Assembly (NCBI RefSeq): GCF_026571515.1
Contig: NW_026863603.1
Location: 62,001-126,000 of the forward strand
DNA length: 64,000 bases
DNA from: Ruditapes philippinarum
Taxonomy: Eukaryota
Direction: 5' to 3'
Shown here: positions 1-64,000 of the stretch, piece after piece
Layout: the number at the start of each line of letters is the position of its first letter
How positions within the stretch are numbered: the stretch's first letter is position 1
Translations under genes and position numbers: made by a program
The notes under the pieces: model-generated
What the model saw: only the letters and a program-made list of their open reading frames with translations
What the model was told of the DNA's origin: nothing
The model's database searches: none

Positions 1-2460
1 ATATCAAGGAAATTTCGTTTTAACTTGTTTTTAAGCATAAAATAAAAAGAGAGAGAATACTGTTTTTAAAGCCCACTCGATAAAATAAAATTTCATCTTA
101 CACACAAACAAACAAATATCCTCTATATACTCCACATATCAACAAAAATGCCACCTTCTTAAAAAAGGACGACTTAGTTTAATATTTGTATCAGTTATAC
201 AGAACAACAACAAATATGTTTCTTCAGTTAAAGAATAGAACTTTGTATATCTTCATCTTTATATTACTTTTAAAGTGGTTACATAGAAACACCAGTTTAA
301 ACAAAACAAAACAAATGCATATTTGAAAAACCATTAGTTAACTGACACATTTATCCGTCATTTTTGGTGAAATATAGTTTCTTCAGACAATCCGTCATCT
401 ATTAAATGGACATCGCTAATATTATCTTCGATAACACTTAAATACAATTTATATACAATTCTGAACATTTGTACCAAAAGTTAACACTTTTAAAATTAAA
501 ACCTGCTTTATACAATTCACAGTAAAAAGTAAATAGAAAACTAAATGTTAATAATTTAAGATTTTGAAGAAAAAAATTAAAAAAAAAATAATCTGACGAG
601 ACAAAATGAAGAAGAAGAAATTGTATGTCGATTTTCACAGAGATCAAACGAAATATCTGATGTCGCAAAAGAGGAAATAGAAATGGAAACCAACATCACG
701 ATCCTTCAATTGCATGCTTGGGCAAGTACCACAGAAATAAACGTCATTGAAAATGTATGCTTTTTACAAAAAATATAATTAATCAATTATTAGTTCATAA
801 ATAAGTAAAAACAGAATGTAACCAAACATAAAGCGGCATAAAATATAAATAAAGTGAGGCAACATGTAGCCCGTGATACAGACCCTGCTTCTAAATTAAT
901 CAAACTGATTCCATTTTGTATTGACCCTGATATTCTAGTATTTACGATTTGTATTTTATTTTAGAATTTGCCCTGTTATTCTGATATTGGCGTTGTTATT
1001 TTTTTTTTAGAAATTGGTCTTGTTTATTAAGAATTGGTACTGTTGTTCTGGAATTGGCTATAGTATTCTAGAATTAGCCAAGGTATTCTAGAATTGTCGA
1101 TGTTTTTTTTTTCTCTCAAGAAATTTTTATCCTACTGAGATTTTATTGTGATATATGATCTGTAATAAAAAAAACAAGGGATTTATTTTCAAAGCCAGCC
1201 GTTTTTTAAATCATTATAGTCAGTAATTTTTATTTAATGATGCAAAATTGGCATAAATCACTTAATTTAACTTCGAACACACGTGTCCAATTTATCCAAA
1301 TCATTAATAGACAAAATAGCCTATTCTAATGAATGTACTTTAACACAGGGCAAAAACCGCACTCTATCATTCTGTAAACTTCAGTATCTGGGAAAGGTTT
1401 CCTTATTAACAAAGATATACGCTTAAAATGGTTGAAAAGAAGCTGAACTAATGCATGTTTGTTCTGCTTAATAATGTTATTTCCGGAAAATACGGTAATT
1501 AAATGAAGAAATAAATGACACCTTGGATGGCTAATGGGCTTTATAAGAGTGTCTATATTTATTTCAAAGAAGTTTTATCCAGTCGTTAGACAAAACAGTC
1601 AACCAGATATGAGTTTTTGTTGTCAATTTCAATACTAAAAAAGAGCTATTAAGCCGACGCAGGCGATATGGAATTATTCTCCATAAAGACTGTGCATCTT
1701 TATGTTGATAAATTTATTGAGTTCACATAAACTAAGGTGGTATAAGCTGAGATAAACGTTAAAAGAAAAGAAAGCGGTTTCAAATTTTGTTTTGTCAAAC
1801 CAGACATGTAACTATACGATGTCAATGACTTCCGCGCACACGGTATCGTATTGCTACAAAAGCTATATGTTTGTCAAACAAATAGTTATAGACATGTGTT
1901 AAAATCACTTTTGTCGGCTTAATTTCAGTCTGACAATACATTCAGTTTGTTTATATCTGTGTGTGACAGTTTATCAATATCTACAGACATCATTCCGGAA
2001 ATTCACTTTATATGTCCGTTGTACAGTGAAGCGTGCTGAAAATAACTCGGAAAAAAATATCACAATTGTAAAATCAAGTCATAAAAGTTCACTTCCTTAT
2101 TTGAATCAGGAAAGTATATTCTTATATTTATAATAAGGAAAGTAACTACTATAGAACAAAAGGAAAATTCGTCTTAGGAATAGCCTCCCTTTACATTTTA
2201 TGTCTAAAACCCATTTTGTCAGCTGTAAATTTTGCTTGAATTAAATCTGAATCTCACATGCTTAAGGTTGTCAACAGTAGGAGTATATTCCGGCTGTTCA
2301 TGGCTTTTCATCCATTTTACTATTTCGATGGTATACAAGTATTAGGGCTGGGAATCAAAGTATGGTTTTTATCAAGGGCAAGTGATTATTCGGTAAAATA
2401 GACATATATTGCCAAACTTGTGACCATTTAAAAGACTGCAACAAAACACAATTGCGTCGT

Positions 2461-2946
2461 TTAATCACAACAAAATAACATAAGAATTGCAGACTCGGTT
2501 TTATTGAGTCTGTACATGAGGGATAATGAATAAATGCAACATCCCTCACGTCCCCTAGCACCGGCTTGAGCGGTACTCAAATCTCAACACTTTATAGTGT
2601 TGGCATCAATGATCCCGAAGGACCAGAAAATATAACAACACTGAAGTGAAGTACGGGGCAACTTTTTACGGCTGCCACACGGCACTTGACACCTGCTGTT
2701 GTGAAGTACAAAGTTCTGGAAACAAAGTAATCCCTCGGAAGCATTAATCGCAACAAAATAACATAAGAATTGCAGACTAGGTTTGATTGAGTCTGTACAT
2801 GAGGGATAATGAATAAGTGCAACATCCCTCACGCCCCCTAGCACCGGCTTGAGCGGTACTCAATTCTCAGTACTTTATAGTGTTGGCATCAATGATCCCG
2901 AAGGACCAGAAAATATAACAACACTGAAGTGAAGTACGGGGCAACT
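2461..2946. repeat. B-A-B direct repeat: two ~203-bp copies (2461-2663, 2744-2946) around an 80-bp spacer; probable terminal remnant of a mobile element
   Basis: The two copies align end to end with only a few substitutions, and each contains several short hairpins. No long ORF. Confidence 0.85.
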
Positions 2947-3959
2947 GAAAAACACATTACTTCATTATATCTTTTTATTACATTTCTAATAATGCTTTTT
3001 CCTGATGTTTGACGTTCTCTCTAACTTTACACAAGTGCATACAAAATATTCTATCTCATACAAACCTGGTAAAATAAGGAAAAAAGATACCTAAATCACC
3101 CAATTAATACAACACTGACACGGTCGCTCTACCCACTGCGCTATCAAAGCACATGAAAATATAACGTTTTACTTTGTGTTATTGTTTGTGTATTCAATAA
3201 ATACTTCAACAATATTTTTCGCATTATTATTAATCTTTGTTAGGTAAACAAAGGCTCATGTTATCATCCTGGGACGGTATTCTGGAATTAAAATAGACTT
3301 AATTCGGAATAAAGAATATTTGGGTTTTCCAAGCTAATACGTAGGTACAAACAAACTTTTACAGCTACAGCTTCAAGCTTCAAAAATAAGCGTTATTTTC
3401 AACTGTGTCGTATCTTTTCGTACAAACCATTATTTTCGTCGAAAGTAAATATCTCTTTTTAATGAAATTTTAATAAATGATGTAAACTTATATTTTGAAG
3501 TTTATGGTTAACTCTGAAAAGAGTATATAATTGATTTGAGGGTAAAAGACGACTGATAAAACAATATGAACTGCGTAGTATCCACAAAACTGCATAAAAA
3601 TTCTGGCCCGCTTCAAGTTGCAAGTTCGTTATCACATTTGTTTCATAAAGTAGTTCTGCTAGCAACAGATACCAAAAGAAGCGGGAAATAGCTATAGTGG
3701 AGCGTTTCTGGTTTTCAGTCATTTCCAACAAAAAGAGTAATAAACAAAAACATACCTTTTTGATTTCAAAGCAGTTTATATAAGTGTGTGTGACCTTGAC
3801 ATTTGATACGGATAACACTAATTCGGGTTGGGACTAATAAAGGTACATCAACATAGTTGCAAAGATTGAAATATTTTACTTAATGCATTTTGATTTAATG
3901 ACCAGTTTTATGTTTTAATATTATAGGATCTAGTGACCCTGACCTTTTTACTTCTGGTT

Positions 3960-4244
3960 TTGCTTTGAGATTTTGTTTTGTCTTATTGGCACTTTTAAAG
4001 TTCATATGGAGCCTTTCCAGTGGTACTGGTGGAGGAACACCTAATTTGCACCCTGTACAATGTTTCAGGGACAAGTGGGGACCTAGGTGGAAGTTCCTAT
4101 GACTGTCTGAAAGCTAGCTGAATAGATTAAATTAGCTTCATCGCTTCAAAGAATCTAAAGTCCCAAGCCAGAGTCAAACCCATAGAGGTGAGGGGCAAGT
4201 GCTTCAAAGTCAAAGACCTTAACCACTCAGCCACAGACACTCCT
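3960..4244 (-). mobile_element. tRNA-derived SINE (Meta-like core), degenerate
   Basis: Minus strand begins GGAGTGTCTGTGGCTGAGTGGTTAAGG (tRNA A box), followed by a core and CCATATGA-type tail homologous to the + strand copy at 36645-36917. Confidence 0.6.
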
Positions 4245-4690
4245 GTGTGGCTGATAGAATTCATCAGGGTTATCTACATAAGAAGTTTAAAGTTCCTAGG
4301 TCAAAGCACTTTGCTTTAATGGTCAGTTTGAATATATTCAGATTTCATTGGATTGGACTTTTAATTATCTTTTGGCCTGAAAATGTGTGTGGCAAGTAGA
4401 GATTATCAAGATACATCTAGACAGGATTTAAAGTAAAATATAATTTCACTTAAAGTTCTTGAACATATACCAATATGCAAAGCATAGGGATAAAACCTAA
4501 AATAGGCAATATATTTAAACATAAAACAAGTTTTAGTCATTGGCAGTTTACAAAGTAAAACTATAGCATAGTGATTAACACATATTATATGATTTCGTTG
4601 ACGCCGTTTACAATAGCCGCAGCTAGTTGGAGCATCGCAATATATTACATGCCGCCATTATATAATTGCACTTTCAATACATATAACAGT

Positions 4691-7665
4691 CTAACATCCG
4701 TACGTTTGCGCAAATTGTTCGCTAAATGCAACTGTCTCTAGGAATTCATCAACATTGTACTTTCCATCACCGTCAAATTCCAGTTCTTCTACGATACATT
4801 TAGCCACTTCCCCCTCGAAACCATTGGCAGCGAGGCCGGATTCAAGCTCCTCTTTACTTAGACTTCCGTTTCCGTCTTTATCCATCGCTTTAAACACCTT
4901 CTTCAAATCTATACTGTAAAAACATAGGAAGTTCCAAATACATAAAATGCGGGCATCCACAACGACTTCTATACTTGAGAAATGTACTATTTTTGTTTTA
5001 CAAAATGCAAAATGCATAATATATCTCACTAGTGTTAAATTATTTGTTTAAAGACACATTTGTGCTTTTCCGCGTACGACAGAATAAAGAGGAAACTTTT
5101 TCGCTTAAATTCGAATTAATACCATTTTTATACAGTAAAAATTTCAGTAATTTGTTTTGCAACAACGCAAAATTTTAATTATCATATTGGTTCATCTCCT
5201 TTACGTTACAGTAAATCTTATGAACTAATCAGTAAAATTCAAGCATATAGGCTTTAAGGATTTATCTACGAGTATGTGAAAACATTGCTATTGCTGAACC
5301 TATAAGTTTACATGTTTATCTTAGGTATTAAATTCGGATATATTCAATCATATTTCTCCTTATATTCTTTCTTTCTTCTATCTTTTTTCCATAAGTTATC
5401 TTAAACCCCAGTCACACTAGAGCTTACGATTACTTGCGACCACCGGCGACTTGTAAAACTGACGATCATCAGCGATTGTCTGCGACCAAAGCCATTTATG
5501 CACAGATAAATTTACGTTTGCGAGTATCGTAAGACAAGTCAACATTGACAATCGTACGACAGGTCATAAGTAAACGTACGATGGTCTCAAGATTGCATGG
5601 GATTACTTACGACTACTCGTGTCATAACATGCGAGCACCTACAACTTGTCGTACGACCATCACACAATTACTAAAGACTACTTAGGATTATCAGTGACTA
5701 GTGGCAATTTGTAAAGACTGTCGTAAGATTGTCGCACTTCCGAACGACCATCGTGCGACAGCCTTAAGACCTTATAAGATCACTAGCGACCTGTTTGATC
5801 GCAAGGAGGTTTTTGTGCAAGCTCAAAAACCTCTTTACGACTGAAATTGGTCGTGGGACCTAAATAAGATAACCTGCGACTGCCAAAGATCACCGATGAC
5901 CGTCGTAAGACGTTTTAAAGATTGTCCGCGACCAGAGGTCACTGGTGATCGTGAACTGCTCAATACTGGTCGTAAGCTCTAGTGTGACTGGGGCTTTAGT
6001 TATACATTCAAAGAGCTTAGATCTAACCGCAACATTTTTGTATCTTTATCTTTGCTGGAGAGGAATTGACATAATTATTGTTTTACTTGTTTTCCAATTC
6101 AGACTGAATTTTGCTCTCGTGAAATGTTTGTAAATGTTATCTTATGTGCAATTTATTAAATAAATAATGTTTACACTAATATTTAAGTAAATGTAAATGA
6201 TTCATTTTATGAGAGGTAATATATTTACTTGTGATCTCTCATGTGTAAATATCCTATATTATTTAATGATTATATATATACTACACACTTAAAAAAGTTT
6301 AATACATTAGGTAAGATATGAACATGGTGTAGTAAACATGTATAATTGTAATACAAAGTTATATACTTACCATTTTTCCGTCCTCATCATTCCTTTTATA
6401 AACTCATCTTTTGTTAGGTCCTTTTGTTCTTTCTGCCCAAAAAATGCAAATTTATCCTGTAAAACAATGACACAAATTTAATATACATGTAATTTTTAGT
6501 GCTGAAAAAATACCAGATAATTCATTCTCCTAATATGCTAAAAGTTTTAAATGCTAGAGCTGATCTTAAACACTAGTCATTAAATTACGCTTTTCCATTA
6601 TAGATTTAGTAATACGAGTAGATTCTTAAGGATGCTGACGTCGTATAAAATGGACGTTTCATAAAATTGTTACCCTATTTACAAACGGAGTAAACTTGCA
6701 TTTTTTATAGGGCATTCGACAAAAAGAAAAATCATTAACAAAATATAACACAAACAGTGCTGTTATGTGTCTTGCCTGCAAATTCAGGTTGTAGACATGG
6801 TGATGTTTCTCAAATACGAGATTTTTAAATGATTGATTTATACCTTTGTAAAATCTTGGTAACCCTGTAAAACTGTATACTGGATATTCAATAACTTATT
6901 AAAGCCCAGTTGGGGTTTTTTTAAGTCATAAAACGAAATACAAAAAAAATGTTTAAAATTTTGATGTTTGCTTTTAAATTATCGGCAATGTGTCTTTCTG
7001 CTGTGACAGCTATTAAATTATAGTGATGAAATACCCTTTTTAGGATAACTGTAAATGACTGTATAAAACTAGCATATACACTACATGATGTAATAAATTT
7101 GAACTTTGCTGTTAAACCCTCATCGCCAGCGAAGAAAAGCACACACATTTGCATGCAAATCATACATATAGGAAGACTTGTACCTTTACTTCTGATATCC
7201 ATATGTATAATATGCACGTGAATGTAAGCTAAATATCAAATTTCAACTTTTGTATATCAAACGTCCGCCCTGAACTGCTATGGCCGGCTAGCAAACCGTT
7301 CGGTTGATGTATTATAAACTTACACGTCTTAAATCATACTCGCTTGTTCATGACAAAAGCTTATTTAGGTTACTTTCAGCTCATTTCCTGGACTATTACC
7401 AAGTGATGTGCCATATCGATACTCTAGTAAAACTCGAACCCACAAGCCCTGTCACCATAACATTTAGTAACCACGCCCAGGTTTTAATGAGTGTTTTATT
7501 GCTAGACATAATTATCCTACATACCTTAACATCAAAGTCATCTGCACTATCATATACTTCCTGGAGACATTGTTTAACCTCCTCCACTGTCAATACATCA
7601 TTTCCATCTTTGTTATACTTCTTCCAGTATGCTTCCGCCTGGCTGCGTGATACAGTTCCCGCCAT
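4691..7665 (-). CDS. Calmodulin-like four-EF-hand calcium-binding protein, 149 aa, 3 coding exons
   Basis: Exons 7665-7525, 6456-6371 and 4913-4691 join in frame at GT-AG sites (450 nt). EF loops: NKDGNDVLTVEE, a degenerate GQKEQKDLTKDE, DKDGNGSLSKEE, EFDGDGKYNVDE. TATA-like sequence near 7857-7864. Confidence 0.9.
5404..5995. mobile_element. PIF/Harbinger-like MITE in intron 2 of the EF-hand gene
   Basis: TIRs (A)ACCCCAGTCACACTAGAGCTTACGA / TCGTAAGCTCTAGTGTGACTGGGGCT, flanked by a TTA duplication (5401-5403, 5996-5998). Many internal CGAC/TCGT motifs. Confidence 0.8.
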
Positions 7666-8019
7666 TTTTTTATTCAGTTTATCCTTACTTAACCCTAAGT
7701 TAACAAACTGCAGTTCTACTCAGTACAATATTATCCTATGTTGTATATCAAGTCTCAAATATCTCTAGAAAACACTCCGCAACTCTCAACTTTTACTAAA
7801 TATTGATCGCCTCAACACGGATAGTAAAAATAGTCATGAATGAATGAATAAATATAAATTTATACTATATTTGTCGGTGTGGTGTTATATCAAAACAAGT
7901 ATAATTCACCACAAAAACACTTAAGGAATGTCGTTGTAGGTTGAACAGGCGGGCAGGTAGAGATTGACAAGTTTTATCTCATATAAACCTTGTCATACAT
8001 AGTTAATGAAATGAAATAA

Positions 8020-8050
8020 TGATCACATGACAATGCTGATCACGTGACAA
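8020..8050. promoter_or_regulatory. Duplicated E-box/M-box motif upstream of the EF-hand gene
   Basis: TGATCACATGACAA (8020-8033) and TGATCACGTGACAA (8037-8050), about 160 bp upstream of the TATA-like site. Confidence 0.4.
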
Positions 8051-10268
8051 ACGATGATGAACCAAAATATTTACCATTCGTGTTTTTTCATTTAGAAATA
8101 TATAACCACAGCAGTCAATTAATGGTATCTATTAAACGTTTAAATAGTTACATCAAATAGAATTTAAAGTATTTTTTAGTTTTAGTATTCTGACGTGGGT
8201 ATAGATATTAGATTTATACTGACACTTATAAATGAATATTGTAGCGTATTTTTAAAAGTACAAGCTGAATATCTTTTTTAATCCCTATTTTCTTCACGGA
8301 TTATCAATCAAGGCAAAAATATGAACATTTTCCTTACGTCTCGAGACTTAAAATCCATTGAAAATCAAAAATTTGGAAAAAGCAAAGATACAGCGATAGT
8401 TTACTTATTTACTTAAGCCTATAAGCCACCAGGCGGTGAAAACCATGATTTATACTGTTTGAAGCTCCTTTTTATTTTGTTTTTTAATATTGAACTTATT
8501 GAATGAACTTCCACTTAGACGAGCTAGAACATACATTATACAAGATTTATAAATCATAATAACTCATTTAAACTTTCCAAATAGTGCAGATTACAATTTA
8601 TCAGCATTTTCTCCATTCTTATAGTATTCCTTCTACAACCGAAAGTAATTGGTCTTAGCCAGGCCAGCTAGCGCTTCTGTGTTGTCTGGCAGTTCTATTC
8701 TGTAGGTTGCTTTTTTTTTTATACACAAATTCCTAAAACTCCGAATGGACTGTTCCAAATTCAAGGTACGTCAAATATGTTACACAAATTAAGCTGGTTA
8801 CAGGTTTAGTTAAAAGAACGAAACATAGAACATCTCTGTTAGTTGTCAGTGACTTTAAGTTTATTTCTGTCAATTTTCGGTCGATAACTTTTTTTCACCC
8901 CTATGCTGAGATAAAATAACGACTCGGGGAATAAAGACTTTTTTCGCAATTGAAAGATTTTAACTGTTTTTGGGGTTTTAAGCATATTTTATAAAAATTC
9001 ATCCCAAATTGAAACAAAAAATACGGAAAGTTTTTTTTTGGTTTAAACAAACTTATTTCCCTGGGGGCGATTTATTAAAAGTAGAAAACTTTAACTTTCA
9101 AAAAAAGTTTGTTGTTAATCGTTTGAACCTTTTGATATTTTAAATTTTCAACAATGTTTCTTTGGTTAATAATCCATTTTTTTTGTATTTTCCTTTTTCG
9201 GGTTTTTTATATTTCTACAAATCAAAATAATGAAACCTTGCCAAATACAAGAAGAGTTTGGTTTGAAAAAAACCGGTGTTCCGTTTGAAAAACCGAAAAG
9301 AAAACCCCAAAGATGATGAAAACCCAAAAAAAAAAAAAACCCTCTCCTATTAAGCTTTTATCTCCTTCGTAGGACTTACATGAATTAAGTCCTAGGTAGG
9401 ACATATAAACTCATAATTAGGCTTTTTTTTATCTCCTACGTAGGAGTTATCAGTTTTTTATAGAACATGTTAAATTGGCAAATGGGCGCTTCCGTAATAC
9501 ACTTCTGTATCTGGGAAAAGTTTCCTTATTAAAAAGGTTATAAGCGTAAAATGGTTGAAAATAATAAAAGTTAATTTCCTAATAAAAATCAAGAAAGTAT
9601 ATGGTTAAGCCTCCTGTTTGAACACACAAATGATGTCAGGCACTTTCGGCAAAACTTTATTTGCAATACTGCATTTTTTGAAGGGAAGTAACTTCTTAAG
9701 AACAAAAAGAAAATATACTTTTGCAGTATCCTCTTTTATATTTTAATATCCATTTCACTTCATTTCATAACTAAAGAGTTTTTCATCAGGGACTTATATC
9801 TGGGACAAAAGATGAACTTACAGGACCTAGTGACCTTGACCTTTGTACTTGAAGCGGTAAGTTCTGTTTTTTTTTTAGGTTTTATGTTTTGCTGTGTTTT
9901 TAACAATCACTGTCACTTTTAAAGGTCGTATGACAACTTCCCAGCTTTATTGGTTTTCAAAAAAAAATAAGTATTGAAGTAAATGACCATAAATGACAAC
10001 TTAACCAACAAGAGCTGTCACAGGAGACAGCGAAGCTCGACTAATTAAAACTGAAATAAAAAATCAATTATGATATAAATATATTTCTGTAATCTGAAAT
10101 TTGAAGCCAATCCCTTCAAAAACAGAAATGATAAAAGCAAAAATAATTTGAAGTTTTTAAAGTAAAATTATAAGTTCAAAGAGGAAATAACTCTTGAAAA
10201 AAAGATTCTAGATTTAAGAACCTTGTCATGCAGGATGTGAGTAATGATAAAGAACAATTATTCATTTC

Positions 10269-10774
10269 TGTAGCAGATTTTCTAAACTTTTTCCTTTTAA
10301 TTTCCCTTTAACTTTTACTACATTGAAGACAACAAAATTCACTTTTATATTCAGATTTTATTTTCACTTTTACATCCAACTATACTTTTTAATCACCTTT
10401 TAACAACTTTTTTTAACACTTTCTACACTTCACTTCTTTTACACTTTTTACACTTCTTACGCTTCTACCACTTATATCGCTTCTACCAAAATAAGATTTG
10501 TAATTCACTTATATAGTGTTGTCTTCCCGCCAATTTAAAGAGTCATGAATATCATGATATGGAGTAATTCATAAGTGAAATAAATTCCCGCCAATACCAA
10601 AATACACAATTCATAAGTTTTGGAGTAAAAGAAATATAATATTTCCCGCCAAATACAAAACATGCACAATTCATAACTTTTGGAGTAAAATAAATATAAT
10701 ATTTTCCCTGCAAATACAAACAGACATAATTCTCATGATTAGGAGCTAAAACAAAAATCGTGTAATTCACGACA
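10269..10774 (-). repeat. 3' LTR (506 bp)
   Basis: TGTAGCAG...CACGACA, near-identical to 18816-19315 apart from mostly 1-bp indels. On the minus strand it is preceded by the PPT-like TTGGCCGGAG (10775-10784). Confidence 0.95.
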
Positions 10775-11169
10775 CTCCGGCCAACAAAAATTAAAATATG
10801 ATATCTTTCACTAAAATTGGTACATATTAAATTTTGCTCTTTAAATATTCTCAAAATGCAAGAATCTGAAACAAACTTCTTCTTAAGAAAATTAAACTCA
10901 TACTGCGCATTATAAATTTAAACAAATAGGCATAATGGCAAACATATTATTAAACATAATGAACGAAACATACTCCTGTTTTCTTAAACAATCTCTTCAA
11001 TTTATAAACATTTAAAATATATGTTTCAAAGCAATTATGTATGTAACATTTATACATATAAACAGTTCAACTTGTTTCAGTAGGTTTTTATATAAATGTC
11101 AAGCAAAATACGATATAGAACATCCCTTGTTCTGTTGAACTATAAGTCAGTACCTCAGTACATTACTAT

Positions 11170-12330
11170 TCATTTATTGCATTGTATAGCAATGGTAATC
11201 GTCTTCATATTCAACGCGACAAAATACAGGTTCTTCCCCTCTATATGTAGTATAGTGCGATAACCTGTCCTAGTCCAGACTTCAACTTCTGTGCACAACG
11301 TGTGTCTTTCTATTTCCTGTCCTTCATCTTCCATCAGATATATCAATAATCTCGATTTCTGAATCGTCTGTATCCGAATTTGTATCAATCAACATCATCA
11401 TATACATCACTACTGCACATAATGTCCATCTGCTTCATAACTTCAATGTATAAATCTAATGTTCAACATTTATGTTCTCGCATTTGTCTCGTCTCCATTG
11501 CCGTAATCATTAGAAGCAGAAGACAAGCCATCATTTTACATTATTGTTCATGAAAATAATCGTTGTTTTTGCACAAGGACAAGCGTCATCAGGTTACGAT
11601 ATATTATTCATATCTGCGACGAGACATGCCTATCACTACCCTGCTGTTCGAATAAGGGTCAATTTTTTGCACATGGTCCGCCGCAATCATCATGTCACTA
11701 TGTATTGCAGCATAAAGACTACTTTTGGTCGACACGGAAGCGTCATCAGCTTCTATGAATTAGCAAGTAGATCTTATATTATCGTATTAGGAGCCACCGT
11801 AAACGGTCAAGCTTTGCATGTTTGTATCCAATCCAATTACCACTTGCCTCTCGATATTGTTTATATCATGAGAAAACATACCTTGTAACTCTCTTCTGTT
11901 ATCGGTCATTCAGTCGTCGCAAATGCAACATCACTTATATCAGAATTAAGGCGTCACTGCTAATCTCCTCAAGATCACTATTTATGGTGTGGCAATATTC
12001 ACATGAATACGTTTGGAGAATAGAACCGCTTTCCTTCTGAAGCATCATTGTCAATGTTTTTCTTTGCAACATTGTCTGATATCTCCAGTTTCTTGCGAGA
12101 TAAATAGCAGAACCTATTCTCGTGGCATTTTAACAGCGGTCCATGCCATGTATTCTTAACTCAAATGTTCTTTAAGATAATCCCTCCTTATGCTAGTCCC
12201 TTTACAGCCTTTGGATAGGGCACTTGAAACTCCCCTAGAGAGCTGTGATGTTTTTTCCATCATGTGCCTTAGCCTAAGTTCTCTTTTGCTTATAATCTCT
12301 ATTACAAAAAAGCACACTCGGCCGATCCAT
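11170..12330 (-). pseudogene. Extra ORF of the Bel/Pao element: two C2H2 zinc fingers plus an acidic region (frameshifted as assembled)
   Basis: Reading across 1-bp indels from ATG 12330 gives ECAFCNRDYKQKR..L.RHMMEKH and FKCPIQGCKGTSIRRDYLKEHLSKIH (C-x4-C-x12-H-x4-H), then SDLEEISSD and DTNSDTDDSEIEIIDISD. The 3' end is approximate. Confidence 0.7.
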
Positions 12331-12779
12331 TTCAATAACTATGTTACAAAAAATTATAATTTACTTTGGTTATCCTGAACTGTCAATGAGCTTCTGAACA
12401 CAAATAATACCAATACTCGTCAGTTGCACGGATATCAAGGATTTTTTGCCGCCAAAAAATTTACTGTATAGAATTGCTCCAACTTATTCGCGCGTAAAAT
12501 CACCAGTGTGTTTAACATGCCCCAATTTTGTTCGCGCCGTACCGTCACGTGATATAAAATTATTCGTAACCCTATGTTATTCGTACAATTTCTTCAAGGA
12601 TGAAACATATTATATTCCTTAATGCTTTGAATGTCCGTGCATAAATAGTATTCCACACTTCTTTCAATAAATAATTCAAACTGGTTCCCCGCTGTATGGG
12701 ATTTCCCCAACAACCAAAGTATTCGTCGTTTAATACCTATGGGTTTGTAATACTAAATATTAAGGCGTAATTTCGTAAA

Positions 12780-15700
12780 TTTTGCCCGTGCCTTTCTCCT
12801 CGGGACGTATACCAGTTTCTTTCTTTGCGTTTGGTCTTATATCCTCTGTCTCTGGAATAAGAAGTTTTTGAAGTTTCAATAGGATAAAGTAAGCTTAAAG
12901 GTCTTTTAAGCACTTTTTTGGATGCAGTTTCAATATCTGCAGAACGAACACAACCATCGGAAACTAACATACAGATGAATGACTTTTCCTAGCCTCCAGC
13001 TACCTCTACTAGTATTATCTTTTGATAAGCACTACATCACCTACATTTGGATTAAATTGAACTTTATGTTTTCCTTGTTTCAGATTTGTTTGAGTTCTTT
13101 CCCTAAGACTACATAAATATTCGTCTTTCCATATTTTCCAGAAGGAATCTAAAAGCCGCTGTCCTTTTTTCCATATTGCCAACAATTTATCCTCTGAACT
13201 TTCTATCACCTTAAAATCTGGGTCATCTGAAGATATTTCAATTTCAGGAAACCCAACATTCGGGTTCAAACATATGAGTTGTGAAGGTGTCAGCGTGATA
13301 TTGGAGTTTATATCTTCTCCAACATAAACTTAATGGGCGACAGTTCACAATAGCTTCAACTTCCTTTATGATAGTTATAAGCTGGTCGCTGTCCAATAAC
13401 TTTCTTCCAATAGATTTACGTAAACTTCTTTTAGTTAAACCAACAAGTCTTTCATAGAAGCCGCCCATCCATCGGAGCGATTTCTACAATGAACCTCCAT
13501 TTAATACCCTCACAAGAACTGTAGGTTTGAACATCATCACTTTTCAAAATTAAACTCCATAGCAACTCAAATTGTACGTTTTGCCAGCTTAAAAATGTAA
13601 CGCATTGTCACTGATGACTCTTGTGGTTTTCCTCTGCATGCTATGAATCTCTGAAAACTGTTTAAAAATGCATTTGTTGTCATGTCTTTGACCATTTCTA
13701 GATGAACTGCACGTGTGACCATACATGTATATAGGCACACCCACACCTTTTTTATGGTTTTGATTGTCCCTTATGTATAATGGTCCCGAGATAATCCAAT
13801 CCAATATGACTGAAAGGTGTTGATTTTGTAACTCTTGAACGAGGCAACGGAGCCATAAGAGGCATTTTATACGCTCCGCTTTCAACTCGACGACACACTA
13901 AACACTTATGAAAACTTTTCGTACCGTAGCTCTTCCGCTCGGTATCCAGTAACGATATCTAAGTTGACTTAGTGTTTGAGACACACCTGAGTGAAGCAAA
14001 CGCTTATGTTCCCTTTCGACAATTGACATTGTTAAAGGATCATCGCGAGGTAGCAATAACGGATGTCTAGCAAACTCCGTTTAAAACAAGCATTTTCTAA
14101 ACGACCCTTGCACCTCAAAAGGCCGTTTATATCAATGAACACACCCAGTTGCTGCTGTAAATTGCATTTTTTCTTTCCTCTGATAGACTCATAAACGTCC
14201 AAAAGATGTTTGTATTGCGCATGTTTTATCCACATATTTTCAGCTTCTTGAATTTCCTTCGATGTTGGAATATGTGAATCATAGTTTTCCTTTTTCATTT
14301 TACCGATTGCTCTTTTAACATATGCTGTGACACGTAATAGCTTCGTCATCGAAGAATATTTTGTTTGATCAATTTCAAATGGAGCACACGAAGGAAAACA
14401 TTCGTTCTTTGCTCCATATGCAGAAAACACACACACTTTCACTTTTCTTCTTTTCTTTTACATTACATTTTGTTGCCATTGCTTTGTCCATTCTATCATC
14501 TTCTTTAAACGTTAACTCATCTAATGTCCTTTCGGAAATGTCTTGCAATAGCCACTCAGGACCATGCCACCATGACGAATTTTTCACAAGATCTTTTGTA
14601 GAGCAACCCCGACTGGCTATATCAGCAGGATTGTCTCTAGACGTAACATAATGGAAGGACACATGTTTGTGGTCCTTTATTTCAGTAACTCGATTTCTAA
14701 CAAACAACGGAAGCTGTTTTCCGACATAATCCATTTTAATGCACACTGAGAATCTGAGAACAAAATGAACTTCGTCAATTTGCATCTTTATTTGCTCTTG
14801 TATAAAGGCTAAACATCGTACCCCTATAAGTACAGCAAGGAGTTCAAGTCGTGGAATACTGATGTTTGAAGTTGGAGCAAGTCGAGTCTTTGAAAATACT
14901 ATTTCGATGTGCTGTTGTGAATTCCTTTTCTGCATCAAATATATAACGGTAGCGTATGCTTTGGTAGAGGCATCACAGAAACACACAAGAATATTTTTGT
15001 TATCACCTTCACTTACAATGCATCGTGGGTTGGCATGTTCACTTATTTCACTGAGATCTCGTTGGATTTCATGCCATACAACAATGTCTTCTTCGTCAAT
15101 TGGCTGGTCCCAATCGACTTTTTTCTTCCACAGTGTTTGAATGAGTACTTTTCCTCTAAGCGTAACTGGTGCAAATATACCTAGAGGGTCAAATACAGAG
15201 GCAATTTTGCTCAAAAATGACACGTTTAGTTACACACTGAGTTGTCGATTTATTCACTTTCTGTATCGCCAATGTATCCTTATGTCTGTTCCATTCAAGA
15301 CCTAACACTTTAATCACAGTTTCATTTGCTCTGTTTTCAGGTGGAATACTTTCTGTCATGTCTCTGTTGTTAGACGCCCACTCGCGAAGATTCATGCTGG
15401 CATCGTCGAAAATTCTTTTGGACCTAATATACAAGTCTTTCGCAGCTTCAACGTTTTCTGTTCCCGTTACAACATTGTCCATATAAATATCTAGTCTCAG
15501 TTTCTTGGCGATTTCATTGTTATAGCACTCCAAGTGATAATCAATTGTTGCTCCCAATAAGAAAGGGCTTGACACAATTCCAAAGGGGATCCTACAGAAC
15601 CGGTATTCTTGTACCTGATTTTGCGATATGTCTGGGTGTTCAATATCTTTTAACCATATGAAACGAGTGACATCTCTTTGATCTTTCTGCAACCCAACTT

Positions 15701-18455
15701 GGAGGAAAGCCTTCTCTATATCTAAAACAATCTTATGTAGTCGAAATCTTAGCAGAATTCCACACAAGTCATTCAAAAGCACGGGTCCTCTGTAAAGGCA
15801 GTCGTTTAGACTATTATTTTCAACCTTTGATTTAGCTGACGCGTCATACACAATTCTCAGCTTTGTTGTTGATTTGTCAGGCTTTATTCACTGCGTGATG
15901 AGGTAAGTAATGGATATGTCTATTCTTTTCAGAGGTCTCAACTTTTTCTATAATTCCCTTTTCAAGCTGATCTTGAATAACAGAATCATATTTCTGTAAT
16001 ACATCTGGGTTATCTTTGAACCTTTTCACTAATGACTTAAGTCGTCCAAAAGCTAGAGGACGATTTTCTGGAATTTCATAATTGTCGCCTCTCCACGGCC
16101 ACTTGACATAATATCTGTTATCTTTGAACACAAAACTTTCTTTGAACTTATCTATCGCTTGATCATCCTCAGTTCTTTCATTTGTGCTATCTTTCAATCC
16201 TATTGTTTCTATATTCCAAAAGTCTTCTATGTCAGGTAATTTTGGAACACATGTGTCAACTGTTGTAAACACTTGTGTCTTAGTTATGTTGTTGCCATAT
16301 GATAATATGAGCATATTGGCATCAGTAACGCTGTCATCGATTTCACTTGTTCTTCCTGAAAGAATCCAACCAAGTTTTGATGACAAGAGGTATAAGCCTG
16401 GCTGAATTTCTATTTTATGTCCTAACACTATATCTAAGTAATAATCATTTCCCAACAGCAAATCAATAGAATCTGTGTATTCTTTCAGTCGGTATATCAT
16501 CCGCTAGAGTAAGATTCTTGATTAACGATTTGAACTCTCCGTTATTAGATATAGACACTGGTTTTCTTTGAATGCTTCCTGTAATTGTTGGAACAATATT
16601 TGCTGTTATAGCGAAATTCTGTCCATCCTTTAATTGAATATTCAATTGCGTAGACATGGTTCTAATCACTTTAGGTTTGTCACTCCCAAATGTAACTAGA
16701 CGAATCTCTTGCCTACTTTTCTTCTTGAGGTTCAAAGATTTAGCCAGTCTCTCAGTTATGTATGTTCTTTGCGACCCTGAATCTAATAAGATTCTTACTT
16801 TCTTTTTATTTTGACCGTCTGGATCACTAATCTCAGTGCGCGATGTTTGCATCATCACTATTTCATTAGAAGATAACAAAGCACTTTCAATACAAGCTTT
16901 ATCATCCGTAGAATTTCTAAGAATTTCCTTTGGTTTTGCTCTATCTTCAGACACACATGCTACTTCTTCTAACAAATTTACACTTTCTTGCAGAGATGCC
17001 TTTCTAAATTTTTCAGGGCATAAGCTTCTGTGGTGTACATTTGATTTATTGCAATACACACAAAACACGTATACTTTTACAGTCAGGAGACATGTGTCCT
17101 TCTCTTAAGCATTTGTAACAGCATCCTTTATTTGAGCTTTTCTTTTCGTCGATTGTTTTAAACTTCGGACATTCGTCACTCCAATGATTTTTACTACAGA
17201 ATCTACATATTCTCTTATGTTGTTGTTGTTTTTGATGATGTGTTAGAGGCGTATGTCCTTTCTTGTCATATGCAGTCAGAGCTCCGGTAGTGTTACTTGT
17301 TGTTGGATTACCCCTGTAGCTCTTAAAAGTATTTGTTGATCTTTGAAACTGTGGGTTAACTCTTCTATCAGATACAAAATTAGCACTGACTGGTTTCGGT
17401 CTGTCTGACTTTTCTCTGGATACAATATACTGTCTGAGAAACTCACGAAGCTTGGTTAACGTCCACTTATTGTCTGCACCCTTTTGTACTTCAAGATGCA
17501 TAAGAACTTCACTTGGTAGTTTGCTCCGAATAATTGATACGAACACTTGTTGCTCCAAACTCTCTTGCATAACCTCCAAACTTCTCAAGTGCTTTTGTAT
17601 TTTGTCATAAAAGAATCGCAAACTTTCAGTTGTATCTTTAGCGGATGCAACGTTCACCAGCCCCTTATAATGCAAATCTATAATGTCTTGTTTATCTCCA
17701 AATCTTTCCTTTAGAATTGTTATGGCAATACCGTAGTTTTCATTAGATAATGTCAGTCCAGCGATAGCACCTCTAGCTTCTCCAACCAACTTTCCCTTTA
17801 AATAGTTGAACTTGTCAACTGGCGACAGATTGTCATTTTCATGTACAGCACTAGAGAAAGAGTCCCAAAATTCCATCCATTGCAGTTTATTTCCATTGAA
17901 GGAAACTATGTCTAACTTTGGCAATTTGACAGTATTCTCACTCTTAATTTTGAGACTGTGTTGCTTGTCAAAGAATTTCTGTTGCATTTTCATTTGCTCT
18001 TCTGCCCGTTCTTGCTGATGTTCAAAGAAGGCTTGTTGAAGTTTCATCTGAACTTCACACATTTTTTGTAAAGCTGATCCTTCTTCGTCCGACTCCTCTT
18101 TCATAATATTCTCTGCTATTTTGCTTTTCAGGTCGGTCTGTACATTTTTCAGTTTAAAGGCTATCGACAAAGCCCTATCAATCAAGACCGAATCAATTTC
18201 AATCATCTCCTGAATAAATTCACTATCTGAATCACCAATTGCACGCGCTACCTTTTCTGACTGAACAGTAAGCTTATCTATATAAATATCAATCTTAAGT
18301 TTACTTTCATTGACAGAATGCTCCAGCTGCTTGTATTCTTCTGGGCTTTTGCTCTCAATACTTGTTTCTAATAAATTATCTCCAGTCCGTAATTCCTTCT
18401 CAAGGAAATTAAAGTAGCGTGTGCGCACGCCTTTTAGATATGGTAAGTCACTCAT
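12780..18455 (-). pseudogene. Bel/Pao gag-pol polyprotein (frameshifted as assembled)
   Basis: Gag with DUF1759-type VKLPKLDIVSFNGNKLQWMEFWDSF and Cys/His knuckles; protease LLDSGSQRTYI; RT DIEKAFLQ...PFG...YMDN; Pao-type RNase H FCDASTKAYA...IPRLELLA; integrase Zn-binding region and core GGFYERLVG; DUF5641-type FWKIWKDEYL. Split over successive ORF fragments; the 3' end is approximate. Confidence 0.93.
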
Positions 18456-18785
18456 GATTATTATATAAATATTATAAACACACAAAAAAATCACAGTAAA
18501 ATTATTCAAAATTTACCTCAGTGATTCTTGAATTTATTCAACACTTTTTTTAGTTCACTTTTTATATTCCTTTGAGAAACACTTTATTGATTCTGGTTGC
18601 CACTTCGCCTTCAATTTGTTTTCACGCACTAACACATTTCAGGATACCATACATCACTATTTTCTTTGACCGAATCGAGAATCCTTTCATTCCAACTGTA
18701 AGATATTTGTTTTCGCATCTCACAGAGACATCATATATACGTTGTGAAGAAATTCTTTTTTGTGGAAAGTCTTCAAATTCTATTC

Positions 18786-18808
18786 TCGATTCCCGGGTTC
18801 CGGCGCCA
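18786..18808 (-). promoter_or_regulatory. Primer-binding site, tRNA-Phe-like
   Basis: Minus strand TGGCGCCGGAACCCGGGAATCGA lies 7 nt inside the 5' LTR boundary. It closely matches the complement of the metazoan tRNA-Phe 3' end (TGGTGCCGAAACCCGGGATCGA). Confidence 0.75.
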
Positions 18809-18815
18809 AATTCAA

Positions 18816-19315
18816 TGTAGCAGATTTTCTAAACTTTTTCCTTTTAATTTCCCTTTAACTTTTACTACATTGAAGACAACAAAATTCACTTTTATATTCA
18901 GATTTTATTTTCACTTTTACATCCAACTATACTTTTTAATCACCTTTTAACAACCTTTTTTAACACTTCTACACTTCACTTCTTTTACACTTTTTACACT
19001 TCTACGCTTCTACACTTATACGCTTCTACCAAAATAAAGATTGTAATTCACTTATATAGTGTTTTCTTCCCGCCAATTTAAAAAGTCATGAATATCATGA
19101 TATGGGGTAATTCATAAGTGAAATAAATTCCCGCCAATACCAAAATACACAATTCATAAGTTTTGGAGTAAAAGAAATATAATATTTTCCCGCCAAATAC
19201 AAACATACACAATTCATAACTTTTGGAGTAAAATAAATATAATATTTTCCCGCCAAATACAAACAGACATAATTCTCATGATTAGGAGTAAAACAAAATC
19301 GTGTAATTCACGACA
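18816..19315 (-). repeat. 5' LTR (500 bp)
   Basis: TG...CA termini, TATATAA on the minus strand near 19052-19058, and a U3 built from ~60-bp tandem units. Confidence 0.95.
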
Positions 19316-19707
19316 ATTTCAAGTCTAGAGTAGATCTATACCATTTATAATAACAAAGATAATACTAGAAAAAAATCAATTTACAAATGAATTCTAAGGT
19401 CAAAAATTAAATGGATATAATTCTGGGAAAACAGGAGCTTGCGTTTTATAATGCTTATCCATATGACAAGAAGTTATAGTAAAAAATAACATTGGTTAAC
19501 ATAAATTCCAAGTTAAAGGGGGGGGGAATTCTGGAAATAATCAAGCTTGAGTTATGTAACAGTAAAAAAATAATATTCATTAAGGAAAATTCTAAGTTTA
19601 AGGGCAGATAAATTTGAATATATTGGTGCTAGAGTTATGAACCTTGTCACATAAATTATGGTTGATGACAAGGAACATTTACTTGAAATTTGAAGTTAAT
19701 AACTTAA

Positions 19708-20029
19708 AGCTGCATGTCTCTAAATAAATCAAAATATTTCAATGAAATCAAACTTGGGAAATATGTACTACGATTTTAGGAATATGTTACATGTTATGTG
19801 CGGTTAATGACTGATTTTTTAGTATTTACAACTATATGTCTACTGTGTTACTAAGCACAGTAAGGGCTAATTATGCATATTTTGACCACTTTTTTGGTAA
19901 TTTACATGGCTTGTAAGTGCCATTGATAATGTGTCAATGGCTTCCATTTAGTTATTTCACATAATTATACATTCAGATACATTTTTAAAATTTTCATGAA
20001 AATTATAATGAATCTGGAGGCTTGCTGCT
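19708..20029. mobile_element. Kolobok-like MITE
   Basis: TTAA|AGCTGCATG ... GCTTGCTGCT|TTAA with imperfect TIRs. Confidence 0.5.
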
Positions 20030-20755
20030 TTAAGAATTGAAAAAGTTATACTGAAAAATATTTCACTGCACCAAAACTTTAATCCTAAATCTTGACGCCG
20101 ACGCCGGGGCAGTAGGACAGCTCTCCATATACTTTGTTTAGTCAAGCTAAAAATGTTAACTTATGTTGATGCCACCACTGCCATCATTGTAAAATGTGTC
20201 ATGAAAGTTTTTCTTTAAAAAGTGGAGTTAAAAATGAATTCTAGGGTGATCGGCCTATTTGACATGAACTCATAAAAAAGATTTAGAAAAATATATGTGA
20301 AATAAAGCAAAAAAATTAAGAAGTCCTAACACTGCTTGTATACTTCCAATCTGATTTATTTCTAAATAAATTCATACATAGTCATCCTACCAGTACAAGG
20401 ATTATTAGATTTATCTATCTATGTCCCTCAGGTCCTTCAAAGGAATAACTAGATAATGGAAAGTCCTAGATTTGTTCACTAAGGCTATTCCAATAAAATG
20501 CTTAATTGTTGTATGGCATTTACTTAGTGAAATTAACAGGAACGTAAGTCAGTCACATTATAAACACTGAGTCTCCCTTATCTGTATTCAAAGCAGATTC
20601 ACACACTAAATTACTTTGATCCTTTGTTCAACCATGTGTTAAAAGCTTAGTGTTGCCCGTTTTAAATATTGCACTTTTGTAGCTTAATGGGAGGTAACTA
20701 CATGTAGTATAAATGGTTATTTATCAGCAGTAGTCTCCCTTTAACAGTATGAATT

Positions 20756-23700
20756 TCACCGCCTTGTCAATTTCATGATCTCTCTTGGAACACCTGAAAA
20801 CAAATAATGTATAAACATGTACATGTATATAACTAATTATTTATATTGTATCCATAACAAATCACATAAAGACATTCGCTACAGTTTTGATATAAGACAT
20901 ACAGGCAAACTCTTTCATAGAATTTATTTCAAAACAGAAACAGTTTAAGCTAAAAAAGCAGGAGGCTGGGTTTTCAGGTATTTCCCACATAGTGATGATA
21001 AGTGCCAATCTTTAGCCCCTTTGTCACACAAATACTTATACGTATTCATAAGGTACATTGAAAAATTACCATATAAATATTATTTGAATATCAAAACTTC
21101 AGTAAAACTTACAACAGTGAAACTTATAACAAGTAGAAAAAATACAACTTTTAACAAAAAATTCAAGTTGAAATTTACAAATAACAAGCAATTTTAAAAA
21201 AAAGTTTCCCTTACTTTTTCCTTATGCATGCAAGTGATTTCTGAGGCAGGCCCTGCCAAAATTTTGGACAAAAATGCCATTTCTGACTTTAACAATAAAT
21301 CTACAAAATAAAAAAGTATTGTTCTGCTACATTTTTCACTGTTATAATTTTAACAAATTTTGCAGGAAAGTTAAAAATGACACACCTGTTTCAACTGTAT
21401 GACATGTTTCCACGTTAAATTTTCCAGCTTTCAGGACAAAACTTTCAAAATCCCTCGTTCCTCCTCCTACACCAAAATAATTGGACTTGGCAGCTACATA
21501 TCTGACAAATGTTAAGAATATCAAATACAAACTCAGACCCATCTATTTTTAGTTTGAGGGCTATCAAGATCATAAAACTAAACCTTGGCAGCAAATATTG
21601 GTCGTGTCATGACCTAGTAGTTAGCACACTAGTTGTCTCGGGAATGCCAGCCATGTAGGTCTCAGTCAAGGGCAAGTTGTTGTTTCCTAGAGCAAGTAAT
21701 TTTACACTCATTGCTAAGTACTGGTTGGTACAATGAACAGATTCAAAGGAGTGTCTATCACACAATGGAACTAAAATTCTATATAAACTACACATTAATG
21801 GTATAAATGTAGTTCTATAACAGCTACAGCACAATAGAGTTTGATTTGGCATGAGTTGAAGACTAGAAATTTAATTTTGATTATAAAAGGATACATTTCA
21901 CCATCTTGAGACAGGAAGTGTTCAAATATGGCTGTAAGTTTCTTGTAGTTTTCAGGTTTATAAATTGTTTCAGCCGATAAGATGACATCATACCTGTAAA
22001 ATAATGTACATTTACATGTATTTGTTGTGTCCTAGTTAATTAAAGGCCAAACCATGCTTAATATATTAAATAGACTTGTCCATATTTACTAAATATATCA
22101 TACTTGTTAATTCTGGAAAATGGACTCATGAGATTCAAACCCACTCAAAGCTTTCAATACCTAACTACATGTAACTAATTTATAAAGCATTTACTCTCAA
22201 CCTGCGGAGCCCACCTGCTTAGAGCAAAAGGGAAAACATCAGAGTTGTAACCTAGGAACCGCTGGTTCGATCCACGGGCAAGAATCAGAATTGTAACCTA
22301 GGGACCACATGCTTGGATCCACAGGCAAGGCGCAATTTCTCAGCTATAATTGATCAGAGACATTGTGTCTAATGGTCATATTTTCTCATTGCTGTTTCAG
22401 AATTTATGTATTTACCAAGATAAATGTGTTAAAATCTTCATGAAAAACAAATTTGTAAAACAAAGTAAATTTGTCCACCTGCCAATTTTCAAAATGTCCA
22501 ATTTTCAATTTTGGAAATATATGCCAACAGTATAGAACCTAGTGGTAAAAATAATGGCTAATCTCTGGTTCCAGCAGGCTACAGCTTAAACACATTACTC
22601 TTGCGCATATTCTTATCTTATGAATAAATTATCCAATGATTACTGTATATTTTGGTTGGACATATGATTCCTAAAGCTATCCCAGTCTCCTGAGAAATAT
22701 CTACAGGTACATGTATTCTTCTCTGGCACATTTAACATCACATTTGGTATGGTATAGCTTTCAATAACTTCATAATTCTGAAATACACCAAATACATGTT
22801 TGACTGTATAAATTATTTCATCTTTGTTTAAGTATGTTGTTTTTGTTTTGCTATCATTTCTAGAATATAAGCAAATTGAATCAATATCAGGATAAGTGGT
22901 TCTGCATATACTTATTACATTAAAACATATTTTAGACATATCACCTTCAACAAAATTGAAAAACAAGAGGGCCATGATGGCCCTAAGGTCGCTGACACCT
23001 GTATATAGGCCCCTCCCCCGCAGGGCCAATTTTAACCCAAGGGCTTTTATTTGAACAAACTTGGTAGACACCCATAAGAAGATGTTTCATGCTAAACATC
23101 TAAGCTCTAGCTCATTGGGCTTTTTAAAAGAAGATTTTTTAAGTTTTTACTGTACACATATAGTTATAAACCGTTATGGGGTCACATATATATGCATATA
23201 GGAAAAATCAATGACCCCCTGGGGCGCGGCCAATTTTGATCCCCAGGGCTTTTATTTGAACAAACTTGGTAGACACCTACTAGAAGATGTTTCATGCCAA
23301 ATATCTAAGCTCTAGCTCTTAGGGTTTTTTAAAAGAAGATATTTAAAGTTTTTTCTTTTCGGTTGCCATGGCAACCAGAGTTCTGCATGGAATTAAATTC
23401 TTTGAACAATTTATAAAGGTGACCACCAAAGGAACATTCCTGTGAAGTTTGGATGAAATTGGCTTAGTGGTTTATGAGGAGATGTCATTTAAAGTAAAAG
23501 TTTACGGACGGACGACGGATGGATGATGGACGCCGGACGAAAAGTGATCACAAAAGCTCACCCTGTCACTTTGTGACAAGTGAGCTAAAAATCTTCCCAA
23601 GTGACTTTAAACCAGAGACTTTATTACAGATTTTAGATATAGGTCTATGCATAATACCCAACAATTCTAACAGAAAAGAATGCTTCTTAAAGAATTTCCT

Positions 23701-26700
23701 ACCATAATTATTCCTGATATTACTAACTGGCCTGCTGGTCATAAATGTCTCTTATTCTGTTGAAAATTATTGTGTTAGATCATATTACAAATTTAAACCC
23801 TTAACTGGTAGAGGAAGACACCAGATGTCTCTTTATGCATTGAATGTTTCTGTCAAAAGTTGGTACCTGCATAGATTTACATGTACAGGACCTTTTGTAG
23901 CTATTTTGGGAAAAGGTCCCAGGCATAAATTGGGGAAATATTTGTTAACTAAGAAATAAAATACTATTAATATGTATACAAAAATCTATTAAATTTATCA
24001 TAGGTAAATATGTAGGAAAATGAAAGAAATGACATACATGTAATAATGCTACAAAAACTTACGTAATCTTGAAAATGAACACTTGAGGCACCATTTAACA
24101 GCGCTAAAATAGCAGGAATTCCTGCACCGCAACCAAGCTGAAACAAAAAATTGTAAAAAATAACCATTCTTAATTTTCTCTACCATATAAACATAAATCG
24201 GTTTCATAGTATATACAAACATAAAACATATTTGTATCAGCCTTATGCTCTTACAGTGAGTCTGTCATATTTGTGTTGTAGAAAACACAACAGTTATTTT
24301 AAAGCAGCAAGAAGAAAAATTTTGAAAATCTATTCAACAGTAAAATATTGTGAAGGAAATAAAGAAAGTAATTTACACATCACAAATAGTATGTTCAATC
24401 TACATGAATCACCAAAAACAGGTCAAAAATAGCCCTTACTGTGTTAGTAACGCAATAGAAATATGGTGAAAGCAGTCATTAATTGAACAAAACATTATCA
24501 CTTGAATTTCTTAATTTTTCACTTTTCTTCAAAACTTAGTACATATTTCATAAGTTTGATATCTTGATATATTTTGGCTCATCTGGAAGCATGTAGCTTT
24601 ATAGAGCTGTTCACATAATGGGGAGAAAATACATGTTTGTATGTAGTTGGGTATAGTTCAGTCACTCAGTACAACTATATAATACTATTCTGATGGTCTT
24701 GGGTTTGAGTCACAATCAGGTGCACATTTTTCTCACTTTGTGATTTTTGGCACCATGAGTGGGATCATTAATGGTTTATAAATGAAGCTATGAGTCAATT
24801 CGATTTTTTCATACCCATTTGTAATTCAAGGGTAAACTAGGAATTCTTACCTCCAAAACATTTTTGTTCTTAAAATGAACAGTACTTTTGCATAAATATT
24901 CTGCCAGGTCTAAAGCACATTCCCAAACCTTCAAACCACCTAGAAAAGTTAATTATATGATTATATTTACAAGCTCTTACATGAGTTGAAAGAATTTTTT
25001 ATAAAAGCTTAAGGTGTAAAGCAAAACCTAGTGGAAGGAAACCAATTAAAAGTTGAAAAATTATCAATCTGACTTCTTATGTTTACATGTAGAAGAGGAT
25101 TTGCATTTTAGTCAGATTGAACAAATATAGTTTCTTGTTCTTACAGGCATGTCAAGAGGAAGTTTATTTTAGCTAAAATAGTGTCTTTAACTAAGGCACA
25201 TTCTTTATTTAATATAATAATTAATTAGACATTAATAATGATTTGTTCTGTCAAAATGTTACAAACTGGTGGTGTGAAATTAAAAGGTTTTGCAAGAATT
25301 TGAAAGAAGGACAAGTCCATTTAAGATATCTAAGATCGTAGGTGTAGCAAACCAACATACCTTCATAAACATTAGGTATAAGATCTGAATGTTGATTGGC
25401 TGCTGCTGTGACACCACATGTAAATCTTTGTTCATCACATAGCCTAGTTTCTACAGCCTGACTGTCTACACACTTTATACAAACACAATCTGACATTTCA
25501 TACGAAAATGTGGGTAGGTCTGTTGCCTGAAACAATAAATTATTACCTCAATTAAACACTCAAAGGAATTAGCATTGAAATCAACTTTACAAGCTTTTGG
25601 TTTCAGTAACTAGCAATTTTCCAGTGACTTAAACTAAAATGTTTTATGTAATTAAGAATAAATTTGAAAGTATCATATACATGTAAATAATACTGTACCT
25701 TAATATCTCAATTTACAAATAAAATTAGTCCAACAATGTTGATCATTTTTGGGGTCATAAACATCATGGCTTCAATTAAAGCCATTTTTACATCTTCAAA
25801 TAAATACATGTATTACTTAATATATGACTTACCGTAAAATTCCTAATAAACGCCCCCGGGGGCTAAACATTTTCCAAAAGGGGGGCTTTTATTACCACAC
25901 AGTTTTTCCTAAATAAAAAAATCACTGTAAATACATTTAGTGTTAGCAAGTGTTGGTAATGAAATTAAAAAATGTTAAGGTTTTAAAGTTCATATTATAC
26001 ATATTTGTGTTTACTATAAAATACTATGGATTCTGAATGATTTCATGAATAAAATTATGGCTTTAATTATGAGTTCAGCACTGCAGAGTAGATTGTTTTC
26101 CCTATCAAAAGGCCTGGGGGGCCTTTATTAGGGGAGGGGCGTTTATATGGAATTTTACGGTAATTATAAAGATGATTAGAATTGATAACTAAAAAGAAGT
26201 TGATTGAATTGTACATGTATGCAGCATTACCTGAACTGCTTCTGAAGTAAATATTTCTCTAAATTGTTCAACATGATCGATTTCATCACCTTCATCTTCC
26301 TTTTCCTGTTTTTCTTCTTGAACTGCATTCTCTAAAATCATCATCAAATTTGTATAAACTAACATCACATATAATGTATGGAAAAATGAATTCATATATT
26401 GCAACCCAGCAAACACATGACGTTAAAACAACGTCGGATTAACGTTAGATTTTGGTCACGACGTCGGCGACCAAAATACGACGTAAATCTGACGTTAAAA
26501 AACCGATGTCTATTAGACGTTTCTTTTTGGCGTCGTACTAACGTCAGGTTCTGGTCGGCGTCCTGACGGTAGGTAAAAATTTAACAAACAAAAAATCGTT
26601 ATTCACTGTTGTAATCATTTAAACATTTTTCAAATGTTATTTGGCTTACAAATGAAGTGAGTATATATCTATACAGACCAAGATCGCGGCGCTGCATCCT

Positions 26701-29262
26701 AATAAAACATATAGGTGGCGCTATATATAGGCAAGTTACATGTGTTATTGTTATGAAATCTATTTTTAGCCACAGATCTGTTTACGAGTTCTAATCATTT
26801 AACGATATAATATTATCATTAGTGGTACATTATATGTATCAAAATCACGAGTTTTTAATAGTGCTTTAACATTTAATCATAGTGACAGAAAAGGGAAAGA
26901 AAACATAATTAACCTATAATTCGAATCTACAGCCACGTGGATGGAAATTCAAATTCGTAGGCGTTACGTTTTGGCTGTCGGTCAGGAATCGGGATGCATT
27001 GATACAGTGAATATTTTAGATTTTCTTGAACAGAGAGGTCAGTTTAATTTATTTAAATTTATTTCTACTTTATATTTGATAAATAATTGCATGATTGCAA
27101 GCATTCTTAAAATAAATTACCATTATTTGAACAGTTGAAGCAAAATGTCACACAATTTCGCGATAATGTGTGATAATAAATCTTTTCAAATTTGACATGT
27201 CTTAACTCTGCTTGTGGAGAGTTTATAATGTGCCTTTCAGTACTACCAAATTCAGTACTACCAAAGAGAATGCTTAGTTTTCATATTTTTCTTTACCTGT
27301 GATGTTTTTGTCAGTTAAAATCTGAGAATTGAGAATGCATTTGAAACATTAATTTGAAACTATGAAAAATTTAAGACTTGTGTTTCAAACGTAGAATATA
27401 CATAATTTAGAATATAATTTTCTTTTCAGGTAGCTCAAGTGTTGGACATGCTCTAAAAGGTCGGATGGACAGAAACACGTGATTATGCAAAAAGACACAT
27501 GGCAAAGTAAGATTTTTGTAAATTCTGTTACATACTTATAATCCATACTAAACTGGAGTTTTAAAGCGGCCTTTTAAATTTTCAGTATTCATGTTTAGTT
27601 TCAATTTTTGTTAAAGCTCTCTTATAAAAATCTAGCAAAATTGTTCATTAAGTTAAGATAACTTTCAAAATTTCTAAAGGGCAGATAACCATGAAAAACA
27701 TTTTAGCTTGTTATTTGTCCATTTTTTCATAAATTTCTTTTTTTTCAGTGAAAATGACATCACAAACGCTATTGGACATTAACGTATTCTCCGGACAGAC
27801 GAGGGGTGGTGAGAGAAGGTCATATCTAAAAGCATCACACCTCCAAATTCGTGCTAATTCTCATGGATATTTAAAAGTATAACTTTGTGATGTAACAAAA
27901 AGGAAGTAATTTACTGTATACCTTAGTGACAATTATCAAAAGGAGGTCAAAATATGCAAAATGGCACTAACGAAATGTTTTAGTAATGCTGTAGAAATAT
28001 AGTTAAAATACTGAAAATCTGTCATTAATTGCTTGAAACATTATTATCCGAATCTTTTAACTTTTCTTAAAATTATAAAAAAAATATTTGTTTTTGTAAT
28101 ACTTTTTGTTTTATTTTATGTTTTTTGTTTAATTTATGAAAAGTATTTAGCCTTGGAACTTTTATTTTAAATAAATGAAAAATATAAAAACATATTTTTG
28201 ATTTTATTTTTTTGTTATACATTTCATTGGAGTGAAAGTTACTTAATAGAATGAGTTACATTAAATTCGATCAAAGCAGGAATAGCCAGAAAATATTTAT
28301 AATGTGGTAAAACAAGAAGGATTAGGGGAATGATCAGATTAAGGTCAGAAAATGGTCAGATTTAGGGCAGAAAAGGGTTAAGATTTAGGTCGGAAAATGG
28401 TCAGATTGAGGTCGGAAAACGGTTAGAAACTGGTTAGATTTAGGTATGAAAATGGTCAGATTTAGGTCGGAAAATGGTCAGATTGAGGTCGAAAAAATGG
28501 TTAGAAAATGGTCAGATTTTGGTCAGAAAAAGGTTAGATCATGGTTAGATTCTGACGTCTACCTGACGTCAGATTATTACGTCAAAAAAACTTTCAAATC
28601 CAACCGTTTTTCCGACCGTCATCCGACGTCGGAACCTGACTTAAATCTGACGTCAGAATGACGTCTTGTGTTTGCTGGGAATCAATTATTTACAACACTG
28701 GTCCTATCTCTTGGGAATAGTGGGAACTTTGACTTTTCAACTAGCAGGTAACAAGTTTTGTTTTAGCCTGGTTTACTGAAAAGTATCAGCTAGTATCCCA
28801 GTTTTAACCTATTGTATGTCCCTGCTTCAACATGTCAATGTGTACATGGTTTTCCAGCTGTAGTGACAGTAAAAAGTAACATGATGCGAGTCTCCGCTCC
28901 AGGTAGATCTACATGTATCCAGAGACTTGGTGGGAAATATTTAAGTTTCTTAAACACCGGTTCATCATATGACACTGGGCCAGCTTATATTATTATTATT
29001 CAACAGAGAGGGTTTACATATTCAAATCATTTTATGTCATCCTATTATCCTACAAGCTACATGTACAAGTCAACAATTGGGCAAATCAACAAAATTGCTG
29101 AGTTTGGCATATTTTTTTCATTCAAAGGTTATTTCAAACCCAAACTCCTTAAATTTGTCCAATTTATAACATAATTCCTTATCCATAATTAATGGACGTA
29201 TACGATAAAAAATATATTTTACCACTATTTTCAGGATCTGGAAAATTGAAGGTAAATGACAT
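20756..29262 (-). CDS. METTL18: Histidine protein methyltransferase 1 homolog (METTL18/HPM1), 285 aa, 9 coding exons
   Basis: Exons 29262-29223, 26331-26231, 25526-25361, 24939-24851, 24137-24063, 22777-22644, 21993-21895, 21501-21386 and 20793-20756 join in frame (858 nt). Motifs: MSFTFNF, SDLIPNVYEGGLKVWEC, VLELGCGAG, HFQDYN, FSGDW, YDVILSAETIY, AAKSNYFGVGGG. Confidence 0.95.
21502..21894 (-). other. U12-type (minor spliceosome) GT-AG intron, METTL18 intron 7
   Basis: 5' site GTATCCTTTT; branch site TTCTTAAC (21518-21511) immediately followed by ATTTGTCAG, with no polypyrimidine tract. Splicing restores DGEI|YVAAK. Confidence 0.9.
22962..23591 (-). mobile_element. Helentron/HINE-like element, short copy (about 2 core units) of the family at 43304-45062
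   Basis: Same termini (TTTTTAGCTCAC...TCACAAAGTGACA, GTCC microsatellite, GGGCCATCATGGCCC palindrome, CTCTTGTT end) in reverse orientation. Confidence 0.85.
25832..26160. mobile_element. Tc1/mariner-superfamily (pogo-like) MITE
   Basis: TA|CCGTAAAATTCC..ATAAACGCCCC ... GGGGCGTTTAT..GGAATTTTACGG|TA. Confidence 0.8.
26405..28679. mobile_element. Non-autonomous CMC/EnSpm-like DNA transposon in METTL18 intron 1
   Basis: TIRs CCCAGCAAACACA / TGTGTTTGCTGGG with a 2-bp AA duplication; subterminal GACGTC-rich repeats; a GGTCAGA tandem tract at ~28335-28550; internal exon-like relics. Confidence 0.75.
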
Positions 29263-29402
29263 TTTGTGGTAAACAAACACACGTGGTTCCGGTTTACATC
29301 GGTTATTTAGTTAGGAATAATTTCATTTGTTATCTTGGAAAGCCGCTGCCACATGATCCAATCAAATTTCAGTTAACAAATAGCGATTAAAGAGTAAGAA
29401 AC
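29263..29402. promoter_or_regulatory. Bidirectional promoter of METTL18 and GTF3C4
   Basis: 140 bp between divergent ATGs; CACGTG (29280-29285), ETS-type TTCCGG (29287-29292), CCAAT (~29358), and YY1-like AACATGGCTGCC over the GTF3C4 start. Confidence 0.75.
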
Positions 29403-32400
29403 ATGGCTGCCGTTTATGAATTTCCAAACAAAATATCAAGCAATCATGCGATTACTTGGTCGCCAGACCATAGAATCAGCTTTTGTACAGATACGGCTAT
29501 GAAAATTATGGTAACACTTCTTTAAGCATGAGTTTTACATCGATTTTGGATTCTAAACATGATAATTACGCGTTTTGCTCGTATCAAGATAGGATGAACA
29601 CCACTATTTTGTTTCCTTATTAAATTTTTACATCATACTGCTTAACAATCAATTCTGATTATGACTAGCAGGCATAAAACGGGCCCATATTATATCATAC
29701 CCACTCAATAGTTAAAATATTTGACAGTGAATCATGCCACTTAGGCTCAAGTCCAGGACATAGCAGGTCACTTTATCATGATTAATCATCTGATCATGAA
29801 GAATTCCAATCATGAATTCTTTCAGTCATTGGCAGTGTATCATTTCCTTGTGAAAGTTAAGGCAATAAGTTTTGCAGGAAATTTTCCTTGACAGCCTGCA
29901 CGGGATCAATTACAGTATGGGGACTGGCTTAATTGTTCACTGGTAAATTTCTTTGTGTCTTACTCAAGTTACTGTCGTGATCCCGAGGGTAAACTACCAA
30001 CACCACAATCTAATACGAAAGTAGGCAAAGCCTATGAAAAAAACTTTATTCACTTTTATTTTAAAATTGTTAGTAAAATTGCTGATTGCTGGTGTCAGAA
30101 AACTGAAAATTTCTCTTTGGATGAGACCTTTGCCAAAAGAATAGTAATTTATATGCAACAGCTCTACTGAGATTTATCATGCTTTTCCTTTACTTACCCC
30201 AACAAAAGATCATTTCAAAATATTGACATACTGATACTGTGTATTCATTTAATCTCATCTCAATTACTTTCCAGTATATAAATTGTGGAGTAAACAACCT
30301 TGATATTAAAATAAGATGCCAACAGTCAAGTTTTCCTGTCAATGCTGATATACTAGATATACCACAGATGACAAACGTCCAACTTAAATTTCTCTTCAAG
30401 AATTTGTCAAGAGGTAATACTATAATGTGATTTATGCTTTCTTTCCTGATTGTATTGTTTGTTTGTTTATTTTTTCTTATTTTTTGGTGTGGGTGGTATT
30501 TTATGATTTATTACCGACTCAAAAGAGCTGTGAAATGTATAATCAAATGTTTTCAAGAAAGAAATGAGAATAACATGTGCTTTCAAACTTAAATTTTCAC
30601 CTTAGTGCATTAACCAGTTAAGTCCTATTAAATTGTATAAAGAGTTAACCAGTTACTGCACTTGTGTGACAAAATATTAGTTACAAATTGAGAAATTATC
30701 AATCACTTGTGTCTCACATCTCATATGTTCAATTATTGCTTTAATTTCAGAGGAATTAAAGACACTTTCAGTTGATAGGGTGATGAATCCTTGGAGATAT
30801 CAGTTTGATACAGTTGCTAGAACTGGATTTGCCTTTGCAGATTGGTCACCTGAAGGAGCTGATGCAGTTGGGAGGTAAAATATTGTACAATGTTTATTTG
30901 TACATTTGGGAGTAATTTATATAAAACAAAGTATTTTGTTAGGGTATATAGTTTATAGTCCATCCTTTCCATTCTTTATTATACCCCCGCACAACAAAGT
31001 TGTAAGGGGGGTATACTGGAATCAGCTTGTCTGTCCGTCCGTCCGGCCGTCCGTCCGTCGGTTTTTTCTTGTCCGCCCAATAACTTAAGATTCCTTTGAC
31101 CCTTAGTCTTCATATTTGGCATGGAGGTTAGTCATGATTAGTAGATGACCCCTATTGATTTTGAGGTCACTAGGTCAAAGGTCAAGGTCACAGGGGCCTT
31201 GACTTCAAAAAGCTTGTCCTCCCAATAACTTAAGATTCCTTTGACCTACAGTCTTCATATTTGGCATGGAGGTTAGTCATGATTAGAAGATGACCACTTT
31301 TTATTTTGAGGTCACTAGGTCAAAGGTCAAGGTCACAGGGGCCTTGACTTCAAAAAGCTTGTCCGCCCAATAACTTAAGATTCCTTTGACCTACAGTCGT
31401 CATATTTGGCATGGAGGTTAGTCATGATAAGTAGATGACCCCTATTGATTTTGAGGTCACCAGGTCAAGGTCACAGGGGCCTTGACTTCAAAAAGCTTGT
31501 CCGCCCAATAACTTAAGATTCCTTTGACCCATAGTCCTTATATTTGGCATGGAGGTTAGTCATGATTAGTAGATGACCCCTATTGATTTTGAGGTCACCA
31601 GGTCAAAGGTCAAGGTCACAGGGGCCTTGACTTCAAAAAGCTTGTCCGCCCAATAACTTAAGATTCCTTTGACCCACAGTCTTCATATTTGGCCAGTGAT
31701 TTTTTTTTCAATTTTCAAAACAACCTGTGGCTTTCTGAAGGGGAAAATATAGCGCGATAAATCAGAAAAGGGGAACATCAAATTCTAACAACTGAGAATG
31801 GTTTACTCACATATGTTTTAGAATATTCATTTTCAATTCAATTTAACATCCATGATACATGCTGGGGCTATCTGTAGTTCACTAGTTCTGTCTTAAGCTG
31901 ATATAAATCAGCTGCTGTTAAGTCATGGCTCTAGTGAAAAATGTGCAAAGGGCATTTTAGGGGAAAAATAATAGCATTTTTAGGGGAAAATATACCTATT
32001 TAGGGCTAGGGGAAACAGCCTTTATTCGGCTGTAAAATGCAGGAAAAAAATCACTGTTGGCATGGAGGTTAGTCATGATTAGTAGATGACCCCTATCGAT
32101 TTTGAGGTCACCAGGTCAAAGGTCAAGGTCACAGGGGCCTTGACTTCAAAAAATTTGTCCGCCCAATAACTTAAGATTCCTTTGACCCACAGTCTTCATA
32201 TTTTGCATGGAGGCTAGTCATGATAAATAGATGACCCCAATTGACTTTGAGGTCACCAGGTCAAAGGTCAAGGTTACAGGGGCCTTGACTTCAAAAAGCT
32301 TGTCCGCCCTATAACTTCAGATTCCTTTGACCTACAGTCTTCATATTTGGCATGGATGTTGATCATGACTATAAGGTGACCCCTATTGATTTTGAGGTCA

Positions 32401-35400
32401 CTGGGTCAAAGGTCAAGGTCACAGGGACCTTGACAAAAGCTTTTCTTCTCAATTGCTAAAGAATGTCCTGTCCGCAATGTATTGATTTTGACATTTTCAC
32501 ATTTGAAGCATGTAGAATACATAACTTAGCAATGCACTGGCTTAGTAACCTCAGATTTGGCAGGGAGGTTGTCCTTGAGCTCTAAATGGCCACTGTTGAT
32601 TCTGACAAAGTGGTATGCGGGGGTATTCACGACATGATAGTGGCAGTTCTAGTTTCCTTCCATTCCTTCCTTCCTTCCATTTCTTCCTTCCATTCCTTCT
32701 TTCTTTCTTTCCTTCCTTCTTTCTTTCTTTCTTTCTTTCTTTCTTTTTTGCATGAAGGTCTTGTTCCGATGCATTTTATTGCTGGTCAGTTAGGTAATGG
32801 TTACCCACTGAGGCTAAAGATTGATTTCCTATCAATCCTTAAGTTAAGCCATGTTTTTTGTCTTTGCAAAAGGAACATGCAACAAGCATTCATCATAATA
32901 GTTATTATTATATGCTTTAGAAACTTTATAACTTAGATTAGATCATTTTTGAAATTAAAATCAGCTTGTAATTTACAGTGACAGCTCATGTTGTTTTATT
33001 CTTGCAGGAGTATATTAGCTACATTATCACAAGATTATAGACTATGTTTATATTCACATGACCCGTATCTTAATGAATGGTTACAGGTAATATTTTATTC
33101 TATCCTCTCCTTATTAATTAAGGTATTTCATATATCATAACATTGTATGCTGTATATGGCTCATTTTCCATTTCATACTACATGTATGGAAAAAAATTAT
33201 GAGGTTATATGGTCTAGTATAAACAGTTGTAAGCAATAGGAAAGAGTGATAGAGCAAACAAACTTTCATACACCACTATAAAACTATGTTCAATTTTGAT
33301 ACTGCTCCATTGATTTCCATGATTAATAAATTTGCAACAGTCATAAATTATAGAAATAACAGGAGTCATCCACTGAAAATCAACGTTATGAATGTGTTGT
33401 ATTATAAATATTGAAAAGCATTTATTATTATAGTTGACATGATAATGTCCTGATCTTCATATGACATTGACATGAACTGTTATTAATATGCTGTAAAACT
33501 CTGGATTATTTCAAATGTAGCTTGTGGACCTGAGTGTGTTAAGATGTGAAGAAACACAACCGAAGCTTGACCTGAAGTCAGTCACAGATTACAACAATCA
33601 CAGGCTGTGGTGTTTAAGTCAGGCTGTCACTGGTAACCTTTTTGTGAAGATCTTTAAGAGCCTTATTTTAGTAATTAACAGTACATTTTATTTGTGAATA
33701 GTTCTAAATTATGACATACTGCTGTGCACATTGAAATTATTTATTAAATTTCTATGTAAAATGTTCAGCCTGATCAAGTCAAACCTGCCACTCTCTACTC
33801 CTACTGACTGAGCTACCTCAACTGCTTATACATGTACATTTGTCGATCAGATCCTGACATTGACTATGGTACAGTTACAATACATATATCCAGCCACCCT
33901 GTTAACAGATAGCTTTGACAACAACACTTTTTAGCTCGACTATTCGATAAGAATAAGTAGAGCTATTGCAGTCACCCGAGCGTCGGCGTCGGCGTAACCA
34001 CTTATGTTAAAGTTTTTGTAATAGTTCAAATATTTTCCAAGTCCATTGACATATGGCTTTGAAACTTTGCACACTTGTTCACCATCATGACCCCAATCTG
34101 TAGACAGGAGGAGGTAACTCTATCAAGCATTTTGACAGAATTATGCCCCTTTTTCGACTTAGAATTTACGTTAAAGTTTTTGTAATAGTTAAAATATTTT
34201 CAAAGTCCATTGACATATGGCTTTGAAACTTTGCACACTTGTTCACCATCATGACCCCAACCTGTAGACAGGAGGAGGTAACTCTATCAAGCATTTTGAC
34301 AGAATTATGCCCCTTTTTCGACTTAGAATTTACGTTAAAGTTTTTGTAATAGTTCAAATATTTTCAAAGTCCATTGACATATGGCTTTGAAACTTTGCAC
34401 ACTTGTTCACCATCATGACCCCAACCTGTAGACAGGAGGAGGTAACTCTATCAAGCATTTTGACAGAATTATGCCCCTTTTTCGACTTAGAATTTCCGTT
34501 AAAGTTTTTGTAATAGTTCAAATATTTTCAAAGTCCATTGACATATGGCTTTGAAACTTTGCACACTTGTTCACCATCATGACCCCAACCTGTAGACAGG
34601 AGGAGGTAACTCTATCAAGCATTTTGACAGAATTATGCCCCTTTTTCGACTTAGAATTTACGTTAAAGTTTTTGTAATAGTTCAAATATTTTCCAAGTCC
34701 ATTGACATATGGCTTTGAAACTTTGCACACTTGTTCACCATCCTGATCCCAACCTGTACACAGGAGGAGGTAACTCTATCAAGCATTTTGACAGAATTAT
34801 GCCCCTTTTTCGACTTAGAATTTACGTTAAAGTTTTTGTAATAGTTAAAATATTTTCAAAGTCCATTGACATATGGCTTTGAAACTTTGCACACTTGTTC
34901 ACCATCATTACCCCAACCTGTAAACAGGAGGAGGTAACTGTATCAAGCATTTTTTTACTATCAAGCACTTAGAATAGTCGAGCGTTGCTGTCCTACCGAC
35001 AGCTCTTGTTAGTGTCCTTGTTTGGTTTTTGGGTGTTTTTGTTTTTAGGGGTATACAGGTATACCCATACAATTCCAAAACATTTGTTTGAGAAAGTGAA
35101 TTTTAACCTTCATTTGTATGTACATGTGAACAAAAAATATGTCGCCAGAGCTTCTGAATAGGAAAGACAACATGCAAAAGAAACTACAAAAATAAATGAA
35201 AATAAAGATGTTTCAATGGTAAGCTTGAGTAACATATTCAAATGTAGTCTTCATTTATTGAAAAGATGGCTGGTTTGGGTTTTTTTTATATCTTTGTTGT
35301 TGTCATTGTTTTTGGTGTATTGCTGGCCAAATAAATACTTATTTGAATAATAAAAACACAAGTGAGGTGAATTTTGCAAGCATTTATAACATGTTGACTA

Positions 35401-38400
35401 GTGATTATGCATGTATACATTTTCTTCAGTTATGAAATGGGGTACCAAAGTATATACAGATACAGAATCTGGTCAGAAGTATATATTGCTGGCTACAGGG
35501 ATGAAATCAGGTCATTTAACACTGTGGAGAATAAATATACCCACTCCAAACAAGTAAGCTATACTGATTCCTATGATTTGGAAACAAGATTGATAATTCA
35601 CATGTAATTTATAAACTCTAGCCTTTCAATAGAGATATATTGAATATTGTTGTAATAAAAAGAAATGATGTATTTATATTTGGTGATTAAAAACAAGCTA
35701 TTTTGCCCGTTAATAATGACAGGTTTGATGTCATCACCTGTTTTACCATGGCAACGAGGGGACATCTCAAACTTGCCAAAAATCACTATTTTGCCTTGAT
35801 TTTTTCCATCAAAATTGATTCCAAAGTGCTGCAACTCCTTAATTGATTGAGATAGATTCAAAGGCTTTTCAGCTTTGGTTACATTTTAACTTATGATCGA
35901 CCTGGGGTCATTTTTAGCCTCTCACAAGTCCAAAATTTTCTTGGCGATGAGGGGGACTGCGGCACCCCTTCTGGCACCCCCCCAAACAGAAGGGGGCACA
36001 TTCCCCTTCTGGCAACCCCCTGATGTATCTTTTGGAAGGGGGCTGCGCGGTAAAAGTGCTCACTTAATTTAGCGACATTTCTCAAATGAAAACATGTGTT
36101 TGGGGTCCAAATAGGACATTTTTTCACTATTTGAGGCCTAAAAGAGAGGGGGTGGGGTCGAAAGTGCGTTGTTTTGCGTATATATGAGGTAAAGGGTTAA
36201 CTCCTATGAAATTTGCTTGTCGTGAATGCTCATTCCAGTTTTATCCATATAACAAGCGTAGTTATTATGTACTTAGTTGGTATGTTGAATGATTGTTTAC
36301 GATTTTTTAGGCATTTATGGTTCCAGTGAATGATATCAGTGTCAAATTATGACATCTTTTCAGTGTAACATGCTCGATACTATTGGCTGTTTAATGTAAG
36401 CTTTTTGATATAGAAAACACCTTAAAAAAGATATGAAAATAATGAGATCAAAAGTCAAAGCACAGAAAATCTACATATATTTAGTATTCTAAGGAATTGA
36501 TTATATTTTTTAAGATTTTTTTTTTTATCTAATAGGTCAGACTGTTCAGTACTATATACAGTTAAACCATATGACTGTCAGATCTCTGGTCTTACTTGGT
36601 GTCCACAATCAGGTTTGTAGAACTCAACAGTTTCATTCTTTTTTGAGGCATATGTGGTGGAGTGATTAAGGTTGTTGACTTCAATCCATTTGTTCCTCAC
36701 CGCTGTGGGTTCTAATCCTAACAGGGACTTTTGATTCTATCATGTGTGGAAGCTGTCCAGCTACTTTACAGAATGTCGATGGTTCTACTTAGGGGCCTGT
36801 TTGTGCTTGAAATAATGCACAGAAGTGCACCTGAGGTCTTTCTTCTTCAATAAAGCTGGAACATTGCCATATGACCTATAATGTGTTGGTGTGATGTAAA
36901 AACTTATTCAAACAAACATAGATTTGAAAATAATGTATGAATGGATGGAGTGAGACAGTGTGTTTTGAGTGAGTGTGAACTTTTGTTTCCTTTATGAGAA
37001 TATAAAAAATTGTATTCCTCCATTACAAGTCCATTATACACTATGAAAGATAGTTGAGGGGGGTATTCCAGTTTTTAAAGTTTTTATGTTAAATTTCTTT
37101 TTCTTGGTATAACCTATAATGACCGAAATATTGTAACAAATTTTTCATTTATCATTAAACTACAGTCGACTCCGGTTATAACGAACTCAATGGGACATAA
37201 AAATATCGTTCGTTATATCCGAAGTTCGTTAAAAGCGAAGTAGCAACAACTTCCTAACTTGTTTGGATGGGGAAATTTGCCGTGAAAAAGCCACACTTTT
37301 CACTGGTTACTGGTGTAACTGGTATTTTACTGCAGCAGTTATTTAATGCGGGGCATTTTATTGAGCAATATATTATTCATGTATTAATTGTCTATGAAGT
37401 TATTACCATTTGTTTCCTTTTGCTATTTGTTTATTATCGTTTGGTTAATATTGCAAACACAAAAATTCGATTACTTGGCAATTATCGGGTATTAACAGCA
37501 ATCAACTGAGGGTGTGAAATACAAATTTTCCGTAACAAGTAGGAAATTATGTTGTGAGAACATTTTATCAAAATCTTTATTGCCTGAAGCCATAACTAAC
37601 CTGTGCAGTCATTCGATTGTTTAATTATCGGATAGCGTTATTCATGTACTGATCCTATTCGAGCGCATCCTGATATTTCAATTATAACAGTTTGTTATAA
37701 CCGAGGAAATTTACATGTTTTCCGTCATTTGGGGCTTGAAAAATGGTTCGTTATAGCCGAAAATTCGCTATAAGCGAGTACGTATTAAGCGATGTGATTT
37801 AATATAAAATAAAGAAGGAATCGGCCGGGGATGTCAGATTTAGTTCGCTATTAACGATAATTCGTTATAAGCGAGTTCGTTATAAGTGGAGTCGACTGTA
37901 TGACAAATCAATTGTATTACTTTTATATGATAAAGATTTTGAATTCTGCAAAATTTCTGAACATTTTATATTTTCAGATGCTGTATTAATAAGTTATTTA
38001 GATGGTCAGATACATATTTTGAAGTTAAGTCCTGAAGATATAACAAAAGAGCCAACATGGTCATGTGTTTATGGTGAATCTGACCTCATGAAGGTGTCAG
38101 CATTATGTGTGCTACATAAAGTAAAGGTACATGTATAATAAATTCATTAATGAAAATTGATTGTTTATCATATACCCTGTGCCGCTTTTGTGACTCTGAA
38201 AACGTTATTGCACAGTTGTGCACATACAATGTATTTTAATGTGGCATCATTTAAGTTATACAAACATAGTATAAAAATGCTCGTCAATGAAAATAAGTTA
38301 TTTATACTGTAAAAATTCTATTTTGTGTATATGATACATTCATGTAGGTTCATTACTAAATTTATTGGACGTGCTGAATATAATAATATAAAGCTTGCCA

Positions 38401-39098
38401 GAGGCCTGCATAGTATAGTTTTATTCAACTTATTCAATAGATCTAGTATTGAACGCACACTCATTCAATATTCTCTATTTAGATATTTCATGCCACCAAA
38501 GATTAGAATATATTACATGTAGAAATCACTTCTGTGTTTCTCATCTGAGTCTATCCAAAGTCATAGTTTGTCATTCTTTCATGGATAACAGTGTCTATTC
38601 TAGGAGGGGGATTGGGTATTCACTCATATTTTTGAGAATTCCCCCTTATTTTTCAGAGACTGGGGGAAATTTTTGCATCAAGAAAGAAGGAAAATGTAAT
38701 AAATTCTCACTTTTCGAGAAAATTCCCCCCTTTTTTTCAAATCCTAGATTAGATACTGGGATTTCTTTCATGGAGCAAGAATGCAAATAAATTCTTTAAT
38801 TCTTGGAATTGATTTTTGTTTTTCCTGGAGTGGGCTGTAGATAGGATTCTTTTATTGTAGTGATAATACAGTATCTTATTAAAGCCATGGTAAACATTCC
38901 AAAGTAAAAACTTTAAAATATATATTATGATTTGAAAATAATGATAATGATAGTTTCTACACAGTCTCTTTTTATATGTTGAATAAACATATTTTGACTT
39001 CACACTCAAAAGATATGTTACATTTTAAACTCTTCACATTATAGGTAAACATTATATGAATACATAGAGTAATTAAAAACTGGCAGTTGTTTGTTTTT

Positions 39099-39144
<46 letters not shown>

Positions 39145-42100
39145 GACCAGTTAAATTAATTTGACCAGTAATATGGAATGCTGTTTCTCAAACATTTTTA
39201 TGTATTCTTGTTAATCTTATTCAAATTCTACAAATTCACTTAGAATCTCAGGTTTTAATAGATTTTGATAATGTTTTTTTTACCTAAAGATAGTATTAAA
39301 TAGTATTTATTTATGAATATAGTATTAACTAGTATTTATTTATAATGAAATGTGTACACGAATTAGCACTTTGTCTGCTAGTACTATTATTAGCTTGTTA
39401 TATTTCAGACTGGAGTTTATATGGTACTGGTAAACAAGGAACATTGTTTGTTAGCATTTGAGCTGGATATCAATAATTATAATGTCATCTCACAAACACA
39501 TATATTCCTACACAATACATTATCTGCCTCAGGTACATGCACTCATTTTATAAAAACATTGTCTTATTTAATGCAATAGAATTGTGCCAAATTAAGTAAC
39601 GATTGTCTGTAAAAATATTTTTTTATATTATTGTCTTATCTAAAGTGCATGTAGATTTATCATGAAAATGACGTGCTGTATTAACCGATAATCGGCTAAA
39701 TTTTGGTAACAGATTTTCCATGTTTTTGGTTTTTGAACAGTTCATTTAAAGTTGAAGGTATTTCAGAATTAAAATATAAAAAATTGAACTACCACCAGTA
39801 TAGAGGCTGGTCACACCGATATGCTGTAGGCTGGTCTGACTATACTGGTGACAAATGTAAATGCAGTCCTATTTTATCTCTGTACTGTATATATCAGTTT
39901 AAATGTCAAGTTTTAAAAAAAAAAATTTTGTAAAATTTCCAAAAAGTGGATAGTAATTTTATAGTATGTGGCCGAGTAATTCTTACACTTGGAATCACCT
40001 CTCACTTACAGCTGTAAGTTTAAATCTTATTGTATGTTAGGAAGGTATCAAGCTAAAATTACATGAGATTTCCCATGCTGGAAATTATGAATATTTTATC
40101 ATATTCTTCCAACAGTGAAACTGAAATGCTACACCATGTATATAAACCCTTTCCATGCTAAGCATCTGAAATGTATTTTTGTCAACCCTTTTTAGTGAAA
40201 CATTCATAATATATACTGACAGCAATACTGAATAGCAAACAGTGCAGATGCTGTGGTGGCTTTACTGTGCTGCGGTGAATTGAATACATCTTGCTATCTG
40301 ACAGGAGGGTAAACTACTAACATCCATCCAACCATAATCAAACGGGCGGGAATGTTCTGGTGATCATGGTCTGCACTAGTCACTTCAGTAGAATCAGTTT
40401 CCACCAGCTGGGTAAGGGTTGATTAGTGACAGAATGATTAAAATATCTAACCCCCAACATTGCCACACACCTTACCTGACTCGTCTTCAATAAGTAAAAT
40501 GTAATAAAGTTTTGTTTTGTATATTTCCAGGAATGTGTGAGATAGATGATAATACTGTATTAATGATGAGTCAGGATGCCATGTTACAGAAAATAACAGT
40601 ATCAGTAAATGAAAACAGTATATAAACTTTTCTTATTTCGACTTTCACCCTAACAAACTTGTATAATAGACATTCCAAGATTTAACTTTAGTTCTGTTTG
40701 TTTAATAGGGAGTTCTAAAACAAAAAATGCAAAATGTTGGAATCCATTATTGGACTTGATTAAAGTAACTTGTTGTTTGTTACCTCTGTCAGCTACACTT
40801 TGAATTTAAGTTCTCAGTCTGATAACTTGAGGGTAAAAACGTCAACACTGCATGTATTGCAGTTGTGAAGAGGCCTCAGCTATCTCATTTTGGCAAAAGA
40901 GTATTTTAAATACATGTGCATTATTATATTATTATATTACAAAATTATAAGCTATATAAAAAAGGTAGCATTTACAATTTTATTTGCATTAAACCTATTT
41001 ATGCCATTAATAAACTTGTTTTACAGACAGTTATATGCTAGATACTGCATGCAAGTCTTGATCAAATCTAAATTTCATGTCATATTTGAATTGTTATTTA
41101 GTAAACTGAAACATGTTTTGAAGATGTAGAATATTCCCTGTTGCATCACACCATTGGGTTGTAAAAAAACCCTAACATTGGATACATTTAATATGTGTGC
41201 TTAGTGATTTAACATTGTTATCATTGTTACAGTTATCCACGGTAAGTTTGCTACCAACATACCAACAGTAAATGAAATTTAAAACATAATGTATAGTACA
41301 CACTGAATATATGTTTATTTTATTGTTTTTTTCCCCCACCAGAAATACAACTATCAGCAGTGCAAGCCAATTTAGACCTTAGTACGTCAACTTCCTGGAT
41401 ATCACCTGGATTCTGTGTATCATCAAACAAAGTTTTAGTAGCCTTCATAGTCAGGTATTTATTACCACATGTATTTTCATCTTAACAATAAACTGTTGCT
41501 ATAAACACTTTTTAGTTCAACTATTCAAAGAATAGGGAGAGCTATTGTACTCATTCAGGCATCAGCATCACCGTAATACTTTGTGTGCAAAGATGTATCT
41601 CCAAAACTTCAGAACTTCAATGGTAGAAACTTCACATACTTGTTCTCTGTGGTTATCTAATATGATAGGCACAGGTCATATAAATCGGAGTTACCTTTTT
41701 ACAGAGTTATGACCCTTTCAATAATATCAATCACTGAGAAAAGTCTAACAAGCTGTGTAATGAACATATCTTGTTTTTAAAAAGATGTTAAGGTGAATTT
41801 ATGTCACAGTCAGAGAAGGGAATTAAACTACATGTACTTATTGCAGAAAAAAATGTTTCTCTAAATATTCTATATTTTCTGGCTATAATTATGATCTAAA
41901 GCTTGTGAAAGTTTCTGATGGTTGAAGTGACAAACAAAAAGCTGACAATACTTAGAAAAGACAATTTGGGTGAAGGAAAACTCTCATTTAACAACTTTGT
42001 TTACCTTATATTTCTCTAGAAATATTCTTATAAGAAAAATGAGCCGTGCCATGACAAAACCAACATGATGGGTTTGTGACCAGCATGGATCCAGCCCAGC

Positions 42101-45100
42101 GCAGTCTGATCAGGATCCATGCTGTTTGCTTACCAACTCTATTACAAGTGGAGAAACTGACAGCGAACAGCATGGATTCTGATCGGACTGCGCTGATGCG
42201 CAGGCTGGTCTGGATCCATGCTGGTCGCAAACGGACTATGTTGGTTTTGTCGTGACGCGGCTCAAATGTTGGTAAATACTTCAACAGGCCAAAACCAGGA
42301 TTTGATCATCTCTCACCACAGTGGAAGAAAACAGCTACCAGATTAAATATCAGATGTATTGATGACTTTACCACTGATCTCAAATGGCGGGAAAATTGTG
42401 TAACAAAACTATGTAACCCAGAACGTAAGTTAGATTAAAATATTAAACAAAAGTACAATCATATTTGTGCTATAGACCACCTTTGAGCATACTACATTTG
42501 CTGTAAAAGAGCATCTTTAAGCAGTCAAAAAATCTGTATTTTCAATTGCAACATTTAGTATGCAATATATTAAAATTTGTGCATAAAAACAGCTTGTTTA
42601 TCAAATAAAGATCACAATATGATACAGGTATTGACTTTATAGACACATTTAACAGTATATTATACGGTACACTTTTATCACATAACTTCTGCGCAGGAGT
42701 GTAATAAAGTCATGTAATAAAAACCATTTTACACTAGTGTAATAACACTGATGTGACGTCATTTGTGTTATATAAATAAACACAGTGTTAAAGTGCGTTA
42801 AAGTTAGCGTTAGGCATAGACGCATCAAAGAAAAAAAGCTCTTTTTAACTGTAAACTGTATGTGATAAATAAAATATTATATTTGTGTAGATTCAATACT
42901 AGATTTATTGAACGAGTTGAATAAAATCATACTATGCGAGCCAATACTAAATTTATTGAACATGTTGAATAAAACAATATTATGCTCGCCAGAGGCTAGC
43001 ATAATATGATTTTATTCAACTTAAAGCTACACTCTTTCAATATCCTCTTTATGTATTATCAGGTGCAATAAGATTTCATGATGTAAAAAAATGAAATTCT
43101 ATCAATGACTCAAAAAGATAGTAAAATGTAAGGCTATTTAACTATACACATGTCTTATATTTAAACTTTCTAATTTATTAATAGACATTCAAACTCCTGT
43201 GTTTTAGCTTCTCATTGCTTAGTTTAAAATTTGATATTGACCAACAGTAATAATAATGTTGCAAAATGACATCTGAAAATTGAAACATAGAATTCTTACT
43301 TTCTTTTTAGCTCACCTGTCACAAAGTGACAGGGTGAGCTTTTGTGATCGCTTTTCGTCCGGCGTCCGTCCGTCGTCCGTCCGTAACTTTTACTTTAAAT
43401 GACATCTCCTCATAAACCACTTAGCCAATTTCATCCAAACTTCACAGGAATGTTCCTTTGGTGGTCACCTTTAAAAATTGTTCAAAGAATTTAATTACAT
43501 GCAAAACTCTGGTTGCCATGGCAACCGAAAGAAAAAACTTTAAATATCTTCTTTTAAAAAATCATAAGAGCTAGAGCTTAGATATTTGGCATGAAACATC
43601 TTCTAGTGAGTGTCTACAAAGTTTGTTCAAATAAAAGCCCTGGGGTCAAAATTGGCCCTGCCCCGGGGGGTCATTGATTTTCCCTATATGCATATAGTAA
43701 AAACTTAAAAAATCTTCTTTTAAAGAACCCAAAGAGCTAGAGCTAAGATATTTAGCATGAAACATGTTCTAATGGGTGTCTACCAAGTTTGTTCAAATAA
43801 AAGCCCTGGGGTGAAAATTGGCCCCGCCCCAGGGGTCATTGATTTTCCCTATATGCATATAGTAAAAACTTAAAATATCTTCTTTTAAAGAACTCAAAGA
43901 GCTAGAGCTGAGATATTTGGCATGAAACATCTTCTAGTGAGTGTCTACCAAGTTTGTTCAAATAAAAGCCCTAGGTTAAAATTGGCCCCGCCCGGGGGGT
44001 CATTTATTTTCCCTATATGCATATAGTAAAAACTTAAAAAATCTTCTTTTAAAGAACCCAAAGAGCTAGAGCTAAGATATTTAGCATGAAACATGTTCTA
44101 ATGGGTGTCTACCAAGTTTGTTCGAAAAAAAGCCCTGGGGTCAAAATTGGCCCCGCCCAAGGGGGTCATTGATTTTCCCTATATGCATATAGTAAAAACT
44201 TAAAAATCTTCTTTTAAAGAACTCAAAGAGCTAGAGCTTAGATATTTGGCATGAAACATCTTCTAGTTTGTGTCTACCAAGTTTGTTCAAATAAAAGCCC
44301 TGGGGTCAAAATTGGCCCCGCCCCGGGGGGTCATTGATTTTCCCTATATGCATATAGTAAAAACTTAAAAAATCTTCTTTTAAAGAACCCAAAGAGCTAG
44401 AGCTAAGATATTTAGCATGAAACATGTTCTAATGGGTGTCTACCAAGTTTGTTCAAATAAAAGCCCTGGGGTGAATATTGGCCCCGCCCCGGGGGGTCAT
44501 TGATTTTCCCTATATGCATATAGTAAGAACTTAAAAATCTTCTTTTAAAGAACTCAAAGAGCTATGGCTAAGATATTGAGCATCAAACATGTTCTAATAG
44601 GTGTCTACCAAGTTTGTTCAAATAAAAGCCCAGGGTCAAAATTGGCCCCGCCCCGGGGGTCATTGATTTTCTTTTTATGTGTTTAGCAAAAACTTTAAAT
44701 CTTCTTTGAAAAAACCCAAATAGCTAGAGTTTAGATATTAAGCATGAAACATCTTCTAGTAAGTGTCTACAAAAGTTGTTCAAAAAAAAGCCCTGGGGTC
44801 AAAACTGGCCTGGCCCCAGGGGTGTCATTGTTTTTAACTATATGTGTATAGTAAAAACTTTAAAAAAAATCTTCTTTTAAAAAAGCCCAATGATCTAGAG
44901 CTTAAATGTTTAGCATGAAAACATCTTCTTATGGGTGTCTACCAAGTTTGTGCAAATAAAAGCCCTTGGGTTAAATTGGCTCTGCAACTTTGGGGGTGGG
45001 GTGGGGGTTGGGGGGGCCTATATACAGGTGAGCGACCTCAGGGCCATCATGGCCCTCTTGTTAGAAAGGTCAAGGTTAACCAAGGATGTTCATTCAGTTG

Positions 45101-48100
45101 AATGTATTCATATACTGTACAGAGAATTATTGATTTTATTGCATTACTTGAAAGGTTCTATTGGTGATCTACATGATGTATTAGAACTGTTTCGTCAACA
45201 TGTGTTGAGTAAAAACTGTAAGGATATTGAGACAGTAGATGACACAGGTAAACAGTGTCTCAGAAGACAAAAACTCAGAAGGTATTAATGTCTATGGCTT
45301 TTTCACAACTTACATCAACTTGCTAGATTAAATTTCATTTTTCATTCAATAGTTTATTCCATGAAAATTTACAGAATTCTTTTTACTGTTATGAATTCTT
45401 TAATTGCTGTTTATAAGGCGCATTTAAAGGTATATTTCATATAAAGTAATCATTTTTAACATTTTCATGAACTTACATTTATTTATTTTGTAATTTAGTA
45501 GTTTAAACTGTATTTATTCAAGTTCAATTATGAAATAAGATCTCTTCCTTTATATAAATCTTTCGTACCATTTATTATATAATCTAAAATACATTGTGGT
45601 TTACCTGTTAAAAAAATAATTTTTAGTTTGACTTTTCAAAGAATCGCAAGAGCTGTTGTACTCACCCGTATTGTCTGCATCAGTGTTGGCATCACTGTCA
45701 CACTTTGATTCAAGGTAGTAAGTTCCAAAACTACTAAAGGGGATGGGTTGCAACTTCACACTGATTATTTAACATAATAGGCACAGGTCCCATCACTCTG
45801 AGTTATCTTTCTTACAGAGTTATACCCATTTTCTTACTGTCAAGTACTGGGTAAAGTTAAGCAATCTGTCTTACAAACAGCACCTCTGTGTATAAAATCT
45901 TAATGGTTATGTATAGGACTGTGTTGGTCCTGTATGAATCTTTTTCCTGATTTCTAACTGCCAGTTTTCCTTCTCTAGATATGCAGCTAAGCTTAAGCAC
46001 AGATACAATAAAGAAAAAAATGTAAGTTTTTTATGTTTTTTATTAATTTGATGTATTAATAAAATTTGTATTGTTGGAATTCAGAGCTAGTTTTGTTAAA
46101 GTATTTTATTTCAGCTGCCAGGGGCAGGCTGTGGTTCACAGAAGAAAGAAACTTTACATTAATTGCTTAGTACTGGTTGGTTCCAGGAATGATAAATGCA
46201 TGTTAGTTTACAGACATTTGACTGAAATTGCAGACAAGAATAGAAGAATAGAATAGAATAGTGTTTATTACCAATCATGGGCCTTCTCAGGCATACAATT
46301 ACATAAAATAAATATCAGTACATTAAATGTAAATGTACATAAACAAAACAATAATAAGATAACATAAGCTAATTCTGATTTGATATCACAATTAAACTAG
46401 AAGGCCATGATGGCCCTGAAGTCGCTCACCTGTATATAGCAGACATGCTGGCTGAGAGTTACACCTATTTTATTATAAACTTTTTATCTTTATAATATCT
46501 ACTTTATTATTTTTAAAAATATACTTGAAAAATAAAACTTTTAAGTTTCTCGGAAGTCAATTTGTGTTATATTCCTTACATTTAAACCTCACCATAGGAA
46601 CATTCATACTTGGGGAGGTAAGAAATTTAGGTTGTTCCTACAAGATGTAGCAGATGCTCTATAGAGATTCTTACATTTGGAAAGAAATTTAAGTATTGTT
46701 ATAAAGAGGTTATTGCTTTACAGTGTGCTGATGTACAGAAGTTTTACTGTATATTATTCCATATATTTTATCTATATTTACATATATAGTACGATCAGGA
46801 GGAACTTATAGAAGAACTAGAGAAAGAAACAATTGACCTAAGGTGTAAGATCCTGGCAGTGTCTATGCAACAATGTGTGGCGAGCATTGAGGTGGAAAAG
46901 GTTTTGTCAGATTCAAACAAAGGTAATATAAATATATTCTTTAACCTTTTTCAGACACACTTTGTTTAAGAGATTTGCTCTGCTTGACGGTTGGAACTCT
47001 AAATTTTCAGATTTTAGTATATGAATACCAGAAGCGAACAAAAAAGGTATCACAGATTTCTTTTTTTCAAAGTTGTGGATTTGCATAGCATCCTTTGCAC
47101 AGTACCCTGTCTGATTATAAGCTGTACAAAATAAGATTTACATTGTACCATTCAACAGGATGCCATAGTTGTAAAATCATTATCTCATCATTGAACTTTG
47201 ATATTGTAATAGACTCATTGCAGTTTTAACTTATGAAATAAAATAAATGTGATACAACTCTTTCACATGCAGCTATAAAGAGAACATGTCATGAAGAATT
47301 AACTTAGTAATGTATCCTTGACATACGTAGTGACAATAGTGTTTATATTTCAGGGACAGGTCTAGCTGTAGTGTACAGCATGTATACATGGCTGAATCAG
47401 CACATAGACAGAGTCAATGATGTAGAGGGTATTGATGATACTAAGTTACAGCTTGGGAATATTCTCACAGATAAAAAATGTGAAATGAAATGTTATGTTT
47501 GTAATTCTGGTATCCTTTCACATTTTTAGCTCGACTATTCGATAAGAATAAGTAGAGCAATTGTAGTCACCCGAGCGTCGGCGTCGGCGTTGGTGTCCGC
47601 GTCGGCGTAACCACTTATGTTAAAGTTTTTGTAATAGTTCAAATATTTTCAAAGTCCATTGACATATGGCTTTGAAACTTTGCACACTTGTTCACCATCA
47701 TGACCCCAACCTGTAAACAGGAGGAGGTAACTGTATCAAGCATTTTGACAGAATTATGCCCCTTTTTCGACTTAGAATTTACGTTAAAGTTTTTGTAATA
47801 GTTCAAAATATTTTCAAAGTCCATTGACATATGGCTTTTGAAACTTTGCACACTTGTTTTCACCATCATGACCCCAACCTGTAAACAGGAGGAGGTAACT
47901 GTATCAAGCATTTTGACAGAATTATGCCCCTTTTTCGACTTAGAATTTACGTTAAAGTTTTTGTAATAGTTCAAATATTTTCAAAGTCCATTGACATATG
48001 GCTTTGAAACTTTGCACACTTGTTCACCATCATGACCCCAACCTGTAACAGGAGGAGGTAACTGTATCAAGCATTTTGACAGAATTATGCCCCTTTTTTC

Positions 48101-51100
48101 GACTTAGAATTTACGTTAAAGTTTTTGTAATAGTTCAAATATTTTCAAAGTCCATTGACATATGGCTTTGAAACTTTGCACACTTGTTCACCATCATGAC
48201 CCCAATCTTTAAACAGGAGGAGGTAACTGTATCAAGCATTTTGACAGAATTATGCCCCTTTTTCGACTTAGAATTTACGTTAAAGTTTTGTAATAGTTCA
48301 AATATTTTCAAAGTCCATTGACATATGGCTTTGAAACTTTGCACACTTGTTCACCATCATGACCCCAACCTGTAAACAGGAGGAGGTAACTGTATCAAGC
48401 ATTTTGACAGAATTATGCCCCTTTTTCGACTTAGAATTTACGTTAAAGTTTTTGTAATAGTTCAAATATTTTCAAAGTCCATTGACATATGGCTTTGAAA
48501 CTTTGCACACTTGTTCACCATCATGACCCCAACCTGTAAACAGGAGGAGGTAACTGTATCAAGCATTTTGACAGAATTATGCCCCTTTTTCGACTTAGAA
48601 TTTACGTTAAAGTTTTTGTAATAGTTCAAATATTTTCAAAGTCCATTGACATATGGCTTTGAAACTTTGCACACTTGTTCACCATCATTACCCCAACCTG
48701 TAAACAGCAGGAGGTAATTGTATCAAGCATTTTTTTCTAACTATCAAGCACTAAGGATAGTCGAGCGTTGCTGTCCTACCGACAGCTCTTGTTACTGTCA
48801 CAATATGTACTGTGATACCTATATACTGAATACATGTATGTCAATAATAACTGGTCAAAAAATAGATATTTGATAAAACTTTCCTTTACATATGTATCTG
48901 TGGTAAAAAATTCTATGCTTGTTAATTGTTTTCAGGTATCAGAAAATTGATGGGTTATGCAAGTAGAATTAATGCAGTCAGACACACAGTTTGACCACAG
49001 TTTTTTTTCAAAATCTTTTATTGAATATTGAATTTTTTTAATTAATATCTTACACTTAAAAATTCAAAGCTGTTAGACAATTTAGCTGAAATCCTTAACA
49101 ACAAACAGATCTCAATATGAACCATTCTAGATGGTTTTGTGACAATGGACATTTATTTGGTAAATTTTACTTGTTTACTTTTGATTGTTTAGGTACTAAA
49201 TAATATCTTATCTATTTATATACTAGTTTCTTGTATTAATAATTAAATAATACATTAGTATAAATATATCACACAATCTAAAACCATATGAGCCGTGTCA
49301 CGACAAAACCAACATAATGGGTTTGCGACCAGCATGGATCCAGACCAGCCTGCGCATCCGCGCAGTCTGATCAGGATCCATGCTGTTCGCTTACAAACCC
49401 TATTACAAGTAGACAAACTAATAGCGAACAACATGGATGCTGATCAGACTGCACGGATGCGCAGGCTGGTCTGAATCCATGCTGGTCGCAAACCCATTAT
49501 GTTGGTTTTATCGTGACGCGGCTCATATATCACCAAGGTTGCTGATGCAAATGTCTTTGAAACTAAAAGCCAATGTTCAACATGCAATTGTAACAGAAAC
49601 AAAAAGCCAAGTTAACAAGGACACCTGCAAGTGTCTCAAAAACTTAAAAGCAACAGTCACCAAGTATCCAAATGCAAAGTCCAAAAAAACTAAAAGTATC
49701 AGTAAAGTCCAAACTGCAAATATCTCAGAAACTAAAACCCAAAGTCATCAAGATCCAAATGTATCTGTTTCATTAGACAATGTTTTCATTGTCTTAGTAT
49801 CAAAGCAAATGAGCCGTGTCATGACAAAACCAACATAATGGGTTTGCGACCAGCATGGATCCAGACCAGCCTGCGCATCCACGCAGTCTGATCAGGATCC
49901 ATGCTGTTCGCTTACAAACCCTATTACAAGTAGACAAACTAATAGCGAACAACATGGATGCTGATCAGACTGCGCGGATGCGCAGGCTGGTCTGGATCCA
50001 TGCTGGTTGCAAACCCATTATGTTGGTTTTGTCGTGACACGGCTCAAATATTCTTATTTAAAGAGCTAAAGGTGCCGATAAGTTTTCATATGTAAATGTC
50101 ATAAAATCGACAAGCCAAACATCAAGGCTACCAGAGGGGTATGTATGGCCTTTTTCCAGCAGTAAGCTTGACCTTTATGGTATCGTTTTCACTAATGAAA
50201 TTCAAACATTTTGTTTGGACGTTAGTTATACAGTTTATATATATTTCAGATATGTGTTGTAAAAGTTTGCTGCCTGTACATGGAGTACAATACAGAACCT
50301 GTATTATATGTGATGGGACTGCTAGATCACCAGAAAGCCTAAACAGTATGTAACAGTTTTTACTTATTTTGTACTTGCACTCATCAAAACGTGGCTTCTG
50401 CCGTTGTTTTTGTATACTTTGTGTTTGTCAAAATACTTACTGTACTACATGTATGTAACTCCTGGCTATAGTGCATGTACGTGGATTTACTGAGACTGAA
50501 CAACGTTTATAGAATGTATAAAGAAGCACATTATAATTTATGCCAAAGATATATCACATCTAATAATTGTAGATATAGAGGATATTCAAATTTTTTCTAT
50601 AAATACATGATTTATTTTCATCGAGTGGTATGAAAATAAATATTTCATGAGTGGCGGTAGCCACGTCTGAATTATGGTAATTTTCATGCCACAAGATGAA
50701 AATAAATCATGTATTTATAGAAAAAACTTGAATTTTCTGTTTATTATGTACATTTTTCTCTTTTTTGCGATAAAATTTGAAAAACTTTCCCTTAAATTTT
50801 GTGTACTGGTAGAATTTAAAAGAAAGTAGTCCGGCAAGACACCAGTGAAAATACGGAAAATATGTTTCACTGCAGTGAAAAATAAATTTTTACAGTGAAA
50901 ATACGGAAAATGAAAATACGCATTTTATTTCATCAATATTTCTCAATATTTCTCAATATTTCATTTATAAGTATATAATAAAAGTTTTTATTATGTGATG
51001 TCCATTGAATTATCTCAGTATTTTCACAAATATCACGAAATGCATGTATAGAAATTCGTGTTATTTTATTTCAGATGTGGAATGGTTGCAAGCAGATTTC

Positions 51101-51139
51101 AACACTTGTACATTTTGTGATGGTTTGATGTTACCATAA
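29403..51139 (+). CDS. GTF3C4: General transcription factor IIIC polypeptide 4 (TFIIIC90), ~680 aa, 19 coding exons
   Basis: Exons 29403-29510, 30275-30413, 30751-30874, 33008-33086, 33521-33632, 35430-35553, 36536-36612, 37978-38126 (alternative donor 38120), 39409-39532, 40531-40617, 41343-41454, 42288-42424, 45155-45281, 45979-46021, 46790-46922, 47354-47509, 49109-49159, 50250-50345 and 51075-51139 are phase-compatible (2043 nt). Motifs ITWSPDHRIS, DRVMNP, WSPEGADAVGRSILATL, WLQLVDL and the C-terminal Zn region CYVC...CDNGH...RTCIIC...CTFCD match GTF3C4. Confidence 0.92.
30979..32654 (+). mobile_element. Helentron/HINE-like element with about 7 tandem 145-bp core units
   Basis: Subterminal inverted repeats ATACCCCCGCA / TGCGGGGGTAT, a (GTCC)n microsatellite, a CTAG end, and units at 31079, 31224, 31369, 31507, 31652, 32165 and 32310. 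Confidence 0.85.
31694..32056. mobile_element. hAT-like MITE with 5-bp TSD, nested in the 145-bp array
   Basis: CAGTGATTTTTTT...AAAAAAATCACTG flanked by a TTGGC duplication; neighbouring units show the empty site CATATTTGGCATGG. Confidence 0.85.
32655..32749. repeat. (TTCC)n/(TTTC)n microsatellite
   Basis: Visible directly in the sequence. Confidence 0.9.
33928..35010 (+). mobile_element. Helentron/HINE-like element with ~5.8 tandem 164-bp units
   Basis: Subterminal IR GCTCGACTATTC / GAATAGTCGAGC; (CGTCGG)n; units at 34007, 34171, 34335, 34499, 34663 and 34827; 3' hairpin GCTGTC...GACAGC then TCTTGTT. Confidence 0.9.
36645..36917 (+). mobile_element. tRNA-derived SINE (Meta-like core)
   Basis: A box GTGGTGGAGTGATTAAGG, B box GGGTTCTAATCC, core ...CCAGCTA...GATGGTTCTAC..., tail CCATATGACCTATAATGTGTTGGTGTGA and an AAAC end. 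Confidence 0.7.
37163..37898. mobile_element. pogo/Tigger-like MITE
   Basis: TA|CAGTCGACTCC..TTATAACGAACTC ... GAGTTCGTTATAA..GGAGTCGACTG|TA. Confidence 0.85.
38589..38758. mobile_element. Small TIR element with CAG termini
   Basis: CAGTGTCTATTCTAGGA / TCCTAGATTAGATACTG inverted termini; TSD unclear. Confidence 0.5.
42041..42263. mobile_element. Palindromic MITE, Sola-like (GAG...CTC ends, 4-bp AAAT TSD)
   Basis: Long TIRs GAGCCG...ACAAAACCAACAT with AAAT on both sides; same family as 49290 and 49811. Confidence 0.85.
43304..45062 (+). mobile_element. Helentron/HINE-like element with about 9 tandem ~165-bp units
   Basis: Same termini as 22962-23591; units at 43568, 43734, 43899, 44063, 44228, 44394, 44559, ~44721 and ~44892. 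Confidence 0.9.
47510..49108 (+). other. U12-type GT-AG intron, GTF3C4 intron 16
   Basis: 5' site GTATCCTTT; branch site TCCTTAAC (49092-49099) followed by AACAAACAG, with no pyrimidine tract. Splicing restores CYVCNS|DLNMNHSRWFCDNGH. Confidence 0.92.
47523..48793 (+). mobile_element. Helentron/HINE-like element with ~6.8 tandem 164-bp units (same family as 33928-35010)
   Basis: Near-identical termini and unit sequence; units at 47620, 47784, 47952, 48116, 48280, 48443 and 48607. Confidence 0.9.
49290..49524. mobile_element. Palindromic Sola-like MITE
   Basis: GAGCCG...CGGCTC, 235 bp, ATAT duplication. Confidence 0.85.
49811..50045. mobile_element. Palindromic Sola-like MITE
   Basis: GAGCCG...CGGCTC, 235 bp, AAAT duplication; nearly identical to 49290-49524. 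Confidence 0.85.
50573..50735. repeat. Long inverted repeat (hairpin), possibly the end of a Crypton-like non-autonomous element
   Basis: Arms ~50589-50638 and ~50680-50729 are near-complementary around GGCGGTAGCC. It starts ATATAGAGGATA; a related hairpin ending TATCCTCT lies at ~42915-43050. Confidence 0.55.
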
Positions 51140-51221
51140 TGGTTTAAATAAAAGTAGAAAGAAAAGAAATTCTCATGATATTATCTATTCGTCATTTTAT
51201 AAGAAAACAACATTCCCACAT

Positions 51222-51956
51222 TTTAACCAGACTTTCCGCAGGGAAAAACTGGTTATTATATTGAGGTTTGTCGGTGGACGGGCGTAAACAATTTTTCTGT
51301 GCGCAACTCCTACATTTCACAATGGATTTTGACCAAACTTTCACAGAACCTTTGTCATCAAGTGCCCTGGCGCATATTGTCGGGGTTTTGTGATTGGATA
51401 ATATTTGACCTAATTATGGCCCTTTGTTTTTTTTCCTTATGTAGAATATATAGTGAACAATTTCTTCTGTGCGCAACTCCTACATTTCTCAAAGGATTTC
51501 GACCAAACTTTCACAGAACCTTTGTCATCAAGTGCCCTGGCGCATATTGTCGGGGTTTTGTGATTGGATAATATTTGACCTAATTATGGCCCTTTGTTTT
51601 TTTCCCTTATGTAGAAGATATAGTTAACAATTTCTTTGTGCGCAACTCCTCCTACATTTCTCAACGGATTTTGACCATACTTTCACAGAACCTTTGTCAT
51701 CAAGTGCACTTGCGCATATTGTCAGGGTTTTGTGATTGGATAATTTTTGACCTAATTATGGCCCTTTGTTTTTTCTTTATATAGAATATATAGTGAACAA
51801 TTACCTCTGTACGCAATTCCTCCTACATTATTCATGATTTACATTGCACATAGTTACATTTTTTGTTGCTTGTGTTTGTATTTTAACTACAACATATTTA
51901 TCTACAATGGTGATAATTGAAAACCTGGTTTCATAGCATTGCCATGTTTCTTGTTT
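51222..51956 (+). mobile_element. HINE-like element with about 3 tandem 170-bp units, between convergent gene ends
   Basis: Units at 51301, 51471, 51640 and a partial one at 51811; subterminal IR AACCAGACTTTC / GAAAACCTGGTT; CTTGTT end. Confidence 0.75.
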
Positions 51957-52681
51957 TACTTGATCGGGCTTTATTTTGCCATGCATATAAGTTCGCATTT
52001 TTTTTGGAACATTATATATGTCGATCACAAAATCAAAATGGCTTCTTCAATTGTCAACGTCTTTAGAGAGCTTAGTGAAATTTGCGGGCAATAAATCATG
52101 TTAATTTTGGGCAAATTAGAACTTGCGAATTTCAGGAAATTAAATCCTATAAATGCACTACTTAGACAGCAATGCATAAAGACATCTGGTTGCTATTGAG
52201 TATCCATGACCATTTCTTAAAGGTCAATGTCATACTTGAAGTGTAGCATATTCCAGAACTATTTATGAAAGGAAATAATTCAATGAATTTATCCTTTATA
52301 GAATAATTTCAAATTACAGTATTGATGGATAAAATAAACAACGGTTGAAAAAGAAACATTGAATACTTTACTAAAATCCTACTGTAGAATTCATAGTTTA
52401 CCAAAACTGCACGTTAAAATAACGTGTTCCCATTTGCTATTGAAAAAATTTTGTTCGTTTATACCAAGTCCGAAATTTCAGACTCGCCAACTGCTTATGT
52501 ACCTATCGTTAATCAAATGTTTGCCGTGATACATGTAAATGATGGATATTTTTATTTGACAACAATATGATATCTTTCTTGACTAAAAAACATAAGGATT
52601 GTTATAATAACATTTTAGCTAGGTTAGTGTATTTCAAGATTTTTTCCCACTACAGTGATGTACCGGCACAATCGTCTCTTT

Positions 52682-55600
52682 TCAAGTATTTGCTTTTAAT
52701 TTAGGGAATCTAATTGTTCTGAATGCAGGCGAAGGAATATTGGGCTTGCTTGCCCTGCGAACTATATCCTCATCTATTGCTTCAACTATATCCTTCCGCT
52801 TGATAGAAAGTAGAGCTTTTTTCAGGTCTTCTACGCTTGCGCGAGTATGCATTCTTCTCCATCTCCATAAACCTTGCCTGAAGTTAATTCAGTATGGAAA
52901 TATTTAGAATGTTAAATCAAACAAAAACACAACATTATTTAAGCTAGCTTACTGAATGTTGGCACCTAAAGCTGTACTACACGAAGCGCTGCTATGATGG
53001 CCTTTAGTAAGTTCAGTTCAAAGATCCTGTATGTTGTAATTAAGGTTGTTGCCACACTTAATTGCAATTTTATATAATGCATATAACTATGCTTCTAAAA
53101 CAATTTTCTACATCGAATAATATGTAAAATATGTACTGCAAATATTTTCCACATTATACATGTATGTTATCATTGAAATGTATGCGTTCATTTCTTATTG
53201 AAAAATTTGACTTAGACTTAACAGAAAATAAATTTCTAATTACCTCCCTTTATTAACAGGAAAATGTAAATTCGGTAATATCTTTACAAAATATAATAAT
53301 TCTTTTTGAAACTTACAATATTGATAAATCTTCATTTGAGCATTATATTTATGATATAAAGCCCATAGAAAAATGAGTTACACGATCTTTAATGTTAAGT
53401 CTGAATATGCATCTAAGATTGATTGTAAAGACAAGTTTTTGCAACTTGGAATTAATAACTTAATTGCCAGTCTGCTTTTACGACTTATTAGTGTTAATTA
53501 GCATATGAGGAAACATGGTGTTGACCCGGATGTGACTCGTACCCACGACCCCTTGTTTGAGAGACAGTCACCTTTAACGCTGGCACGCACAACGCTCCTA
53601 TAAAACTCTATGCATTTCTAGCAAAGCACCAGTATAGAAGTTACCTTAAAGATTCGAACTCTCGCCCACTAGGGTTAGATGACACTCCATTGGCGGAGGT
53701 CTAATACCAGCTGCAATTACTTTAATAAGTATATCAATGAATACATGAATAGTTCAAAACTCGATGATCCTCACATTAATATGATCTTCATGCAATATTT
53801 ATACCATCTTTTGAACTTTTACCTGCATTTCTCTTCTGCTATATGTCGCATATATTCCTTGCTGATCTCGTCCACGTCTTTCAGGATGGTTTGTTCACCT
53901 CGTGCAGGATGGAAAGGTAAAACCTGGTACAGTCTTGTCCAATCAGTATCGATATATGATGCAGTTATTTTACAGCACCTCTCCAGTTTATCTGAAATCA
54001 GACACGGAAATGAGAGCTGTCTAGAAATTTAGTTCCCCACTGAATGCCTTTCTTATCCATAGACCGATCTTCATTATAATACAATTTCGACTAATTTAAA
54101 TGTGAAATTATGATCATTTGCGAACGCTGCAAGTTTGACAAAAAAGTAGCTGAATTTATTGATCTCTATAAGTACAAAGACCTTAATATAAAATACATGT
54201 TCTTTAAACACTCAGTTATTTTAAGCCATGGAAAATTAACTGTTGAATCCATTCAGCATTTCTCGCTATCAACTTTTTGTCGGGGGGGGGGGGGAGATGG
54301 CGAAGTTGGCATCTAATATTAAAGATATAGTACAAGCTGGCGTCAATGAACGGTCATGCCATGGGGTATTGCATTATCTGTGAAACATTGTCTTGTTAAC
54401 AAAAGTTTATTTTGCTAGTCGCATACTGTTCATTATGATGTATATTACATAAATAGAAATTGGACATATTTCAAATTTACAGGAGAAAAATCACGGAAGG
54501 AAATTCAATTCAATTTTACCCATAATAGGTCGTTTTCCCTTGTTGACAACGTGTCTAGCTGTTAAAGGCATGCCATGGAAGATCTTTTTCAATATTTCGG
54601 GCGTTGTTTTGTATCTATATATTTCTTTAAGTCTTGACAGATTAGCGTCGAGACGTTCTAATTCTACTTCACTTTTTCTAAACTGTTTCTTTATCTTCCG
54701 GACTTCAACTGAAACGCAAGAGATTATCTTGAGCATATGCTTGTTCAAATGTAATAAAAACGATGATGATGATGAGTAACAGCTCTGTTTATTACAGTCA
54801 CTATGTTATAATTTTCGTTTTTGTGGAAAACAGGCATAATCAATAGGTGTGAATACCGGTAACCATTTTTCTCAGCATCTTGGCCTTCTCCGCAAGTAAA
54901 GATTGCGATGCCCAGGAGCACGATCCTGTCAAGCATTTTATAAGGCACGGAAAGTGGCGAAGTCTACCGAGTTTTAACGAAATATTGGTGTAATAAGATA
55001 ATGGTATTATTGTGTCCTCAATATGTCAATATATCACTCGTTCAATGGAAATGATAGAATATATTATCATATACGACGAAACTATGCTGTTTACAGAGAG
55101 ATATGGTTATAAGTGGTTATAAGAATACTTTAATCTCATATTACTTAGACATGATTAATGCTGATGCACCCTTAAAGTACAACTTTATAGATTTCCGTTA
55201 CACTGGTTTGTTTAAGATACATATCATAATGAACTTCAACAATCGCTAATAGACATTTCTTCTACGTGAATTATATCGACTGTCGTTCATTCATAAAATT
55301 ATTGAATGTTATGAATTAGTAAATGTTTTCAAAGAAGGATATGGTGACATTTTTGCATTATTTTTGTCCTCACTTAACCTTCCGAAAAGCGCAACACCCC
55401 TTCATTCTGAAAAAAGGTTCTTGTTCAATAGTTAAAAAAATATCATATTTCATTTTTTAATCATGTTAAAGCGAAGTACGGACTGAAGTGTTTATGGGGA
55501 ATACAAACTGTAATGTTTATCAAAACTGCAATTCGTAATGTTTTGTTTGTTTTTGTTTTGTATTTTGTTGTTGTTGTTGTTGTTGTTTTAAGGAATACTA

Positions 55601-58471
55601 ACTGTTGTTTAAGTGTATCATCAATAAGGAATACTTACTGAAATGTTTGTTAGGAATACTAAATGCAGTGTTTACAAAGAAATTAAACTGCAATTTTCAT
55701 AAAGAATATATGAACTTTAAATATTTATTTTACGCGAAATATAAACTTTAACACACTTTTGGAACTTTTTGGGTTTTCTTCCCCTCATTATAATTAATAT
55801 AATAACCATGTTTGGTAAGGTAAAAATTGGGTAACTTTGTGTACATGTATTATCATTAAAAACCAATTGTCTGTTAATGTTTATAAGTATCAACTATCAT
55901 TATGCGGTTGTTATAATGGATTTTGTAACTGTGTATTAGATTCGTAAAAAATAGAGTATTAAACAACCGCGCGCATTTGTTTTTGTTCCGTGACGTATTA
56001 CGGCACATAAACCCTGTCTTACCACCAAGAGTGGTCTGTGTTCTTATATATGGGAAACATTCCCTTATGTTAATCTACAAACTTTAGTTTTTCGTATAAT
56101 GACATTCAATACTGTACTTTGAATAACATCATGGGTTTAGCAATTTGTTATATTTAAAATTTGTATTGTAGAAATAATTTCTGTTCAGTTCTGTTATTGA
56201 TTTGAAACAACCGAAGCAGACAAAACACTATTGACTGTTACCTGAAAAGGTTGGTTTGTATCTATAGAGTCAAAAATATCATTAGTTGTAAACAAAAGTT
56301 TATCTTTGGAGGTTATATTGATAATGTTGCCAGATTATTTGAGAAGAATTTAACTAAATTACTAAAATTAGAGATGTTATGTTTGTGTTATATGCAACTT
56401 GATATGAATAGGAATGCTATAACATTAAAATGAATGCACAATAAAGTATTATTTGTAACACTGTCTAACCAGACCCTGTGATAACACTGCCTGAAATTAT
56501 CCAGTGATAACAGTCTGGTCAGATCCAATGGTAACACCGTGTGACCAGATCCTGTGACCAGATCCAGTGGTAACACTGTCTGACCAGTTTCAATGGTAAC
56601 ACCGTGTGACCAGATCCAGTGTTAACACTGTCTGACCAGTTTCAATGGTAACACCGTGTGACCAGATCCAGTGGTAACACTGTCTGACCAGTTTCAATGG
56701 TAACACCGTGTGACCAGATTCAGTGGCAACACTGTCTGACCAGTTTCAATGGTAACACCGTGTGACCAGATCCAGTGGTAACACTGTCTGACCAGATCCA
56801 ATGGTAACACCGTGTGACCAGATCCAGTGATAACACTGTCTGACCAGTTTCAATGGTAACACCGTGTGACCAGATTCAGTGGCAACAATGTCTTACTAAA
56901 TTCAGTGGTAACAACGTGTTACCAGATCAAGTGGTAACACTGTCTTACAATAGGTTCCGAGTTCGATCCCCTGCTGTTGTTATTAAAGTAACTACCAAGA
57001 CTTAGCAAACGTCCGTTTTGCACGAATATTAATCAAAAACGAATGTTACTGTTTTGGAATATTTTTGTCTGGCACTTTCCGCCAGGAATAACTGCCAATT
57101 TCCGTACCTTATACTAGAACTTACTTTAACACCACTGCGTTGACAAAATTGTTTGCTCCTGTCATATACACGTTAATTAAGTTTACTACATGCAGTACGA
57201 TTTTGATATATCCTGTTACAATTCAACACTGTTACAATTCAACAAGCTAAGTATAAAATATAATAATTACCAGTAGCATCTTCAACCTCATGTTGGCGTT
57301 TTGACATGGTGTCTTTTCGATCTCGGATAAGTTCCAGTTTTTTGTTCAGATCATGCAGTTTTTTCTCAATCTGTGGCTTCTTTTCATTCAGTTCTTCGAT
57401 TTCACTATCAAGCTGATGAAACTTTTCTAGTTCAAAATCCGAAAGTGTATCGAGTCTAGCCTTCATTTCTTCTTTTCGGAACACTTTTATATCGAGGTCA
57501 ACTAGTACATCTTTATTTTCAGATATCAAATCGTCCCTTTCCTTTGTCAACAAAGCTTCCCGGTTCTTAAAACTATTCACTTCAGCTGTTATGTCGACTA
57601 GATAACGTTTGGCCGTTTTTAACTTATGGTCACAATTTGAACACTTTATTTGCATGTCACGTACAATTTTGTCCTGATTATCTCTCTTTATTTCCATTTC
57701 GTCAATGTCAAATTTAATAAAATCAGAGTAACCTTCGTCTGCTTCAATCCATTTTCTCATTCCCGTAACTACATGTCGTAAGTTTTCAAACGCCTGCGGT
57801 ATGATAACTAAGAAGGGCGCGTGCGCTGCCTTGCAACGTGCTGCAAGATCACGTGCGACAAAACCAAGTTCCTGTATCTGCATTCCTTTTGTTTCGAACT
57901 GTTCCGCCATGTTTATTATATCATCCAAGTTAAAATTAATTGCCTCGGAAAACTCTTGTCGTTGGCGTTCATAATTAACAGCGGTGTCAAGGTACAAATC
58001 TCCTTCCTTCGATGAAAAACTCAGGCAATATTTCCACATATATTCACTTATAATTTTCAGGTCTCGGATAATATCCGCAAATCCCGTTTTCAAATACTGA
58101 GTAACTCTTTCGACAATGTCAATAACTGTTCTTATAGCTTCTTTGTCGAAGTCAACAACCATCGTTGGATCTCCCTCGGACCTTTTAAATTTTGCTACAG
58201 CATCGTCAAGCTGTGTTTTGCATAATAAGTAGGTTATTTTGCTTTCTTTCAGAACTTTTGAAAGTGGCCCGAGCCATCGCTTAATCTCTTGTTCAATGTC
58301 GTTTTCGGGACCATAGTAAGACTGTTGCAGAAGATCAATTCGACGATCAACAGCTACTAAAGCTTTGAGAACACATGACCTAAAAATAGGCAAAGACTGG
58401 GGACGCTCGAGCGCTAATTGATCTATCGTCTGCTTCTTTCGGTAGAACTGAAGTCCGGTTGCAGGAGGCAT
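52682..58471 (-). CDS. Uncharacterised long coiled-coil protein with a C-terminal death domain, 584 aa, 4 coding exons
   Basis: Exons 58471-57271, 54708-54520, 53991-53823 and 52877-52682 join in frame (1755 nt). Heptad-rich E/K/L region, then IDTDWTRLYQVL...DVDEI...EEKCRQGLWRW...ASVEDLKKALLSIKRKDIVEAI (death-domain pattern). A 5' UTR intron is likely (acceptor ~58524, donor ~60441). Confidence 0.85.
56455..56945. repeat. 26-bp minisatellite with alternating 52-bp dimer
   Basis: TGGTAACACCGTGTGACCAGATCCAG alternates with TGGTAACACTGTCTGACCAGTTTCAA. Confidence 0.9.
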
Positions 58472-58754
58472 TGTCGATATGTATGATTGTATTCTATTCT
58501 TTCAATATTTAATGGTCAATATTCTGAAAAAGAATCAAACTATACGTAAAACATATATTTTCATCTTACTACATACAAAAACAATTTTATCTTATACTTC
58601 TTAATGAGATACAACTTAAATATAACATTGAGATTGTATTAAACTTTATGAAATAAAATATTAAATATCTTTTTTATCGCTCGTGAATGAAATACTGAAC
58701 TTTATTCTTGAGATTTTATCTACATACATGTTTATCAACATCATTCATAGTAAA

Positions 58755-59650
58755 TCACTCACTGTTTATCATTAACTTTATATCACTCACTGTTTATCAC
58801 TAACTTTACATCACTCACTGTTTATAACTTACTTTACACCACTCACTGTTTATAACTTACTACACATCACTCACTGTTTATAACTTACTTTACATCACTC
58901 CCTGTTTATAACTTACTTTACATCACTCACTGTATATAACTTTCTTTACATCACTAACTGTATATAACTTACTTTAAATCACACACTGTATATAACTTAC
59001 TTTACATCACTCACTGTATATAACTTACTTTAAATCACTCACTGTATATAACTTACTTTACATCACTCACTGTGTATAACTTACTGTACATCACTCACTG
59101 TTTATAAATTACTTTACATCACTCACTGTTAATAACTTACTTTATATCATTCACTGTTTATAACTTACTTTACATCACTCACTGTATATAACTTACTTTA
59201 AATCACTCACTGTATATAACTTACTTTACATCACTCACTGTATATAACTTACTTTACATCACTCACTGTATATAACTTACTTTACATCACTCACTGTATA
59301 TAACTTACTTTACATCACTCACTGTATATAACTTTTTTACACCACTCACTGTATATAACTTACTTTACATCAATATCTGTATATAACTTACTTTACACCA
59401 CTCACTGTATATAACTTACTTAACATCACTCACTGTATATACCTTACTTTACATCACTCACTGTAGATAACTGACTTTACATCACTCACTGTTTATTACT
59501 TACTTTACATCACTCACTGCATATAACTTACTTTACATCACTCACTGTATATAACTTTCTTTACATCACTCACTGTATATAACTTACTTTACATCAATCT
59601 CTGTATATAACTTACTTTACATCACTCAATGTATATAACTTACTTTTTAC
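58755..59650. repeat. 28-bp minisatellite, about 30 copies
   Basis: Unit CATCACTCACTGTATATAACTTACTTTA; decays into degenerate copies to ~59850, followed by (AT)n. Confidence 0.95.
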
Positions 59651-59859
59651 ATGTTTTACTATCTGAATATAACTAAATACTTTATCACTCACTGTATGTA
59701 ACTCACTGTTATTAACTCTTTCAAACATTCACTGCATATCAATCACTGTGCATTTTAAATTCACGGTGATAATATCACACACTGTTTATCAACCACTGTA
59801 TATCACTCACTATAACCACTCATTTTATATCACTCACTGTAAGCCATTCCCTGTATTTC

Positions 59860-59896
<37 letters not shown>

Positions 59897-60128
59897 CTTA
59901 TAGTGAAACATAATTTTTTGCATTTGATAGAGTAAGAATTGTCATGTTTTTGCTTCTCTATAATTATGAACTAAATTAATTTTATAGAATAATAACATCT
60001 ATTGAAGAGCAAAAAACACTGAACAAATTACTGATAACAAATGCGTTCTTTCAGTTGTCTAATCGACGAAATGAAGATCAAAAATATCAGTACAATTATA
60101 ATGCATGACAATTGACAAAAACAATCTC

Positions 60129-60161
<33 letters not shown>

Positions 60162-63100
60162 ACATATCAGTTATGATTTTTTGTAATTTATTCGGAATTG
60201 CACGTATCATTCTCTTTTATCTTTTAATTAATATTTCAAACTTACTTCGTGATTTAATGTGATTAAATGCTTGGGAAAGAAGCCACGGTAATCCGCATTT
60301 TGATTTGTGTAATAATATCAAATTAGAAAACAAAACATGTAATTGACAGTTAACTGACAGTTATTTGAATAATTTGATTAATATATATTTATGAAATTTA
60401 ATCCGAAACTTGAAACGGACGACATGAAATCTAATACTTACCGTAAAATTCATCCACATATTTGTTTATAACCACAATATTATGTATTTATCTCTACAAC
60501 AAACATTTTTTACTGTCACCACTTCAGAGTTTCCGTGTACATTTCAATATGTTTGAATGGCTCGCGAAATTCCATTATTTCTAACAAATAATACGGAATT
60601 AATCAATTTGAATATGGTAATATAATCAATAAAGCTTTATTTACGAAGTTCTTTTCACTGACATATTAATAGATTAATCTTAGGCCACGGGGTATTAGCT
60701 TAATCTATTTTCAAATAAGATCTCGGTAATATAAGAATTCCACAGGGACGTGGCATTAAAAACATAAATCAAAGTAAATAGACGCGACAGGTACGCAATT
60801 AAACAATAAGCATTTTCATTCATCTAAATCGGCTCTATTTGTTTCCATGTAACCGGGTTTTCATTTTGGATAAAGATTTTCAAAGTATCCGCTTTTTTGA
60901 AGTTGCATAAATAACAGATTAAAAAGACAGGTTGCTAATAATAATTATAAATGGTGACCTTAAAGAAAATTAAAATAGAAACGCATTGACTGCTACTGTT
61001 GTAAAATACCACCCCAACTGTTTTCTCCATGTGTGTGTGTGATGTTTGAAGAACGCAACAGCTTGACTTGAAAATAATAAGATTCTGAAGTTTGTATTAA
61101 TTTTATATTTAAGTACACTGTTCTAAACGATATACTCTCAACTAAATATCGTCAAGTTTAAGAATTTAGTATGAAATTAAAGGGAACGCAATCTGAGGTC
61201 CAAAAGCCTGAAAATTTGCACAAAAAATGAACTTCGTCCTTAAATCAGCTTGGTCACTCTAAAACAGCCAGACATGCAAATATATTTAAGAAATATACTT
61301 GAATATCGTATTTCTGTGCTATTCTTATTCCGATTGAAGTGAAAAGCGTTGCAACGTTTTTCAATTTTGGGTCTTTTTCACATTTAGAAAAATTATTCTA
61401 GAAAAACGGAGTAAACAAATGATCTGAAATTTTGAACATAAATCTGGAAAAAAATTATTTCCAGTCCCGCCATATGAAAAAAAACAGTGCAGTTCCTTTA
61501 ACCCTTGCTGGCACGAACATATTTCTCCCATGCAAGCATTGTAGACCAAGATCATGGCCTGCACTGTTCGCTTAAGATTTAGTAATGTTTTATTTTTTCC
61601 CTAATATTGATCAATTGTATAGTCCGTATTAAAAATATTAAAAAATGAGGAAGTACATTAAAAAATAATTAATGTGGTAGGGGTTAAGATCGTGTTATTT
61701 TAAATTATCATCAGTGAAAATTTGTGCAACTTTATTGATTCGAATGATACGTATTTTACAAAGATAATATCTTTAACTTATAAGAAACTTTTTTGTAAAA
61801 TATGTAGTTTCCTATTAAAGGAATTATTGTTTTATTTTATTTAAACCTAGAAAATTATTGATATGGAATGATGACTTAATAACATCAATTACACTTCGAT
61901 TCTGCCTGTAGTTTCTTAACAATATGCGACATGAAATATAAGTGCAAAGCATGCAATTTTTTTAAAGATTATATTGCACATGTACATTCAAAAAAGCAAT
62001 TTACCTTTAAAATTATTTTTCAAAGACGTATGATGAAACGTACGACGTTACCCGTCAAAAAGCTTTCCTATGTTGACCCATCATTATCATTATAAATTAT
62101 AGGAAGCAAGTTCGAGTGCATTAAAACATTGGAACTTAGCGGTGTGCCGCAATCATTCATTACGAGAGAATTGGAAGTTGCATGTGCGAGTGCAATTGAG
62201 ATAAAGCATCTATAAGTGATGTAATATATAATCGCTCATAACAGGTTCGAGTAAATTTAAACAGTAGCAGATTGTAAGAACGAATACAAGTACGTTAATA
62301 CAACAGCGTTGACAAGTTTGTAAGTACCAACAAAGTGTAATGCAATAATTGTTGCGTTGCGTTTTTTTTAGCGCCAGCATATAAGCATAGCTTAATTAAA
62401 CGAGTTTCATTTGTTGAAGCTGAAAGAGTAGAATATACATGTATATTCGGAGAAATTTAGCCAAAATGTTTGAAGCTGACAATAAATATTGCCGAACCTG
62501 CACAGGAATACCTATGAACATATTGAGGAGTACTTGTGACCCTAGAACGGAAAACTTTGAACATCAGAACGAATACTTCCGAACCAGCAAATGAATACCT
62601 AAGACAACGAAGAGGATTAGTTAATGAACCGATACATGAATACTTCTGATTGAACAGAAGTGCTGATAAAATCTTTTTGATCGCTGGTTATGCCATAGAG
62701 AAATGTGTGTGGTACTTGATTATGTATTATAAACCTTTTTTAGGCAAATGGTCCAATTCATACATCGTGTAATTAGTTGAGCGGTGGAGACTGAGTTGAG
62801 CGGTTGAGATCCAGTTCAGTGGTGAAGATCGCTGACAACTTATCACTTGCATCTAACCAATTGCTTCCAATTGCAGCAAAAAGGGACATAGGTAGTTCTT
62901 TTTAGGTACCATATCTGGGACATCTGAGGTTCTCCAACATTAAAAAAAAATAATATTAGGCAATCAAAAATTTGTCTGTTTTATAGTGAAAGAAGTGAAT
63001 ACAAATTAGACATAATATCAAGATTAAAGACCTTCTTATGATATTAAGTTATATAACATTGAATGTAAACTTTTGCTTGTTTTATCTTGTACGCTTTTAT

Positions 63101-64000
63101 AATTATTTGATTGTCAACACTTAAACCTTCACGTGTTTCTCCATTCTTATTTACCGATTTATAGATCTAAGGAATATGCAAAATATGGTCAAAGGTTTGC
63201 GAAATTCGACCTCATATTACTTTATGGTATTACACCCTTAAATCTAATTTTACTTTCTCAATTGTATTTCATTAACCCGATATACGTTTCTGACTTCATG
63301 CCAGAAATAATAATTAGAAAATATAAAAAGGTATTATAATCACATTCAAATCTGAACCATTGTTGTCCCTTGATTAAGTTTGTTAAAAGTATTAAGTTTG
63401 ACACATTTAATTTAAACCGTCTATCATTTCTTTACTTTAGCCTCAATGCATATCATTGGTTGTTATGTAAAGATAAGATTTTAATCACTTATGTAGTTTA
63501 TGTAGTATTGGTCTCATATACTGCCACAGTGTACAAACGGTAACGACGAATCGCGGTTAAAAATACCAGCATACCATTTATGTTTTAAAACGGTAATGGG
63601 ATCGTGAAAATTATTTTGTATTTCTCAAATTTATCTTTATTTTTATTTTATCATTATTTTTTTTTTGTTCCACAGATTAATTTTTGAGACGAAATGAACT
63701 CACTTGGAGGTGTGCAGCTTCTGGGCGGCACAGTTATAAATTACATTTTAGCCTTATTGAGGTGAAATTTCCGAATGTGACCATACATACCTGGTGAAAT
63801 ATTACGATAATCTGCTTTTGTTATTAATAAAAAGATAAGTATTAACTTGAAAGCTATTGTAAAATATAAGTTAATCTACCGTAAAGCTAAAAATAACTAA
63901 AAGCTCAAGAAAAAAACAACTTTACCGTGATTTTTCTAACATAAAGAAAATACAATAAAGTCTGTTCAAAATAAGTGATCTTAACAGTACTTGACATTTC

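Follow-up and report, generated by a model that had tools for sequence, protein, structure and literature searches.

Foamy viruses express the protein Tas from an internal promoter, and Tas activates this promoter as well as the LTR (passages of PMC12789967). Bel/Pao retrotransposons are usually described as gag-pol elements with an occasional env, and passages of PMC3118150 report that a few of them carry env. In the Tor elements of Oikopleura, the 3' gene, env, is driven by an internal promoter located in pol or in the post-pol spacer (passages of PMC4402516). Non-env accessory ORFs with low dN/dS, sORF1 and sORF2, are described for the MDG1 group of Drosophila Metaviridae (passages of PMC11952523).

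Here, we describe an accessory gene in a Bel/Pao element of Ruditapes philippinarum, located in a 64,000-nucleotide stretch of DNA (the window). Like that of Tas/Bel1, the gene lies 3' of the structural genes, and the clam element bears one site cluster in its LTR and a corresponding one a short way ahead of the gene. Unlike Tas, the clam protein has a host-type C2H2 pair, the Bel/Pao element is without env, and the activity is predicted from sequence. No homology to Tas was found: the accessory proteins match zinc-finger families alone in Pfam, with no env match, and there is no viral structure match at E ≤ 0.001. The location between pol and the 3' LTR is also that of the third ORF, env, of some Bel/Pao elements, but the accessory protein has no membrane-like segment and is predicted to be a nuclear DNA-binding product. 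Tor is similar in having a 3' gene with an internal promoter (predicted in the clam element), although its product is an envelope glycoprotein, and the passages of PMC4402516 describe no self-regulation. The MDG1-group sORFs are likewise non-env accessory ORFs of an animal LTR retrotransposon, but they are small and upstream of gag, and sORF2 is a transmembrane FAST-like protein (passages of PMC11952523); by its position and hydropathy, the clam gene does not have these features. Searches of the open full-text literature, judged by titles and the first lines of abstracts, gave no description of an additional ORF with zinc fingers in Bel/Pao elements or in LTR elements of molluscs. The words "orf" and "zinc" are absent from the passages of PMC6238403, the supplementary family tables of which could bear on prior notice. 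It is thus possible that the ORF was annotated earlier in Repbase, Dfam, GyDB, subscription papers or supplements. New here are the enrichment of GGAG[CT] in the LTRs of the clade that carries the gene and the second cluster of these sites just upstream of the gene.

The Bel/Pao element and its accessory gene

The 9.05-kb Bel/Pao element is on the minus strand of the window (Table 1). Its direct repeats are LTRs of the TG...CA type, identical in 491 of 498 aligned columns (98.6%), and a GAAAT target-site duplication is present at both ends of the element. The gag-pol pieces match the Pfam families DUF1759, DUF1758 (protease), RVT_1, Peptidase_A17 and DUF5641 (integrase), which places the element in Bel/Pao. 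About 2.0 kb separate the end of pol, near 12755, from the 3' LTR, and it is in this gap that the original prediction had located an extra ORF.

Table 1. Features of the Bel/Pao element in the window (positions are those of the window)
Feature	Position	Strand	Basis
5' LTR	18816..19315	-	direct-repeat comparison
60-bp tandem units of 5' LTR U3, ACTCC (GGAGT on other strand) in each	19289, 19229, 19169		
GCGGGAA in 5' LTR U3 units	19253, 19193, 19134, 19073	-	
CATG-N5-CATG palindrome in 5' LTR	19099-19087	-	
TATATAA in 5' LTR	19058-19052	-	
Primer-binding-site-like stretch (TGGCGCC...), directly after 5' LTR	18791..18809	-	sequence
Bel/Pao gag-pol, several frameshifted pieces in window copy	12755..18512	-	
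Spacer, predicted internal promoter	12331..12754	-	motif clusters; promoter activity presumed
GGAGC in spacer	12480-12476	-	
GCGCGAA in spacer	12537, 12493	-	
TTGGCGG in spacer	12455	-	
Accessory gene, ATG 12330 to TAA 11174, many indels in window copy	11174..12330	-	
Two C2H2 fingers, then basic helix	12148..12319	-	Pfam zf-C2H2, 31.9 bits
Acidic D/E/N/S-rich tract, predicted disordered	11360..12000	-	
EIEIIDISD, SUMO-interaction-like motif	11333..11359	-	
C-terminal segment, predicted long beta-hairpin	11177..11311	-	model of homolog L076
Stretch absent from 5 other copies of the window's family, common junction at short repeated hexamer	11255..12466	-	
3' LTR, site array as in 5' LTR	10269..10774	-	

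In the window copy, the fingers, the sequence SDLEEISSD and the acidic tract are distributed over three shifting minus-strand frames from the ATG, in agreement with the prediction, and the same text is read in open frames of sister copies. A DNA search of the genome with the window gene gave 19 matches. The natural frame of the C914 copy (L002/L094) is open for 256 aa from Met, with both fingers inside, and that of the C7274 copy (L004) is open for 239 aa up to the stop; a JGI protein of 350 aa (P0005) starts at a later Met and reaches the end of the gene. The product is about 370 aa in sister copies. The frame of the window copy is broken by indels, as had been noted: its alignment with the C914 copy over 1065 columns has 77 gap events (short insertions account for 49, short deletions for 19) plus 44 substitutions. 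Between the C914 and C7274 copies, 800 columns contain 3 gaps and 5 substitutions. Since the window copy is so rich in gaps, mostly short insertions, while the sister copies have so few between them, the comparison suggests that the indels are probably uncorrected long-read (assembly) errors rather than decay.

The homologous stop is the TAA at 11176-11174, and the true C-terminus, RHTLRTEVEVWTRTGYRYTTYRGEEPVFCRVEYEDDYHCYTMQ, is a polar strand pair. The short hydrophobic C-terminal segment of the original prediction belongs to another frame and has to be withdrawn: the highest 19-residue hydropathy in 27 homologous proteins is 1.38, and none of them has a membrane-like segment or env-like anchor. 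A DNA transposon with transposase-like frames, presumably hAT-like by its motifs, sits within the accessory gene of the C7274 copy (L004/L005).

The protein family and its range

The family was collected by protein searches of the genome and inspection of 10-kb stretches. Ten Bel/Pao families (L074, L075, L076, L077, L078, L082, L086, L087, L088 and L090) have open frames of 264-468 aa with a Met just before finger 1, and in 8 of the 10 the LTR pairs are 96.6-100% identical. The check for a continuous ORF that the original prediction had proposed thus finds natural open frames in ten Bel/Pao families, and also in a gypsy-derived element. The latter, L079 and L085 with their relatives L080 and L084, is an LTR element of about 4.3-4.6 kb in which the gene lies behind a gypsy-type integrase tail; the gypsy label rests on an Integrase_p58_C match of 24.7 bits, below the cut-off of 27, and 41% identity to a full gypsy-type pol. 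No full-length gypsy parent of L079 was found, the nearest long pol being 41% identical and without the gene. These short elements (4308-8892 in L079) have retained the gene without most of the gypsy-type pol. An LTR pair was found in L079, L080 and L085, 97-99% identical, and the gene in all four has a C-terminal extension in common with the L087 Bel/Pao family. A different gypsy-type element, with 98.5% identical LTRs, is nested in the pol of a gene-bearing Bel/Pao element (L082:2206-6935).

Eight metagenome loci, with DNA identity of at most 72% to the loci collected here, also contain the gene, and six of them have a Bel/Pao integrase end directly upstream. Another 18 proteins from ENA or Logan, most with the full layout, are 41-58% identical to the nearest collected locus over at most the first 110 residues. 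The cluster representative of XP_060583393.1, from the R. philippinarum annotation, matches the genome exactly over 110 residues.

A 46-row integrase tree, the rows of which carry no lineage names, has one clade with support 100/99 that consists of all 19 gene-bearing and 9 gene-less rows; L150, L190 and L092 were left out for a missing or too short integrase. Outside this clade, the gene is present in 0 of 70 stretches (61 distinct elements), hand-chosen from 150 DUF5641 matches, 30 of them with 1.5 kb downstream only. Among 40 further loci inside the clade, 14 have a finger match, 6 a C-terminal match alone and 20 no trace, and some of the last have long open pol frames. In the family to which the window element belongs, one and the same deletion has removed the gene from five copies. 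The clade-wide range in the tree, the loci with no trace and the common deletion point to an old trait of one clade that single copies can lose, and have lost repeatedly. We make no claim about a donor or direction of transfer from the finger-region tree, which is mostly unresolved, and a host source gene for the finger pair was not found. One in-clade family (L195, L196, L201 and L207, the last at L207:2870-3680, minus strand) has an acidic tract, SIM-like motif and hairpin with no finger match; its gene may have decayed or may be a variant without fingers. A tyrosine-recombinase frame (PF00589, L148:4674-5699), probably a neighbouring transposon, follows an outgroup Bel/Pao element on its downstream side.

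The layout is conserved at about 20-35% identity across families and hosts; besides the two fingers and the basic helix behind them, it comprises a Y-x-D-[IV]-S-D motif, the acidic tract, a SIM-like motif and the C-terminal segment. The two fingers, correctly recognized in the original prediction, have the zf-C2H2 profile match given in Table 1, the pattern C-x2/4-C-x12-H-x3-5-H and, in the predicted model, the beta-beta-alpha fold. In a sister copy, the recognition helices are QKRNLVR for finger 1 and RRDYLKE for finger 2. Two contact residues hardly vary, R(-1) in finger 2 and R(6) in finger 1, and position 3 of finger 1 is mostly N. The acidic tract has 20-38% D+E in the homologs. The SIM-like pattern, a hydrophobic core followed by S/D/E, is present in 23 of 27 homologs (6.6 in shuffles) and Y-x-D-[IV]-S-D in 19 of 27 (0.1 expected), both patterns having been composed after the sequences had been viewed. 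By the consensus that we take to define a SIM, the EIEIIDISD region is a putative SUMO-interaction-like motif.

An AlphaFold2 model of homolog L076, from a 13-row alignment, has a mean pLDDT of 56.7. The fingers are confident, with pLDDT about 90, residues 99-284 are predicted to be disordered, and a beta-hairpin is predicted at 306-340 (strands 306-321 and 324-340) with pLDDT above 90. With Foldseek, the finger pair superposes on 2DRP in the PDB at 1.8 Å over 58 columns (rank 2), a weak match with E = 0.018. We take 2DRP to be Tramtrack, a two-finger host factor that presumably reads AGGAT with R(-1), R(6) and N(3); the clam protein differs from it in having no BTB domain. Foldseek gave no match at E ≤ 0.001 in the PDB and viral models, and the hairpin was without a match; a search of the ESM Atlas returned generic C2H2 clusters alone. 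In a profile search of 1.84 billion representatives, the best 150 matches are multi-finger proteins of 483-5807 aa with 4-49 matched stretches. An LC8-type TQT motif in the hairpin, as we presumed it to be, was dropped, as it is not conserved.

The comparison of dN/dS across related families, which the original prediction had suggested, gives an average of 0.20 in the finger region over 17 pairs at dS 0.15-0.5; these pairs were picked for intact Cys/His and amount to about five independent contrasts. In the acidic-rich stretches, dN/dS is 0.43-0.69 at dS 0.15-0.54, and in very young pairs, it is 0.25-1.37. A value of about 0.2 indicates that the finger region is under purifying selection.

Site clusters and the contact residue of finger 1

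In the zinc-finger recognition code, R(-1) of finger 2 together with R(6) and N(3) of finger 1 predict a GGA core. GGAG[CT] occurs 32 times in 12 LTRs of the clade, against 5.4 ± 2.3 in shuffles, and 4 times in 11 LTRs outside the clade, against 4.7 ± 2.2, which is no enrichment. Of 512 five-mers, GGAGC and GGAGT rank 3 and 7 in the clade, and 316 and 234 outside. GGAG[CT] was chosen after inspecting the clade LTRs, and held-out tests weigh more: the held-out U3 regions of four N(3) families, two from other hosts, have 3-5 GGAG each. In the 260 bases upstream of the gene, which were examined afterwards, 22 loci have 39 GGAG[CT] against 6.5 ± 2.5. Control regions are flat, with 1 against 0.7 in the 3' UTR and 4 against 3.8 in the integrase-coding region. 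The repeats of L298 and L299 are not true LTRs (81% and 77%), and L298 and its near-copy L296 were left out of the five-mer ranking and the upstream counts; L287, L291 and L303 gave no LTR pair, and the pattern missed L187 and L191 in the upstream count. The LTR sites are retained in the deleted derivatives L099 and L302 and in the gene-less L301; the gene-less members of the clade have 11 sites against 1.9 expected, one counted repeat not being a true LTR. The gene-less, in-clade L300 (C5527), with a long open pol, has an LTR with one GGAG[CT] and no E2F-like site, unlike L301 and L302.

Both TTGGCGGGAA, which we take to be an E2F-like site, and a CRYG-N5/6-CRYG palindrome are enriched in U3 and upstream of the gene. 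The palindrome counts are 25 against 1.1 in U3 and 19 against 1.8 upstream of the gene, with no enrichment in LTRs from beyond the clade (2 against 1.1). Its window positions are 19312-19300 and 19099-19087, and it does not suit the predicted finger code. In the C914 copy, the spacer contains one palindrome and GGAGC twice, and a TATA-like run precedes the ATG in several spacers. Because these clusters of GGAG, E2F-like sites and palindromes match those of the LTR, and because of the TATA-like runs, the spacer looks like a second promoter. The idea that the fingers read the GGCGGGAA repeat was dropped, as E2F-like sites are enriched outside the clade too (6 against 0.4). In the gypsy-derived element, GGA[CT] forms a separate cluster ahead of the gene, 9 against 3.8 (5 of 1000 shuffles), and plain GGA in the U3 of this element is not significant (89 of 1000 shuffles).

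The sites vary with position 3 of finger 1. Finger 1 can be read in 51 distinct, though related, loci. Of these, 29 of the 33 Bel loci with N/K(3), and 0 of the 13 with S/C(3), have two or more GGAG upstream of the gene. CGGT is found upstream in 12 of the 13 S/C(3) loci. The five gypsy-derived loci have 6-8 GGA[CT] each. Pooled U3 counts of GGA and GGT stand at 66:31 with N/K and at 11:17 with S. Ser(3) reads T at the middle base in the recognition code, so the switch from GGAG to CGGT appears to track finger-1 position 3 as the code predicts. The S(3) group requires 2 changes on the best tree, but the AU test does not reject a single clade (p-AU 0.38). Since this group may have arisen once, the covariation too may amount to one event. 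Some loci do not fit: L077 has N(3) but an LTR rich in GGT, and GGAG is missing upstream of the gene in its relatives L049 and L108. L277, with no site, and L281, with one, are rearranged copies.

Proposed role and alternatives

The analysis shows the gene and its layout, selection on the fingers, the range in one clade, and two site clusters that vary together with position 3 of finger 1. On this base, we give slightly better than even chances to a self-activating, foamy-virus-Tas-like transactivator of the element's own LTR and internal promoter, with binding and activation predicted. The two-finger protein would bind GGAG[CT]-type sites in its own LTR and in the predicted internal promoter. 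Host factors, acting through the E2F-like sites, would give basal firing of the internal promoter, and as the protein built up, it would amplify its own expression. It would then activate the LTR for genomic RNA through the acidic tract and short motifs. Deleted copies with LTR sites could still be copied, because the protein would act in trans. The transactivator reading put forward in the original prediction thus gains from LTR and upstream site clusters that vary with a finger contact residue, the activity itself being deduced. The acidic, SIM-like and YxDxSD motifs also fit repressors.

Could the same DNA targeting serve anti-silencing, the SIM-like and acidic parts blocking SUMO-dependent heterochromatin rather than recruiting polymerase? 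SUMO has a role in transposon silencing, and the frequency of the SIM-like motif (23/27) and of Y-x-D-[IV]-S-D (19/27) speaks for such a role, but we consider it unlikely, as the sites are placed closely ahead of TATA boxes and next to E2F-like sites, the arrangement of an ordinary activator. Passages of the review PMC10111866 name LSD, LSETD and LPDSD as SPOC-binding motifs, and LSD-type phospho-motifs bind SPOC domains; the clam motif is I/V-S-D, however, rather than the L-S-D named there. Self-repression as copy control, in which the protein would bind the same sites and, for example, compete with host E2F or recruit co-repressors, seems to us quite doubtful. GGAG and E2F-like sites do alternate in the window's 60-bp U3 unit, gene-less copies have multiplied (five with one common deletion), and SIM and LSD-like motifs occur in repressors (in part according to passages of PMC10111866). 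Nevertheless, most families have retained the gene across deep divergence, and site arrays are missing as well from the L300 lineage, which lacks the gene. The disordered tract is, moreover, strongly acidic (D+E 20-38%), and such tracts are typical of activation domains.

In a further reading, a host factor reads the GGAG arrays, sites and gene share no more than their ancestry, and the protein has its function elsewhere, be it at host genes, in integration targeting or on RNA. Both the gene and the sites are features of the clade, members without the gene keep their sites (11 against 1.9 expected), and the clade-specific palindrome (25 against 1.1 in U3) does not suit the fingers, from which it appears that host factors read these promoters as well. 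Two results make this reading unlikely as an account of the GGAG arrays: GGAG gives way to CGGT according to position 3 of finger 1, in the LTR as in the upstream cluster, and the gypsy-derived element, though unrelated, has a GGA[CT] cluster ahead of the gene (9 against 3.8). The original prediction had also raised the case of a one-off captured host fragment in neutral drift, which we find hardly credible. The window copy is broken and young pairs have dN/dS of 0.25-1.37, but open frames with the same layout occur at about 20-35% identity in different families and hosts, and dN/dS is about 0.2 in the fingers and 0.43-0.69 in the acidic-rich stretches. The neutral reading is already refuted for the family; it could hold for the window copy alone.

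Returning to the Tas-like transactivator, we see an even chance that the clade independently evolved the switch of complex retroviruses: a captured C2H2 factor would drive an internal promoter and the LTR, finger and sites would change together, and a gypsy-derived element would have received the whole as a functional regulatory unit. If so, the feedback control of complex retroviruses would be present in an env-less invertebrate retrotransposon. Zinc fingers are usually pictured as host weapons against transposons, a picture that such a regulator carried by a transposon would reverse. The natural Asn and Ser finger variants, with their differing LTR sites, provide a test of co-change between protein and promoter, and deleted copies with retained sites make activation in trans testable.

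As for transcripts, run X1, the RNA status of which is a guess, tiles the element. In run X10, which is RNA on record, short contigs overlap the fingers. A transcript start or splice for the gene is seen in neither run. In runs X23 and X24, labelled RNA-Seq, about 55% of the placed reads run on into unlike sequence and the loose ends cluster at GATC. These are probable proximity-ligation DNA libraries and were set aside.

Elsewhere in the window, a 420-codon open frame on the minus strand (57239-58501), with a coiled-coil look and a weak match to the ALIX V-domain under the cut-off, is probably a host exon. The window also has tandem arrays, each given here with its repeat period, at 31068-32434 (145 bases), 34002-34953 (164), 43533-44980 (165), 47615-48733 (164), 51287-51821 (170) and 58754-59646 (28).
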